NCBI GenBank assembly: GCA_002269645.1
Contig: NIVC01001283.1
Location: 62,001 to 126,000, forward strand
Direction of reading: 5' to 3'
Source of the DNA: Macrostomum lignano
Lineage: Eukaryota
Length of the DNA stretch: 64,000 nucleotides
Part shown: positions 1-64,000 of the stretch, one piece after another
Layout: the number at the start of each line of letters is the position of its first letter
How positions within the stretch are numbered: the stretch's first letter is position 1
Program-made: the position numbers and the translations under genes
The notes under the pieces: model-generated
Database searches by the model: none
Told to the model about the DNA's origin: nothing
The model's input: only the letters and a program-made list of their open reading frames with translations

Positions 1-320
1 ACTCACTCTCTCACTCTCTCACTCTCTCACTCTCTTACTCTCTCACTCTCTTACTCTCTCACTCTCTTACTCTCTTACTCTCTCTCTCTCTCACTCTCTC
101 ACTCTCTCACTCTCTTATTCTCTCACTCTCTTACTCTCTCACTCTCTCACTCTCTTACTCTCTCACTCACTCACTGTCTCACTCTCTTACTCTCTCACTC
201 ACTCTCTCACTCTCTTACTCTCTTACTCTCTTACTCTCTCACTCTCTCACTCTCTCACTCTCACTCTCTCTCACTCTCTCACTCTCTCACTCTCTCACTC
301 TCTCACTCTCTCACTCTCTG
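1..320. repeat. CT-rich degenerate microsatellite (ACTCTCTC/TTACTCTC), runs off the window edge
   Basis: Directly visible. Confidence 0.95.
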
Positions 321-912
321 ACTGTCCCCCTCTCTTATCATGATTTATCAAATCTTCTTAACTCTCCTACTACTTCCATTTCCTTGCAAGTCCCCTCTCC
401 CCAGCATCTCCCCGCTACTCCCACATTACTTTTTCACCCCGAACTTGCCCGCCAACTGCCTCTCACCCTCTCAGCCTCCCTAAAATCTGATTTCCCATAT
501 TGTCCCCATAAGTTCTCCATCATTAGCGTGAATTACTCCAATCTGCATTATTATTTACATATCTACCAACCCATTTGCTCAACTCATTCTACGAAATCAA
601 GCCGCTAACCAAGGTGAAAAAAGGCGCAAGAAAACACGGAGCCACATTGCCTTAATAATTCACCTGACTGGGTTGGGGCCGGGGCGTGTGGGGGGCAATT
701 AAAAAACCTGTCTCCCGTTAAAGCGCATGCGGAACATAATGCAGCAATAAATTTGCTTAAAAAATCACCCAGCTATCAGTGGAGTAACAGTGGATGTTGC
801 ATTAGCAGTGCAATAACAGCCGGTGAAATCCGCTGCCTTATTGCGCAATTTGCAATAACCGCACCAGTGCATTTGGGTTGAGCCGCACACGAAGAACAAA
901 TTGATACAATCA

Positions 913-1018
913 ATGGTTAACGCTCGTGCTCTGCTAGCGTTTGTAGCAGTATTGATTTACAGTATTCTGACTTATAATGCCAAACCAAAAGATAAATTTT
1001 TGCGACTATGGGACACAG
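913..1018 (+). CDS. Candidate first exon of a secreted or signal-anchored protein
   Basis: ATG 913 gives MVNARALLAFVAVLIYSILTYNAKPKDKFLRLWDT, then donor G|GTGAAT at 1019. There is a hydrophobic N-terminal stretch and a GC-box-like GGGGCGTG near 682. Downstream exons are unresolved. Confidence 0.35.
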
Positions 1019-1776
1019 GTGAATAAGCTCTTTTGGACAGGACTCGAGCTCGGGACCTTCGAGACAGGTGAGTAAGCTTTTAGACAGGACTCGAGCTCGG
1101 GACCTTCGAGATAGGTGAGTAAGCTTTTAGACAGGATTCGAACTCGGGACCTTCGAGACAGGTGAGTAAACTCTTGGACAGGACTCGAGCTCGGGACCTT
1201 CGAGACAGGTGAGTAAGCTCTCTTGGACAGGACTCGAGCTCGGGACCTTCGAGACAGGTGAGTAAGCTCTTTTGGACAGGACTCGAGCTCGGGACCTTCG
1301 AGACAGGTGAGTAAACTCTTTTGGAAAGGACTCGAGCTCGGGACCTTCGAGACAGGTGAGTAAACTCTTGGACAGGACTCGAGCTCGGGACCTTCGAGAC
1401 AGGTGAGTAAGCTTTTAGACAGGATTCGAACTCGGGACCTTCGAGACAGGTGAGTAAACTCTTGGACAGGACTCGAGCTCGGGACCTTCGAGACAGGTGA
1501 GTAAACTCTTTTGGACAGGACTCGAGCTCGGGACCTTCGAGACAGGTGAGTAAGCTCTTTTGGACAGGACTCGAGCTCGGGACCTTCGAGACAGGTGAGT
1601 AAGCTCTTTTGGACAGGACTCGAGCTCGGGACCTTCGAGACAGGTGAGTAAGCTCTTTTGGACAGGACTCGAGCTCGGGACCTTCGAGACAGGTGAGTAA
1701 GCTTTTAGACAGGACTCGAGCTCGGGACCTTCGAGACAGGTGAGTAAGCTCTTTTGGAGAGGACTCGAGCTCGGGA
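1012..1776 (+). repeat. 47-50 bp minisatellite containing CAG|GTGAGT
   Basis: Unit GACTCGAGCTCGGGACCTTCGAGACAG+GTGAGTAAGCTCTTTTGGACAG, 15 full units. Confidence 0.95.
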
Positions 1777-2364
1777 CTCAAGATTCCTCTACCAGCTATA
1801 ATTAGCCTGGGAAATTTCTCCCAGGTGTCTCGTATTGAGCAGCACAGGGCAGATTTGCAATGGAGAGCTTTCTCCTAGAGGAAGAAAAAGTGCAACTCCA
1901 AGCCCCAACTCCGCCCAAGGAACAATCCAGCTGCTTCGGATGAAGCAGCAACGGGAAACAAGAAAATCCGTTAAGCAAAAAAGCAATAGCCAGCAACAAC
2001 AAAAGCAACAATGGAGCGAAAAGCTGTCAGACTGTACCTACCGGATATTGCTAGCTATGAACCCTTGCTCCAAGATCCATTGTCTGCCTCAGCTACAAGA
2101 GACAGAGAGTGAGATGGCTAGAAGGCTTTGAACAATAAATCTATATTTTTGTGAAAAAAAGCAAGGGAAACCGGATATTCTAAAAAGAAGACCCGATCCG
2201 CAGTCCAGAAAGGTCTTCACGATGCGGCCAAAATCTCCATTTTGCTAGGGCGGTTAGGCCAGTGTTCTGGGCTTGCCAAGTTTCTGTGTGCTGCCGGCCA
2301 ATTAATGTAGATGCAGCTTATGCGCAAGAATTCATGTTTCTCATTTTTTAATTTGATCTGCATT

Positions 2365-3570
2365 CTCCTTTCCGCCCTCTCTTCCGCCCTCTCTTCCGCC
2401 CTCTCTTCCGCTCTCTCTTCCGCCCTCTCCTCCACTCGCTCTTCCACCCTCTCTTCCGCCCTCTCTTCCGCCCTCTCATCCACTCTCTCTTTCGCCCTCT
2501 CTTCCGCCCTCTCTTCCGCCCTCTCCTCCACTCTCTCTTTCGCCCTCTCTTCCGCCCTCTCTTCCACCCACTCCTCCACTCGCTCTTCCACCCTCTCTTC
2601 CACCCTCTCTTCCATCCTCTCTTCCGCCCTCTCTTCCGCCCTCTCTTCCGCTCTCTCTTCCGCCCTCTCCTCCACTCTCTCTTTCGCCCTCTCTTCCGCC
2701 CTCTATTCCGCCCACTCCTCCACTCTCTCTTCCGCCCTCTCTTCCACCCTCTCTTTCATCCTCTCTTCCGCCCTCTCTTCCGCCCACTCCTGCACTCTCT
2801 CTTCCGCTCTCTCTTCCGCCCTCTTTTCCGCCCCTATTTTCCACCCTCTCTTCTGCCCTCTCTTCCGCTCTCACCTTCTTCTCTACCGCCTCTTTTCCGC
2901 CCTCTCTTCCGCCCTCTCTTCCGCCCTCTCTTCCGCTCTCTCTTCCGCCCTCTCCTCCACTCGCTCTTCCACCCTCTCTTCCGCCCTCTCTTCCGCCCTC
3001 TCCTCCACTCTCTCTTTCGCCCTCTCTTCCGCCCTCTCTTCCGCCCTCTCCTCCACTCTCTCTTTCGCCCTCTCTTCCGCCCTCTCTTCCACCCACTCCT
3101 CCACTCGCTCTTCCACCCACTCCTCCACTCGCTCTTCCACCCTCTCTTCCACCCTCTCTTCCATCCTCTCTTCCGCCCTCTCTTCAGCCCTCTCTTCCGC
3201 TCTCTCTTCCGCCCTCTCCTCCACTCTCTCTTTCGCCCTCTCTTCCGCCCTCTATTCCGCCCACTCCTCCACTCTCTCTTCCGCCCTCTCTTCCACCCTC
3301 TCTTTCATCCTCTCTTCCGCCCTCTCTTCCGCCCACTCCTGCACTCTCTCTTCCGCTCTCTCTTCCGCCCTCTTTTCCGCCCCTATTTTCCACCCTCTCT
3401 TCTGCCCTCTCTTCCGCTCTCACCTTCTTCTCTACCGCCTCTTTTCCGCCCTCTCTTCCGCCCTCTCTTCCGCCCCTTTTTTCCGCCCTCTCTTCTGCCC
3501 TCTCTTCCGCTCTCTCTTCCGCTCTCTCTTCCGCCCTCTCTCCCGCCCTCTCTTCCGCCCTCACTTCCTC
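2365..3570. repeat. 12-bp minisatellite CTCTCTTCCGCC with an internal ~550-bp block duplication
   Basis: Directly visible. Confidence 0.95.
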
Positions 3571-4449
3571 CCTCTTTACCACCCTCCACACAGTACTTCG
3601 AAATTTTTTTATGGCTTTCAACTTGAAAAATAAATCATACACATTCACATTGCTTTTTTCTTGTCTTTCCGATACACTGATGGACAGTCTCAAGTGCGAG
3701 CTTACCCCATCGCTAAAGCTGTAGCCCAGATTCCTGCTCTTCTGGGAACTGCATGGCAGTCCAGCCTCTGTAGGGTAAAAGAAATACCTTCTCATTTTCT
3801 TTTCGCTCGAGACACATTTTTGCCATCCATCCCTGAGTTTCTGCTGCTTCAAGAGGAAGACTGGGAAAGCAGGGAGCGGCCCTCTTCCGCAAGGATATTT
3901 CTATCCAAAATAATCCCCCCCCGAAATGCATAAACTTCTGTTCTGAAAAGGCCGCCTCCCCCAACACGCATAAGACAATTTATTTCAGTTGCTTGCCTCA
4001 TTTCCCGGCGCAGACTTTTATATCCTCCTATTTTTCCCGAGGAAGGGGCGGAGGCAGGGGATTAACTGCCCCCCCACCCCAGTCTTCTTGCTGGACTCTC
4101 CGGCCAGAGGCGGTCGCCAGCCAAAGGATTTTCTAGGGGGATAATTCTCCAATTCTTTCTCCCACTTGCATCGGACTAGGATTGAATGAAAATGAGGCGC
4201 TGGGAGGGGAGGGGCAGGCGGTTTGGCGGCGGACAATAATTCTTACTTTCTTCCGCCGAAGAGGGGAAATCCGCTGGGCCCGCCTTAGCAGCCAGAAAAT
4301 CCCCGCCATGCACCCCAAGCAGTTTGATTGTGCCAGTAAAATTCTCCGGAATATTTTTGGCGGTAGATATTGCGCGCCTCTGCGTGAAAATTATTATTGA
4401 GAGCCAAACTCATTTAGGGCTGGGCAAATAGAGGGTGAAGGCAGGGTGG

Positions 4450-5100
4450 GAGAGAGAGAGTGACAGACAGACAGAGAGTGACGGAAAGGAGTGAGAGATT
4501 GACAGAAAGGAGTGAGAGAGTGACGGAAAGAAGTGAGAGAGAGAGACAGACAGTGAGAGTGACGGAAATGAGTGAGAGAGAGAGAGTGACGGAAAGGAGT
4601 GAGAGAGAGAGAGTGACAGAAAGGAGTGATAGAGAGAGAGTGATAGACAGACAGAGAGTGACGGAAAGGACTGAGAGAGAGTGACAGAAAGGAGTGAGAG
4701 AGAGTGACAGAAAGGAGTGATAGAGTGACAGACAGACAGAGAGTGACGGAAAGGAATGAGAGAGTGACATACAGACAGAGAGTGACGGAAAGAAGTGAGA
4801 GAGTGACATACAGACAGAGAGTGACGGAAAGAAGTGAGAGAGAGACAGACAGTGAGAGTGACGGGAAGGAGTGAGAGAGAGACAGACAGAGAGAGTGACG
4901 GGAAGGAGTGAGAGAGAGACAGACCGAGAGAGTGACGGGAAGGAGTGAGAGAGAGACAGACAGAGAGAGTGACGGGAAGGAGTGAGAGAGAGACAGACTG
5001 AGAGAGTGACGGGAAGGAGTGAGAGAGAGACAGACTGAGAGAGTGACGGGAAGGAGTGAGAGATTGACAGACAGAGAGAGTGACGGGAAGGAGTGAGAGC
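4450..5100. repeat. GA-rich minisatellite (GAGAGTGACGGAAAGGAGT core)
   Basis: Directly visible. Confidence 0.95.
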
Positions 5101-5549
5101 GTAACTCCTTTCGAAGAATCGCCAGCAGCCTCTGACAATCCATGAAAATGCTAAAAGCAGAAACCACAAAACTCAGAAAGAATCGAACGCCACCAGCCGA
5201 CACAAAAGAAAGAGAAGAAAGTGCAGCCTCACTCGTAGTAGCATTAAAATCGGTGCTTGATGGAGCTGAAAGTGAAACGGAAACTGGATGGCAATTGATG
5301 AAGCCGGCAGGCTGAAGAAGCCTCAGAAGAGAGCCTGTATGAATTGCTGTACTTAGGAAAAGCACAGGACCCACCCTCTTTCTCCGCTGCGGTTCAGCCT
5401 TCGGACCCGCCACTTTATCCCCGATCATAATCGGTACAAAAAATCTGTTCCAAGTGCAGGAAACTGTGCGGCCTCACTTGAAACTCCTGGCTGCTTGCTG
5501 GCGCTCCTAGAAGAAGAGAGTTGCTTAGCATAGCGCAGTTTTTGCGGTG

Positions 5550-6390
<841 letters not shown>

Positions 6391-6624
6391 CAGGGGCACG
6401 TGAATGGAGCGCAAGCAGACAGATAAGTTGCAGACAGTCACGGGCCACTCGTGTCCATAAAGTACCCTAAAGTAGATTGTCATGTTGCAGTTTAGGCTGT
6501 TCCAGATAAAGTTGAACGAGTACTTCATGTATTGTCTGTCTGCCGTAAGATGTATGAAAGCGAAGTGATTTTAAGAATCCATTAAGAATATATTTATGCA
6601 TTTTGGTTACAGTTTCACAAGAGA

Positions 6625-7830
6625 GTGACTCACGTGGCATTCTAAGTGACTCTCCTACAGTAGCCAGAGTGACTCTTCCACAGCCAGAGTGACTCTTCCA
6701 CAGCCAGAGTGACTCTCCCACAGCCAGAGTGACTCTCCCACTGCTAGAGTGACTCTCCTGTAGCCAGAGTGACTTTCCTGTAGCCAGAGTGACTCTCCTG
6801 CAGTAGTCAGAGTTACTCTTCTACAGCCAGAGTGATTCTTCTACAGTAGTCAGAGTGACTCTCTTACAGCTAGAGTGACTCTCCTACAGTCAGAGTGACT
6901 CTTACAACCAGAGTGACTCTTCCAGCCAGAGTGACTCTCTTACAGTCAGAGTGACTCTCCTGCAGCCAGAGTGACTCTCCCACAGCCAGAGTGACTCTTA
7001 CAACCAGAGGGACTTTCCTACAGTAGTCAGAGTGAATCTCCTACTGCCAGAGTGACTCTCCTACAGTTAGAGTGACTCTACTGAAGCCAGAGTGACTCCT
7101 GCATCCAGAGTGACTCTTACAACCAGAGGGACTTTCCTACAGTAGTCAGAGTGAATCTCCTACTGCCAGAGTGACTCTCCTGCAGCCAGAGTGACTCTCT
7201 TACAGTTAGAGTGAATCTCCTACTGCCAGAGTGACTCTCCTGCAGCCAGAGTGACTCTCTTACAGTTAGAGTGAATCTCCTACTGCCAGAGTGACTCTCC
7301 TGCAGCCAGAGTGACTCTCTTACAGTTAGAGTGAATCTCCTACTGCCAGAGTGACTCTCCTGCAGCCAGAGTGACTCTCTTACAGTTAGAGTGACTCTCC
7401 TGCAGCCAGAGTGACTCTCCTGCAGCCAGAGTGACTCTTACAACCAGAGTGACTCTTACAGCCAGAGTGACTCTCTTACAGTCAGAGTGACTCTCCTACA
7501 GCCAGAGTGACTCTCCTGCAGCCAGAGTGACTCTCCTGCAGCCAGAGTGACTCTCCTGCAGCCAGAGTGACTCTCTTACAGTTAGAGTGAATCTCCTACT
7601 GCCAGAGTGACTCTCCTGCAGCCAGAGTGACTCTCTTACAGTTAGAGTGACTCTCCTGCAGCCAGAGTGACTCTCCTGCAGCCAGAGTGACTCTTACAAC
7701 CATAGTGACTCTTACAGCCAGAGTGACTCTCTTACAGTCAGAGTGACTCTCCTACAGCCAGAGTGACTCTCCTACAGCCAGAGTGACTCTCCCACAGCCA
7801 AAGGGACTCTCCTGCAGCCAGAGTGACTCT
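6625..7830. repeat. ~20-bp minisatellite CCAGAGTGACTCTCCTGCAG
   Basis: Core AGAGT-G-ACTCT is a small inverted repeat. Confidence 0.95.
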
Positions 7831-8519
7831 TTGCCAACCGTTACAGACTGACAATAACTCTGTCAGTAATCCATAACTGATTTATCTCAATGAACCTTAA
7901 GCCACCAATTCCTAGGTAAATGTTTGCCGCAGTACCATAAAGACAATGACAGGCAAACTCTCGAGCTGTACTTCCCGTCCAGACAGTCATTTATTTTAGT
8001 TGCAGTGTTAATCCCTGAGCTGAATCCCAGGACACTAATCATGATTGAATTTGGAGCTGGGGCCTAGGAGGAGTTTTGTACGCTAGGCTTCTGGGCAGTA
8101 ATTGCTAGCTGGGATATTTTTCCCATTTTTACTCTTACGATGAAACTGGGAAGGCATATGGGTATAGCTGTACGCAATCAGTGACTTTGAGGTTCATATT
8201 GTCGCGACTGTCACAAATGCGCCCAGCCAGTGAAGTTGGGAATCGATAAGCTATAATTAAATCCCCATATATCTATCCGCGCGCGCCTGATCTCCACAAA
8301 CCCGACTGTTCTGACTGCCACCTCACAACTGTACGCTCTTACAAATTAGATTCTTTCTTATTGTTAATGCATGCGGACATTTGACTCACGCAGAGAAGAG
8401 ATGCCAAAATGCGTGGTTGAGTGCAGCCCTAACTGTGCTCAAATATGGAGAAAGGTATGGGAAGTACGGAGTCACGAATCCATAAGTTAGTGCTCCAGTT
8501 GTATCTAATCATTAGAAAC

Positions 8520-9060
8520 CATTGTCTATGGCATGAACCACTCCATCTAAACACTGTCTATGGCCTGAACTGCTCCATCTAAACACTGTCTATGGCCTGA
8601 ACTGCTCTATCTAAACACTGTCTATGGCCTGAACTGCTCAAGCCAAAAACTTTCTATGGCCTGAACTGCTCAATCTAAACACTGTCTATGGCCTAAACTG
8701 CTCCATCTAAACACTGTCTATGGCCTGAACTGCTCAAGCCAAAAACTTTCTATGGCCTGAACTGCTCCATCTAAACACTGTCTATGGCCTGAACTGCTCT
8801 ATCTAAACACTGTCTATGGCCTGAACTGCTCCATCTAAACATTGTCTACGGCCTGAACTGCTCTATCTAAACACTGTATATGGCCTAAACTACTCCATCT
8901 AAACACTGTCTATAGCCTGAACTGCTCTATCTAAACACTGTCTATGGCCTGAACTGCTCAAGCTAAAATTTTCTATGGCATGAACTGCTCAAGCTTAAAA
9001 CTGTCTATGGCCAGAACCACTCCATCTAAACACTGTCTATGGCATGAACTGCTCCATCTA
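8520..9060. repeat. 30-bp minisatellite (GTCTATGGCCTGAACTGCTCCATCTAAACAC-like)
   Basis: Directly visible. Confidence 0.93.
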
Positions 9061-9299
9061 AACCCCATCGGACGCCACTGTCTATGGCCTCAAACATAAT
9101 TATTTCATATTGTCCATTTTGCCGATTTCCAATCTCCCATACACCCCAGATCTTAATTAGACTCGGACATCTAATGAGGAAGAAAGAACCAACAGAAACT
9201 ACAAAAAAATTGTCGATTTTCTTTTGCACTTTAAGCAAACTTTCTCAACAAGTGCTCCCCCTACTCTGGCGGGAATCTCGGACTCTGTAGAGACAGAAT

Positions 9300-9304
<5 letters not shown>

Positions 9305-9365
<61 letters not shown>
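9305..9365. repeat. (GA)n microsatellite
   Basis: Directly visible. Confidence 0.98.
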
Positions 9366-9369
<4 letters not shown>

Positions 9370-10197
9370 TGTGACTTGGAGTCTGCCCATCACTTCAAGT
9401 CTTGAATTTGGTTTGCTATGTGAAAGTGGCTCGAGTGGACCCCTGCCCTACTCTCTCTGCACCCAGCAAGTCAGGGACTGCCAGTTATTGAGTTTCAGCC
9501 TCAACAATGCTGGGAGATCGATATTATCGGTAAGGGAGGGGGGAGCAGTTCAAGGAAAAACCCGCCGCACAAGTCTACAATTGACAACACGGCCGGGCAC
9601 TCGAGCTGGCGCGGCAATCAAGCTCTAGGGCAGGCGTTGCGATGAAGGAGTAGGCTGGATGCTGGATGGACAGAGGCTGTGCCCAAATTACGACTTTCTC
9701 TCCGAGCTCATTCGGCTTGTCTCGGTCGCCGAAGAGCTTCTTTAAGTCCGCCTAGAATTTCCAGTTAAAGAAAAGTGTTCAGCAAGGGAGACTGGAAGGG
9801 GCAGATGAAGAGGGACTGGCCCCGCACCCGTTTAACGAACTTGGTTCGAGTTTATCCCCCCAGGCCACCCGAGCGAGGAGGAGGGGACTTTGAGAAGGGG
9901 ATTTGAAGCCGGCGAAAAGGCGTTCGTACAAAACAGAAATCCGATATCCTCATCGGAAAGAAAAGAAAGATTTTGGGCCTCTCCAGTCAGAGCTGGGGGA
10001 AAGTCGGCATTTCCGAGTTCAATGCGAAATCGGTTCAAATCCGATAACGACACGGGAGTGCCTGCTTGGGATTCTGGCGGGGGACAGGGGAGCTGATTGA
10101 GTTATGGCCGAGATGGAGAGGAAAAAATCGCTTTGACTTCAAGTCGCGATGCTTTTTTGTTGACAAGCAAAGTTTCAATTTATTCGCGTTGCAATCG

Positions 10198-10458
10198 GGA
10201 TGAGGGATCGGGATCAGGGATCGGGATCAGGGATCGGGATCAGGGATCGGGATCAGGGATCGGGATCAGGGATCGGGATCAGGGATCGGGATCAGGGATC
10301 GGGATCAGGGATCGGGATCAGGGATCGGGATCAGGGATCGGGATCAGGGATCGGGATCAGGAATCGGGATCAGGGATCGGGATCAGGGATCGGGATCAGG
10401 GATCGGGATCAGGGATCGGGATCAGGGATCGGGATCAGGGATCGGGATCAGGGATTGG
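10198..10458. repeat. 13-bp minisatellite GGGATCGGGATCA
   Basis: Directly visible. Confidence 0.96.
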
Positions 10459-10787
10459 GATGCAGTTCGAAATAAATAAGTGACAACAGGCGTCCCATTG
10501 ATTTTCAAAACGGGATATGTTTGCTTTGGACAATGTGAGAGAGATGCAGAGCTGGAATTTGAGACACGCAGATGCTCAGCAAGAGGTCAGCTGAATCTAC
10601 CGGGGACACGAGCCCCTTCGCTGCAGTTGAAATCTCAGACGGTCTCACAGTCAGCCTGGGATGCTTATTGGGGATCAATGACAAGACTGGCTCGGGGATC
10701 AGAAAAGCGGAAGGGAGAGAATCCAAATTCTACGGAGCGAATGTTTGTGAGGCTTCTTGAAGTATGATTTCTTCGTTAACAGTGCTT

Positions 10788-11678
<891 letters not shown>

Positions 11679-12289
11679 CCATCAAGAATGATTGCTCTGC
11701 CAGCAATTTCCAATTAACGCTTTGCCAGAGCGCTCGAGCCAAAAGCCAGCCGCTGAGTCAGCCACAGCGCTTTTATCTGACTCGAGCTGGAAATCAGAGA
11801 TTGAAACAGGGACTCAAAGTCTCCGGACGCCGCCCTGAAAGTGGCATAGCGAGGCTGAGGTGGGGATAAGAATCCCGCCTGGAAAATCCCTTCCAACCGC
11901 CCAAGTTCCTCATTTCCATGGCGGGCCGAAGCAATTCCGTTCCGGCCGATAGCCGCTAATTTCTCCGCTGTGTGTTAAGAGCCTCCAAGAGCACCCCAGC
12001 TTCCTATCTTCCCCATCGCCTTCAAATCCCCAGCCTCCAGCGTCTATGAAAAGCCGAATTTTTAATACTTCCAGTTTGCTGCTCTTATCCAGCTTCTGTC
12101 TTCATCTCCTCCTCCCTCTCTCCCTGGATTGTAGCTGCTCAAAGTGACGCAACGGCCACAGCAATGCCCTATTCATGGATTGAGTCCTTCCGGCTGCCCC
12201 CGCCACCTATTCTGTACAGCCAGTGCTTTGCGAAAGTAGGCTGTGCTGAGCAAGTTTCCCTGCTTTGCCAGTCTCCCATCCCCATCTTG

Positions 12290-12625
12290 CTCTCCTCTCC
12301 ATCTCCCTCTCTCGCATCTCTCCCCTCTCCCTCTCCCTCTCTCCCTCTCCCTCTCTCCCTCTCCCTCTCTCCCTCTCCCTCTCTCCCTCTCCCTCTCTCC
12401 CTCTCCCTCTCTCCTCTCCCTCTCTCCCTCTCCCTCTCCCTCTCCCTCTCTCACATCTCTCTCCCTCTCCCTCTCTCCCTCTCCCTCTCTCCCTCTCCCT
12501 CTCTCCCTCTCCCTCTCTCCCTCTCCCTCTCTCCTCTCCCTCTCTCCCTCTCCCTCTCTCCCTCTCCTCTCTCCCTCTCCCTCTCCCTCTCCCTCTCTCA
12601 CATCTCTCTCCCTCTCCCTCTCTCC
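12290..12625. repeat. CT-rich (CTCCCT/CTCT) low-complexity tract
   Basis: Directly visible. Confidence 0.95.
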
Positions 12626-13934
12626 CTTTCGTCACTCTCATTCTCTCCCATCCTCTCAGATATACTTTAGACTCTCTCTTTTCTCTCCCCTGTCAAATAC
12701 AGTCAGAACCAGCACTCCCATTCAAACTCTCAATCCCCATCTAATTCTCCCTTCTTCCTCAGACACAAAGCGGACATCCCAGATTCGGCGCTAAATCCCG
12801 CTTTGATCCCCATCTGTCATTCGGCTCCAAAATAACCAACCATCCCTTTCTAGGAATGCAAATCAGAAAGTCTCAGTGGCAGCCAATCATCAAAATAATT
12901 TAAATTCGAAGTCTGTAGTCAGGCAAAACTAAGCTTCTTGATAATTAGCGAGATTTGCCGACCTACTTAATTTCTGGTTACGCAACTGGGTAGCATGGTC
13001 TTTAAAATATGTTTGGGTTGTCTGCTTTCTTGTTCTATTGAAATTCTATAAGCTAGGGGAGATCCGGGGTTTGAATCCGCACTCGGTCACCTTAATTATC
13101 CTGGGGGGGGGGCTTGCTGACTTGTTCAGTCCGATGATGGCCGACCCCCAAGGCACAGTGAAGTGTACATGCCTGACCATTAGAAAGTCAGGCTGCTGTA
13201 CACCCAGTGTTAGGAGTGCATGCCTGAAGTCGCTGTCTATGGCGCAATCCAGGCAGGCCTCTTCAAAAATCACATTTGGAACAATTGCGCGGCCTGCATT
13301 TAAAAATCATCCCGTAGATGATGAACAGTGGCAGTTGCTAGGAGGAAATATTGAGAAATCGTGCAGGCTTCCAGTTTCCAAGAATCACATTCCACAAGAG
13401 AACCGATTGGAACTGCCTATCAGCTTTGACAGCCGCCAACAGTCAGCATTAGATAGCTCATATCCGTTTCTGTGGGAAAATTATTCCATCGATAATTGAA
13501 AAGCAATGCCTGTGTGATGGTATTGTTCCTTGAGGAAAAAATAATTTGAATCTTCCCAGGGAAGGGAAGATTGATTAGTTGCGGAGATCGCGGAAATTTC
13601 CACCAGTAGAATGGGGAGAAGATTATACCATCTGCCCCACTTGCACCCATTTGGACCGGGGTTGACGCGATAAAGACCTGACAGGGGTCTGTGTGCATGC
13701 GGGCCGCCCGCCTGTCTGCACCGTGGGGATTCGTCAAATCAAGATTGAGGAGGATAAGCAGGAGCAACAGGGCTGCCGGGGTTCAACAGAACCGGTGAAT
13801 GACTTGTGGGGGTGATTTCCAATCCGGATTGCGTGTTTTCAATTCTGTGCGTGAGTGCGAAAGTCAGTCAGATTTTTGGCGGGCTGCTTTGAGGAGAATT
13901 TTTATGGTGCCCGGATAAATTGATGGAATTGAAG

Positions 13935-15520
13935 AGAGGGAGGGATGGAGAGACGGAGAGAAGGAGAAAGGGAGAGAGAGGGGGAGAGTAAGTGTGAGAG
14001 ATATAGATAGGGAGAGAGGGGGGAGAGAGAGGCAGAGGGAGAGAGAGGGGGAAAGACATGGAGGGAGAGAAGGAGAGGGAGAGAGAGGGGGAAAGAGAGA
14101 GAGGTAGAGGGAGAGAGAGGGGGAGAGACATGGAGGGAGAGAAGGAGAGGGAGAGAGAGGGGGAAAGAGAGAGAGGTAGAGGGAGAGAGAGGGGGAGAGA
14201 GGGAGGAGAGAAGGAGAAAGGAGGGAGAGTTGGAGAAAAATCGAGGGAGAAGGAGAGAGGAAGACAGGGAGAGAGGGAGAAGGAGAGAGGAAGACAGGGA
14301 GAGAAGGAGAGAAGAAGAGGGAGAGAGGAAGACAGGGAGAGAGGAGAGAAGAAGAGGGAGAGAGGAAGACAGGGAGAGAAGGAGAGAAGAAGAGGGAGAG
14401 AGGGAGAGAGGGAGAGAGGGAGAAGGAGAGAGGAAGACAGGGAGAGAGGGAGAAGGAGAGAGGAAGACAGGGAGAGAAGGAGAGAAGAAGAGGGAGAGAG
14501 GAAGACAGGGAGGTAGGAGAGAAGAAGAGGGAGAGAGGAAGACAGGGAGAGAAGGAGAGAGAAGAGGAAGACAGGGAGAGAGGAGAGAAGAAGAGGGAGA
14601 GAGGAAGACAGGGAGAGAGGAGAGAAGAAGAGGGAGAGAGGAAGACAGGGAGAGAAGGAGAGAAGAAGAGGGAGAGAGGAAGACAGGGAGAGAAGGAGAG
14701 AAGAAGAGGGAGAGAGGAAGACAGGGAGAGAGGGAGAAGGAGAGAGGAAGACAGGGAGAGAAGGAGAGAGGGAGAGAGGCAGAGAGGGAGAGAGGGAGAA
14801 GGAGAGAGGAAGACAGGGAGAGAGGGAGAGAGGGAGAGAGGAAGACAGGGAGAGAGGGAGAAGGAGAGAGGAAGACGGAGAGAGGAGAGAAGAAAAGGGA
14901 GAGAGGAAGACAGGGAGAGAAGGAGAGAAGAAGAGGGAGAGAGGAAGACAAGGAGAGAGGGAGAGAGGGAGAGAGGGAGAGAGGAAGACAGGGAAAGAGG
15001 GAGAAGGAGAGAGGAAGACAGGGAGAGAGGGAGAGAGGGAGAGAGGAAGACAGGGAGAGAGGGAGAAGGAGAGAGGAAGACAGGGAGAGAGGAGAGAAGA
15101 AAAGGGAGAGAGGAAGACAGGGAGAGAAGGAGAGAAGAAGAGGGAGAGAGGAAGACAGGGAGAGAGGGAGAGAGGGAGAGAGGAAGACAGGGAGAGAGGG
15201 AGAAGGAGAGAGGAAGACAGGGAGAGAGGAGAGAAGAAGAGGGAGAGAGGAAGACAGGGAGAGAGGAGAGAAGAAGAGGGAGAGAGGAAGACAGGGAGAG
15301 AAGGAGAGAAGAAGAGGGAGAGAGGAAGACAGGGAGAGAGGAGAGAAGAAGAGGGAGAGAGGGAGAGAGAAAGAGAGGAAGACAGGGAGAGAGGGAGAAG
15401 GAGAGAGGAAGACAGGGAGAGAAGGAGAGAAGAAGAGGGAGAGAGGGAGAGAGAAAGAGAGGGAGAGAGGGAAAGAGGGAGAGAAGGAGAAAAGGAGAGA
15501 AGGAGAGGGAGAGAGGGAGA
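13935..15520. repeat. 1.6-kb near-pure polypurine minisatellite (GAGAGGAAGACAGGGAGA core)
   Basis: Directly visible. Confidence 0.96.
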
Positions 15521-15854
15521 TGGAGAATGGGGTTCTGCTGAAGCTCAACTCCAACTGAATAGAACGGGTTTCAGCACAAAGAAAACAAACTGCAGAACCA
15601 ACTGTGGCTCAGGTCTGTCTGGGAACATGAGAAGGTTCCAGGCTTCTTCGTCTTGAAGGTCACCAGAGTTCAAGTCGCTGCAGCTCGCCTTACCCCACTC
15701 GATCCAGGTGGGAGGTCAAGGGCTGAAATCTCCGCCCATTTTCGGATCCCAATTGATAAGCTGAATCCTAAATAAAGACAAAACAAAGAGCTAAAGAAAT
15801 GGTTTAAATGCTTGATTTCTATGACTATATCGACCTTCTTTATCCATCTATATC

Positions 15855-16478
15855 AGCAATTCATTCTATTCCTGCACCTATGTATTGGCTAGATTAGCAA
15901 TCCATTCTATTCCTGCATCCATGTATTGGCTAGATTAGCAATCCATTCTATTCCTACATCCATGTATTGGCTTAATTAGCAATCCATTCTATTCCTGCAT
16001 CCGTGTATTGGCTAGATTAGCAATCCATTCTATTCCTGCATCCATGTATTGGCTAGATTAGCAATCCATTCTATTCCTGCATCCGTGTATTGGCTAGATT
16101 AGCAATCCATCCTATTCCTGCATCCGTGTATTGGCTAGATTAGCAATCCATTCTATTCCTGCACCCGTGTATTGGCTAGATTAGCAATCCATTCTATTCC
16201 TGCATCCGTGTATTGGCTAGATTAGCAATCCATTCTATTCCTGCATCCGTGTATTGGCTAGATTAGCAATCCATTCTATTCCTGCATCCGTGTATTGGCT
16301 AGATTAGCAATCCATTCTATTCCTGCACCCATGTATTGGCTAGATTAGCAATCCATTCTATTCCTGCATCCGTGTATTGGCTAGATTAGCAATCCATTCT
16401 ATTCCTGCATCCATGTATTGGCTAGATTAGCAATCCATTCTATTCCTGCATCCGTGTATTGGCTAGATTAGCAATCCA
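15855..16478. repeat. 41-bp satellite, locus 1 (about 15 units)
   Basis: GCTAGATTAGCAATCCATTCTATTCCTGCATCCGTGTATTG. Confidence 0.97.
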
Positions 16479-17101
16479 TTTCAGTTCATTTCATTAATGT
16501 CAATTCAGAAAGGTCAATCCCTAGCCAAAAGGAAGCATTATCTGAAGATTACAATCCACTGCAGTCTTAATGCGAATGTTTTTTCTAATCTTGATAAGCG
16601 AGTCTCGTGACTGCTGATGATGAGGCGAAACAAGCATCATCAATCGCGGCTGCTGCGACATTCCATCCTCCGCCGGGCGATGATGCAATCCTTGATGCCT
16701 GCTTTCTTAAAAAGCCGCTGATGCTGCTGCACTCTCTCTTTCTCTCTCTCTCTCTCTCGCTCGCTTTGGCTCCATCAACCGATCTTCCAGACTCTCCTCT
16801 AGTCCTCTTCCGCCTCTTGTCTAGACGGGCCGGCATGCGGCACAAACGATGATGGATGGCCCACCGCAGCCCCGAGGCTGCACGCATGCAGGAGGAGGCA
16901 GTCAGTGCCACGGCTTCTCAGGGCTGCTACTCACTGCCACCTTATCTCCTCCTCTCTACCCCCCTCTCTCACTACCTACAAGCAAGAGGAACACTGGGGA
17001 TTCCGGCAGTCACTGCATGCAGCTGCAGATGCTCTGACTCACGAAAAGGCAATCTGTCATTGTTTGTGTGCTTCTCTCAGCTCTGCTCACTGTGTGATAC
17101 G

Positions 17102-17756
<655 letters not shown>

Positions 17757-18389
17757 AGTCCTCCGTAGCTGCACACACATTGGAGTAGCCATGAGAATCC
17801 AATCCTCTCTGCTGCCAGCAGTCCCGCACTCGCAGGCATACCTGAGTAACCAGTGCTCTTCAGCGTAGAAAAATGTGCAAACAGGAAGGAGGTCCGTCTT
17901 TGACAGATCCCATCTCACTCGCGCAGAAGTGTGTTTGCCATTACTCTCCCACCAGCCTCTCTGTTCCCCCCTCATTCTCCATCAGTTGCCGCTCCCACTC
18001 CAGAGTCCACTCCAAAACTCCGCATTGCCTCCTCTTTTCCTGGGGCCACTTGATGCAGCAAGAGAAATTGTTGCAGAGTAAACACTAACAGCCTCCTCCC
18101 AACCCCCCTGATCGAATCAACAGGCAATTCTTTATTGGGGGGAACAGGCCGGTTAATGACGTCGAGCCATTCCCCCAGCGTCAGCCTCAGATTCAAGGAT
18201 TTCGATGGAGCTTCAGTTTTCAGAGCTGTGCAAACCCTGAAGTGTTGATATATTGACTGAATACTGGTCGAGAGGCCCCAGCAACGGAGCACGGCACTCA
18301 AAGATTTTGAGCACAACAACCCTTGTCGCAAATGAGCGAAGAGATCAAAGTAAAGCTGCCTCCTCAGGAGCAGGGCAGCTCAGCGGTGA

Positions 18390-18752
18390 ACGCGCCCGAC
18401 TCCCGCACATTGTTTTGTGGCTTGAGAAATGGCGCCCGACTCCCGCGCATTCTTTCGGGGCTTGAGAAATGGCGCTCGACTCCCGCGCATTCTTTTGTGG
18501 CTTGAGAAATGGCGCCCGACTCCCGCGCATTCTTTCGGGGCTTGAGAAATGGCGCCCGACTCCCGCGCATTCTTTTTATGGCTTGAAAAATGGCGCCCGA
18601 CTCCCGCGCATTCTTTTGTGGCTTGAGAAATGGCGCCCGACTCCCGCGCATTCTTTTTATGGCTTGAGAAATGGCGCCCGACTCCCGCGCATTCTTTTGT
18701 GGCTTGAGAAATGGCGCCCGACTCCCGCGCATTCTTTTGTGGCTTGAGAAAT
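18390..18752. repeat. 40-41 bp CpG-rich minisatellite
   Basis: GGCTTGAGAAATGGCGCCCGACTCCCGCGCATTCTTTTGT. Confidence 0.96.
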
Positions 18753-19427
18753 TTCCCGCGGGGACGGGGGATGTCGTGCGATTTACAGCCCATGAGGACC
18801 GCACACAGAGTGTACATGCCTGAGGATCAGAAAGTCAGGGCCGATGTACACCCTGGTGAGCGAGTGTATCAGTGCGTGTCTGCGTACAGCATTTGCGTGC
18901 TTGAATGTGCTCAGGAGCCAGCGGAATTGCCAGAATTCAATGCAATTTTATTTTGAGATACCCTGTCTGGCTTCGGTTAAATCTGCTACCAACCTGTTGT
19001 TTATTTTTGATTGACAACTTGTATAAAACCAACTTGAAAATTTTCTGTGCCGTGAGAATATTTTTTCACTGGATCCCGCAGGACTTGTCAGTCAAGCTGG
19101 CACGGGAACAGCTGTTTTAACAAAATTTTGCGAAAAGAATTTATGAGGGTGAAAATATTTCAAAACTGTCAGTAAATTTTTTTCTATCAATTTTTTGCAG
19201 ATAAAAGCAGAAATTAAAATAACTGACAGAAGCAGAAATCAGGCGCCTCGGTACTGCTTCTTAATTCATTAGCATCAAAGCCAGTCACTGACTTACTTTC
19301 ACTTAAAAACGACAATTGTCCTCTAGATAAATATAATACTGTAAGTAGAAATGCGCGATGTTACTTTTTAAGCAACCAGATTCTCTTTACTGTAAATAGG
19401 TTCAATATTTTAGATTACTTAAGAATA

Positions 19428-22400
19428 AGGAGTGACCGCAACACCTGAGACTCCTGAATGAGGGGCCAACAACACCTGAGACTCCTGAATGAGGGGCCCA
19501 ACAACACCTGAGACTCCTGAATGAGGGGGCCAACAACACCTGAGACTCCTGAATTAGGGGGCCAACAACACCTGAGACTCCTGAATGAGGGGGCCAACAA
19601 CACCTGAGACTCCTGAATGAGGGGGCCAACAACACCTGAGACTCCTGAATGAGGGGCCAACAACACCTGAGACTCCTGAATGAGGGCGCCAACAACACCT
19701 GAGACTCCTGAATGAGGGCGCCAACAACACCTGAGACTCCTGAATGAGGGGCCCAACAACACCTGAGACTCCTGAATGAGGGGGCCAACAACACCTGAGA
19801 CTCCTGAATGAGGGGGCCAACAACATCTGAGACTCCTGAATGAGGACCCAACAACACCTGAGACTCCTGAATGAGGGGGCCAACAACACCTGAGACTCCT
19901 GAATGAGGGGGCCAACAACACCTGAGACTCCTGAATGAGGGGGCCAACAACATCTGAGACTCCTGAATGAGGACCCAACAACACCTGAGACTCCTGAATG
20001 AGGACCCAACAACACCTGAGACTCCTGAATGAGGGGACCAACAACACCTGAGACTCCTGAATGAGGACCCAACAACACCTGAGACTCCTGAATGAGGGCG
20101 CCAACAACACCTGAGACTCCTGAATGAGGGGGCCAACAACACCTAAGACTCCTGAATGAGGACCCAACAACACCTGAGACTCCTGAATGAGGGCGCCAAC
20201 AACACCTGAGACTCCTGAATGAGGGGGCCAACAACATCTGAGACTCCTGAATGAGGACCCAACAACACCTGAGACTCCTGAATGAGGACCCAACAACACC
20301 TGAGACTCCTGAATGAGGGGACCAACAACACCTGAGACTCCTGAATGAGGACCCAACAACACCTGAGACTCCTGAATGAGGGGGCCAACAACACCTGAGA
20401 CTCCTGAATGAGGGGGCCAACAACACCTGAGACTCCTGAATGAGGACCCAACAACACCTGAGACTCCTGAATGAGGGGCCAACAACACCTGAGACTCCTG
20501 AATGAGGGCGCCAACAACACCTGAGACTCCTGAATGAGGACCCAACAACACCTGAGACTCCTGAATGAGGGCGCCAACAACACCTGAGACTCCTGAATGA
20601 GGGGGCCAACAACACCTGAGACTCCTGAATGAGGGGACCAACAACACCTGAGACTCCTGAATGAGGACCCAACAACACCTGAGACTCCTGAATGAGGGGC
20701 CAACAACACCTGAGACTCCTGAATGAGGGCGCCAACAACACCTGAGACTCCTGAATGAGGGCGCCAACAACACCTGAGACTCCTAAATGAGGGGCCAACA
20801 ACACCTGAGACTCCTGAATGAGGGCGCCAACAACACCTGAGACTCCTAAATGAGGGGCCAACAACACCTGAGACTCCTGAATGAGGACCCAACACTTCTG
20901 AATGAGGACTCAACAACACCTGAGACTCCTAAATGAGGGGCCAACAACACCTGAGACTCCTGAATGAGGGCGCCAACAACACCTGAGACTCCTAAATGAG
21001 GGGCCAACAACACCTGAGACTCCTGAATGAGGACCCAACACTTCTGAATGAGGACCCAACAACACCTGAGACTCCTGAATCAGGGGCCAACAACACCTGA
21101 GACTCCTGAATGAGGACCCAACAACACCTGAGACTCCTGAATGAGGGGCCCAACAACACCTGAGACTCCTGAATGAGGACCCAACAACACCTGAGACTCC
21201 TAAATGAGGGGCCAACAACACCTGAGACTCCTGAATGAGGGCGCCAACAACACCTGAGACTCCTAAATGAGGGCAAACAACACCTGAGACTCCTGAATGA
21301 GGGGGCCAACAACACCTGAGACTCCTGAATGAGGGGACCAACAACACCTGAGACTCCTGAATGAGGACCCAACAACACCTGAGACTCCTGAATGAGGGCG
21401 CCAACAACACCTGAGACTCCTAAATGAGGGGCCAACAACACCTGAGACTCCTGAATGAGGGCGCCAACAACACCTGAGACTCCTAAATGAGGGGCCAACA
21501 ACACCTGAGACTCCTGAATGAGGACCCAACACTTCTGAATGAGGACTCAACAACACCTGAGACTCCTAAATGAGGGGCCAACAACACCTGAGACTCCTGA
21601 ATGAGGGCGCCAACAACACCTGAGACTCCTAAATGAGGGGCCAACAACACCTGAGACTCCTGAATGAGGACCCAACACTTCTGAATGAGGACCCAACAAC
21701 ACCTGAGACTCCTGAATCAGGGGCCAACAACACCTGAGACTCCTGAATGAGGACCCAACAACACCTGAGACTCCTGAATGAGGGGCCCAACAACACCTGA
21801 GACTCCTGAATGAGGACCCAACAACACCTGAGACTCCTAAATGAGGGGCCAACAACACCTGAGACTCCTGAATGAGGGCGCCAACAACACCTGAGACTCC
21901 TAAATGAGGGCAAACAACACCTGAGACTCCTGAATGAGGGGGCCAACAACACCTGAGACTCCTAAATGAGGGGGCCAACAACACCTGAGACTCCTAAATG
22001 AGGACCCAACAACACCTGAGACTCCTGAATGAGGGGGCCAACAACACCTGAGACTCCTGAATGAGGACCCAACAACACCTGAGACTCCTGAATGAGGGCG
22101 CCAACAACACCTGAGACTCCTGAATGAGGGCGCCAACAACACCTGAGACTCCTGAATGAGGGGCCAACAACACCTGAGACTCCTGAATGAGGGGGCCAAC
22201 AACACCTGAGACTCCTAAATGAGGGGCCAACAACACCTGAGACTCCTGAATGAGGGCGCCAACAACACCTGAGACTCCTGAATGAGGGGCCAACAACACC
22301 TGAGACTCCTGAATGAGGGGCCAACAACACCTGAGACTCCTGAATGAGGGGCCAACAACACCTGAGACTCCTAAATGAGGGGCCAACAACACCTGAGACT

Positions 22401-22850
22401 CCTGAATGAGGGCGCCAACAACACCTGAGACTCCTAAATGAGGGGCCAACAACACCTGAGACTCCTGAATGAGGGCGCCAACAACACCTGAGACTCCTAA
22501 ATGAGGGCCAACAACACCTGAGACTCCTGAATGAGGGGGCCAACAACACCTGAGACTCCTGAATGAGGGCGCCAACAACACCTGAGACTCCTGAATGAGG
22601 GCGCCAACAACACCTGAGACTCCTGAATGAGGGGGCCAACAACACCTGAGACTCCTGAATGAGGGCGCCAACAACACCTTAGACTCCTAAATGAGGGGGC
22701 CAACAACACCTGAGACTCCTGAATGAGGGCGCCAACAACACCTGAGACTCCTAAATGAGGGGGCCAACAACACCTGAGACTCCTAAATGAGGGGGCCAAC
22801 AACACCTGAGACTCCTGAATGAGGACCCAATAACAACTGAGACTCCTAAA
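19428..22850. repeat. ~32-bp minisatellite, 3.4 kb, with internal 637-bp duplication
   Basis: CCAACAACACCTGAGACTCCTGAATGAGGGG; identical ORF fragments recur at offset 637. Confidence 0.97.
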
Positions 22851-23274
22851 TGATGCAGAAGTCACAAGCAAAAATTTTGAACTTCCAAGACACCACAGAA
22901 ACTGCAAATATATTATTTATGGAGTTCACAACAAGAACAGCTGCAAAAGTCTGTAATATGAATTCGGTGCATTAACTTAAATCTAAACTGACTAATTACT
23001 TTAAGTAGGCAAGCTGAAACATGCTTAATATTTTGTGTGCTGTTATTTCACAATGCAAAGCTGTTATAGCATAAACACCATTTGTGGTGAGTAGAGAAGT
23101 TGCAAAAAAAGTTAAAAGCAGCTAACATGATCCATAAAAATCCAGGACAACAAACGGGACAACGAAACTACGAGCTAATAATTGATTTATTTTATCTTCG
23201 AGCATGTGTCAACATTAATCAATAAAAATACATAAGTAATATAATTTCTTACATAAGTAAGAAATAAATTGTCG

Positions 23275-23362
23275 CCATTTCCTCCAGTCATTTGATGACA
23301 AACTGCCATTCCCTACAATCATTTGATGACAAACTGCCATTCCCTCCAGTCATTTGATGACA
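23275..23362. repeat. 30-bp repeat x3
   Basis: CATTCCCTCCAGTCATTTGATGACAAACTGC-like. Confidence 0.85.
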
Positions 23363-23467
23363 AAATTTAGGGTTTTTCAACCAAAGAAATCGTAAATTTT
23401 GTAGTTTAATCGGGACTAAAAGGACCCCTGACTGCCTCAGTCCCAAATTCACTGGGGAGATCCTGGC

Positions 23468-26400
23468 TTAGAGCTCATCCTCTGAGCACTCGGGCAGCAC
23501 TTGGCTCCATCTGGCCGTGGTTGCCCTTGCACTGTCCATCGGACCGGAGTCCTTCCCGAAGCCGCTTCCGTCGCCCTCGGAGAACTGCTGACTACTCGGC
23601 CAGTCGTCCTCCTCGGGCAGCAGGCTGCAGTTCCGGAAATTGTGCTCCTCCGACGCCTCCGAGTCGCCTTCGTTGTCGACGTCGTGCGAAGCCGCCGCCG
23701 CCTCCCGGTGCACCAGCACGTCTGTCCTGCTCGCCGACGAGTCCGTATTGCAGACAGTCGCCGACAGCGCAGTCTCCTGTCGCAGTTGCTCCTTCTTCGG
23801 CTTGCTGTCCAACGCCGTGGACGAAGTGCCCGAACCGCCCGTGCCGGCCGTCTTCGCGTTTCGCACCGCCACGGCGTGTTGTCGATCCGTGGTGGCCCCG
23901 GTTGTGCCGCCGACGCCGCCGCCGGCTCCAGCAGGCCGGCCGCCGGGGCGATGCCGGTGCTGCCTCGGCCTGGTGACGTAGCTCAGCATTCGGGTGAAGT
24001 TCTTTTGCCTGCAGTGCAGCAGGCTGGCCAGCAGGCGGCGGAACTGCTCCTCGCTGATGCAGTAGATAACGAAATTAACAGAAAAATTGACGAAGTTCAG
24101 CGTCAGCGTGATGGTCAGCGCGTTGGCCGCCCAGACGTAGCAGTAGGTGCCCGACATGGCGTGAGTGACGATGTGGAACAGAGCCAACGGGAAGCTCAGC
24201 AGGATGTAGGTCGTGGACACCAGGATCAGCCGCTTCGTGACTTGCCGGTCGATCTGCTCATCCGACTGCTGCCCTGACGACGAGGCTTTGCGCAAGTCGT
24301 GCCCGTCGCCGCGGCGCCGGAGCACGAACAGGATGACCAGGTTGCAGACGCCCGTGACAAAAAAGGGCACAACAGACAGCGACAGGACGTGGAACACGGC
24401 GAACGGTTTGAACACGGCGAAGTTGATGCGGCACTCGGACACCGGCTGGCAGTCCAGACCGATGCCCGGCGGCAGGAGGCTGTGCGGCGCCGTTGACAAG
24501 TCGGCCGGCTCAGCTTTGCCAAGCAGGCCGCTGATGTTGGCGAATGCCGCCGATGCTGACCGACTTCGGCTGGCGTTGCTGCGCTTGAAGGACGGCGGGG
24601 TGGCGAGCTCTGACAGCAGCCCCGAGTGCGGCTGCTCGGCCTCGCCAGGATACACGAATCCGAAGTGGCTGTGAGTCGGCTGGGTGCCGTTGTTCCCATC
24701 GACGAAGACTGTCTCGCTGACGCTGCCGCCGACGCCGCCGTCCGTCTGGTTGGTGTCGAAGTCGCACTTGGCATTGCTGAGCAACTCGTCCGAGTAGACG
24801 GTCTCGCCAGTGTCGTTCCGGTACAGCCGGCTGGGATGGTTGACCACGTAGCGCCGGAAGCTGAACAGCGCCGGGGAGGACAGCAGGCAGCTGGACACGA
24901 CCAGGCAGGCCACGGCGATGCGCGCCTTGCGCAGCGTGAGCCATCGAGACCAGCGGAACGGATTCACCAGGACCAGGGCGCGCTCGATGCTGAAGAACAC
25001 GATGATGTACACTGAGACCATGATCGCCGAGTAGGTGATGAACATGCGGATGTTGCAGGCGGGAAACGAGTTCACCAGCATGGACACCGGGTTCAGCGGG
25101 CTTAGGTGAATGGCTGGGCGGAGCATCATCTGCGTGGAGGTGAGTAGTGCATTGAACACCAGAGCGAAGCAGTCGGCAACAGCCAGCGCCCGAAGATAGA
25201 AAGTGCTGGACTGGTTCCGGCGGCTCTTGTCGTAGCCCAGAATCATGAAGGACATGGTGTTGCCTGCGAGACGGGATGCTTGGGTTTCAGTGGCGCTTGC
25301 AGCCCTGCACCCCGACTGTTGCAGCCACCTCACTCCCTGCCCCTCTGCACCCCGACTGTTGTAGCCACCTCACTCCCTGCCCCTCTGCACCCCGACTGTT
25401 GTAGCCACCTCACTCCCTGCCTAACTGCAGCCCCCGACTGTTGCAGCCACCACACTCCCTGCCCCTCTTCCCCCTGACTGTTGCAGCCACCTCACTCCCT
25501 GCCCCTCTTCCCCCTGACTGTTGCAGCCACCTCACTCCCTGCCCCTCTTCCCCCTGACTGTTGCAGCCACCTCACTCCCTGCCCCTCTTCCCCCTGACTG
25601 TTGCAGCCACCTCACTCCCTGCCCCTCTGCACCCCCGACTGTTGCAGCTAGCATTTAAAAATAGTTGGAAGCTAGTCCTGCATGAGCAAACTAAGCCAAG
25701 AGCTAAATTTTGAGTTGCTTAATATTTATCACCCTTTGCCAGACTAAAATCTGGTCAGCAAATCTGGAAGCAGTATTGCGGCGAGTTAGATTTCCTCAGT
25801 CTCGGCCAGTAAGCACGGCATATATGAGCTGCTCACTGTAGTGTGCCCAATACCGTATCGAGGCCTAAGGTTAAACGAACTCCAGTAACAGATTCCTATG
25901 CCAACAAAATAAATATTTGACAAAAGTCTGAATAACTCTCTGGATCCGAGTTGGAGATGCTGGCCTGAGTTCAAGCCGGCTAGGAACCCTGACCAGATGC
26001 TTCATTATTTGATACTCAAAGGAAGTCTACTTCATGAAGTCTTTTCTTATCAGGATTTTTTTAGAAACTTCCGCTTCGTCTTTTCAACAAAATGACTGTT
26101 TTTTAGATTTTCTTCTGGACAGCGAATGCTCACCCTGGCTAATTCGAGCAGATTCGAGGGAGTGGACAGGTAGATTAGAGGGAGTGGACAGGTAGATTCG
26201 GGGGAGTGGACAGGTAGATTCGGGGGAGTGGACTGGTAGATTCAAGCAAGTGGACAGGTAGATTCGAGGGAGTGGACAGGTAGATTCGAGGGAGTGGACA
26301 GGTAGATTCAAGCAAGTGGACAGGTAGATTCGAGGGAGTGGACAGGTAGATTCAAGCAAGTGGACAGGTAGATTCGAGGGAGTGGACAGGTAGATTCGAG

Positions 26401-27196
26401 GGAGTGGACAGGTAGATTCGAGGGAGTGGACAGGTAGATTCAAGCAAGTGGACAGGTAGATTCGGGGGAGTGGACTGGTAGATTCAAGGGAGTGGAGAGG
26501 GAGCGGAGAGGGAGCGCAGAGGGAGCGGAGAGGCAGCAGAGGAGGAGCGGAGAGGGAGCGGAGAGGGAGCGGAGAGGGAGCGGAGAGGGAGCGGAGAGGG
26601 AGCGGAGAGGGAGCGGAGAGGGAGCGAAGAGGGAGCGAAGAGGGAGCGAAGAGGGAGCGGAGAGGGAGCGAAGAGGGAGCGGAGAGGGAGCGGAGAGGCA
26701 GCGGAGAGGGAGCGGAGAGGCAGCAGAGGAGGAGCGGAGATGGAGCAGAGAGGGAGCGGAGAGGGAGCGGAGAGGGAGCGAAGAGGGAGCGGAGAGGGAG
26801 CGAAGAGGGAGCGAAGAGGGAGCGAAGAGGGAGCGAAGAGGGAGCGGAGAGGGAGCGAAGAGGGAGCGGAGAGGGAGCGGAGAGGCAGCGGAGAGGGAGC
26901 GGAGAGGCAGCAGAGGAGGAGCGGAGATGGAGCAGAGAGGGAGCGGAGAGGGAGCGGAGAGGGAGCGGAGAGGGAGCGGAGAGGGAGCGAAGAGGCAGCG
27001 GAGAGGCAGCGGAGAGGCAGCGGAGAGGCAGCGGAGAGGCAGCGGAGAGGCAGCGGAGAAGCAGATCAAATACCAGATTAAGATGCAGATTAGAGTGTCA
27101 AAAAAGGTGCAGAAGCTCACCGAACAGGCCCAGAAGGAGCAGCAGCAAGCTGAAGATGTAGCAGAACCACAGTACCGGAGTGCTGGCGATGTACAT
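23468..27196 (-). CDS. Class A (rhodopsin-like) GPCR, FMRFamide/peptide-receptor-like, about 623 aa; exons 27121-27196 and 23468-25263
   Basis: Exon 27121-27196 encodes MYIASTPVLWFCYIFSLLLLLLGLF-G and ends at GTGAGC. Spliced in phase 1 to CAG|GCAAC at 25263 it rebuilds the TM1 motif LGLFGN. Downstream: STFYLRALAVAD (TM2), SIER (DRY equivalent), TM5 VVPF, TM6 LLSFP, TM7 NFSVNFVIY. An acceptor at 27207-27208 suggests trans-splicing or a small upstream exon (candidate 27337-27359). Confidence 0.9.
25300..25650. repeat. ~35-40 bp minisatellite in GPCR intron
   Basis: GACTGTTGCAGCCACCTCACTCCCTGCCCCTC... Confidence 0.93.
26150..26492. repeat. ~21-22 bp minisatellite in GPCR intron
   Basis: GAGTGGACAGGTAGATTCGAGG. 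Confidence 0.93.
26493..27060. repeat. 12-bp minisatellite GAGGGAGCGGA(G/A) in GPCR intron
   Basis: Directly visible. Confidence 0.93.
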
Positions 27197-27817
27197 TATT
27201 GGCACTCTGAAATTGTCGTTGAATTTGAGAATATTGAACCAACGTCAATAGGACCCCCGCTATTTATAGTATTACAAAAATATACAAACTGACTGAGCAT
27301 CAATATAATATTGATTAATGCTCAAGGGAAAGTTACCTTCCCTTGCAGCCAACACCCATGACAGTCTCTCTCTAGTTTTGCAGGGTTCCAACAAGAGAAA
27401 CTTTTGTCCGCTATCAGATGAATTCTCTCGGCTAGATGATTTGACAGATTTTCAGTTGAAACTGCTGAAACTGGGACTGCAGAGACTGCTCTTGACCAGC
27501 AGCAATAGCAGCAATTTACTAGCAGCAAAAGCAGCAATGCTTTGTTTCGGAACAGATGGTTTAAACTGTCTGGCGGATATGCAGTCTCGCACTCTCCCCA
27601 CTTCTATAGGGCTGCAACGAGCTTTCATGCAACGATTTTAAGGGGAAAAATCTCCCCTTCCTACCCCGATTCGGAGGGCTCCCGCGTGCAGGACTGGGGT
27701 TGGGGGTCCGGGCGTTCTGGGCGCAGGATCTGGCGAGGGGATTTTTATTTTTTAGTGCACCTTGATGACGATGATGGAATCAGGGGATTCAGTGATTCGC
27801 GCCTCTGTCACTAACAA

Positions 27818-28428
27818 ATTTGCAGCCTCTGACACCCCAGATTAGAGCCTCTGACACCCCAGATTGCAGCCTCTGACACCCCAGATTGGAGCCTCTGACA
27901 CCCAAGATTAGAGCCTCTGACACCCCAGATTGGAGCCTCTGACACCATAGATTGCAGCCTCTGACACCACAGATTGGAGCCTCTGACACCATAGATTGCA
28001 GCCTCTGACACCACAGATTGGAGACTCTGACACCACAGATTGGAGCCTCTGACACCACAGATTGGAGCCTCTGACACCACAAATTGGAGCCTCTGACACC
28101 ACAGATTGGAGCCTCTGACACCCCAGATTGGAGCCTCTGACACCACAGATTGCAGCCTCTGACACCCCAGATTGCAGCCTCTGACACCCCAGATTGGAGA
28201 CTCTGACACCACAAATTGGAGCCTCTGACACCCCAGATTGGAGACTCTGACACCACAGATTGGAGCCTCTGACACCACAGATTGGAGCCTCTGACACCCC
28301 AGATTGGAGACTCTGACACCACAAATTGGAGCCTCTGACACCCCAGATTGGAGACTCTGACACCACAGATTGGAGCCTCTGACACCACAGATTGGAGCCT
28401 CTGACACCACAGATTAAAGACTCTGACA
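27818..28428. repeat. 22-bp minisatellite AGATTGGAGCCTCTGACACC(C/A)C
   Basis: Directly visible. Confidence 0.95.
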
Positions 28429-28678
28429 CACCGGACCGGCGCTTTCGACAAGAAACTTTTTGAGGTCTAAATTGTCGGTAGAAATGTACTTTTCTGCGGT
28501 TAGTTTCCTTTCCAGTAAGTACAATCTAGAAGTCCATGGCCGAGGCCGTTCCTCGGTGCTATCTCTCTCTCTCCCTCTCTCTCCCCCTCTATCCAGGACT
28601 GCATTTTTCGATTCGACAGGCCACGAAGGCTGGGGCTGGGCAGAATCTTTGATAGGAGGCTGGGCGAAAAAATAATAG

Positions 28679-31600
28679 AGCTCTCTCTTCATCACTCATG
28701 GGATCTTTGCAACAACCGAGGTCCTCGCGCTGTGCAGCGAATGCTCCCCTGGCCGCCAACTGACGGCGAAAAAAGTCCTGCCAGAATTTTGGCGAAGTGC
28801 CGAAACAAAATTTATGCACGCATTCGAGATGCGATGGAGATTCGAACTGGCTGAGACCGTCATTGAGATGCGGCCCGCGCTGCCCCCCCCACTGCTGTGC
28901 CCTGCCTTCACCCGCCTCCTGCCTGCACTACCACTTTATCTTGACCCGTGGGCTTGGTGTACTCTCTCCTCTCTCTTATCCCCCCTCTCTCTTATCCCCT
29001 TTCTCTTTTCTTTTCTCTCCTCTCTCCTCTCTCCTCTCTCCTCTCTCTTATCCCCTCTCTCTCCTCCCCTCTCTCCTCTCTCCTCCCCTCTCTCCTCTCT
29101 CCTCCCCTCTCTCCTCTCTCCTCCCCTCTCTCCTCTCTCCTCCCCTCTCTCCTCTCCCCTCTCTTCTCTCTCTTCTCTCGTCTCCCCTCTCTCCTCCCTC
29201 TCATCTCCTCTGTTTTCTTGTCTGCTCCCTTCTCTCCTCTCTACTCCAGTATACTCTCTACCCGGAAGCCACCAGCTGAGATAGGCTCGCTTCTGAGAAT
29301 TTATACCCTACAAATCAGGTTGCAGCACAGAACTGCAGCCTATTTTCCTGTGACTAGAGTTTATCAGTCTCAGGGATAATTAGACTCAAAGACACAAAGG
29401 ATAGAACAGAGGGTAGAACAGAGGGTAGAACAGAGGGTAGAACAGAGGGTAGAACAGAGGGTAGAACAGAGGATAGAACAGAGGGTAGAACAGAGGGTAG
29501 GGCAGAGGGTAGAACAGAGGATAGAACAGAGAGTAGAACAGAGGGTAGAACAGAGGATAGAACAGAGGGTAGAACAGAGGATAGAACAGAGGATAGAACA
29601 GAGGATAGAACAGAGGATAGAACAGAGAGTAGAACAGAGGGTAGAACAGAGGATAGAACAGAGGGTAGAACAGAGGGTAGAACAGAGGGTAGAACAGAGG
29701 GTAGAACAGAGGGTAGAACAGAGGATAGAACAGAGGGTAGAACAGAGGGTAGAACAGAGGGCAGAAGAGAGGATAAACAGAGGGTAAAACAGAGGGTAGA
29801 ACCGAGGATAGAACAGAGGGTAGAACAGAGGGTAGAACAGAGGGTAGAACAGAGGATAGAACGAATGATAGAACAGAGGATAGAACAGAGGGTAGGGCAC
29901 AGGGTAGAACAAAGGATAGAACAGAGGATAGAACAGAGGATAGAACAGAGGGTAAAACAGAGGGTAGAACAGAGGGTAGAACAGAGAATAGAACAGAGGA
30001 TAGAACAGAGGATAGAACAGAGGTTAGAACAGAGGATAGAACAGAGGGTAGAACAGAGGGTAGAACAAATGATAGAACAGAGGATAGAACAGAGGGTAGA
30101 ACAGAGGGTAGAACAGAGGATAGAACAGAGGGTAGAACAGAGGGTAGAACAAATGATAGAACAGAGGATAGAACAGAGGGTAGGGCACAGGGTAGAACAA
30201 AGGATAGAACAGAGGATAGAACAGAGGATAGAACAGAGGGTAAAACAGAGGGTAGAACAGAGGGTAGAACAGAGAATAGAACAGAGGATAGAACAAAGGA
30301 TAGAACAGAGGATAGAACAGAGGATAGAACAGAGGATAGAACAGAGGGTAGAACAGAGGGTAGAACAGAGGGTAGAACAGAGGGTAGAACAGAGGGTAAA
30401 ACAGAGGGTAGAACAGAGGGTAGAACCGAGGGTAGAACAGAGGGTAGAACAGAGGGTAGAACAGTGAATGAAATCAGTGCAGTTGGAAACGCAACAAAAT
30501 GCGGTTATTAAAATTATCAATAGCTCCACAATACTCCTGATAGCAAGTGTTCGATCAGCAAGAACTGCGCACTTTCTCCTAAACGGCTAGAAATAGAAGA
30601 AATCATTGATCAGTCAGCACTGGTTTCAATGTCTGGATAGCCCGTTTACAGGAAATATTTCGTAACAAAAGGTCAAGGAAAACACTGTGGGAGATAAGCC
30701 TGCCTGTTCTGCATGCCCGTCTGCCTGCGAAACACTCGGGTAAGGATTTTTACAGGCCTGGTTGCCATGGCTACAAATTGAAACTGGCTATTGCGACTAA
30801 AGTTTGGTCAATAATTATAAGAAGTTTTCTTTAAATTTCTAGTTCGAATACGTAAAAATTTGTGATGATAAATTTACTAGAAGAAGCCTCATCGTGTATG
30901 AATTAAGGGATTCTGGTTTTAGCAAGGAGAAGATGAAAGACAAACCACAAGGAACTTCCTATGGGGGATCTTAGCATCAGCCAAGTTTTTCAAGGTGAGC
31001 GAACAGAGGGATTGGGATATTCTTCCCCGCTCATGCCTCGCGCCTCCGTTTCCTTGATGCAAAAATTGTTATCCATCCCCTCCGAATCCCCAAAGCCCTG
31101 ATTTTCATCCCGCTGCGCAGACACCCGCAAATGCCGAACCGAACTTGGACAGATTTGCACTTTTACGTCAAATAACAACCTTATCTTTTAGGCTCGATTC
31201 TACAGATCGTAGACGAGTGTCAGGTGAGACTGGGGTGTCAGGTGAGAGACTGGAGTTTTAGGTGAGAGACTGGAGTGTCAGGTGAGAGACTGGAGTTTCA
31301 GGTGAGAAACTGGGGTGTCAGGTGAGAGACTAGGGTGTCAGGTGAGAGATTGGAGTGTCAGGTGAGAGACTGGAGTGTCAGGACCGAGACTGGAGTGTCA
31401 GCTGAGAGACTGGAGTTTCAGGTGAGAGACTGGGGTGTCAGGTGAGAGACTGGGGTGTCAGGTGAGAGATTGGAGTGTCAGGTGAGAGACTGGAGTGTCA
31501 GGACCGAAACTGGAGTGTCAGGTGAGAGACTGGAGTGTCAGGACCGAGACTGGAGTGTCAGGTGAGAGACTGGAGTGTCAGGTGAGAGACTGGAGTGTCA

Positions 31601-33015
31601 GGTGAAAGACTGGGGTGTCAGGTGAGAGACTGGGGTGTCAGGTGAGAGATTGGAGTGTCAGGTGAGAGACTGGAGTGTCAGGACCGAAACTGGAGTGTCA
31701 GGTGAGAGACTGGAGTGTCAGGACCGAGACTGGAGTGTCAGGTGAGAGACTGGAGTGTCAGGACCGAAACTGGAGTGTCAGGTGAGAGACTGGAGTGTCA
31801 GGACCGAGACTGGAGTGTCAGGTGAGAGACTGGAGTGTCAGGTGAGAGACTGGAGTGTCAGGTGAGAGACTGGAGTGTCAGGTGAGAGACTGGAGTGTCA
31901 AGATAGAGACTGGGGTGTCAGGATAGAGACTGGAGTGTCAGGTGAGAGACTGGAGTGTCAGGTGAGAGACTGGAGTGTCAAGATAGAGACTGGGGTGTCA
32001 GGATAGAGACTGGAGTGTCAGGTGAGAGATTGAAGTGTCAGGTGAGAGACTGGAGTGTCAGGACCGAAACTGGAGTGTCAGGTGAGAGACTGGAGTGTCA
32101 GGTGAGAGACTGGAGTGTCAGGTGAGAGACTGGAGTGTCAGGTGAGAGACTGGAGTGTCAGGTGAGAGACTGGAGTGTCAGGTGAGAGACTGGAGTGTCA
32201 AGATAGAGACTGGGGTGTCAGGATAGAGACTGGAGTGTCAGGTGAGAGACTGGAGTGTCAGGCGAGAGACTGGAGTGTCAAGATAGAGACTGGAGTGTCA
32301 GGTGAGAGATTGGAGTGTCAGGTGAGAGACTGGAGTGTCAAGATAGAGACTGGGGTGTCAGGATAGAGACTGGAGTGTCAGGTGAGAGATTGGAGTGTCA
32401 GGTGAGAGACTGGAGTGTCAGGACCGAAACTGGAGTGTCAGGTGAGAGACTGGAGTGTCAGGTGAGAGACTGGAGTGTCAAGATAGAGACTGGAGTGTAA
32501 GGTGAGAGACTGGAGTGTCAGGTGAGAGACTGGAGTGTCAGGCGAGAGACTGGAGTGTCAGGCGAGAGACTGGAGTGTAAGGTGAGAGACTGGAGTGTCA
32601 GGTGAGAGATCGGAGTGTCAGGCGAGAGACTGGAGTGTAAGGTGAGAGACTGGAGTGTAAGGTGAGAGACGGGAGTGTCAGGTGAGAGATCGGAGTGTCA
32701 GGTGAGAGATCGGAGTGTCAGGTGAGAGATCGGAGTGTCAGGTGAGAGATCGGAGTGTCAGGTGAGAGATCGGAGTGTCAGGTGACGGATTGAGGGCAGG
32801 CACCCAATGGCTATCATACGGATCAACAATTTTTCAACGATGCTAAAAATAAGTTAATCACCAACAAAAATTATTGATTTTCAACAAAGGCAACTCGTGA
32901 TTCGCATCGTGCACTGATTAATAATTCTGACTGCCTGTCACGCAGAGGCAGCCCAAATGATCAATTCGCCTGCGGTTTTCCTTTGAGCAGAAATGTTTAC
33001 GCAGGGCAGAATTAA
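28679..33015 (+). CDS. Putative multi-exon gene of unknown product; candidate exons ~28679-28956, 29250-29318, 30544-30622, 30652-30739, 30927-30994, 31206-31223, 32800-32852, 32946-33015
   Basis: Unique islands between arrays can be joined by GT-AG introns with matching phases into one stop-free frame. No recognisable domain. One intron is only 29 nt and one acceptor lacks a pyrimidine tract. Confidence 0.3.
28960..29245. repeat. CT-rich low-complexity tract
   Basis: Directly visible. Confidence 0.9.
29398..30464. repeat. 12-bp minisatellite TAGAACAGAGG(G/A)
   Basis: Directly visible. Confidence 0.96.
31215..32785. repeat. 20-bp minisatellite GAGTGTCAGGTGAGAGACTG
   Basis: About 78 units, most carrying CAG|GTGAGA. 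Confidence 0.97.
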
Positions 33016-33057
33016 TTAAATTTTATGTGAAAATGACCGGCACACACTGACCATGTA

Positions 33058-34830
33058 GGCTAGATTAGCAATCCATTCTATTCCTGCACCCGTGTATTGG
33101 CTAGATTAGCAATCCATTCTATTCCTGCATCCGTGTATTGGCTAGATTAGCAATCCATTCTATTCCTGCATCCATGTATTGGCTAGATTAGCAATCCATT
33201 CTATTCCTGCACCCATGTATTGGCTAGATTAGCAATCCATTCTATTCCTGCATCCGTGTATTGGCTAGATTAGCAATCCATTCTATTCCTGCATCCGTGT
33301 ATTGGCTAGATTAGCAATCCATTCTATTCCTGCATCCGTGTATTGGCTAGATTAGCAATCCATTCTATTCCTGCATCCGTGTATTGGCTAGATTAGCAAT
33401 CCATTCTATTCCTGCATCCGTGTATTGGCTAGATTAGCAATCCATTCTATTCCTGCATCCGTGTATTGGCTAGATTAGCAATCCATTCTATTCCTGCATC
33501 CGTGTATTGGCTAGATTAGCAATCCATTCTATTCCTGCATCCGTGTATTGGCTAGATTAGCAATCCATTCTTTTCCTGCATCCGTGTATTGGCTAGATTA
33601 GCAATCCATTCTATTCCTGCATCCATGTATTGGCTAGATTAGCAATCCATTCTATTCCTGCATCTGTGTATTGGCTAGATTAGCAATCCATTCTATTCCT
33701 GCATCCATGTATTGGCTAGATTAGCAATCCATTCTATTCCTGCATCCGTGTATTGGCTAGATTAGCAATCCGTTCTATTCCTGCACCCGTGTATTGGCTA
33801 GATTAGCAATCCGTTCTATTCCTGCATCCGTGTATTGGCTAGATTAGCAATCCATTCTATTCCTGCATCCGTGTATTGGCTAGATTAGCAATCCATTCTA
33901 TTCCTGCATCCGTGTATTGGCTAGATTAGCAATCCATTCTATTCCTGCATCCGTGTATTGGCTAGATTAGCAATCCATTCTATTCCTGCATCCGTGTATT
34001 GGCTAGATTAGCAATCCATTCTATTCCTGCATCCGTGTATTGGCTAGATTAGCAATCCGTTCTATTCCTGCACCCGTGTATTGGCTAGATTAGCAATCCG
34101 TTCTATTCCTGCATCCGTGTATTGGCTAGATTAGCAATCCATTCTATTCCTGCATCCGTGTATTGGCTAGATTAGCAATCCATTCTATTCCTGCATCCGT
34201 GTATTGGCTAGATTAGCAATCCATTCTATTCCTGCATCCGTGTATTGGCTAGATTAGCAATCCATTCTATTCCTGCATCCGTGTATTGGCTAGATTAGCA
34301 ATCCATTCTATTCCTGCATCCGTGTATTGGCTAGATTAGCAATCCATTCTATTCCTGCATCCATGTATTGGCTAGATTAGCAATCCATTCTATTCCTGCA
34401 CCCGTGTATTGGCTAGATTAGCAATCCATTCTATTCCTGCATCCGTGTATTGGCTAGATTAGCAATCCATTCTATTCCTGCATCCGTGTATTGGCTAGAT
34501 TAGCAATCCATTCTATTCCTGCATCCATGTATTGGCTAGATTAGCAATCCATTCTATTCCTGCATCCGTGTATTGGCTAGATTAGCAATCCGTTCTATTC
34601 CTGCATCCGTGTATTGGCTAGATTAGCAATCCATTCTATTCCTGCATCCGTGTATTGGCTAGATTAGCAATCCATTCTATTCCTGCATCTGTGTATTGGC
34701 TAGATTAGCAATCCATTCTATTCCTGCATCCGTGTATTGGCTAGATTAGCAATCCATTCTATTCCTGCATCCGTGTATTGGCTAGATTAGCAATCCATTC
34801 TATTCCACGCAGACTAGATTAGCAATCCAT
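33058..34830. repeat. 41-bp satellite, locus 2 (about 43 units)
   Basis: Same unit and orientation as 15855-16478. Confidence 0.97.
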
Positions 34831-35414
34831 TGAACTCGCTGATCCCCAAAAGTGACCCACTGTCATAAATCAGCATTGCACACGGCTGTCCTTTAAACTA
34901 TACCGCGGTCAATGGCTGTCCGCAAGACCCACTTGCACCCTAGCGGCAGTCCGTCTGTTGGATTAGAAGTTGTCCTTTTTGTAGGTAAGCTCTGTGCCCA
35001 ACCAAGTTTTCGGAACCGCATGGCACCTGGTGGGCACCAGCCCCCCCCCCAGTCCCTTGCACACGCTGCCCAAATTAGGACTTTACGAGCCACAGTAAAG
35101 GAATTTGCACGGCTGCCTCGTGATTCCTTCCCCTCTTCACAATCCCAAGCTTCGATCCGCCCCTCTTGGTGGTTGCTGGGAGACACTAGGCGGAAGTAAG
35201 TGAGGGAGAATTAGTGCATGATTTCGGGAACCGGATGTGTCTGGAATCATTAATATAGGCATGTGAGGATCGAAAATTTCATGTGTAATCTTCAGATTAT
35301 ACACCTATGCTTCTACTTTATTGTACTACTATTAATAATGAAGTATAGAAATGCATTTGTTTTTTTAATTTTACGCTTTTGTAAAAAATTATAAACCTAC
35401 TGAATGAGTGACTT

Positions 35415-35520
35415 TACGAGTGAGTTCATGAGTGAGTTCATGACTTAGTTCATGAGTGAGTTTATGAGTGAGTTCATGAGTGAGTTCATGAGTGAGGTTA
35501 TGAGCGAGTTTATGAGTGAA
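35415..35520. repeat. 12-bp repeat GAGTGAGTTCAT
   Basis: Directly visible. Confidence 0.85.
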
Positions 35521-36344
35521 TTAGAGGCATACATAGAGGCAGGAAAAATGGCAAATTACCAAAAAGCACAGTAATGTCCCCACTCTGCTACTACTTACTA
35601 CATGATATCTGAGTAGTAGAACGCGAAAAAATGTCAAAACTTTTTGGCAGTGAGGAAATCTATCGTGCCAATAAAGTGAATCTTAACAATTGTAAAATTT
35701 AATTGCTTTCAACGTTCAACTTTTCAAAGTTGGAGATTTTCCACCTTACGAGTTGCCGCCCCGGAATCAGATGGAGTCTGCAGCTATCAATCCCTGGTCC
35801 GCAGTGATGAGGATGATCAATTAGTTTTCAGAAAGCGCCGCGTTGCCTAGAATGGGAAAATGACAGATTGAAAACTGTCTGATATTAATATTTGTAAACA
35901 TGTGCACAGGAAAACTTATATTTAGCTAATAGCGGTGACGCAACTTGGTGTGGAGGCCGAAAGTTAGATTCAACAAAGATCTTGACTGGTCTTTGTTAGA
36001 CGGCTGAGAACGCCTGGCACTCTCGCCCACATCTCTGGAAATTGAATTTTCTGTTGCCAAGCGTCTCAAGCTGGCGGTGACAAAAGTTCTAACAAAAACT
36101 AAATTTCGAATTTTTGGATTTTCAAGAAATTCTCTCAATTCATCATGTCATTATTTGGGTCTTTACTGTTGCTAGTCTTTGTTGTCTAAATTATGTTGAT
36201 AACTAATCTAATGATATCTCTGCAGTTGCTAAGCAGAAATTGTGCAATATTTGTATACAAATTCGATTTAGACAACCTGAGACAACTGAAAGTTGCAAAA
36301 TTATCAGGATTAACATTTTCACACTTTAAAGAAACAAAAAACCG

Positions 36345-36670
36345 CCCAAAAGCGGTTTCTAATCCTCTTGCTGGAGCAAAGATCTCTAAAAGCCACTGGA
36401 CGGGCCCAAAGGTGGATTCTAAGCCTCTTGCTCGAGCCAAGGACCACAAAAGCCCAAAAGGAAGTTCTAATCCTCTTGCTGGAGTCAAAGACCTCTAAAA
36501 GCCGTAGGACGGACCCAATGGTCGTTTCTAAGACTCTTGCTGGAGCCAAGGACATCAAAAAGCCGTTTGACCGGCTCAGAGGCGGTTTCTAGGAAAAGGA
36601 CCTCTGAAAGCTCCTGGACTGGCCCAATGGCGGTTCTAAACCTCTTACTACAAAGACCACTAAAAGCCTA
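36345..36670. repeat. Degenerate ~60-bp tandem repeat (about 6 units)
   Basis: Recurrent TTCTAA..CTCTTGCTGGAG..AAG.C...AAAAGCC. Confidence 0.8.
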
Positions 36671-37299
36671 AAATGCTCAGTTCATTGATTTCTATTGACT
36701 AGGCCAACTAACCGATATGTAGTGTAAAACACTTTTTGCACAGTGATTTCTTCGCTTGTTGCTAGTCTGACAATTTGTTCAGGTGATAATTACGAGGTGA
36801 ATTAGACAATTACATCCCCAGCCTGCTCCAGCCCAGATTTGAGCAGCTTGCTTTAGGAAGCATTAAGCAAATTGAATAATATTTAAAATGCGATCACGTT
36901 TGACTAACAAAAGCAAAACCTGCTCTTCTGACATTGATTGATAGCCTTAAGGATAAGATTCTTGAATTTAAAATTGCTTTCAATGTTAAATTCCGAATCA
37001 CTATGTAGCTATTGAGAGTATGAGCAGAGAGAAACGTGACTGCTGGCTGATGATGAACACTTCGGGTCCTCCAGTTTGATGTTTGGCTAGAAAATTAGCA
37101 TTGTTTGCACTGAATCCTGTTCAATTGTAAGCTGCGGTGTCTGCAGGGAGTCGATGTGTCTATCCGCTTCCGAGTGGTAGCGGTCCTGCTTCCTGAATGT
37201 CTATTGAACTGCCTTTCTAGTCGCTTGCATCTCTCCCTACCCTCCTGCCTCTCCCTTCCTCTCTCTCTTCCCCTCTCTCCCTTCCTCTCCATCTTCCTT

Positions 37300-37885
37300 C
37301 ACTCGCTTCCTCTCTGTCTCAACTCTCTCCCTTCCTCTCTGTCTCCAATCTCTCCCTTCCTCTCTGTCTCAACTCTCTCCCTTCCTCTCTGTCTCCAATC
37401 TCTCCCTTCCTCTCTGTCTCAACTCTCTCCCTTCCTCTCTGTCTCAACTCTCTCCCTTCCTCTCTGTCTCAACTCTCTCCCTTCCTCTCTGTCTCAACTC
37501 TCTCCCTTCCTCTCTGTCTCAACTCTCTCCCTTCCTCTCTGTCTCCAATCTCTCCCTTCCTCTCTGTCTCAACTCTCTCCCTTCCTCTCTGTCTCCAATC
37601 TCTCCCTTCCTCTCTGTCTCCAATCTCTCCCTTCCTCTCTGTCTCAACTCTCTCCCTTCCTCTCTGTCTCCAATCTCTCCCTTCCTCTCTGTCTCCAATC
37701 TCTCCCTTCCTCTCTGTCTCCAATCTCTCCCTTCCTCTCTGTCTCCAATCTCTCCCTTCCTCTCTGTCTCCAATCTCTCCCTTCCTCTCTGTCTCCAATC
37801 TCTCCCTTCCTCTCTGTCTCCAATCTCTCCCTTCCTCTCTGTCTCCAATCTCTCCCTTCCTCTCTGTCTCCAATCTCTCCCTTCC
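37300..37885. repeat. 24-25 bp CT-rich minisatellite
   Basis: CTCTCCCTTCCTCTCTGTCTCCAAT. Confidence 0.95.
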
Positions 37886-38156
37886 TGTCTCGGTCTCCCC
37901 TTTATACCTTCCTCGCTCATATTTTACATTATAAAGCACAAAAACAACAAAACTCCAAATGAATACAGATTTAACCTGAACTGATAACAAGGTATTAACA
38001 CCTAGAAGTTTGTGAAATGACCATTTGTACTTAGTTATAGTGTATTTACATGCATGCAGATACAGCAACATTCATTTTGTGCTCAGGAGAGGATGGCTAC
38101 GCTTCAAACAACCAGTGGAGTTCCTGACATCAGACAAAACCGAGACATGACAGACT

Positions 38157-39291
38157 TTAATCGCTGCTTTCGCGTTCCTTGGCGTTGCGCCACTTCATCC
38201 TGCGATTTTGGAACCAGATCTTCACCTGGAAGGCGGGAGCGAGGGCAGATAGAAGGGATTAAAGGATCAATAGTTCATCTTCTAACCAACTACCAACCGC
38301 CTAATCTTCTAACCAACCACCAACTACTGATAGTTCCCCATCTGAATCTGGCTAATACCACCTGAGATTCACCTGAGAGTCTCTCAGTCCCAGCCTGTCA
38401 GCCAGCAGTCTCACCTGAGAGTCTCTCAGTCCCAGCCTGTCAGCTAGCAGTCTCACCTGAGAGTCTCTCAGTCCCAGCCTGTCAGCCAGCAGTCTCACCT
38501 GAGAGTCTCTCAGTCCCAGCCTGTCAGCTAGCAGTCTCCGGTCGGGCTTGCCGATGTACTTCTGCTGCTGGAAGGCCTTCTCGAGACCGCGTCGCTGCGA
38601 CTCGCTGAACACTGCCCGACGAAGGACTCCACCGATGACTCGGCCGCTGACGCCACCGACTCCGTCACGGACAGGGCTTGCATCAACGGCTGGTAGAAAT
38701 TGAGGCTGAGGCTGGAGCTGGTGCTGCAGCTGGTACTGCAGCTGGCTTTGAAGCAGGTGTTGCTGGTGCTGCTGCAGCTGCAACAGCTGATGATGAAGGG
38801 TCTGCAGCTGGCTCAGCGGCGGCAGGGGCTGCTGCAGGCCTGCGTGGAAGGCGATCGACAAAGCGTAATTTTTCAGGGGCGATTTTGAATTGGGCGGTTT
38901 TAGGGGCGATTTTTAGGGGCGATTTTGAATTGGGACGATTTCGAATAGGGGCGCGTGAGGGCCACTCACCGCTGTCAGCTGTTGCAGACGCAAAGGCGCC
39001 GCTATGATGAGGCGCAGAGCCTGGACTAGCAGCAGCATGGGAAAGCAGCAGTCGGTGCTGTTGAGCTTGAAGCAGCAAGTGCGGCGGAGGCGGAAGCGGC
39101 CCCAGCATCCGGAAGCGGCTGGCTGAGCAGCCAATGTTGAGAATTGCAGAGACGCCAAATTTAAGCCTGTCGGAAGCGGGGGCGGAAGCGGGGGCGGAAG
39201 CGGGGGCGGAAGCGGGGGCGGAAGCGGGGGCGGAAGCGGGGGCGGAAGCGGGGGCGGCAGAAGCGGCGGCGACTTGCAGTGAGTTGTCCAT
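38157..39291 (-). CDS. dbx: Dbx (developing brain homeobox) family homeodomain protein, about 243 aa; exons 38970-39291, 38499-38839, 38157-38225
   Basis: eh1 motif LKFGVSAIL in exon 1. Spliced homeodomain VLRRAVFSESQRRGLEKAFQQQKYIGKPDRRLLADRLGLRDSQ|VKIWFQNRRMKWRNAKE has Dbx-diagnostic LRRAVFS and QKYI-KPDR. GT-AG introns in phases 1 and 0; the second falls at the Q|V position of helix 3. Confidence 0.93.
38371..38537 (-). repeat. 42-bp tandem duplication x4 spanning the Dbx exon 2 donor
   Basis: Each unit encodes RLLADRLGLRDSQV; CAG|GT exon ends at 38499, 38457, 38415, 38373. Confidence 0.95.
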
Positions 39292-39614
39292 GAAAATTTT
39301 GTTTTAAAATAGTTGTTTTTTTTTTTAAAAACAGTGAAGAATGAAGTTCTGATTAGCCTGAAATAATCAGGTGCTTCAAATACAGATAATTTCTTTCTAC
39401 TTAACAGCTACACAAGTCGGACTTCTAATTGGCCCGAGGAGGGGGCTAAGACAGCCAATTAGAAAAGGGTGAAAATTGAATGATATATGCCGGCCAATGA
39501 GAGCTCATCAGTATTTGATTATGAACCATAGGCGAAACGAACACATAAATGTAATTAATTTCGGCATTATAGTTTTAGAATGAGTTATATGGATAGGGTG
39601 CTTAACTATCAGAT

Positions 39615-42600
39615 GTGGTGATTTACCTGTCAGATAGGGCTGATTTACCTGTCAGATAGGGCTGATTGCTTTGTCAGATACGGTGTTTCACATGTCAAAT
39701 AGGGTGATTTACCTGTCAGATGGGGTGATTTACCTGTCAGATACTGTGATTTACCTGTCAGATACTGTGATTTACCTGTCAGATACGGTGATTTACCTGT
39801 CAGATAGGGCTGATTTACCTGTCAGATACGGTGATTTACCTGTCAGATACGGTGATTTACGAATCAGATAGGGTGATTTCCCTGTCAGATACGGTGATTT
39901 ACCTGTCAGATACGGTGATTTATCTGTCAGATACGGTGATTTACCTGTCAGATAGGGCTGATTTACCTGTCAGATACGGTGATTTACCTGTCAGATACGG
40001 TGATTTACGAATCAGATAGGGTGATTTCCCTGTCAGATACGGTGATTTACCTGTCAGATACGGTGATTTACCTGTCAGATACGGTGATTTACCTGTCAGA
40101 TACGGTGATTTACGAATCAGATAGGGTGATTTCCCTGTCAGATACTGTGATTTACCTGTCAGATACGGTGATTTACCTGTCAGATACGGTGATTTACCTG
40201 TCAGATAGGGCTGATTTACCTGTCAGATACGGTGATTTACCTGTCAGATACGGTGATTTACCTGTCAGATAGGGCTGATTTACCTGTCAGATACGGTGAT
40301 TTACCTGTCAGATAGGGCTGATTTACCTGTCAGATACAGTGATTTACCTGTCAGATAGGGCTGATTTCCCTGTCAGATACGGTGATTTACCTGTCAGATA
40401 CGGTGATTTACCTGTCAGATACGGTGATTTACGAATCAGATAGGGTGATTTCCCTGTCAGATACGGTGATTTACCTGTCAGATAGGGCTGATTTACCTGT
40501 CAGATACGGTGATTTACCTGTCAGATACGGTGATTTACGAATCAGATAGGGTGATTTCCCTGTCAGATACGGTGATTTACCTGTCAGATACGGTGATTTA
40601 CCTGTCAGATACGGTGATTTACGAATCAGATAGGGTGATTTCCCTGTCAGATACGGTGATTTACCTGTCAGATACGGTGATTTACCTGTCAGATACGGTG
40701 ATTTACCTGTCAGATACGGTGATTTACCTGTCAGATAGGGCTGATTTACCTGTCAGATACGGTGATTTACCTGTCAGATACGGTGATTTACGAATCAGAT
40801 AGGGTGATTTCCCTGTCAGATACGGTGATTTACCTGTCAGATACGGTGATTTACCTGTCAGATACGGTGATTTACGAATCAGATAGGGTGATTTCCCTGT
40901 CAGATACTGTGATTTACCTGTCAGATACGGTGATTTACCTGTCAGATACGGTGATTTACCTGTCAGATAGGGCTGATTTACCTGTCAGATACGGTGATTT
41001 ACCTGTCAGATACGGTGATTTACCTGTCAGATAGGGCTGATTTACCTGTCAGATACGGTGATTTACCTGTCAGATGGGGTGATTTACCTGTCAGATACTG
41101 TGATTTACCTGTCAGATACTGTGATTTACCTGTCAGATACGGTGATTTACCTGTCAGATAGGGCTGATTTACCTGTCAGATACGGTGATTTACCTGTCAG
41201 ATACGGTGATTTACGAATCAGATAGGGTGATTTCCCTGTCAGATACGGTGATTTACCTGTCAGATACGGTGATTTATCTGTCAGATACGGTGATTTATCT
41301 GTCAGATAGGGCTGATTTACCTGTCAGATACGGTGATTTACCTGTCAGATACGGTGATTTACGAATCAGATAGGGTGATTTCCCTGTCAGATACGGTGAT
41401 TTACCTGTCAGATACGGTGATTTACCTGTCAGATACGGTGATTTACGAATCAGATAGGGTGATTTCCCTGTCAGATACTGTGATTTACCTTTCAGATACG
41501 GTGATTTACCTGTCAGATACGGTGATTTACCTGTCAGATAGGGCTGATTTACCTGTCAGATACGGTGATTTACCTGTCAGATACGGTGATTTACCTGTCA
41601 GATAGGGCTGATTTACCTGTCAGATACGGTGATTTACCTGTCAGATAGGGCTGATTTACCTGTCAGATACAGTGATTTACCTGTCAGATAGGGCTGATTT
41701 CCCTGTCAGATACGGTGATTTACCTGTCAGATACGGTGATTTACCTGTCAGATACGGTGATTTACGAATCAGATAGGGTGATTTCCCTGTCAGATACGGT
41801 GATTTACCTGTCAGATAGGGCTGATTTACCTGTCAGATACGGTGATTTACCTGTCAGATACGGTGATTTACGAATCAGATAGGGTGATTTCCCTGTCAGA
41901 TACGGTGATTTACCTGTCAGATACGGTGATTTACCTGTCAGATACGGTGATTTACGAATCAGATAGGGTGATTTCCCTGTCAGATACGGTGATTTACCTG
42001 TCAGATACGGTGATTTACCTGTCAGATACGGTGATTTACCTGTCAGATACGCTGATTTACCTGTCAGATACGGTGATTTACCTGTCAGATACGGTGATTT
42101 ACGAATCAGATAGGGTGATTTCCCTGTCAGATACGGTGATTTACCTGTCAGATACGGTGATTTACCTGTCAGATACGGTGATTTACGAATCAGATAGGGT
42201 GATTTCCCTGTCAGATACTGTGATTTACCTGTCAGATACGGTGATTTACCTGTCAGATACGGTGATTTACCTGTCAGATAGGGCTGATTTACCTGTCAGA
42301 TACGGTGATTTACCTGTCAGATACGGTGATTTACCTGTCAGATAGGGCTGATTTACCTGTCAGATACGGTGATTTACCTGTCAGATAGGGCTGATTTACC
42401 TGTCAGATACAGTGATTTACCTGTCAGATACGGTGATTTACCTGTCAGATACGGTGATTTACCTGTCAGATACGGTGATTTACGAATCAGATAGGGTGAT
42501 TTCCCTGTCAGATACGGTGATTTACCTGTCAGATAGGGCTGATTTACCTGTCAGATACGGTGATTTACCTGTCAGATACGGTGATTTACGAATCAGATAG

Positions 42601-42722
42601 GGTGATTTCCCTGTCAGATACTGTGATTTACCTGTCAGATACGGTGATTTACCTGTCAGATACGGTGATTTACCTGTCAGATACGGTGATTTACCTGTCA
42701 GATACGGTGATTTAACTGTCAG
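39615..42722. repeat. 21-bp minisatellite, 3.1 kb, with ~1.35-kb higher-order duplication
   Basis: GATTTACCTGTCAGATACGGT; identical variant strings at offset 1354. Confidence 0.97.
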
Positions 42723-43234
42723 GGTATTTAAAGCAAATACCCTATAGGTAATAAAAGCAAAATTTCAGGCAAAAAAATCTGATTCTAAATTGCGCAGAGT
42801 TTCAATCGAAATGCAACAGTTTTTGCTGTCGTTTCGGTAATTAAAACAAAAACCACTTCAAGTTGAATGTTGCAAGCAAGCTTTCCGTTAAGCTGCTGAA
42901 CAAAGTGATAAATTTTTTGTATGGTAAATTTTAATTGGCCATGCACTTGATCGGATTTAGAGTTCTTACAGCTCCTACTACAATCCAGTACTATAAAAGG
43001 CATTTTATTGCCAACTGTTTTAATTGTTGAAAATTGCGCTTCATCAAAATTCGCTAAATTTCTGGCTATTAATGGTGATCTTGGAGACAGATAGGGTGAC
43101 TAATCTCCGGTGCGCCAAGTGGCCTGGGTCATAAATTATTGCTATGGATTAACGAATCCCAAATGTATTGTTGAATGTTGGGTGGATTGGAAGCCAAGCT
43201 TGCAAGCAAACTAAGTGAAACAAAGAACTACTCC

Positions 43235-43635
43235 GTGACTCAGGAAACCAGTGAATGAGTCAGGAAATCGGTGAATGTGTCAGGAAATTGGTGAATGAGT
43301 CAGGAAATCGGTGAATGATTTAGGAAATCAGTGAATGCGTCAGGAAACCAGTGAATGTGTCAGGAAATCGGTGAATGTGTCAGGATATTGGTGAATGAGT
43401 CAGGAAATTGGTGAATGTGTCAGGAAATCAGTAAATGTGTCAGAAAATCGGTGAATGAGTCTGGAAACCAGTGAATGATTTAGGAAATCAGTGAATGCGT
43501 CAGGAAACCGGCTAATGAGTCAGGAAATCAGTGAATGTGTCAGGAAATCGTTGAATGTGTCATGAAATAAATGAATGAGTCAGGAAATCGGTGAAGGAGT
43601 CAGAAAACCAGTAAATGAGTCAGGAGACCAGTAAA
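43235..43635. repeat. 20-bp degenerate minisatellite GTGAATGAGTCAGGAAATCG
   Basis: Directly visible. Confidence 0.92.
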
Positions 43636-44207
43636 TAAGTCACAAAGCAAAGCTGAAGTCAAAGAATGAGAAAAAGTGCAAAAAATGAATAAAAAGCCCG
43701 CTAACTTCAAGTCCGTTAATTGACTATTTAATAATCAGAACTTGCAAACTCGAGAATGAAACAGCCGTTGAAAATTTATTGCAAATTAACAAAACATTTA
43801 ACAATTCATTTAACATGAATTCATTTTCACTAAACAATGAAGAACACAATTAAAGAACTTAATCACCTGAACCAAGGCATTAATTTATCCAGTTAATTAG
43901 TGAATATTGAAAGAAATATTACTAGTAAAAGCAAGAAAAAATTCAAACACCAATGCAAAATAAAGAACACGCATAAAGTTTACTACTTGAAACTGTCATT
44001 AGTAGTAGTACGTAGGACATTTTTGTTTTACCTAATGGTAAAGGATCTTATAACACTGAATTTCACGCAGAATATCTAGAATTTCTTTTCAAACAGCTCA
44101 TTAAACAGTTAAACGAACAGGCTCATCAAATTAATAAAAACATTATCAACAAGTATGCCAACCTTATCCGACACAGATGACAGAAGACTCGAAGCAGTCG
44201 ATCACCC

Positions 44208-46132
44208 TCACGAAACTACAATGGCTCCTTCATCAGCCTGTCTGACCAGCCGTCTGTACTTCGCCAACACGGAGGTGCGAGATCCTCCCGGTGGGTTCGC
44301 TTTCGCCTCGGCCGAAGCCTCCGCAGCCACCGTAGCCGCCTCGGACAGTCGGGCGGCCAGTTCGGACTCGGCCAGTCGGACATTAATTTGTCGGCCGGGA
44401 CCGTCGATTTCAATTTGATCGCCGGTACGAAGCGCGCCGATTGGCCCGCCGACAGCTGACTCTGGGGTCACGTGACCAACTACAAAACCCTTCGTGGCGC
44501 CAGAGAAGCGGCCGTCCGTGATCAGAGCTACGCGGCCAGACAGGCCCCGGCCCTGGAAAATTTTCAGGGAGGGTTATTTAGGCGTGCGTAATTAGGGGAG
44601 AGAGGCTTATTCGGGCGTGCGTACATTGGGGCAGAGGCTTATTCGGGCGTGCGTACATTGGGGGAGAGGCTTATTCGGGCGTGCGTACATTGGGGGAGAG
44701 GCTTATTCGGGCGTGCGTACATTGGGGGGAGAGAGGCTTATTCGCGTGTGCGTAGATTGGGGGGAGAGAGGCTTATTCGGGTGTGCGTACATTGGGGGGA
44801 GAGAGGCTTATTCGTGTGTGCGTAGATTGGGGGGAGAGAGGCTTATTCGGGCGTGCGTACATTGTGGCTAAGAGTGGCCTGCTTAGGCTTCTCTTGCTTT
44901 TATTATAGAATCAATAAATTAGGGTTGCTGAAAGCTTTAAAGGGTTGATTTAAAATGTCGTTATTGGGCGGTTTGGCGATGTACATGTACATCCTAGAGT
45001 ACATGTACAGACACGGTTATGCTAGCATAGAGATTTATTAGTAATTTTTACTTGAATAGCAGCTGTCACGGCCAGCATCTCCCGCATGCCGGGCCCTCCG
45101 ACCGGTCCCTCGTTACGCACAACAACAACGTGGCCAGGTTGGACTTGCCCGCGAGAGACGCCGACATAGGCGGCCTCCTCATTTTCATACACGATAGCCG
45201 GGCCGGAGAAGCTGTCGCCCTCGTCGCCGATCAGTTTGCCAACGGCGCCGTTCGGGCAGAGACTGCCACGGAAGATTATCAGATGACCGGTAGCTTTAAT
45301 CGGATCGGCTGTTAGAAAGCAAGGTTAAAGATAGATCACGATTGGTTGGCGTGCATTACTGAGGGTAGAAAGTTTAAAGAATGAGTGTGGAGAGCGCTGA
45401 TTGGCTGGTGCGGTTCAGCAGGGATAGAAAATGTGGGATGAGTGCGGAGAGTGCTGATTGGCTGGCGGGGTTAACCAGGGATAGAAATGTTAAATGAGTG
45501 CGTAGAGCGCTGATTGGCTGGATATCTCACACATTGGCCGAATAACCTTCTGCCCTGCTGGATAATCCTCCACTCCTTTCAGATCCTCGGCAAGTGTCCG
45601 GCCGGTGCAGGTGACGGCCGAGCCGTGCAGCAGGCCGGCTGACAGCATGCGGCGGAGCAGCGGCCGAAGCCCGCCAGCCTCGTGCAGGTCGGCCATGGCG
45701 TGGCAGCCGCTGGGGAACAGGTCAGCCAGCACGGGGGTTCGCTGGAACACCGATTGGAGTTCGTCCAGGCCAAAGTCAGCCAGGCCGGCCTCCCTGGCGA
45801 TGGCTACCAGATGCAGGCAGGCGTTGGTGGAGCCGCCCAGCGCGGAAACCACGGCGGCCGCATTCTCCAGCGCCTGTCTCGTGACAATGTCGCGCGGCCG
45901 AATCCCGCACCGCATCATGTTGGCTAGCGCGGCGCCAACCAGATGGCGCGCCTGGCGCCGTTTCTCTTCACTGACGGCCGGCGGCGAGGCGTCGCCGGGC
46001 AGAGCGAGGCCCATAGCCTCCAGGGCGCAGGACATTGTGTTGGCGGTGTACATGCCCGCGCAGGAGCCCGGCCCGGGATGGCGCACTCCTCAATGTCCGA
46101 CAGCTCCTGCCGCGGTGGGGGTGGGACGAATA

Positions 46133-46203
<71 letters not shown>

Positions 46204-46816
46204 TAGACATACAGGCAGACAGGCAGACACGTGGACAGACAGTCCGATCGCCAACCTTGTCGCTGACGCTGCCTTTGTGGTAGCCGCCGATGGCCTCATA
46301 GACGGTGCGGATGTCCACCTTGTCGCCCTTCGGGCCGCAGCCGGGCAGGATGCTGCCACCGTAGACAAACAGGGCGGGCCGGTTGATCCGCAACATGGCC
46401 ATGGCCATGCCTGGCATGTTCTTGTCGCAGGCGCCCAGGCAGACCAGGCCGTCAAAGCCTTCGGCCAGCGTCACCGTCTCGATGGAGTCGGCGATGACCT
46501 CGCGGCTGATCAGCGACAGCCGCATGCCAGGCGTGCCCATGCTGATGCCGTCGCTGACCGTGACGGTGTTGAAGTGCATCGGCACCAGCCCGGCCTCGCG
46601 GACCGATTCGCCCGCCAGGTCCTGCAGCTCGCGCAGATTCAAATTGCACGGAGTGACGGTGGCCCAGCAGGACACCACGCCAACCTGCGGCCGGGCAAAA
46701 TCGGCGCTTTTCAATCCGACGCCGCGTAGCATCGAGCGGGCGCCGGCGCGGTCGGGGCCATCGACGACTAGCGCAGAGTGCGGGCGGGGCAGCGCGGCAG
46801 CGGAGTCGGAGGACAT
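44208..46816 (-). CDS. ilvD: Dihydroxy-acid dehydratase (IlvD/Ilv3), about 579 aa; exons 46256-46816, 45531-46106, 45052-45308, 44208-44552; apparent 1-nt deletion near 46076
   Basis: Family motifs in order: [65 protein letters not shown]. Three GT-AG introns with compatible phases (0,1,0). Exon 2 is 576 nt where 577 is needed. Confidence 0.93.
44590..44865. repeat. ~32-34 bp minisatellite in ilvD intron 3
   Basis: GAGGCTTATTCGGGCGTGCGTACATTGGGGGA. Confidence 0.93.
46133..46240. repeat. (GACA)n in ilvD intron 1
   Basis: Directly visible. Confidence 0.95.
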
Positions 46817-46821
46817 GGCGG

Positions 46822-46834
46822 TCTGGACGGAAGT
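46822..46834 (-). promoter_or_regulatory. 3' splice acceptor 6 nt before ilvD ATG (candidate trans-splice site)
   Basis: CTTCCGTCCAG|ACCGCCATG. Confidence 0.55.
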
Positions 46835-46987
46835 TTTTCATTTCTTCGAGGTACTTTTAGCTCGACGCAAATCATCGGTTTATCGGCAAAGTAATTGCTT
46901 TAACTAATTAATTCTGGCACTGCATCCCTTGATCCCTTGACCCCTCGCAGGAGGGCTGCGAGCACGAGCTGTCGCAACTCCTTCGGC

Positions 46988-47290
46988 GCACACCCATTGT
47001 CAGCTATTCAGGTAGCGCCATACCCATTGTCAGCTGTTCAGGTAGCGCCATACCCATTGTCAGCTGTTCAGGTAGCGCCATACCCATTGTCAGCTGTTCA
47101 GGTAGCGCCACACCCATTGTCAGCTATTCGGGTAGCGTCATACCCTTTGTCAGCTGTTCAGGTAGCGCCACACCCATTGTCAGCTGTTCAGGTAGCGCCA
47201 CACCCATTGTCAGCTGTTCAGGTAGCGCTACACCCATTGTCAGCTGTTCAGGTAGCGCCATACCCATTGTCAGCTGTTCAGGTAGCGCCA
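46988..47290. repeat. 30-bp minisatellite between UQCRQ and ilvD
   Basis: CACCCATTGTCAGCTGTTCAGGTAGCGCCA. Confidence 0.95.
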
Positions 47291-47861
47291 CCGCCCCTCG
47301 TTGAATTATTTTGCATGCCCAACAGGGGTCTCTGTTAACAAAGCAAAATACAGATTGTCTTGACAGATAAAACTTACCGTTAGAACGGATTGGACTATCT
47401 GAGTAAACAGCTGGTAGATAAAATAAGCAGCTCCAATAAAGTTATGGACTATCTCATATATATGCTGAATAGGTGCAGGCTAACACACACGGACGCACCT
47501 GGCGAATTCTCTGCGCATAGTAACACGTTTCAAGAGCCCACTTGAAATGCGCGCATAAACAAAAGCTTGGGCATTGCATGCCTTACGGCAGAAATAAGAC
47601 AGGCATAAGACGAAAACTTGAAATGTTTTAATATTTATTACTATCTAGTTGATTAATTATTTTAAACTTTCATTCTATTTCTGAGCAACAGAAGAGAGGC
47701 GATGTTACACGGAGTTGATAGAGAGGGTGGGCGGTTTAGTAGATCTACCTACTTAAACACTACTGATCTAACTACTCGCAAGATGCTACTTTCCCAGTAG
47801 TAGAATTGGGCTTCGCGTGTAATATAGTTTGGGTTAATTAAAAATATTAATTAGCAGTTTC

Positions 47862-48134
47862 TCATAGCTCGCCATTCTGAGCAGCCTCCTGCTCAAAGAA
47901 GGCCGGGTCCTTTCGCTTAGTTTTCTCGTTGGCCTCCTTGCCCCAGGTGATGATCAGGTAGGCGCCAGCGAATGGCGGCACAACGCGAAAGAATTCTTCG
48001 CTGACCCGGCGCAACGCATTCCAGGGAGCCTTGGTGAGCAGGCCGCGGAACGGGTGCAGCTCGTTCGGCGACACCGAATAGTAGATGATGCCCCGAACAT
48101 AGGCCATGCCCTGGCCCAGGCCTTTGTGCACCAT
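47862..48134 (-). CDS. UQCRQ: Cytochrome b-c1 complex subunit 8 (UQCRQ/QCR8), 90 aa, intronless
   Basis: GLGQGMAYVRGIIYYSVSPNELHPF...RRVSEEFFRVVPPF...TM...KRKDPAFFE matches the QCR8 pattern (G-hydrophobic-G N-terminus, YSxSP, VVPPF, RKxP) and length. Confidence 0.92.
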   Translation of the reverse strand: MVHKGLGQGMAYVRGIIYYSVSPNELHPFRGLLTKAPWNALRRVSEEFFRVVPPFAGAYLIITWGKEANEKTKRKDPAFFEQEAAQNGEL

Positions 48135-48159
48135 TTTTTGCCTTTGCGTTTCTTACAAA

Positions 48160-48172
48160 TCTGACTGCGCGA
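48160..48172 (-). promoter_or_regulatory. 3' splice acceptor 26 nt before UQCRQ ATG
   Basis: CTCGCGCAGTCAG|ATTTGT...AAAAAATG. Confidence 0.4.
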
Positions 48173-48237
48173 GATTGGCTGCCAATGCAGCGAGACCGAG
48201 TTGCTGGAATTGAGTATTCAATATTGATTGAAATTTC

Positions 48238-49292
48238 TCCCAAACTCGCTACCTAAAACCCTACCCCAAACTCGCTGCCTAAAACCCTACCCCAAACTCG
48301 CTACCTAAAACCCTACCCCAAACTCGCTACCTAAAACCCTACCCCAAACTCGCTACCTAAAACCCTACCCCAAACTCGCTACCTAAAACCCTACCCCAAA
48401 CTCGCTACCTAAAACCCTACCCCAAACTCGCTACCTAAAACCCTACCCCAAACTTCGCTACCTATTCTAAAACCCTACCCCAAACTCGCTACCTAAAACC
48501 CTACCCCAAACTCGCTACCTAAAACCCTACCTCAAACTCGCTACCTAAAACCCTACCCCAAACTCGCTACCTAAAACCCTACCCCAAACTCGCTACCTAA
48601 AACCCTACCCAAACTCGCTACCTAAAACCCTACCCCAAACTCGCTACCTAAAACCCTACCCCAAACTCGCTACCTAAAACCCTACCCCAAACTCGCTACC
48701 TAAAACTCTACCCCAAACTCGCTACCTAAAACCCTACCCCAAACTCGCTACCTAAAACCCTACCCCAAACTCGCTACCTAAAACTCTACCCCAAACTCGC
48801 TACCTAAAACCCTACCCCAAACTCGCTACCTAAAACCCTACCCAAACTCGCTACCTAAAACCCTACCCAAACTCGCTACCTAAAACGCTACCCCAAACTC
48901 GCTACCTAAAACCCTACCCCAAACTCGCTACCTAAAACCCTACCCAAACTCGCTACCTAAAACCCTACCCAAACTCGCTACCTAAAACCCTACCCCAAAC
49001 TCGCTACCTAAAACCCTACCCAAACTCGCTACCTAAAACCCTACCCAAACTCGCTACCTAAAACCCTACCCCAAACTCGCTACCTAAAACCCTACCCCAA
49101 ACTCGCTACCTAAAACCCTACCCCAAACTCGCTACCTAAAACTCTATCCCAAACTCGCTACCTAAAACGCTACCCCAAACTCGCTACCTAAAACCCTATA
49201 CCAAACTTCGCTACCAAAAACCCTACCCCAAACTCGCTACCTAAAACGCTACCCCAAACTCGCTACCTAAAACCCTATACCAAACTCGCTAC
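48238..49292. repeat. 26-bp minisatellite between DNAJC27 and UQCRQ
   Basis: CAAACTCGCTACCTAAAACCCTACCC. Confidence 0.97.
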
Positions 49293-49906
49293 CCAGTACT
49301 AAACTTACAATTTCTTAAAAAAGTAACTACTTCAATTCCACTATCATAATTATACTTAACAAATGAAAAGAATAAAATGCATCAAACAAGCAATTCCGAA
49401 AATATGGACGGAATTTCATCTTATATTCTTAAAAAATAAAAAAATTAGCAACAGACACAGTAGCAGCAGCAGTGGATACTAATAATAGTATTACAGTAGT
49501 ATACTATTACAAATATGCAGCAAATCTATAATTCAGCTGACAGAAAAACATGCACTATACTACTTACATGTACTATCCGCATTTAGAATACACATGTATG
49601 GATAGGAAAACACTACTTTAAATAGATAAAAATTGCAGTAGATAGCGCCAATGCACACAGGAACGTTAAGGACTCACTTGGGAGTACAAAAACAGCATAC
49701 GAGGCTAGTAAAAATAGTAACACAGATCAATTTCGGACGGATTATTTTCATTTACTCAAGAAAACAAAACGAGTCAACCTACTAAGCGCTAGTAGTCAAT
49801 AAAGAAAATTAATCGAAAAATTGGTACTTCAAAAGACATTAGCTTTAAAAAACTTGATGGAAAGGCAATTAAATAAACTGTAAAAAGTCTTTTAAAATCT
49901 TCAGCC

Positions 49907-52900
49907 TCACTGTTTCACATTCAACAGCAGTTGATTTCGCGCATTGACAAGAATTTTAAAAGCCTCTTCGCTGCCAGGAGCGACGCTTTTGTCCGGGTGC
50001 AGCAGCACGGCCAGGCGGCGGTACGCCTTGTTGATGTCCTCTCTGCGGGGCGCGGCGGGTCCACTGCCGGTTAGGGACTGGCGGGACTGGGGTAGGGACT
50101 GGCAGGACTGGGGTAGGGACTGGCCAGTCTGGGGTAGGGACTGGCAGGATGGGGTAGGGACTGGCAGGATGGGGTAGGGACTGGCGGGACTGGGGTAGGG
50201 ACTGGCAGGATGGGGTAGGGACTGGCCAGTCTGGGGTAGAGACTGGCGGGATGGGGTAGGGACTGGCCAGTCTGGGGTAGGGACTGGCAGGATGGGGTAG
50301 GGACTGGCAGGATGGGGTAGGGACTGGCCAGTCTGGGGTAGGGACTGGCAGGATGGGGTAGGGACTGGCCAGTCTGGGGTAGAGACTGGCGGGATGGGGT
50401 AGGGACTGGCCAGTCTGGGGTAGGGACTGGCAGGATGGGGTAGGGACTGGCCAGTCTGGGGTAGAGACTGGCGGGATGGGGTAGGGACTGGCCAGTCTGG
50501 GGTAGAGACTGGCGGGATGGGGTAGGGACTGGCCAGTCTGGGGTAGGGACTGGCCAGTCTGGGATAGGGACTGGTGGGACTGGGGTAGGGACTGGCCAGT
50601 CTGGGGTAGGGACTGGCGGGACTGGGGTAGGGACTGGCCAGTCTGGGATAGGGACTGGCGGGACTGGGGTAGGGACTGGCCAGTCTGGGATAGGGACTGG
50701 AGGTACTGGGGTAGGGACTGGCCAGTCTGGGGTAGGGACTGGCAGGATGGGGTAGGGACTGGCAGTACTGGGGTAGGGACTGGCCAGTCTGCGGTAGGGA
50801 CTGGTGGGACTGGGGTAGGGACTGGCCAGTCTGGGGTAGGGACTGGCGGGACTGGCCAGTCTGGGATAGGGACTGGCGGTACTGGGGTAGGGACTGGCGG
50901 GACTGGGGTAGGGATAATAATGGCGGGACTGAGGGATGAGTATGGCGAGACTGAACAATGAGCATGGTAGCAGATCAGGAACTCACTTAGTGCAATTCTG
51001 AGCGATGCCCAGTCTCTCGTAGTTGTCTCTGCCACTCTTCAGCTTCTTAATAGCTTCAATCTGTTCGGTGTTGTAGCCCAGCTGCACAGGAATCGGCTGC
51101 GGCTTCTTGCCGGAGATCACGGCCTCCACGACACCGTCGAATAGGCATTTGAACATCTCGCTGACCCCGTCGCCATTCAGAGCCGAGGTCTCAAAGTACG
51201 GATAGCCGCGCGCATCTGACCACAGGCGACCTTCGAGTTCGTCAACAACTCGCGCCTGCTTCTTGTCCACCTGCCAGATTGAAAATTTAATGTGTATATA
51301 CTGCCTGAGGATGATAGTCAGGCCCGCTGGACACCTTGTGCGTGTGCTGATGGATAAGCGAAACGGACAAAGGCTACTTGCCTACTCGCTACCTGCGCAT
51401 CGACTGGCGCCTCTCCTCTCCCCCCTTCTCCTCTTCCTCTCCCCACCTCTTCTCTTCCCATTCCTCTCCTCAGTCACATCTACTCTTCTCTCTCCCTCGT
51501 CAACCCTCTCTCCTACTCTTCTCTTCCCTTCCTCTTCTCCCCCTCTCTTCTCCTCTTCCCCTCCTCTCTTCTCCTCTTCCCCTCCTCTCTTCTCCTCTTC
51601 ACCTCCTCTCTTCTCCTCTTCCCCTCCTCTCTTCTCCTCTTCCCCTCCTCTCTTCTCCTCTTCCCCTCCTCTTCCCCTCCTCTCTTCTCCTCTTCAACTC
51701 CTCTCTTCTCCTCTTCCCCTCCTCTCTTCTCCTCTTCAACTCCTCTCTTCTCCTCTTCCCCCTCTCTTCTCCTCTTCCCCTCCTCTCTTCTCCTCTTCCC
51801 CTCCTCTCTTCTCCTCTTCAACTCCTCTCTTCTCCTCTTCCCCTCCTCTCTTCTCCTCTTCCCCTCCTCTCTTCTCCTCTTCCCCTCCTCTCTTCTTCTC
51901 TTCCCATCCTCTCTTCTTCTCTTCCCCTCCTCTCTTCTTCTCTTCCCCTCCTCTCTTCTTCTCTTCCCCTCCTCTCTTCTTCTCTTCCCCTCCTCTCTTC
52001 TTCTCTTCCCCTCCTCTCTTCTTCTCTTCCCCTCCTCTCTTCTTCTCTTCCCCTCCTCTCTTCTTCTCTTCCCCTCCTCTCTTCTTCTCTTCCCCTCCTC
52101 TCTTCTTCTCTTCCCCTCCTCTCTTCTTCTCTTCCCCTCCTATCCTATACTCTCCTCTCTTTTCCTACTCTCCCATCATCTCATCCTCTCCTTTTTATCT
52201 CTTCTCTTCTCAGCCTCATTTCCACTGTCACCCACATTTAACAAACAATATTTCTAAGTGATATTCAAACCTTATTGGCGCAGACTATAAAATACGCGGA
52301 GTCGAACTCGGCAATATGCTTGGCGCCCAGTTCAGATTTCATCTCCTTGATCCAGGCGTCTAAGGATTCAAAGCTGGCCCGGTTGGTGACGTCATAGACT
52401 AGCATGACGCCTTGGACGTCGCGGTAAAACTCGTTGCGGACCTCGTAGAACACGGGATGGCCAGCGAAGTCGAAGATGTTCACTTTGACGTCGCGGTCGC
52501 CCACTGTCACTCTGGGGAGACGAGGAGAGCACCAGGGTTACTGAGGATCTGGGAGGCTGGCCCAGCAACTAAGGATCTGGGAGGCTGCCCTAGCAACTGG
52601 GGATCTGGGAGGCTGGCCCAGCAACTGAGGATCTGGGAGGCTGCCCTAGCAACTGGGGATTTGGGAGGCTGGCCTAGCAACTGGGGATTTGGGAGGCTGG
52701 TACAGCAACTGAGGATCTGGGAGGCTGGCCCAGCAACTGGGGATTTGGGAAGGTGGTCTAGCAACTAAGGATCTTGGAAGCTGGCCCATCAACTATGGAT
52801 CTGGGAAGTTGGCCCAGCAACTAAGGATCTGGGAGGCTGCCCTAGCAACTGGGGATCTGGGAGGCTGGTACAGCAACTGAGGATCTGGGAGGCTGCCCTA

Positions 52901-53411
52901 GCAACTGGGGATCTGGGAGGCTGGTACAGCAACTGAGGATCTGGGAGGCTGGTCCAGTAACTGAGGATCTGGGAGGCTGGTACAGCAACTGAGGATCTGG
53001 GAGGCTGGCACAGCAACTGAGGATCTGGGAGGCTGGTACAGCAACTGAGGATCTGGGAGGCTGGCACAGCAACTGAGGATCTGGGAGGCTGGCCCAGCAA
53101 AATCTGAGCTTCATAATAAACGGTTGCAAAGTTCATAACGTACTTAGTAACGCCAAAGTCGATGCCGATGGTCATCAAGTACTTTTGTACGAATCGTTTC
53201 TCGCAGTAGCGTTTAATAATGCAGCTCTGTTTTAAAAGAAAGAAACAACAGTTAAATGATTGCTTTTCGCAATATTCACAGCGAAAAATAGTCAAATTAT
53301 TATTTAAAAGTACACACGCAGACACTAGCTCACCTTGCCGGTATCCGAGTTGCCCATGCTAATGATTTTGATGCGAAACACCTTTGCGGGATCATTTTTG
53401 TCTAAAGTCAT
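49907..53411 (-). CDS. DNAJC27: DNAJC27 (Rab-like GTPase plus C-terminal J domain), 273 aa; exons 53334-53411, 53144-53226, 52271-52511, 50987-51270, 49907-50042
   Basis: Spliced product has G1 GNSDTGK|S, TIGIDFG, G3 variant DFAGH, EVRNEFY, G4 ANK|VD, G5 ETSA, then J domain EDINKAYRRLAVLLHPDK. All four introns are GT-AG with phases 0,2,0,2. Confidence 0.95.
50072..50915. repeat. G-rich minisatellite in DNAJC27 intron 4
   Basis: TGGGGTAGGGACTGGC core with CAGGA/CAGTC/GGGA variants. Confidence 0.96.
51400..52150. repeat. CT-rich 21-bp repeat in DNAJC27 intron 3
   Basis: CTCTTCCCCTCCTCTCTT(C/T)TC. Confidence 0.95.
52540..53100. repeat. 28-bp minisatellite in DNAJC27 intron 2
   Basis: GCAACTGAGGATCTGGGAGGCTGGCCCA. 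Confidence 0.95.
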
Positions 53412-53429
53412 TTTTTATTATAATTTTAA

Positions 53430-53444
53430 TCTGACAAAAGTTGA
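53430..53444 (-). promoter_or_regulatory. 3' splice acceptor 19 nt before DNAJC27 ATG
   Basis: TTCAACTTTTGTCAG|ATTAAA...AAAAAATG. Confidence 0.55.
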
Positions 53445-53627
53445 AGCCGAATAGGTCTCTGAAATATTTATTTGGAATGGAAAGATTGTGAGATTTTTAA
53501 GCAGAATTTTATTCAGTGTCTAATGCTACAGTATGTTTATAACATAAGCTGCGCTACCTATGTATTATATCATGATGTTATGTTTATGACTAGCGATCTG
53601 GAAATCATAGAGGAAAGACATGGGACG

Positions 53628-54668
53628 ACCCACCTCAGGATCTGAGGGTAGCGGAAGAGAACCACCTCAGGATCTGAGGGTAGTGGAAGAGAACCACCTC
53701 AGGATCTGAGGGTAGTGGAAGAGAACCACCTCAGGATCTGAGGGTAGTGGAAGAGAACCACCTCAGGATCTGAGGGTAGTGGAAGAGAACCACCTCAGGA
53801 TCTGAGGGTAGTGGAAGAGAACCACCTCAGGATCTGAGGGTAGCGGAAGAGAACCACCTCAGGATCTGAGGGTAGCGGAAGAGAACCACCTCAGGATCTG
53901 AGGGTAGCGGAAGAGAACCACCTCAGGATCTGAGGGTAGCGGAAGAGAACCACCTCAGGATCTGAGGGTAGTGGAAGAGAACCACCTCAGGATCTGAGGG
54001 TAGCGGAAGAGAACCACCTCAGGATCTGAGGGTAGCGGAAGAGAACCGCCTGAGGATCTGAGGGTAGCGGAAGAGAACCGCCTGAGGATCTGAGGGTAGC
54101 GGAAGAGAACCGCCTGAGGATCTGAGGGTAGCGGAAGAGAACCGCCTGAGGATCTGAGGGTAGCGGAAGAGAACCGCCTGAGGATCTGAGGGTAGCGGAA
54201 GAGAACCGCCTGAGGATCTGAGGGTAGCGGAAGAGAACCGCCTGAGGATCTGAGGGTAGCGGAAGAGACACGCCAGAGGATCTGAGGGTAGCGGAAGAGA
54301 ACCGCCTGAGGATCTGAGGGTAGCGGAAGAGAACCGCCTGAGGATCTGAGGGTAGCGGAAGAGAACCGCCTGAGGATCTGAAGGTAGCGGAAGAGAACCG
54401 CCTGAGGATCTGAAGGTAGCGGAAGAGAACCGCCTGAGGATCTGAGGGTAGCGGAAGAGACACGCCAGAGGATCTGAGGGTAGCGGAAGAGACACGCCAG
54501 AGGATCTGAGGGTAGCGGAAGAGACACGCCAGAGGATCTGAGGGTAGCGGAAGAGACACGCCAGAGGATCTGAGGGTAGCGGAAGAGACACGCCAGAGGA
54601 TCTGAGGGTAGCGGAAGAGACACGCCAGAGGATCTGAGGGTAGCGGAAGAGACACGCCAGAGGATCTG
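53628..54668. repeat. 32-bp minisatellite between FKBP12 and DNAJC27
   Basis: GAGGATCTGAGGGTAGCGGAAGAGAACCGCCT, with polar variant blocks. Confidence 0.97.
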
Positions 54669-55202
54669 CACTATAGATTAACTGCAATATATATATATAT
54701 ATATATATTAAAACAATACAATACTTATATTTAGCACACGTAGAATGCAACAACAGATTTTATTTCAATTTCAGATGGTTGGTAAACATTCGAAAAGAAG
54801 CACAATTAACACTAGGGAACTTGGTAACAGTGAACAACAAAGTAACAGGGTAATTATTTGTACTCTATAAAAAGAAAAAAATGGTTTGTCAATTTCTGGG
54901 TTTGGATTGTAATATAGAATTGCAATAAACTACGGAAAGCTGTCATAATGTTGAATTTATTACTACACAATTAGCATAATTCGGTCATTAATAATAATAT
55001 CTTGAAACCGGGTTTAATTACTATTTGCTCGAATATTTTACTACTCACGGTGAGTAGACTAATAAGACTGTGTTGACAAAATTTGTTTTAAAAAATTTGA
55101 ACATTTAAAATTTAACATACAGACTACAGCAATAAAAGGGGCTAAGCAGAAAAGTTATAAGACAACAGCTAACAGACAAGCAGGTACGGATCAGGTCTCA
55201 AT

Positions 55203-55529
55203 TCACTTGTAGTTGATCAGCTCAACCTCGAACACGAGGGTGGAGTTGGGCGGAATCACGGGCGGATAGCCCCTAGCTCCGTAGGCGAAGTCCGGTGTAC
55301 AGGTGAGCTTAGCAACTTCGCCTTTGCTCATCTGGGCGACGCCCTCGTCCCAGCCTTTGATGACTTCGCCAGCGCCGAGTCTGAATTGGAATGGCTTGCC
55401 GCGGTCGCGGCTGGAGTCGAACTTGTTGCCATTGGTCAGGGTGCCAACGTAGTGCACTGTGACCGTGCAGCCTTTCGGCGGATAGGAGCAGTTGTCGCCC
55501 TGCTTGATGGTTTCTACTTTGACGCCCAT
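55203..55529 (-). CDS. FKBP12: FKBP12-type peptidyl-prolyl isomerase, 108 aa, intronless
   Basis: [12 protein letters not shown]...[45 protein letters not shown]...[22 protein letters not shown] is canonical FKBP12 sequence and length. Confidence 0.97.
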
Positions 55530-55552
55530 TGTGCTTTATAGGTTTGTTGTTG

Positions 55553-55570
55553 TCTGGTAACTGGGAGAGA
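55553..55570 (-). promoter_or_regulatory. 3' splice acceptor 24 nt before FKBP12 ATG
   Basis: TCTCTCCCAGTTACCAG|ACAACA...CACAATG. Confidence 0.55.
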
Positions 55571-55614
55571 CGCTTACAGCAGCAATGTTGAATTTCGTGA
55601 TGGTGATAAACTCA

Positions 55615-56682
55615 GTACAGACTCAATATTCTCAAATACAGACTCTCTATATTCTCAAATACAGACTCTCTATATTCTCAAATACAGACTCACTATATTC
55701 TCAAATACAGACTCTCTATATTCTCAAATACAGACTCACTATATTCTCAAATACAGACTCTCTATATTCTCAAATACAGACTCACTATATTCTCAAATAC
55801 AGACTCTCTATATTCTCAAATACAGACTCACTATATTCTCAAATACAGACTCTCTATATTCTCAAATACAGACTCACTATATTCTCAAATACAGACTCTC
55901 TATATTCTCAAATACAGACTCACTATATTCTCAAATACAGACTCTCTATATTCTCAAATACAGACTCACTATATTCTCAAATACAGACTCTCTATATTCT
56001 CAAATACAGACTCACTATATTCTCAAATACAGACTCTCTATATTCTCAAATACAGACTCACTATATTCTCAAATACAGACTCTCTATATTCTCAAATACA
56101 GACTCACTATATTCTCAAATACAGACTCTCTATATTCTCAAATACAGACTCACTATATTCTCAAATACAGACTCTCTATATTCTCAAATACAGACTCACT
56201 ATATTCTCAAATACAGACTCTCTATATTCTCAAATACAGACTCACTATATTCTCAAATACAGACTCTATATTCTCAAATACAGACTCTCTATATTCTCAA
56301 ATACAGACTCTCTATATTCTCAAATACAGACTCACTATATTCTCAAATACAGACTCTATATTCTCAAATACAGACTCTCTATATTCTCAAATACAGACTC
56401 TATATTCTCAAATACAGACTCTCTATATTCTCAAATACAGACTCACTATATTCTCAAATACAGACTCTATATTTTCAAATACAGACTCTCTATATTCTCA
56501 AATACAGACTCTCTATATTCTCAAATACAGACTCTCTATATTCTCAAATACGGACTCTCTATATTCTCAAATACAGACTCTCTATATTCTCAAATACAGA
56601 CTCTATATTCTCAAATACAGACTCTCTATATTCTCAAATACGGACTCTATATCCTCAAATAGACTCTATATTCTCAAATACA
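55615..56682. repeat. 23-bp minisatellite between C2orf69-like and FKBP12
   Basis: TATTCTCAAATACAGACTC(T/A)CTA, with alternating dimeric variants. Confidence 0.97.
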
Positions 56683-57125
56683 AAATCTACACATGTATAA
56701 GTTTATCTGACCTAATCAATTTTATAACTCTCCAAAATTACTTTTAAAGAAAGTTAGATATTAAGTCAGTATACTTTAGATTTACTATTAAACAAAGTGA
56801 ACATAGTGCAATAGAAATGACAAACTTGAGACTGACATAATTAATACAAACAAGCTAACGGCATTAAAAATCTCATTATAAAATTACCTAAAAAGAAATT
56901 ACACAATTATCACACTTTACCTACCAAAGACATATTGAACTACTAAAAGTAAAATGTACCGAATATGCAATGTCGTTATTTTATTTAACATAGTGGTTAA
57001 GCAGCACGTGTGAACAAAAATGCTTTCAGAAGCCAATCAGTTAACTAATCAGTTGCTAGATGAGCTATAAATCAATTAATCAGATAGGCAATAAATCAAT
57101 CAATATCATTCAGACAGAAAATAAA

Positions 57126-59589
<2,464 letters not shown>

Positions 59590-59615
59590 ATAATTAATGG
59601 GATAGAGATTTGAAT

Positions 59616-59630
59616 CCTGTCTGACCTCTA
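59616..59630 (-). promoter_or_regulatory. 3' splice acceptor 27 nt before C2orf69-like ATG
   Basis: GTCAGACAG|GATTCA...TATATG; weak pyrimidine tract. Confidence 0.3.
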
Positions 59631-59697
59631 GTTACAAAAAGAGAGGTTTATTGGGATCAAATTTGAGAAAAGTCGGGTCTTTTATAATTAGATAGTA

Positions 59698-59900
59698 GGC
59701 GGGTAAAGCAAGTGGGCTTTAGCCGTTTTTAATGGCTGAGCGACCCGCCTCGTTGCCCCCCTTTTTTATCGCCCCGGCCTTGTACTTGTGCTTGTTTTTA
59801 CGCGCTGTACGTACGTGCTCTGACTCAATACCCCTAATTTATATATACGTTGCTCAGCTCAATGCGAAAGGGCGCTACTGCCGCTCAAAATTTTTAATTT
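59698..59900 (+). repeat. Split direct repeat A1
   Basis: About 200 bp aligning to 62898-63100 with about 15 substitutions. Confidence 0.9.
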
Positions 59901-59937
59901 GAGCCCCCAAAAGTCCAAGACTTCGCAATATCCAGCG

Positions 59938-60075
59938 AATCGACCCATCTGCAATAATTTTAACGCCAACAAATGCTTCCGCAAGGCCTGCCATTTCCAA
60001 CATATCTGCCGAGTCTGCAAGGGCAACCACCCGGCCTGTGCGCACGAGTTGGGTGCAGAAGCTACAAAAAACTGA
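59938..60075 (+). pseudogene. gag C-terminal zinc-finger remnant of the YR retrotransposon
   Basis: NRPICNNFNANKCFRKACHFQHICRVCKGNHPACAHELGAEATKN*: Cys/His-rich finger immediately before pol, with no start codon or upstream gag body. Confidence 0.7.
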
Positions 60076-61750
60076 GTACGGGGGCCAGCCAACGAGCTCC
60101 TCGCAGGGAGACCGTCGGCGAGCTGGTCCAGCCTAAAACTTTTAGTCTTTTAAACCCTCAAGCCATGTCCGAAGCCGCGCTTTCATGCTCCGGGCTGCAC
60201 AATAAGTTATCTTTTTGGGAGGAAGAGTTACAGTTGGATCCAGACGCCGAGTTCATCTTGAACGGCATCAGAAGAGGTTTCGAAATCACCAACCAGAGCA
60301 ACATTCTCGCAGCTAGCGAAGAAAACCACAGATCCGCCACTTGTCCTGAGAACCGTGAGCAAGTTGAGAAACTGATCCTGGAGGAGCTGAAGAACAACCG
60401 ATACATGCTAGTGAAGGATAAACCGCTCATCGTCAGCCCCCTGGGAGCGGTGGCCAAGTCTTCTGGAGGTCTCCGGTTGATCCACGACGCCAGTCTGCCT
60501 CACGGCCGGAGCATCAATGAGTACTTTGAGCAGGACAAGAAGCTTCGCTTTTTGACTGTCAACGCATTTACCAAGAAGCTGAAGCTAGGTTGGTTTATGG
60601 CTAAAATCGATCTGGCCAAAGCCTACCGCTCCTGTCCCGTCAGCTCTACAGCCTACTCCATCACAGGACTCCGGTGGATCTTCAGCGGCGAGAGTGAGCC
60701 CAGGTACCTTGTTGACACCTGCCTCGGCTTTGGGTTCGCCGCTAGCGTCAATATCTTACACCGGTTGTTGGAAGCCGTCAAGCGTATGATGGTTCGGCGA
60801 GGGTACCACGTCATCTGCAACTACCTCGATGACTTTGCCGTTGCCGCGAGCACGCTGGAAGCCTATAGCACTCTTCTGAGTCTGCTACGCCACTTGGGTT
60901 TTTCAATCAACTGGGAGAAGTTATCTCCACCCAGCAAGTCCATGGTGTTTCTCGGCATCTACATTGATACGGCTGAAGGCTGCCTGACTCTCCCGCAGGA
61001 GAAACTCGAATCTTTGCAGTCTGCTGGACGCCGCAGCTGCCAGCAAGCGACTCAGCAAAAAGCAACTGCAGAAGCTCTGCGGAAAAATCGGTTGGTTCTG
61101 CGAGGTTGCCCGCGCTGGTAGATCGTTACTTCGGGGCCTCATCAACCTGACCAACAGCCTGGACTTGCCTCACCACAAGATGCACATCAAAGGTCAACTT
61201 GGTGAGCAACTGCGTTTCTGGCGATCAGCGACAAACTGGATGCATGGAATCGAACTGTGGCCGGCCTTCGCGAACCGGCTGGTGGTTGAGACGGACGCTT
61301 GCCTATCAGGTGGTGCTGCTGTCATTTTTGACGGAACTAGGACCGACTGGATGTATGTCAACTGGTTGGCTGACTTTAGTGGTGCCCTGCATGGACTGCA
61401 CATCAACTACCTGGAATGTGATGCCTCTGCTTTTTATTATCTTTTTTAAAGAGCACCTAGCTAACTGCCACATCGTTTTTTACACCAACAACTCGTCTGT
61501 GGCTGGGATGCTGCGTAAAGGCTCTGCCAAGCCCCCGGTGGTTCAGGCGCTGATGTGCACGGCTATTTTACTCGCGCTGAAGCACCGCATTCACTTCCAG
61601 GTGTTTCATGTCCCTGGCCGGTTTCAAATTTTTAGTGACCCAGCTTCTCGCCTGAGCCAAAAGCATGGCCTAATCAACTTTTTATTTCGTTACTATGGAA
61701 CTATCTACATTGACCCATCTGTCATTGCATCGCACGCCCTGTCTGCTGCT
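60073..61750 (+). pseudogene. Reverse transcriptase / RNase H (pol), frameshifted
   Basis: SPLGAVAK, LRLIHDAS, KIDLAKAY, LGFG, NYLDDF, LGFSINWEK, FLGIYID. After a frameshift near 61020: KQLQKLCGK, ETDACLSGG, HINYLE. After a second near 61430: YTNNSSV, HVPG..Q..SDPASR. Confidence 0.9.
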
Positions 61751-61779
61751 TTCTATCAATCTTTCCTCTCACAGGTTCA

Positions 61780-62813
61780 GCAGCTGCAGTGGAGCCCCTG
61801 AGGACGGAACGAGACCAGCTGCTCAACCAAGCCCTGGCACCGAATACAAGACGAGCCCTCCAGTCCTAGCTGATGTGTTGGGAGCGCTTCTGCAGCGAGA
61901 TCAGCATGCACCCTCTAGAAACCGACGGACTGACGGTGTCACTCTACGTCTCACACCTACACCTCAAGCACCTGACCGCATTTGCCAGCTTTTCCACCTA
62001 CCTGCACGCGGTGTCGTGGCTCTACAAGCTAGCTGGGAGGGCCGACCCGACTGCTCACCCTCTAGTGCGACTCGCCCTCCAAGGCGTTAAACGGCAAAGG
62101 GGCGCCCATGCGAGACAAAAAGTAGGCTTGACCCCCGCCATGCTGCAGCAGCTGAAATTCCAAATCGACACGACATCCTGCCACGGCGCAGCCTTCTGGT
62201 GCTGTCTGCTGGTCGGGTTCTGGGGATTGCTGCGTGCAGATAATCTGTGCCTCCCCTCTGCGTCAGCCGCTCGGAGCCCGGAGTTGTCAGCTGGAGCAGT
62301 GCGGCTGAAAGACCTGCAGCTCAAGACAAACAACGGCTGTGGGTCCAGCGCAGCAAGACAATCCAGTTTGCTGAGTGGCAGCACCTGGTCTGGCTGCCAC
62401 GACTGCCGGCTGCAAATGGGTCTCCTAATCCGCTATGCCCGTTCTGCGCAGTCCTTGTCCACCTTGAGTGCAACAATGTCACTGGAAACGGACCCGACTC
62501 ACTCCTGTTTGCTTTTCGGGCAGGCCAACAACTGGTCCTGGTGTGTCAACCACAGTTTTCAAGACAGCTGTTCAAAGCAGCAGCAGCGGCCAGCCTCGAG
62601 CCAACAGCAATCTCTGGGCATTCGTTGCGCAGAGGCGGGGCAACCTTCTTCGCCAGCTCAGGCGTGTCTGTGCACGAAGTGATAGCCTTGGGTGACTGGC
62701 AAAGCAACTCCGTGTTTTGTTACATTCAAACTGATGTCGAGGCTCGCCGGTGCCCGGTGGAAGCAGCATCAGCCTTCATTGTCAGCCACCCCCCATCCTC
62801 TCGCTGCTCCTAA
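61780..62813 (+). pseudogene. Tyrosine recombinase of the retrotransposon, disrupted
   Basis: ALAPNTRR, DPTAHPLV, FWGLLRADN (catalytic R), RSKT (K), GHSLRRGGAT (HxxR), LGDWQSNSVFCY (W,Y). In-frame TAG near 61868 and a frameshift near 62320. Confidence 0.88.
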
Positions 62814-62821
62814 CTCTTTTC

Positions 62822-63205
62822 CTTTGGCCTTGGGCCTGCCTTGCTGTGCTTGATTGCCCACTTGCTTGTCTCTGCCTCTTTGCTCCAGACATTAATGGGC
62901 AGGTAAAGCAAGTGGGCTTTAGCCATTTTTAATGGCTAAGCGACCTACCTTGCTGCCCCCCTTTTTTATCGCCCAGCCTTGTACTTGTGCTTGTTTTTAC
63001 GCACTGTACATACGTGCTCTGACTCAATACCCCTAATTTATATATACAATGCTCAGCTTAATGCAAAAGGGCGCTGCTGCAGCTCAATTTTTTTAATTTT
63101 TGCAACAATATACTTGAAAAATGCGGGACTTAATTGCTTTGGGGCCTGCCTCGCTGTGCTCGATCACCCACTCCTCATCTCCGCCTCTTTGCTCCAGACA
63201 TTAAT
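62822..63205 (+). repeat. Split direct repeats B1-A2-B2
   Basis: B1 and B2 both end GCCTCTTTGCTCCAGACATTAAT (62897, 63205) and flank A2. Confidence 0.88.
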
Positions 63206-64000
63206 TATATAATATAAGGCATTCTATTTAGAATAAAGCTCTATTCCTAGCTCTATTTAAAACAATCTTTATTTAGGTCCTGTTCTATTATTTTTATTTA
63301 CAATTTTCTTACTTATATTCAATCAACCACCCAAACAAAAACTGATAATAGCTAATACTAATAGCATATCTCCAACATCTAACTAACAACTTTAGTCCAA
63401 ACAGTCCTTTCTAATGTTTTACAATAATTATGGCTATGGCTATATAACAATACTATAGAAATTATAACAAAATGGATGCCTATAGCAGCTATGAATATGC
63501 CTATAGAAAATAATTGCTCCTATAGCTAACTATGGAAATGTGGCAATTTAAAGTTCTTCCTATAGATTACTATACTAAGTTTGAGTTTTGTATTATTAGA
63601 AATTGATTAATTAATTTCAAAATATCAATATGGATCAATGATGAAGAAAAAAATTGGTGATCAACAAAAATACAAACAAAATTATTTTTTACTTATGTTT
63701 AAAAGATCTGCATTATGACAAAACACTTGTCATTTCTTACTGCCAAAATGAATTAAGCCTTCCTATTTCTTATCTTTTCATTATAGAAGAAGTTTTTTGT
63801 TATGATATTGGTATAGCTATGTTTAATTAGGAAAATTTAAGAAGTATAAAATAATTTTACATATTGTTTGTCAATCTGTCTATTTGTCAAGCTAAGATTA
63901 AGAATAAAAAGCTAGGAAGGCCTAAGGCTGCTTATATTTTTATTAGACTCTTACAATGAGATTTTACCTATTGACTATTGACTTGCCTTATGTATGAAAG

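Follow-up and report, generated by a model that had tools for sequence, protein, structure and literature searches.

An intron-bearing dihydroxy-acid dehydratase gene of probable bacterial origin in the flatworm Macrostomum lignano

Animals are textbook auxotrophs for valine, isoleucine and leucine. A gene for dihydroxy-acid dehydratase (DHAD, IlvD), whose step in valine and isoleucine synthesis is normally missing from animals, in the genome of the flatworm Macrostomum lignano raises the question of where it came from and whether it still encodes a working enzyme. We analysed a window of 64,000 nucleotides (the whole stretch of DNA under study) that is identical to part of contig NIVC01001283.1 of assembly Mlig_3_7 (GCA_002269645.1). 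A preliminary description of this window had proposed a full-length, intron-containing gene, derived either from bacteria by horizontal transfer or by vertical retention, and had raised partial branched-chain amino-acid synthesis, complementation by a symbiont or a different substrate as possible consequences. Here we examined the structure and surroundings of the gene, its family and nearest relatives, and the integrity of its reading frame.

Gene structure and genomic surroundings

IlvD consists of four exons on the minus strand (Table 1). All three introns are of the GT..AG type with CAG acceptors, tandem repeat makes up most of each, and the six splice sites are intact and fit the M. lignano consensus (PMC8629364). 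The exon junctions are those of two UniProt models from M. lignano, A0A1I8ISI1 and A0A1I8IYW7, and in the alignment bacterial homologues are colinear and gap-free across them. The three repeat-filled introns described earlier were thus confirmed. The NCBI annotation of the contig has no gene call here, and an Rfam scan of the window gave no match.

Table 1. Features of the IlvD locus and its neighbourhood, in window coordinates.
Feature	Position	Strand	Details
IlvD gene	44208-46816	minus	four exons; Mlig_3_7, contig NIVC01001283.1
3' splice acceptor	46817..46828	minus	GTCCAG/ACCGCC; ends 6 nt upstream of ATG; exon start would be 46822
Exon 1	46256..46816	minus	aa 1-187; ATG 46816-46814; PCN cysteine C57 and CDK motif C130, D131, K132
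Intron 1	46107..46255	minus	149 nt, GTTGGC...CAG, phase 0; mostly (GTCT)n on the gene strand; (ACAG)n at 46133-46229
Exon 2	45531..46106	minus	576 nt as given; third cluster cysteine C203 and GGSTN motif
Frameshift site	46066..46077	minus	reads CCCGGGCCGGGC; intact models imply CCCGGGCCCGGGC; one C short in CC 46070-46071
Intron 2	45309..45530	minus	222 nt, GTGAGA...ACAG, phase 1; 57-nt tandem repeat x2.5 at 45380-45521
Exon 3	45052..45308	minus	257 nt; GGPGMREML motif (E456) at exon end
Intron 3	44553..45051	minus	499 nt, GTAAAA...CCAG, phase 0; 35-nt tandem repeat x8.8 at 44569-44864
Exon 4	44208..44552	minus	345 nt; TGA 44210-44208; TDGRFSG (S482) and HVTPE
Tandem repeat in UQCRQ-IlvD spacer	46992..47290		30-nt unit x10
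UQCRQ (cytochrome bc1 subunit 8)	47862..48134	minus	single exon, 90 aa; Pfam UcrQ 1.1e-23; called in NCBI record
DNAJC27-like gene (Ras and DnaJ)	49907-53411	minus	beyond UQCRQ
Homeobox helix-3 exon	near 38216	minus	downstream of IlvD

The contig measures 320 kb, with the gene about 100 kb in, and animal genes are linked to it on both sides. UQCRQ lies upstream on the same strand, and 1038 nt separate its stop codon from the IlvD acceptor, or about 740 nt if the tandem array is left out. FKBP and C2orf69 genes also lie on the upstream side, and a rhodopsin-type GPCR gene is among the neighbours. The neighbours named in the preliminary description (Dbx, DNAJC27 and UQCRQ) were recovered as a homeobox helix-3 exon, a Ras plus DnaJ gene and a UcrQ match, and with metazoan genes on both sides its view that the contig is no contaminant stands. 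Its suggestion that IlvD joined a "housekeeping cluster" goes too far for a gene that simply has UQCRQ about 1 kb upstream of it. When 20 kb around IlvD were compared by tblastx with 80 bacterial ilvD loci and their flanks, no remnants of bacterial neighbour genes were found, only spurious short matches.

A 3' splice acceptor ends 6 nt ahead of the IlvD start codon, which has a purine at -3. The UniProt models start at this acceptor or join exactly at it ("TAMSSD"), and its sequence agrees with TNCAG, a portion of the motif at M. lignano trans-splice acceptors (PMC8629364). In this worm, 30-39% of genes are trans-spliced and operon-like units occur (PMC5730564; PMC8629364). Since UQCRQ precedes it by about 1 kb on the same strand, we infer that the IlvD mRNA is spliced-leader trans-spliced, possibly from a primary transcript shared with UQCRQ. 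The acceptor is accordingly a putative spliced-leader trans-splice acceptor, or it may be a cis acceptor. A0A1I8ISI1 fuses the first 51 aa of UQCRQ to IlvD and is named after UQCRQ. The start points of the UniProt models hint, indirectly, that IlvD may be expressed.

Family membership and affinity to bacterial enzymes

Both family domains are present at full length, namely Pfam ILVD_EDD_N (PF00920, 1.6e-117, matched over 1-315 of a 316-position profile) and ILV_EDD_C (PF24877, 1e-62, 1-191 of 191). In NCBIfam scoring, for which the frameshift in the protein was bridged by X, IlvD exceeded the cut-offs of NF002068 (729.5 against 644) and of the TIGR00110 ilvD equivalog (652.3 against 618.15). 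The sister subfamilies stayed far below theirs (L-arabinonate 345 against 882, Edd 222 against 708, YjhG/YagF 206 against 808, and likewise xylonate), and a sugar-acid dehydratase identity was rejected by these cut-offs. By family membership, the gene is a bacterial-type [2Fe-2S] dihydroxy-acid dehydratase (ilvD, EC 4.2.1.9).

The motifs of the family are in place: three cluster cysteines (in PCN, CDK and GSCxGMYTAN), the Asp-Lys pair within CDK, a glutamate in GMxEM and a serine in RFSG. The corresponding residues C57, C130, D131, K132, C203, E456 and S482 fall in invariant columns and match those of the fungal and plant enzymes of solved structure in the alignment; we take their cluster, Mg2+ and catalytic roles from published structures. 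The cluster cysteines noticed earlier were correctly read. So was the lack of an obvious mitochondrial presequence, as the N-terminus is colinear with bacterial proteins and carries no extension. Among columns conserved across the family, 85 of 87 are kept, and the two conservative deviations (L392F and A497S) equal the family median. Its nearest bacterial clade has 260 columns with conservation of at least 95%, and IlvD departs from the clade at 46 of these, which could reflect relaxed constraint or changed function. Lineage-specific changes near the motifs include PCNLN for PCNMH, GSCAG for GSCGG, FSGATKG for FSGGSHG and MLAVT for MLAPT.

Database matches placed IlvD with bacteria. The best 119 non-self matches among those listed (53-58% identity, 637-660 bits) are metagenome or MAG proteins of prokaryotic length, every named one is bacterial, and no other eukaryote occurs among the top 120 matches listed from a database that includes UniRef. 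A GTDB scan gave best matches of 52-56% identity. The nearest sequences come from Verrucomicrobiota, Acidobacteriota, Gammaproteobacteria (Woeseiaceae and Steroidobacteraceae) and Dadabacteria, and eukaryotic enzymes scored 541 bits (fungal 9ix7) and 509 bits (Arabidopsis). The M. lignano proteins cluster alone at 50% identity. A query with exon 1 only returned fragments of 55-62% identity, the few named ones being bacterial or marine-metagenome, and the M. lignano cluster itself was also unlisted. No orthologue from another flatworm was retrieved among the matches listed or with this exon-1 query, which missed even the M. lignano cluster.

The phylogeny proposed as a check was run by neighbour joining on 101 sequences, only four of them eukaryotic. 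The flatworm protein fell beside the clade of bacterial top matches (bootstrap 74/100), as its sister and not nested in it, with moderate support, while fungi (9ix7, Wallemia) and plants were placed elsewhere. Kimura distances from IlvD were 0.59-0.65 to the bacterial matches and 0.81-0.86 to the fungal and plant enzymes. These comparisons show that the protein sequence is closer to bacterial enzymes than to those of fungi and plants. Of the two origins first offered, transfer from bacteria with intron gain fits the matches and the tree, and vertical retention does not. A bacterial source with later gain of introns is most likely, the direction of transfer being deduced from these sequence relationships, and identity of only 53-58% to the nearest bacteria suggests an old transfer or fast evolution. 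A literature search found no paper linking Macrostomum to dihydroxy-acid dehydratase and nothing relevant on horizontal transfer, branched-chain amino acids or amino-acid biosynthesis in M. lignano.

The frameshift and the reading frame

The full-length 579-aa protein of the preliminary description could not be upheld for the sequence as given, since that description overlooked a frameshift. At 1739 nt the spliced coding sequence is not divisible by 3, and stop codons soon follow the shift in frame; the 579 aa are obtained only with one base added. The missing base falls in the run CCCGGGCC^GGGC (46070-46071, minus strand), just 5' of the codon for the third cluster cysteine. The site lies in a G/C homopolymer context of a PacBio/Canu assembly. 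With the frame restored, no exon holds an in-frame stop, and this is the single lesion in 1740 nt.

Both UniProt models, which come from another (ML2-based) assembly, read PGPGSC at the frameshift site. A0A1I8ISI1 (P0121) differs from the repaired IlvD by one residue (N551D), and its exon 1 is 100% identical. A0A1I8IYW7 (P0001) has several frame-shifted stretches, and its four to five anomalies of indel type outnumber two substitutions, a pattern typical of long-read consensus error. Both M. lignano assemblies are PacBio-based (PMC5730564). Since both models are intact at the site, the one-base frameshift most likely stems from an indel error at a homopolymer in the PacBio-based assembly. We also considered alternative splicing that restores the frame, through a phase-1 GTATGT donor within intron 1 and a GAGGAG/ acceptor; this is in frame but contrived, replacing homology-supported residues with unrelated ones, and was rejected. 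As regards a second genomic copy, exact-protein look-ups of UQCRQ and FKBP matched only contig NIVC01001283.1, and A0A1I8IYW7 had no record. A reference copy that carries a one-base indel and is unannotated would be missed by automated pipelines or fused to UQCRQ.

Origin, function and comparison with known systems

Taken as a whole, we consider it probable that a bacterial ilvD gene was transferred long ago into the nuclear genome of M. lignano, gained introns and now encodes what is likely a cytosolic DHAD, the frameshift being artefactual. The gene would have been acquired horizontally from a bacterium with only its ORF retained. Three spliceosomal introns would then have been gained, tandem repeats of the kind that abound in the M. 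lignano genome would later have filled them, and GC3 would have become host-like. All cluster, Mg2+ and catalytic motifs are kept and there is no presequence, which makes a cytosolic DHAD most likely. Such an enzyme is predicted to dehydrate 2,3-dihydroxy-isovalerate and 2,3-dihydroxy-3-methylvalerate to 2-keto acids, which the worm's own branched-chain aminotransferases could turn into valine and isoleucine. Both cytosolic location and enzymatic activity are predicted here from the protein sequence.

Four other explanations were weighed. A bacterial fragment mis-joined into a flatworm contig, by contamination or chimeric assembly, would account for the wholly bacterial similarity and for exons of 61-68% GC in a window of 48% GC. 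It is effectively refuted by the three GT..AG introns that split the ORF, the flatworm-type tandem repeats inside the gene and on both flanks, the animal genes on either side about 100 kb into the contig, and an independent assembly that yields the same gene, again beside UQCRQ. Moreover, GC3 of IlvD (0.766) equals that of the neighbouring host gene UQCRQ (0.769; GPCR 0.84). The spliceosomal introns, this host-like composition and the housekeeping-gene neighbours would also suit vertical inheritance, in which an ancestral opisthokont or eukaryotic DHAD was retained here and lost by most animals, and the moderately supported position as sister to the bacterial clade rather than within it leaves room for such a history. 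We nevertheless judge it very unlikely, given the greater distance of the fungal (9ix7, Wallemia) and plant sequences, the absence of any other eukaryote from the top 120 matches listed, the lack of the N-terminal targeting extension of fungal and plant enzymes, and exon junctions that interrupt a sequence colinear with bacterial proteins.

The remaining alternatives accept the transfer and concern what the gene does now. If the frameshift were a genuine mutation, this copy or all copies would be non-functional and the gene a decaying relic, as might be read from the coding sequence one base out of frame, the frame-shifted stretches of A0A1I8IYW7, the uncalled locus and the many departures at clade-conserved positions. 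Against this stand the otherwise stop-free frame with its single lesion, the six intact splice sites, conservation of family-wide residues at the family median, and the G/C homopolymer context of the lesion in a PacBio/Canu assembly. The same locus in the other assembly (A0A1I8ISI1) is intact at the site and differs by one substitution, and we regard a pseudogene as unlikely. The protein might instead be an intact but repurposed enzyme, with a different 2,3-dihydroxy acid or a sugar acid as its substrate, or with intermediates that come from diet or microbes, and not part of a complete branched-chain pathway encoded by the worm. AHAS and KARI are not known from animal genomes, and this reading would fit that picture as well as the lineage-specific changes near the motifs (PCNLN, GSCAG, FSGATKG, MLAVT). 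The IlvD/Edd family includes promiscuous sugar-acid dehydratases, which also speaks for it. Yet IlvD scores above the ilvD equivalog cut-off and far below those for arabinonate, xylonate and Edd; the substituted positions vary among genuine DHADs, and family-wide conservation flags only L392F and A497S. We therefore hold a changed substrate to be decidedly doubtful.

For the favoured reading, a bacterial gene now encoding a likely cytosolic DHAD, the canonical role would lack a worm-made substrate unless the worm has acetolactate synthase and ketol-acid reductoisomerase. A bolder proposal is that M. lignano, and possibly its whole genus, used horizontally acquired bacterial genes to reassemble the valine/isoleucine pathway, in part or completely, with a cytosolic DHAD using Fe-S clusters from the host's cytosolic iron-sulfur cluster assembly (CIA) machinery; this seems to us improbable. 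If true, the worm would rely less, or not at all, on branched-chain amino acids in its diet, and IlvD would show how a bacterial ORF became a spliced-leader trans-spliced, intron-bearing animal gene in an operon-like unit. The locus itself appears to record the passage from bacterial ORF to animal gene, with introns gained, codon use matched to the host and probable recruitment to spliced-leader trans-splicing. Transgenesis and RNAi are established in M. lignano, which makes IlvD function directly testable.

Among known systems, IlvD is closest to the bacterial [2Fe-2S] enzymes (NF002068/TIGR00110) of Opitutaceae, Puniceicoccaceae, Limisphaera, Vicinamibacterales, Woeseiaceae, Steroidobacteraceae and Ca. 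Mycalebacterium. It shares with them equal length, colinearity from residue ~10 to the C-terminus, two Pfam domains, the Cys, Asp-Lys, Glu and Ser motifs and the lack of a targeting peptide. Unlike them, the flatworm protein, 53-58% identical and different at 46 of 260 clade columns, has a short Ala/Glu-rich insertion near the C-terminus and is encoded on an animal chromosome with three spliceosomal introns. Fungal Ilv3 (PDB 9ix7) and plant DHAD (Arabidopsis 5ze4 and 8hs0) belong to the same enzyme family and share its cluster type and motifs (~510-540 bits), but are organelle-targeted through N-terminal extensions that IlvD lacks and are more distant in the tree. Within M. lignano, A0A1I8ISI1 and A0A1I8IYW7, both products of automatic annotation, are the same gene and read through the frameshift site of the window. 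The nearest animal parallel is the bdelloid rotifer Adineta ricciae, in which transcripts for foreign ketol-acid reductoisomerase and dihydroxy-acid dehydratase were reported (Boschetti et al. 2012, PMC3499245). There too an animal has a non-metazoan DHAD, which is expressed and was proposed to extend metabolism towards valine and isoleucine (PMC3499245). The rotifer belongs to another phylum and has KARI as well, whereas the flatworm is known for DHAD only; for the flatworm gene, genomic linkage and introns are documented here. Rotifer proteins were not among the closest matches listed, so the two acquisitions are probably independent, and M. lignano would join the bdelloid rotifers as a second case in which an animal has recovered one step in the synthesis of "essential" amino acids.

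Genomic setting and exon structure

The contig NIVC01001283.1 is 320,490 bp long, and 20,273 of its bases match window positions 58134-37862 exactly. The gene calls in its record bear out C2orf69, FKBP, a 273-aa Arf/Ras and DnaJ protein, and UcrQ; the contig has no gene calls across 37862-47861, and both the dihydroxy-acid dehydratase (DHAD) gene IlvD and the homeobox gene are unannotated. The contig is animal, and IlvD is embedded within it. Contamination is therefore excluded, in agreement with the preliminary description, as animal genes (UcrQ, Ras, DnaJ, C2orf69, FKBP and homeobox) share the contig.

Three-frame translation of the minus strand (44100-46900) split an IlvD-like protein into four blocks; exon limits were set from landmark strings and the exons were then joined. 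The boundaries and Tandem Repeats Finder bore out the three repeat-filled GT-AG introns described earlier, with tandem repeat forming the bulk of each. Acceptors are CAG in all three introns and two donors are near GT[G/A]AG, which agrees with the M. lignano consensus of a CAG acceptor and a GT[G/A]AG donor (PMC8629364). GC content is 61-68% in the exons and 48-55% in the introns, and no further copies of the intron 35-mer or 57-mer were found in the window.

Long tandem arrays saturate the window. Many of them, including IYLS, VCLS and SALS repeats, can be read as "ORFs" that stay open over 200-550 aa; repeat artefacts account for most of the long ORFs in the window, in keeping with the 15% share of tandem and simple repeats in the M. 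lignano genome. The rhodopsin-family GPCR has a long third loop and a long C-terminal tail. ORFs after the retroelement (61199-62682, +) had no Pfam match, and no known RNA families were found in the window.

Features of the window and of the IlvD gene
Feature	Position	Strand	Basis or detail
7tm_1, rhodopsin-family GPCR	23468-25333	-	Pfam on window ORFs; single exon, 621 aa, GC3 0.84
Homeobox helix-3 exon KIWFQNRRMKWRNAKERE	near 38216	-	
IlvD exon 4	44552-44208	-	landmark strings and assembly; TGA at 44210-44208
IlvD intron 3	499 nt		CAA/GTAAAA...TCCAG/GGC, phase 0
35-mer x8.8, in intron 3	44569-44864		Tandem Repeats Finder
IlvD exon 3	45308-45052	-	landmark strings and assembly
IlvD intron 2	222 nt		ATGT/GTGAGA...AACAG/CC, phase 1
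57-mer x2.5, in intron 2	45380-45521		Tandem Repeats Finder
IlvD exon 2	46106-45531	-	landmark strings and assembly
IlvD frameshift	46066-46077	-	one C absent from CC at 46070-46071 within CCCGGGCC^GGGC
IlvD intron 1	149 nt		AAG/GTTGGC...GGCAG/GAG, phase 0
(ACAG)n, in intron 1	46133-46229		Tandem Repeats Finder
IlvD exon 1	46816-46256	-	landmark strings and assembly
UcrQ	47862-48134	-	Pfam on window ORFs
DnaJ	49907-50965	-	Pfam on window ORFs
Ras	52789-53325	-	Pfam on window ORFs
C2orf69	58972-59589	-	Pfam on window ORFs
Retroelement fragment, RVT_1	59973-61121	+	Pfam on window ORFs; reverse transcriptase, 1.8e-08
Tandem arrays (examples)	2311-3633, 4394-6528, 10757-11869, 13902-15558, 16856-17758, 19415-20867, 26440-30529, 37156-37962, 41842-42345, 49956-52261, 53955-56700, 57340-58204		

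The frameshift in exon 2

As given, the spliced CDS has 1739 nt and loses its frame in exon 2, after which stops follow; the 579-aa product reported earlier is obtained only once one base (or X) is added. The break reads ATC CCG GGC C-GG GCT CC against an expected ATC CCG GGC CCG GGC TCC, and the homologous continuation sits in the +1 frame. An alternative splice restoring the frame is possible on paper, and was rejected as it loses a homologous decapeptide.

Such a lesion could mark a decaying pseudogene, and it was compared with two UniProt models from the ML2 assembly, both of which are intact at this site. A0A1I8ISI1 shares all exon junctions with the window gene, differs from the repaired protein solely by N551D and has P at the frameshift codon. 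A0A1I8IYW7 carries two substitutions, and in four to five short stretches it reads the same DNA in shifted frames; its GRIGPR and SSPTPSRR are other reading frames of the window DNA. These shifted stretches suggest frequent indel errors in the M. lignano assemblies; both published ones are PacBio-based, of a highly repetitive, partly duplicated genome (PMC5730564). Because indel-type differences are more numerous than substitutions, and because the lesion lies in a G/C run, an assembly error appears more likely than a mutation.

Protein family and origin

Both IlvD/Edd domains are complete (Pfam), and the protein passed the NCBIfam cut-offs of NF002068 (729.5 vs 644) and the ilvD equivalog TIGR00110 (652.3 vs 618.15). 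The top solved structures are DHADs (9ix7, 541.7 bits; Arabidopsis, ~509; 6ovt, 502). The most likely activity is the canonical one, by which the enzyme would dehydrate 2,3-dihydroxy-isovalerate and 2,3-dihydroxy-3-methylvalerate, and the worm's native aminotransferases would complete Val and Ile. A repurposed enzyme is a rival reading; the protein falls far under the cut-offs for L-arabinonate dehydratase, Edd and YjhG/YagF, and sugar-acid dehydratase structures score at most 274 bits. The three cluster cysteines noted before (C57 in PCN, C130 and C203) stand in invariant columns, as do D131-K132 (CDK), E456 (GMREM) and S482 (RFSG). Among 87 columns at least 90% conserved across 100 diverse family members, the protein deviates at 2 (L392F, A497S), the family median; of 260 columns conserved to at least 95% in its nearest bacterial clade, it departs from 46. 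By its sequence, the flatworm enzyme is far diverged with its core retained. An Ala/Glu-rich low-complexity insertion relative to bacterial homologues occupies residues ~535-556 (44208-44360, -), before the conserved C-terminal LAKY. The N-terminus is colinear with bacterial MNSSKPRPYSSKVVDG, with acidic residues and without an extension, consistent with the lack of an obvious mitochondrial presequence reported earlier; the location is probably cytosolic.

The best match is the M. lignano cluster itself (A0A1I8IYW7, 96%, with member A0A1I8ISI1). The 119 clusters listed after it (556-596 aa, 53-58% identity, 637-660 bits) are bacterial wherever named: Ca. Mycalebacterium, Puniceicoccaceae, Opitutaceae, Opitutales, Limisphaera, Kiritimatiellaceae, Vicinamibacterales and Acidobacteria. 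No other eukaryotes were among the matches listed from a database including UniRef. A GTDB scan with one genome per species gave 52-56% identity at best (Verrucomicrobia, Opitutaceae, Steroidobacteraceae, Woeseiaceae, Dadabacteria and Acidobacteriota). In a library clustered at 50% identity, the M. lignano protein represents its own cluster, with the next representative at 50%. The representatives looked up are bacterial, save the fungus Wallemia and P0127, which groups with the plant enzyme.

For the phylogeny proposed in the preliminary description, Kimura distances over 549 columns of 101 sequences were used to build a neighbour-joining tree. In it, the flatworm protein was sister to the bacterial top-match clade on a long branch (split 74/100; nearest group solely those bacteria, 79/100), and fungal 9ix7 with Wallemia, and Arabidopsis with P0127, were placed elsewhere with Chitinophaga. 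Of the two origins first offered, this placement speaks against vertical retention and for bacterial transfer. GC3 of IlvD is 0.766 vs 0.769 for UQCRQ, the upstream cytochrome bc1 subunit 8 gene, and no bacterial neighbour-gene remnants were found flanking the ORF. Taken together, matches, tree, GC3 and absent remnants favour a history in which the ORF alone passed, long ago, from a bacterium to the flatworm, then gained introns and took on the base composition of the host.

Proposed expression architecture and comparison with known transfers

The single-exon UQCRQ gene shares the strand of IlvD, and 1038 nt separate its stop codon from a downstream GTCCAG/ acceptor (46817-46828, -), whose end is 6 nt ahead of the IlvD ATG; 299 nt of the spacer are a 30-mer tandem array. 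A0A1I8IYW7 begins "TAMSSD" at the exact first base past this acceptor, and in A0A1I8ISI1 this base directly follows UQCRQ codon 51. Since both start or join exactly there, the models seem to be transcript-derived. A0A1I8ISI1 is a chimera in which UQCRQ residues 1-51 (47979-48134) are spliced to the acceptor at 46822 through a GTGCCG donor that lies within the UQCRQ CDS; either read-through transcription or an artefact of gene modelling could explain the fusion. The published M. lignano spliced leader (SL) ends ...TTGCATG (PMC8629364), and joined at 46822 it would read ATG ACC GCC ATG, in frame with IlvD, so that it could donate an upstream start codon (MTAMSSD...). In this species 30-39% of genes are trans-spliced, ~7% of transcriptional units encode at least 2 proteins, and operons are defined by repeat-adjusted spacers <1 kb (PMC5730564, PMC8629364). 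Given the acceptor, the model starts, the SL frame and these rates, we propose that IlvD mRNA is SL trans-spliced at 46822 and possibly co-transcribed with UQCRQ.

UniProt already lists the IlvD protein with automatically assigned names, of which one is a misnomer (A0A1I8ISI1, cytochrome b-c1 subunit 8), and no mention of it was found in the literature searched. As animals are known to gain microbial amino-acid-pathway genes (PMC3499245), it is a new case of a known event, better anchored and in a tractable model. In a bdelloid rotifer, ketol-acid reductoisomerase and DHAD are both present as foreign transcripts (PMC3499245); in M. lignano, it is the DHAD gene that is described here.
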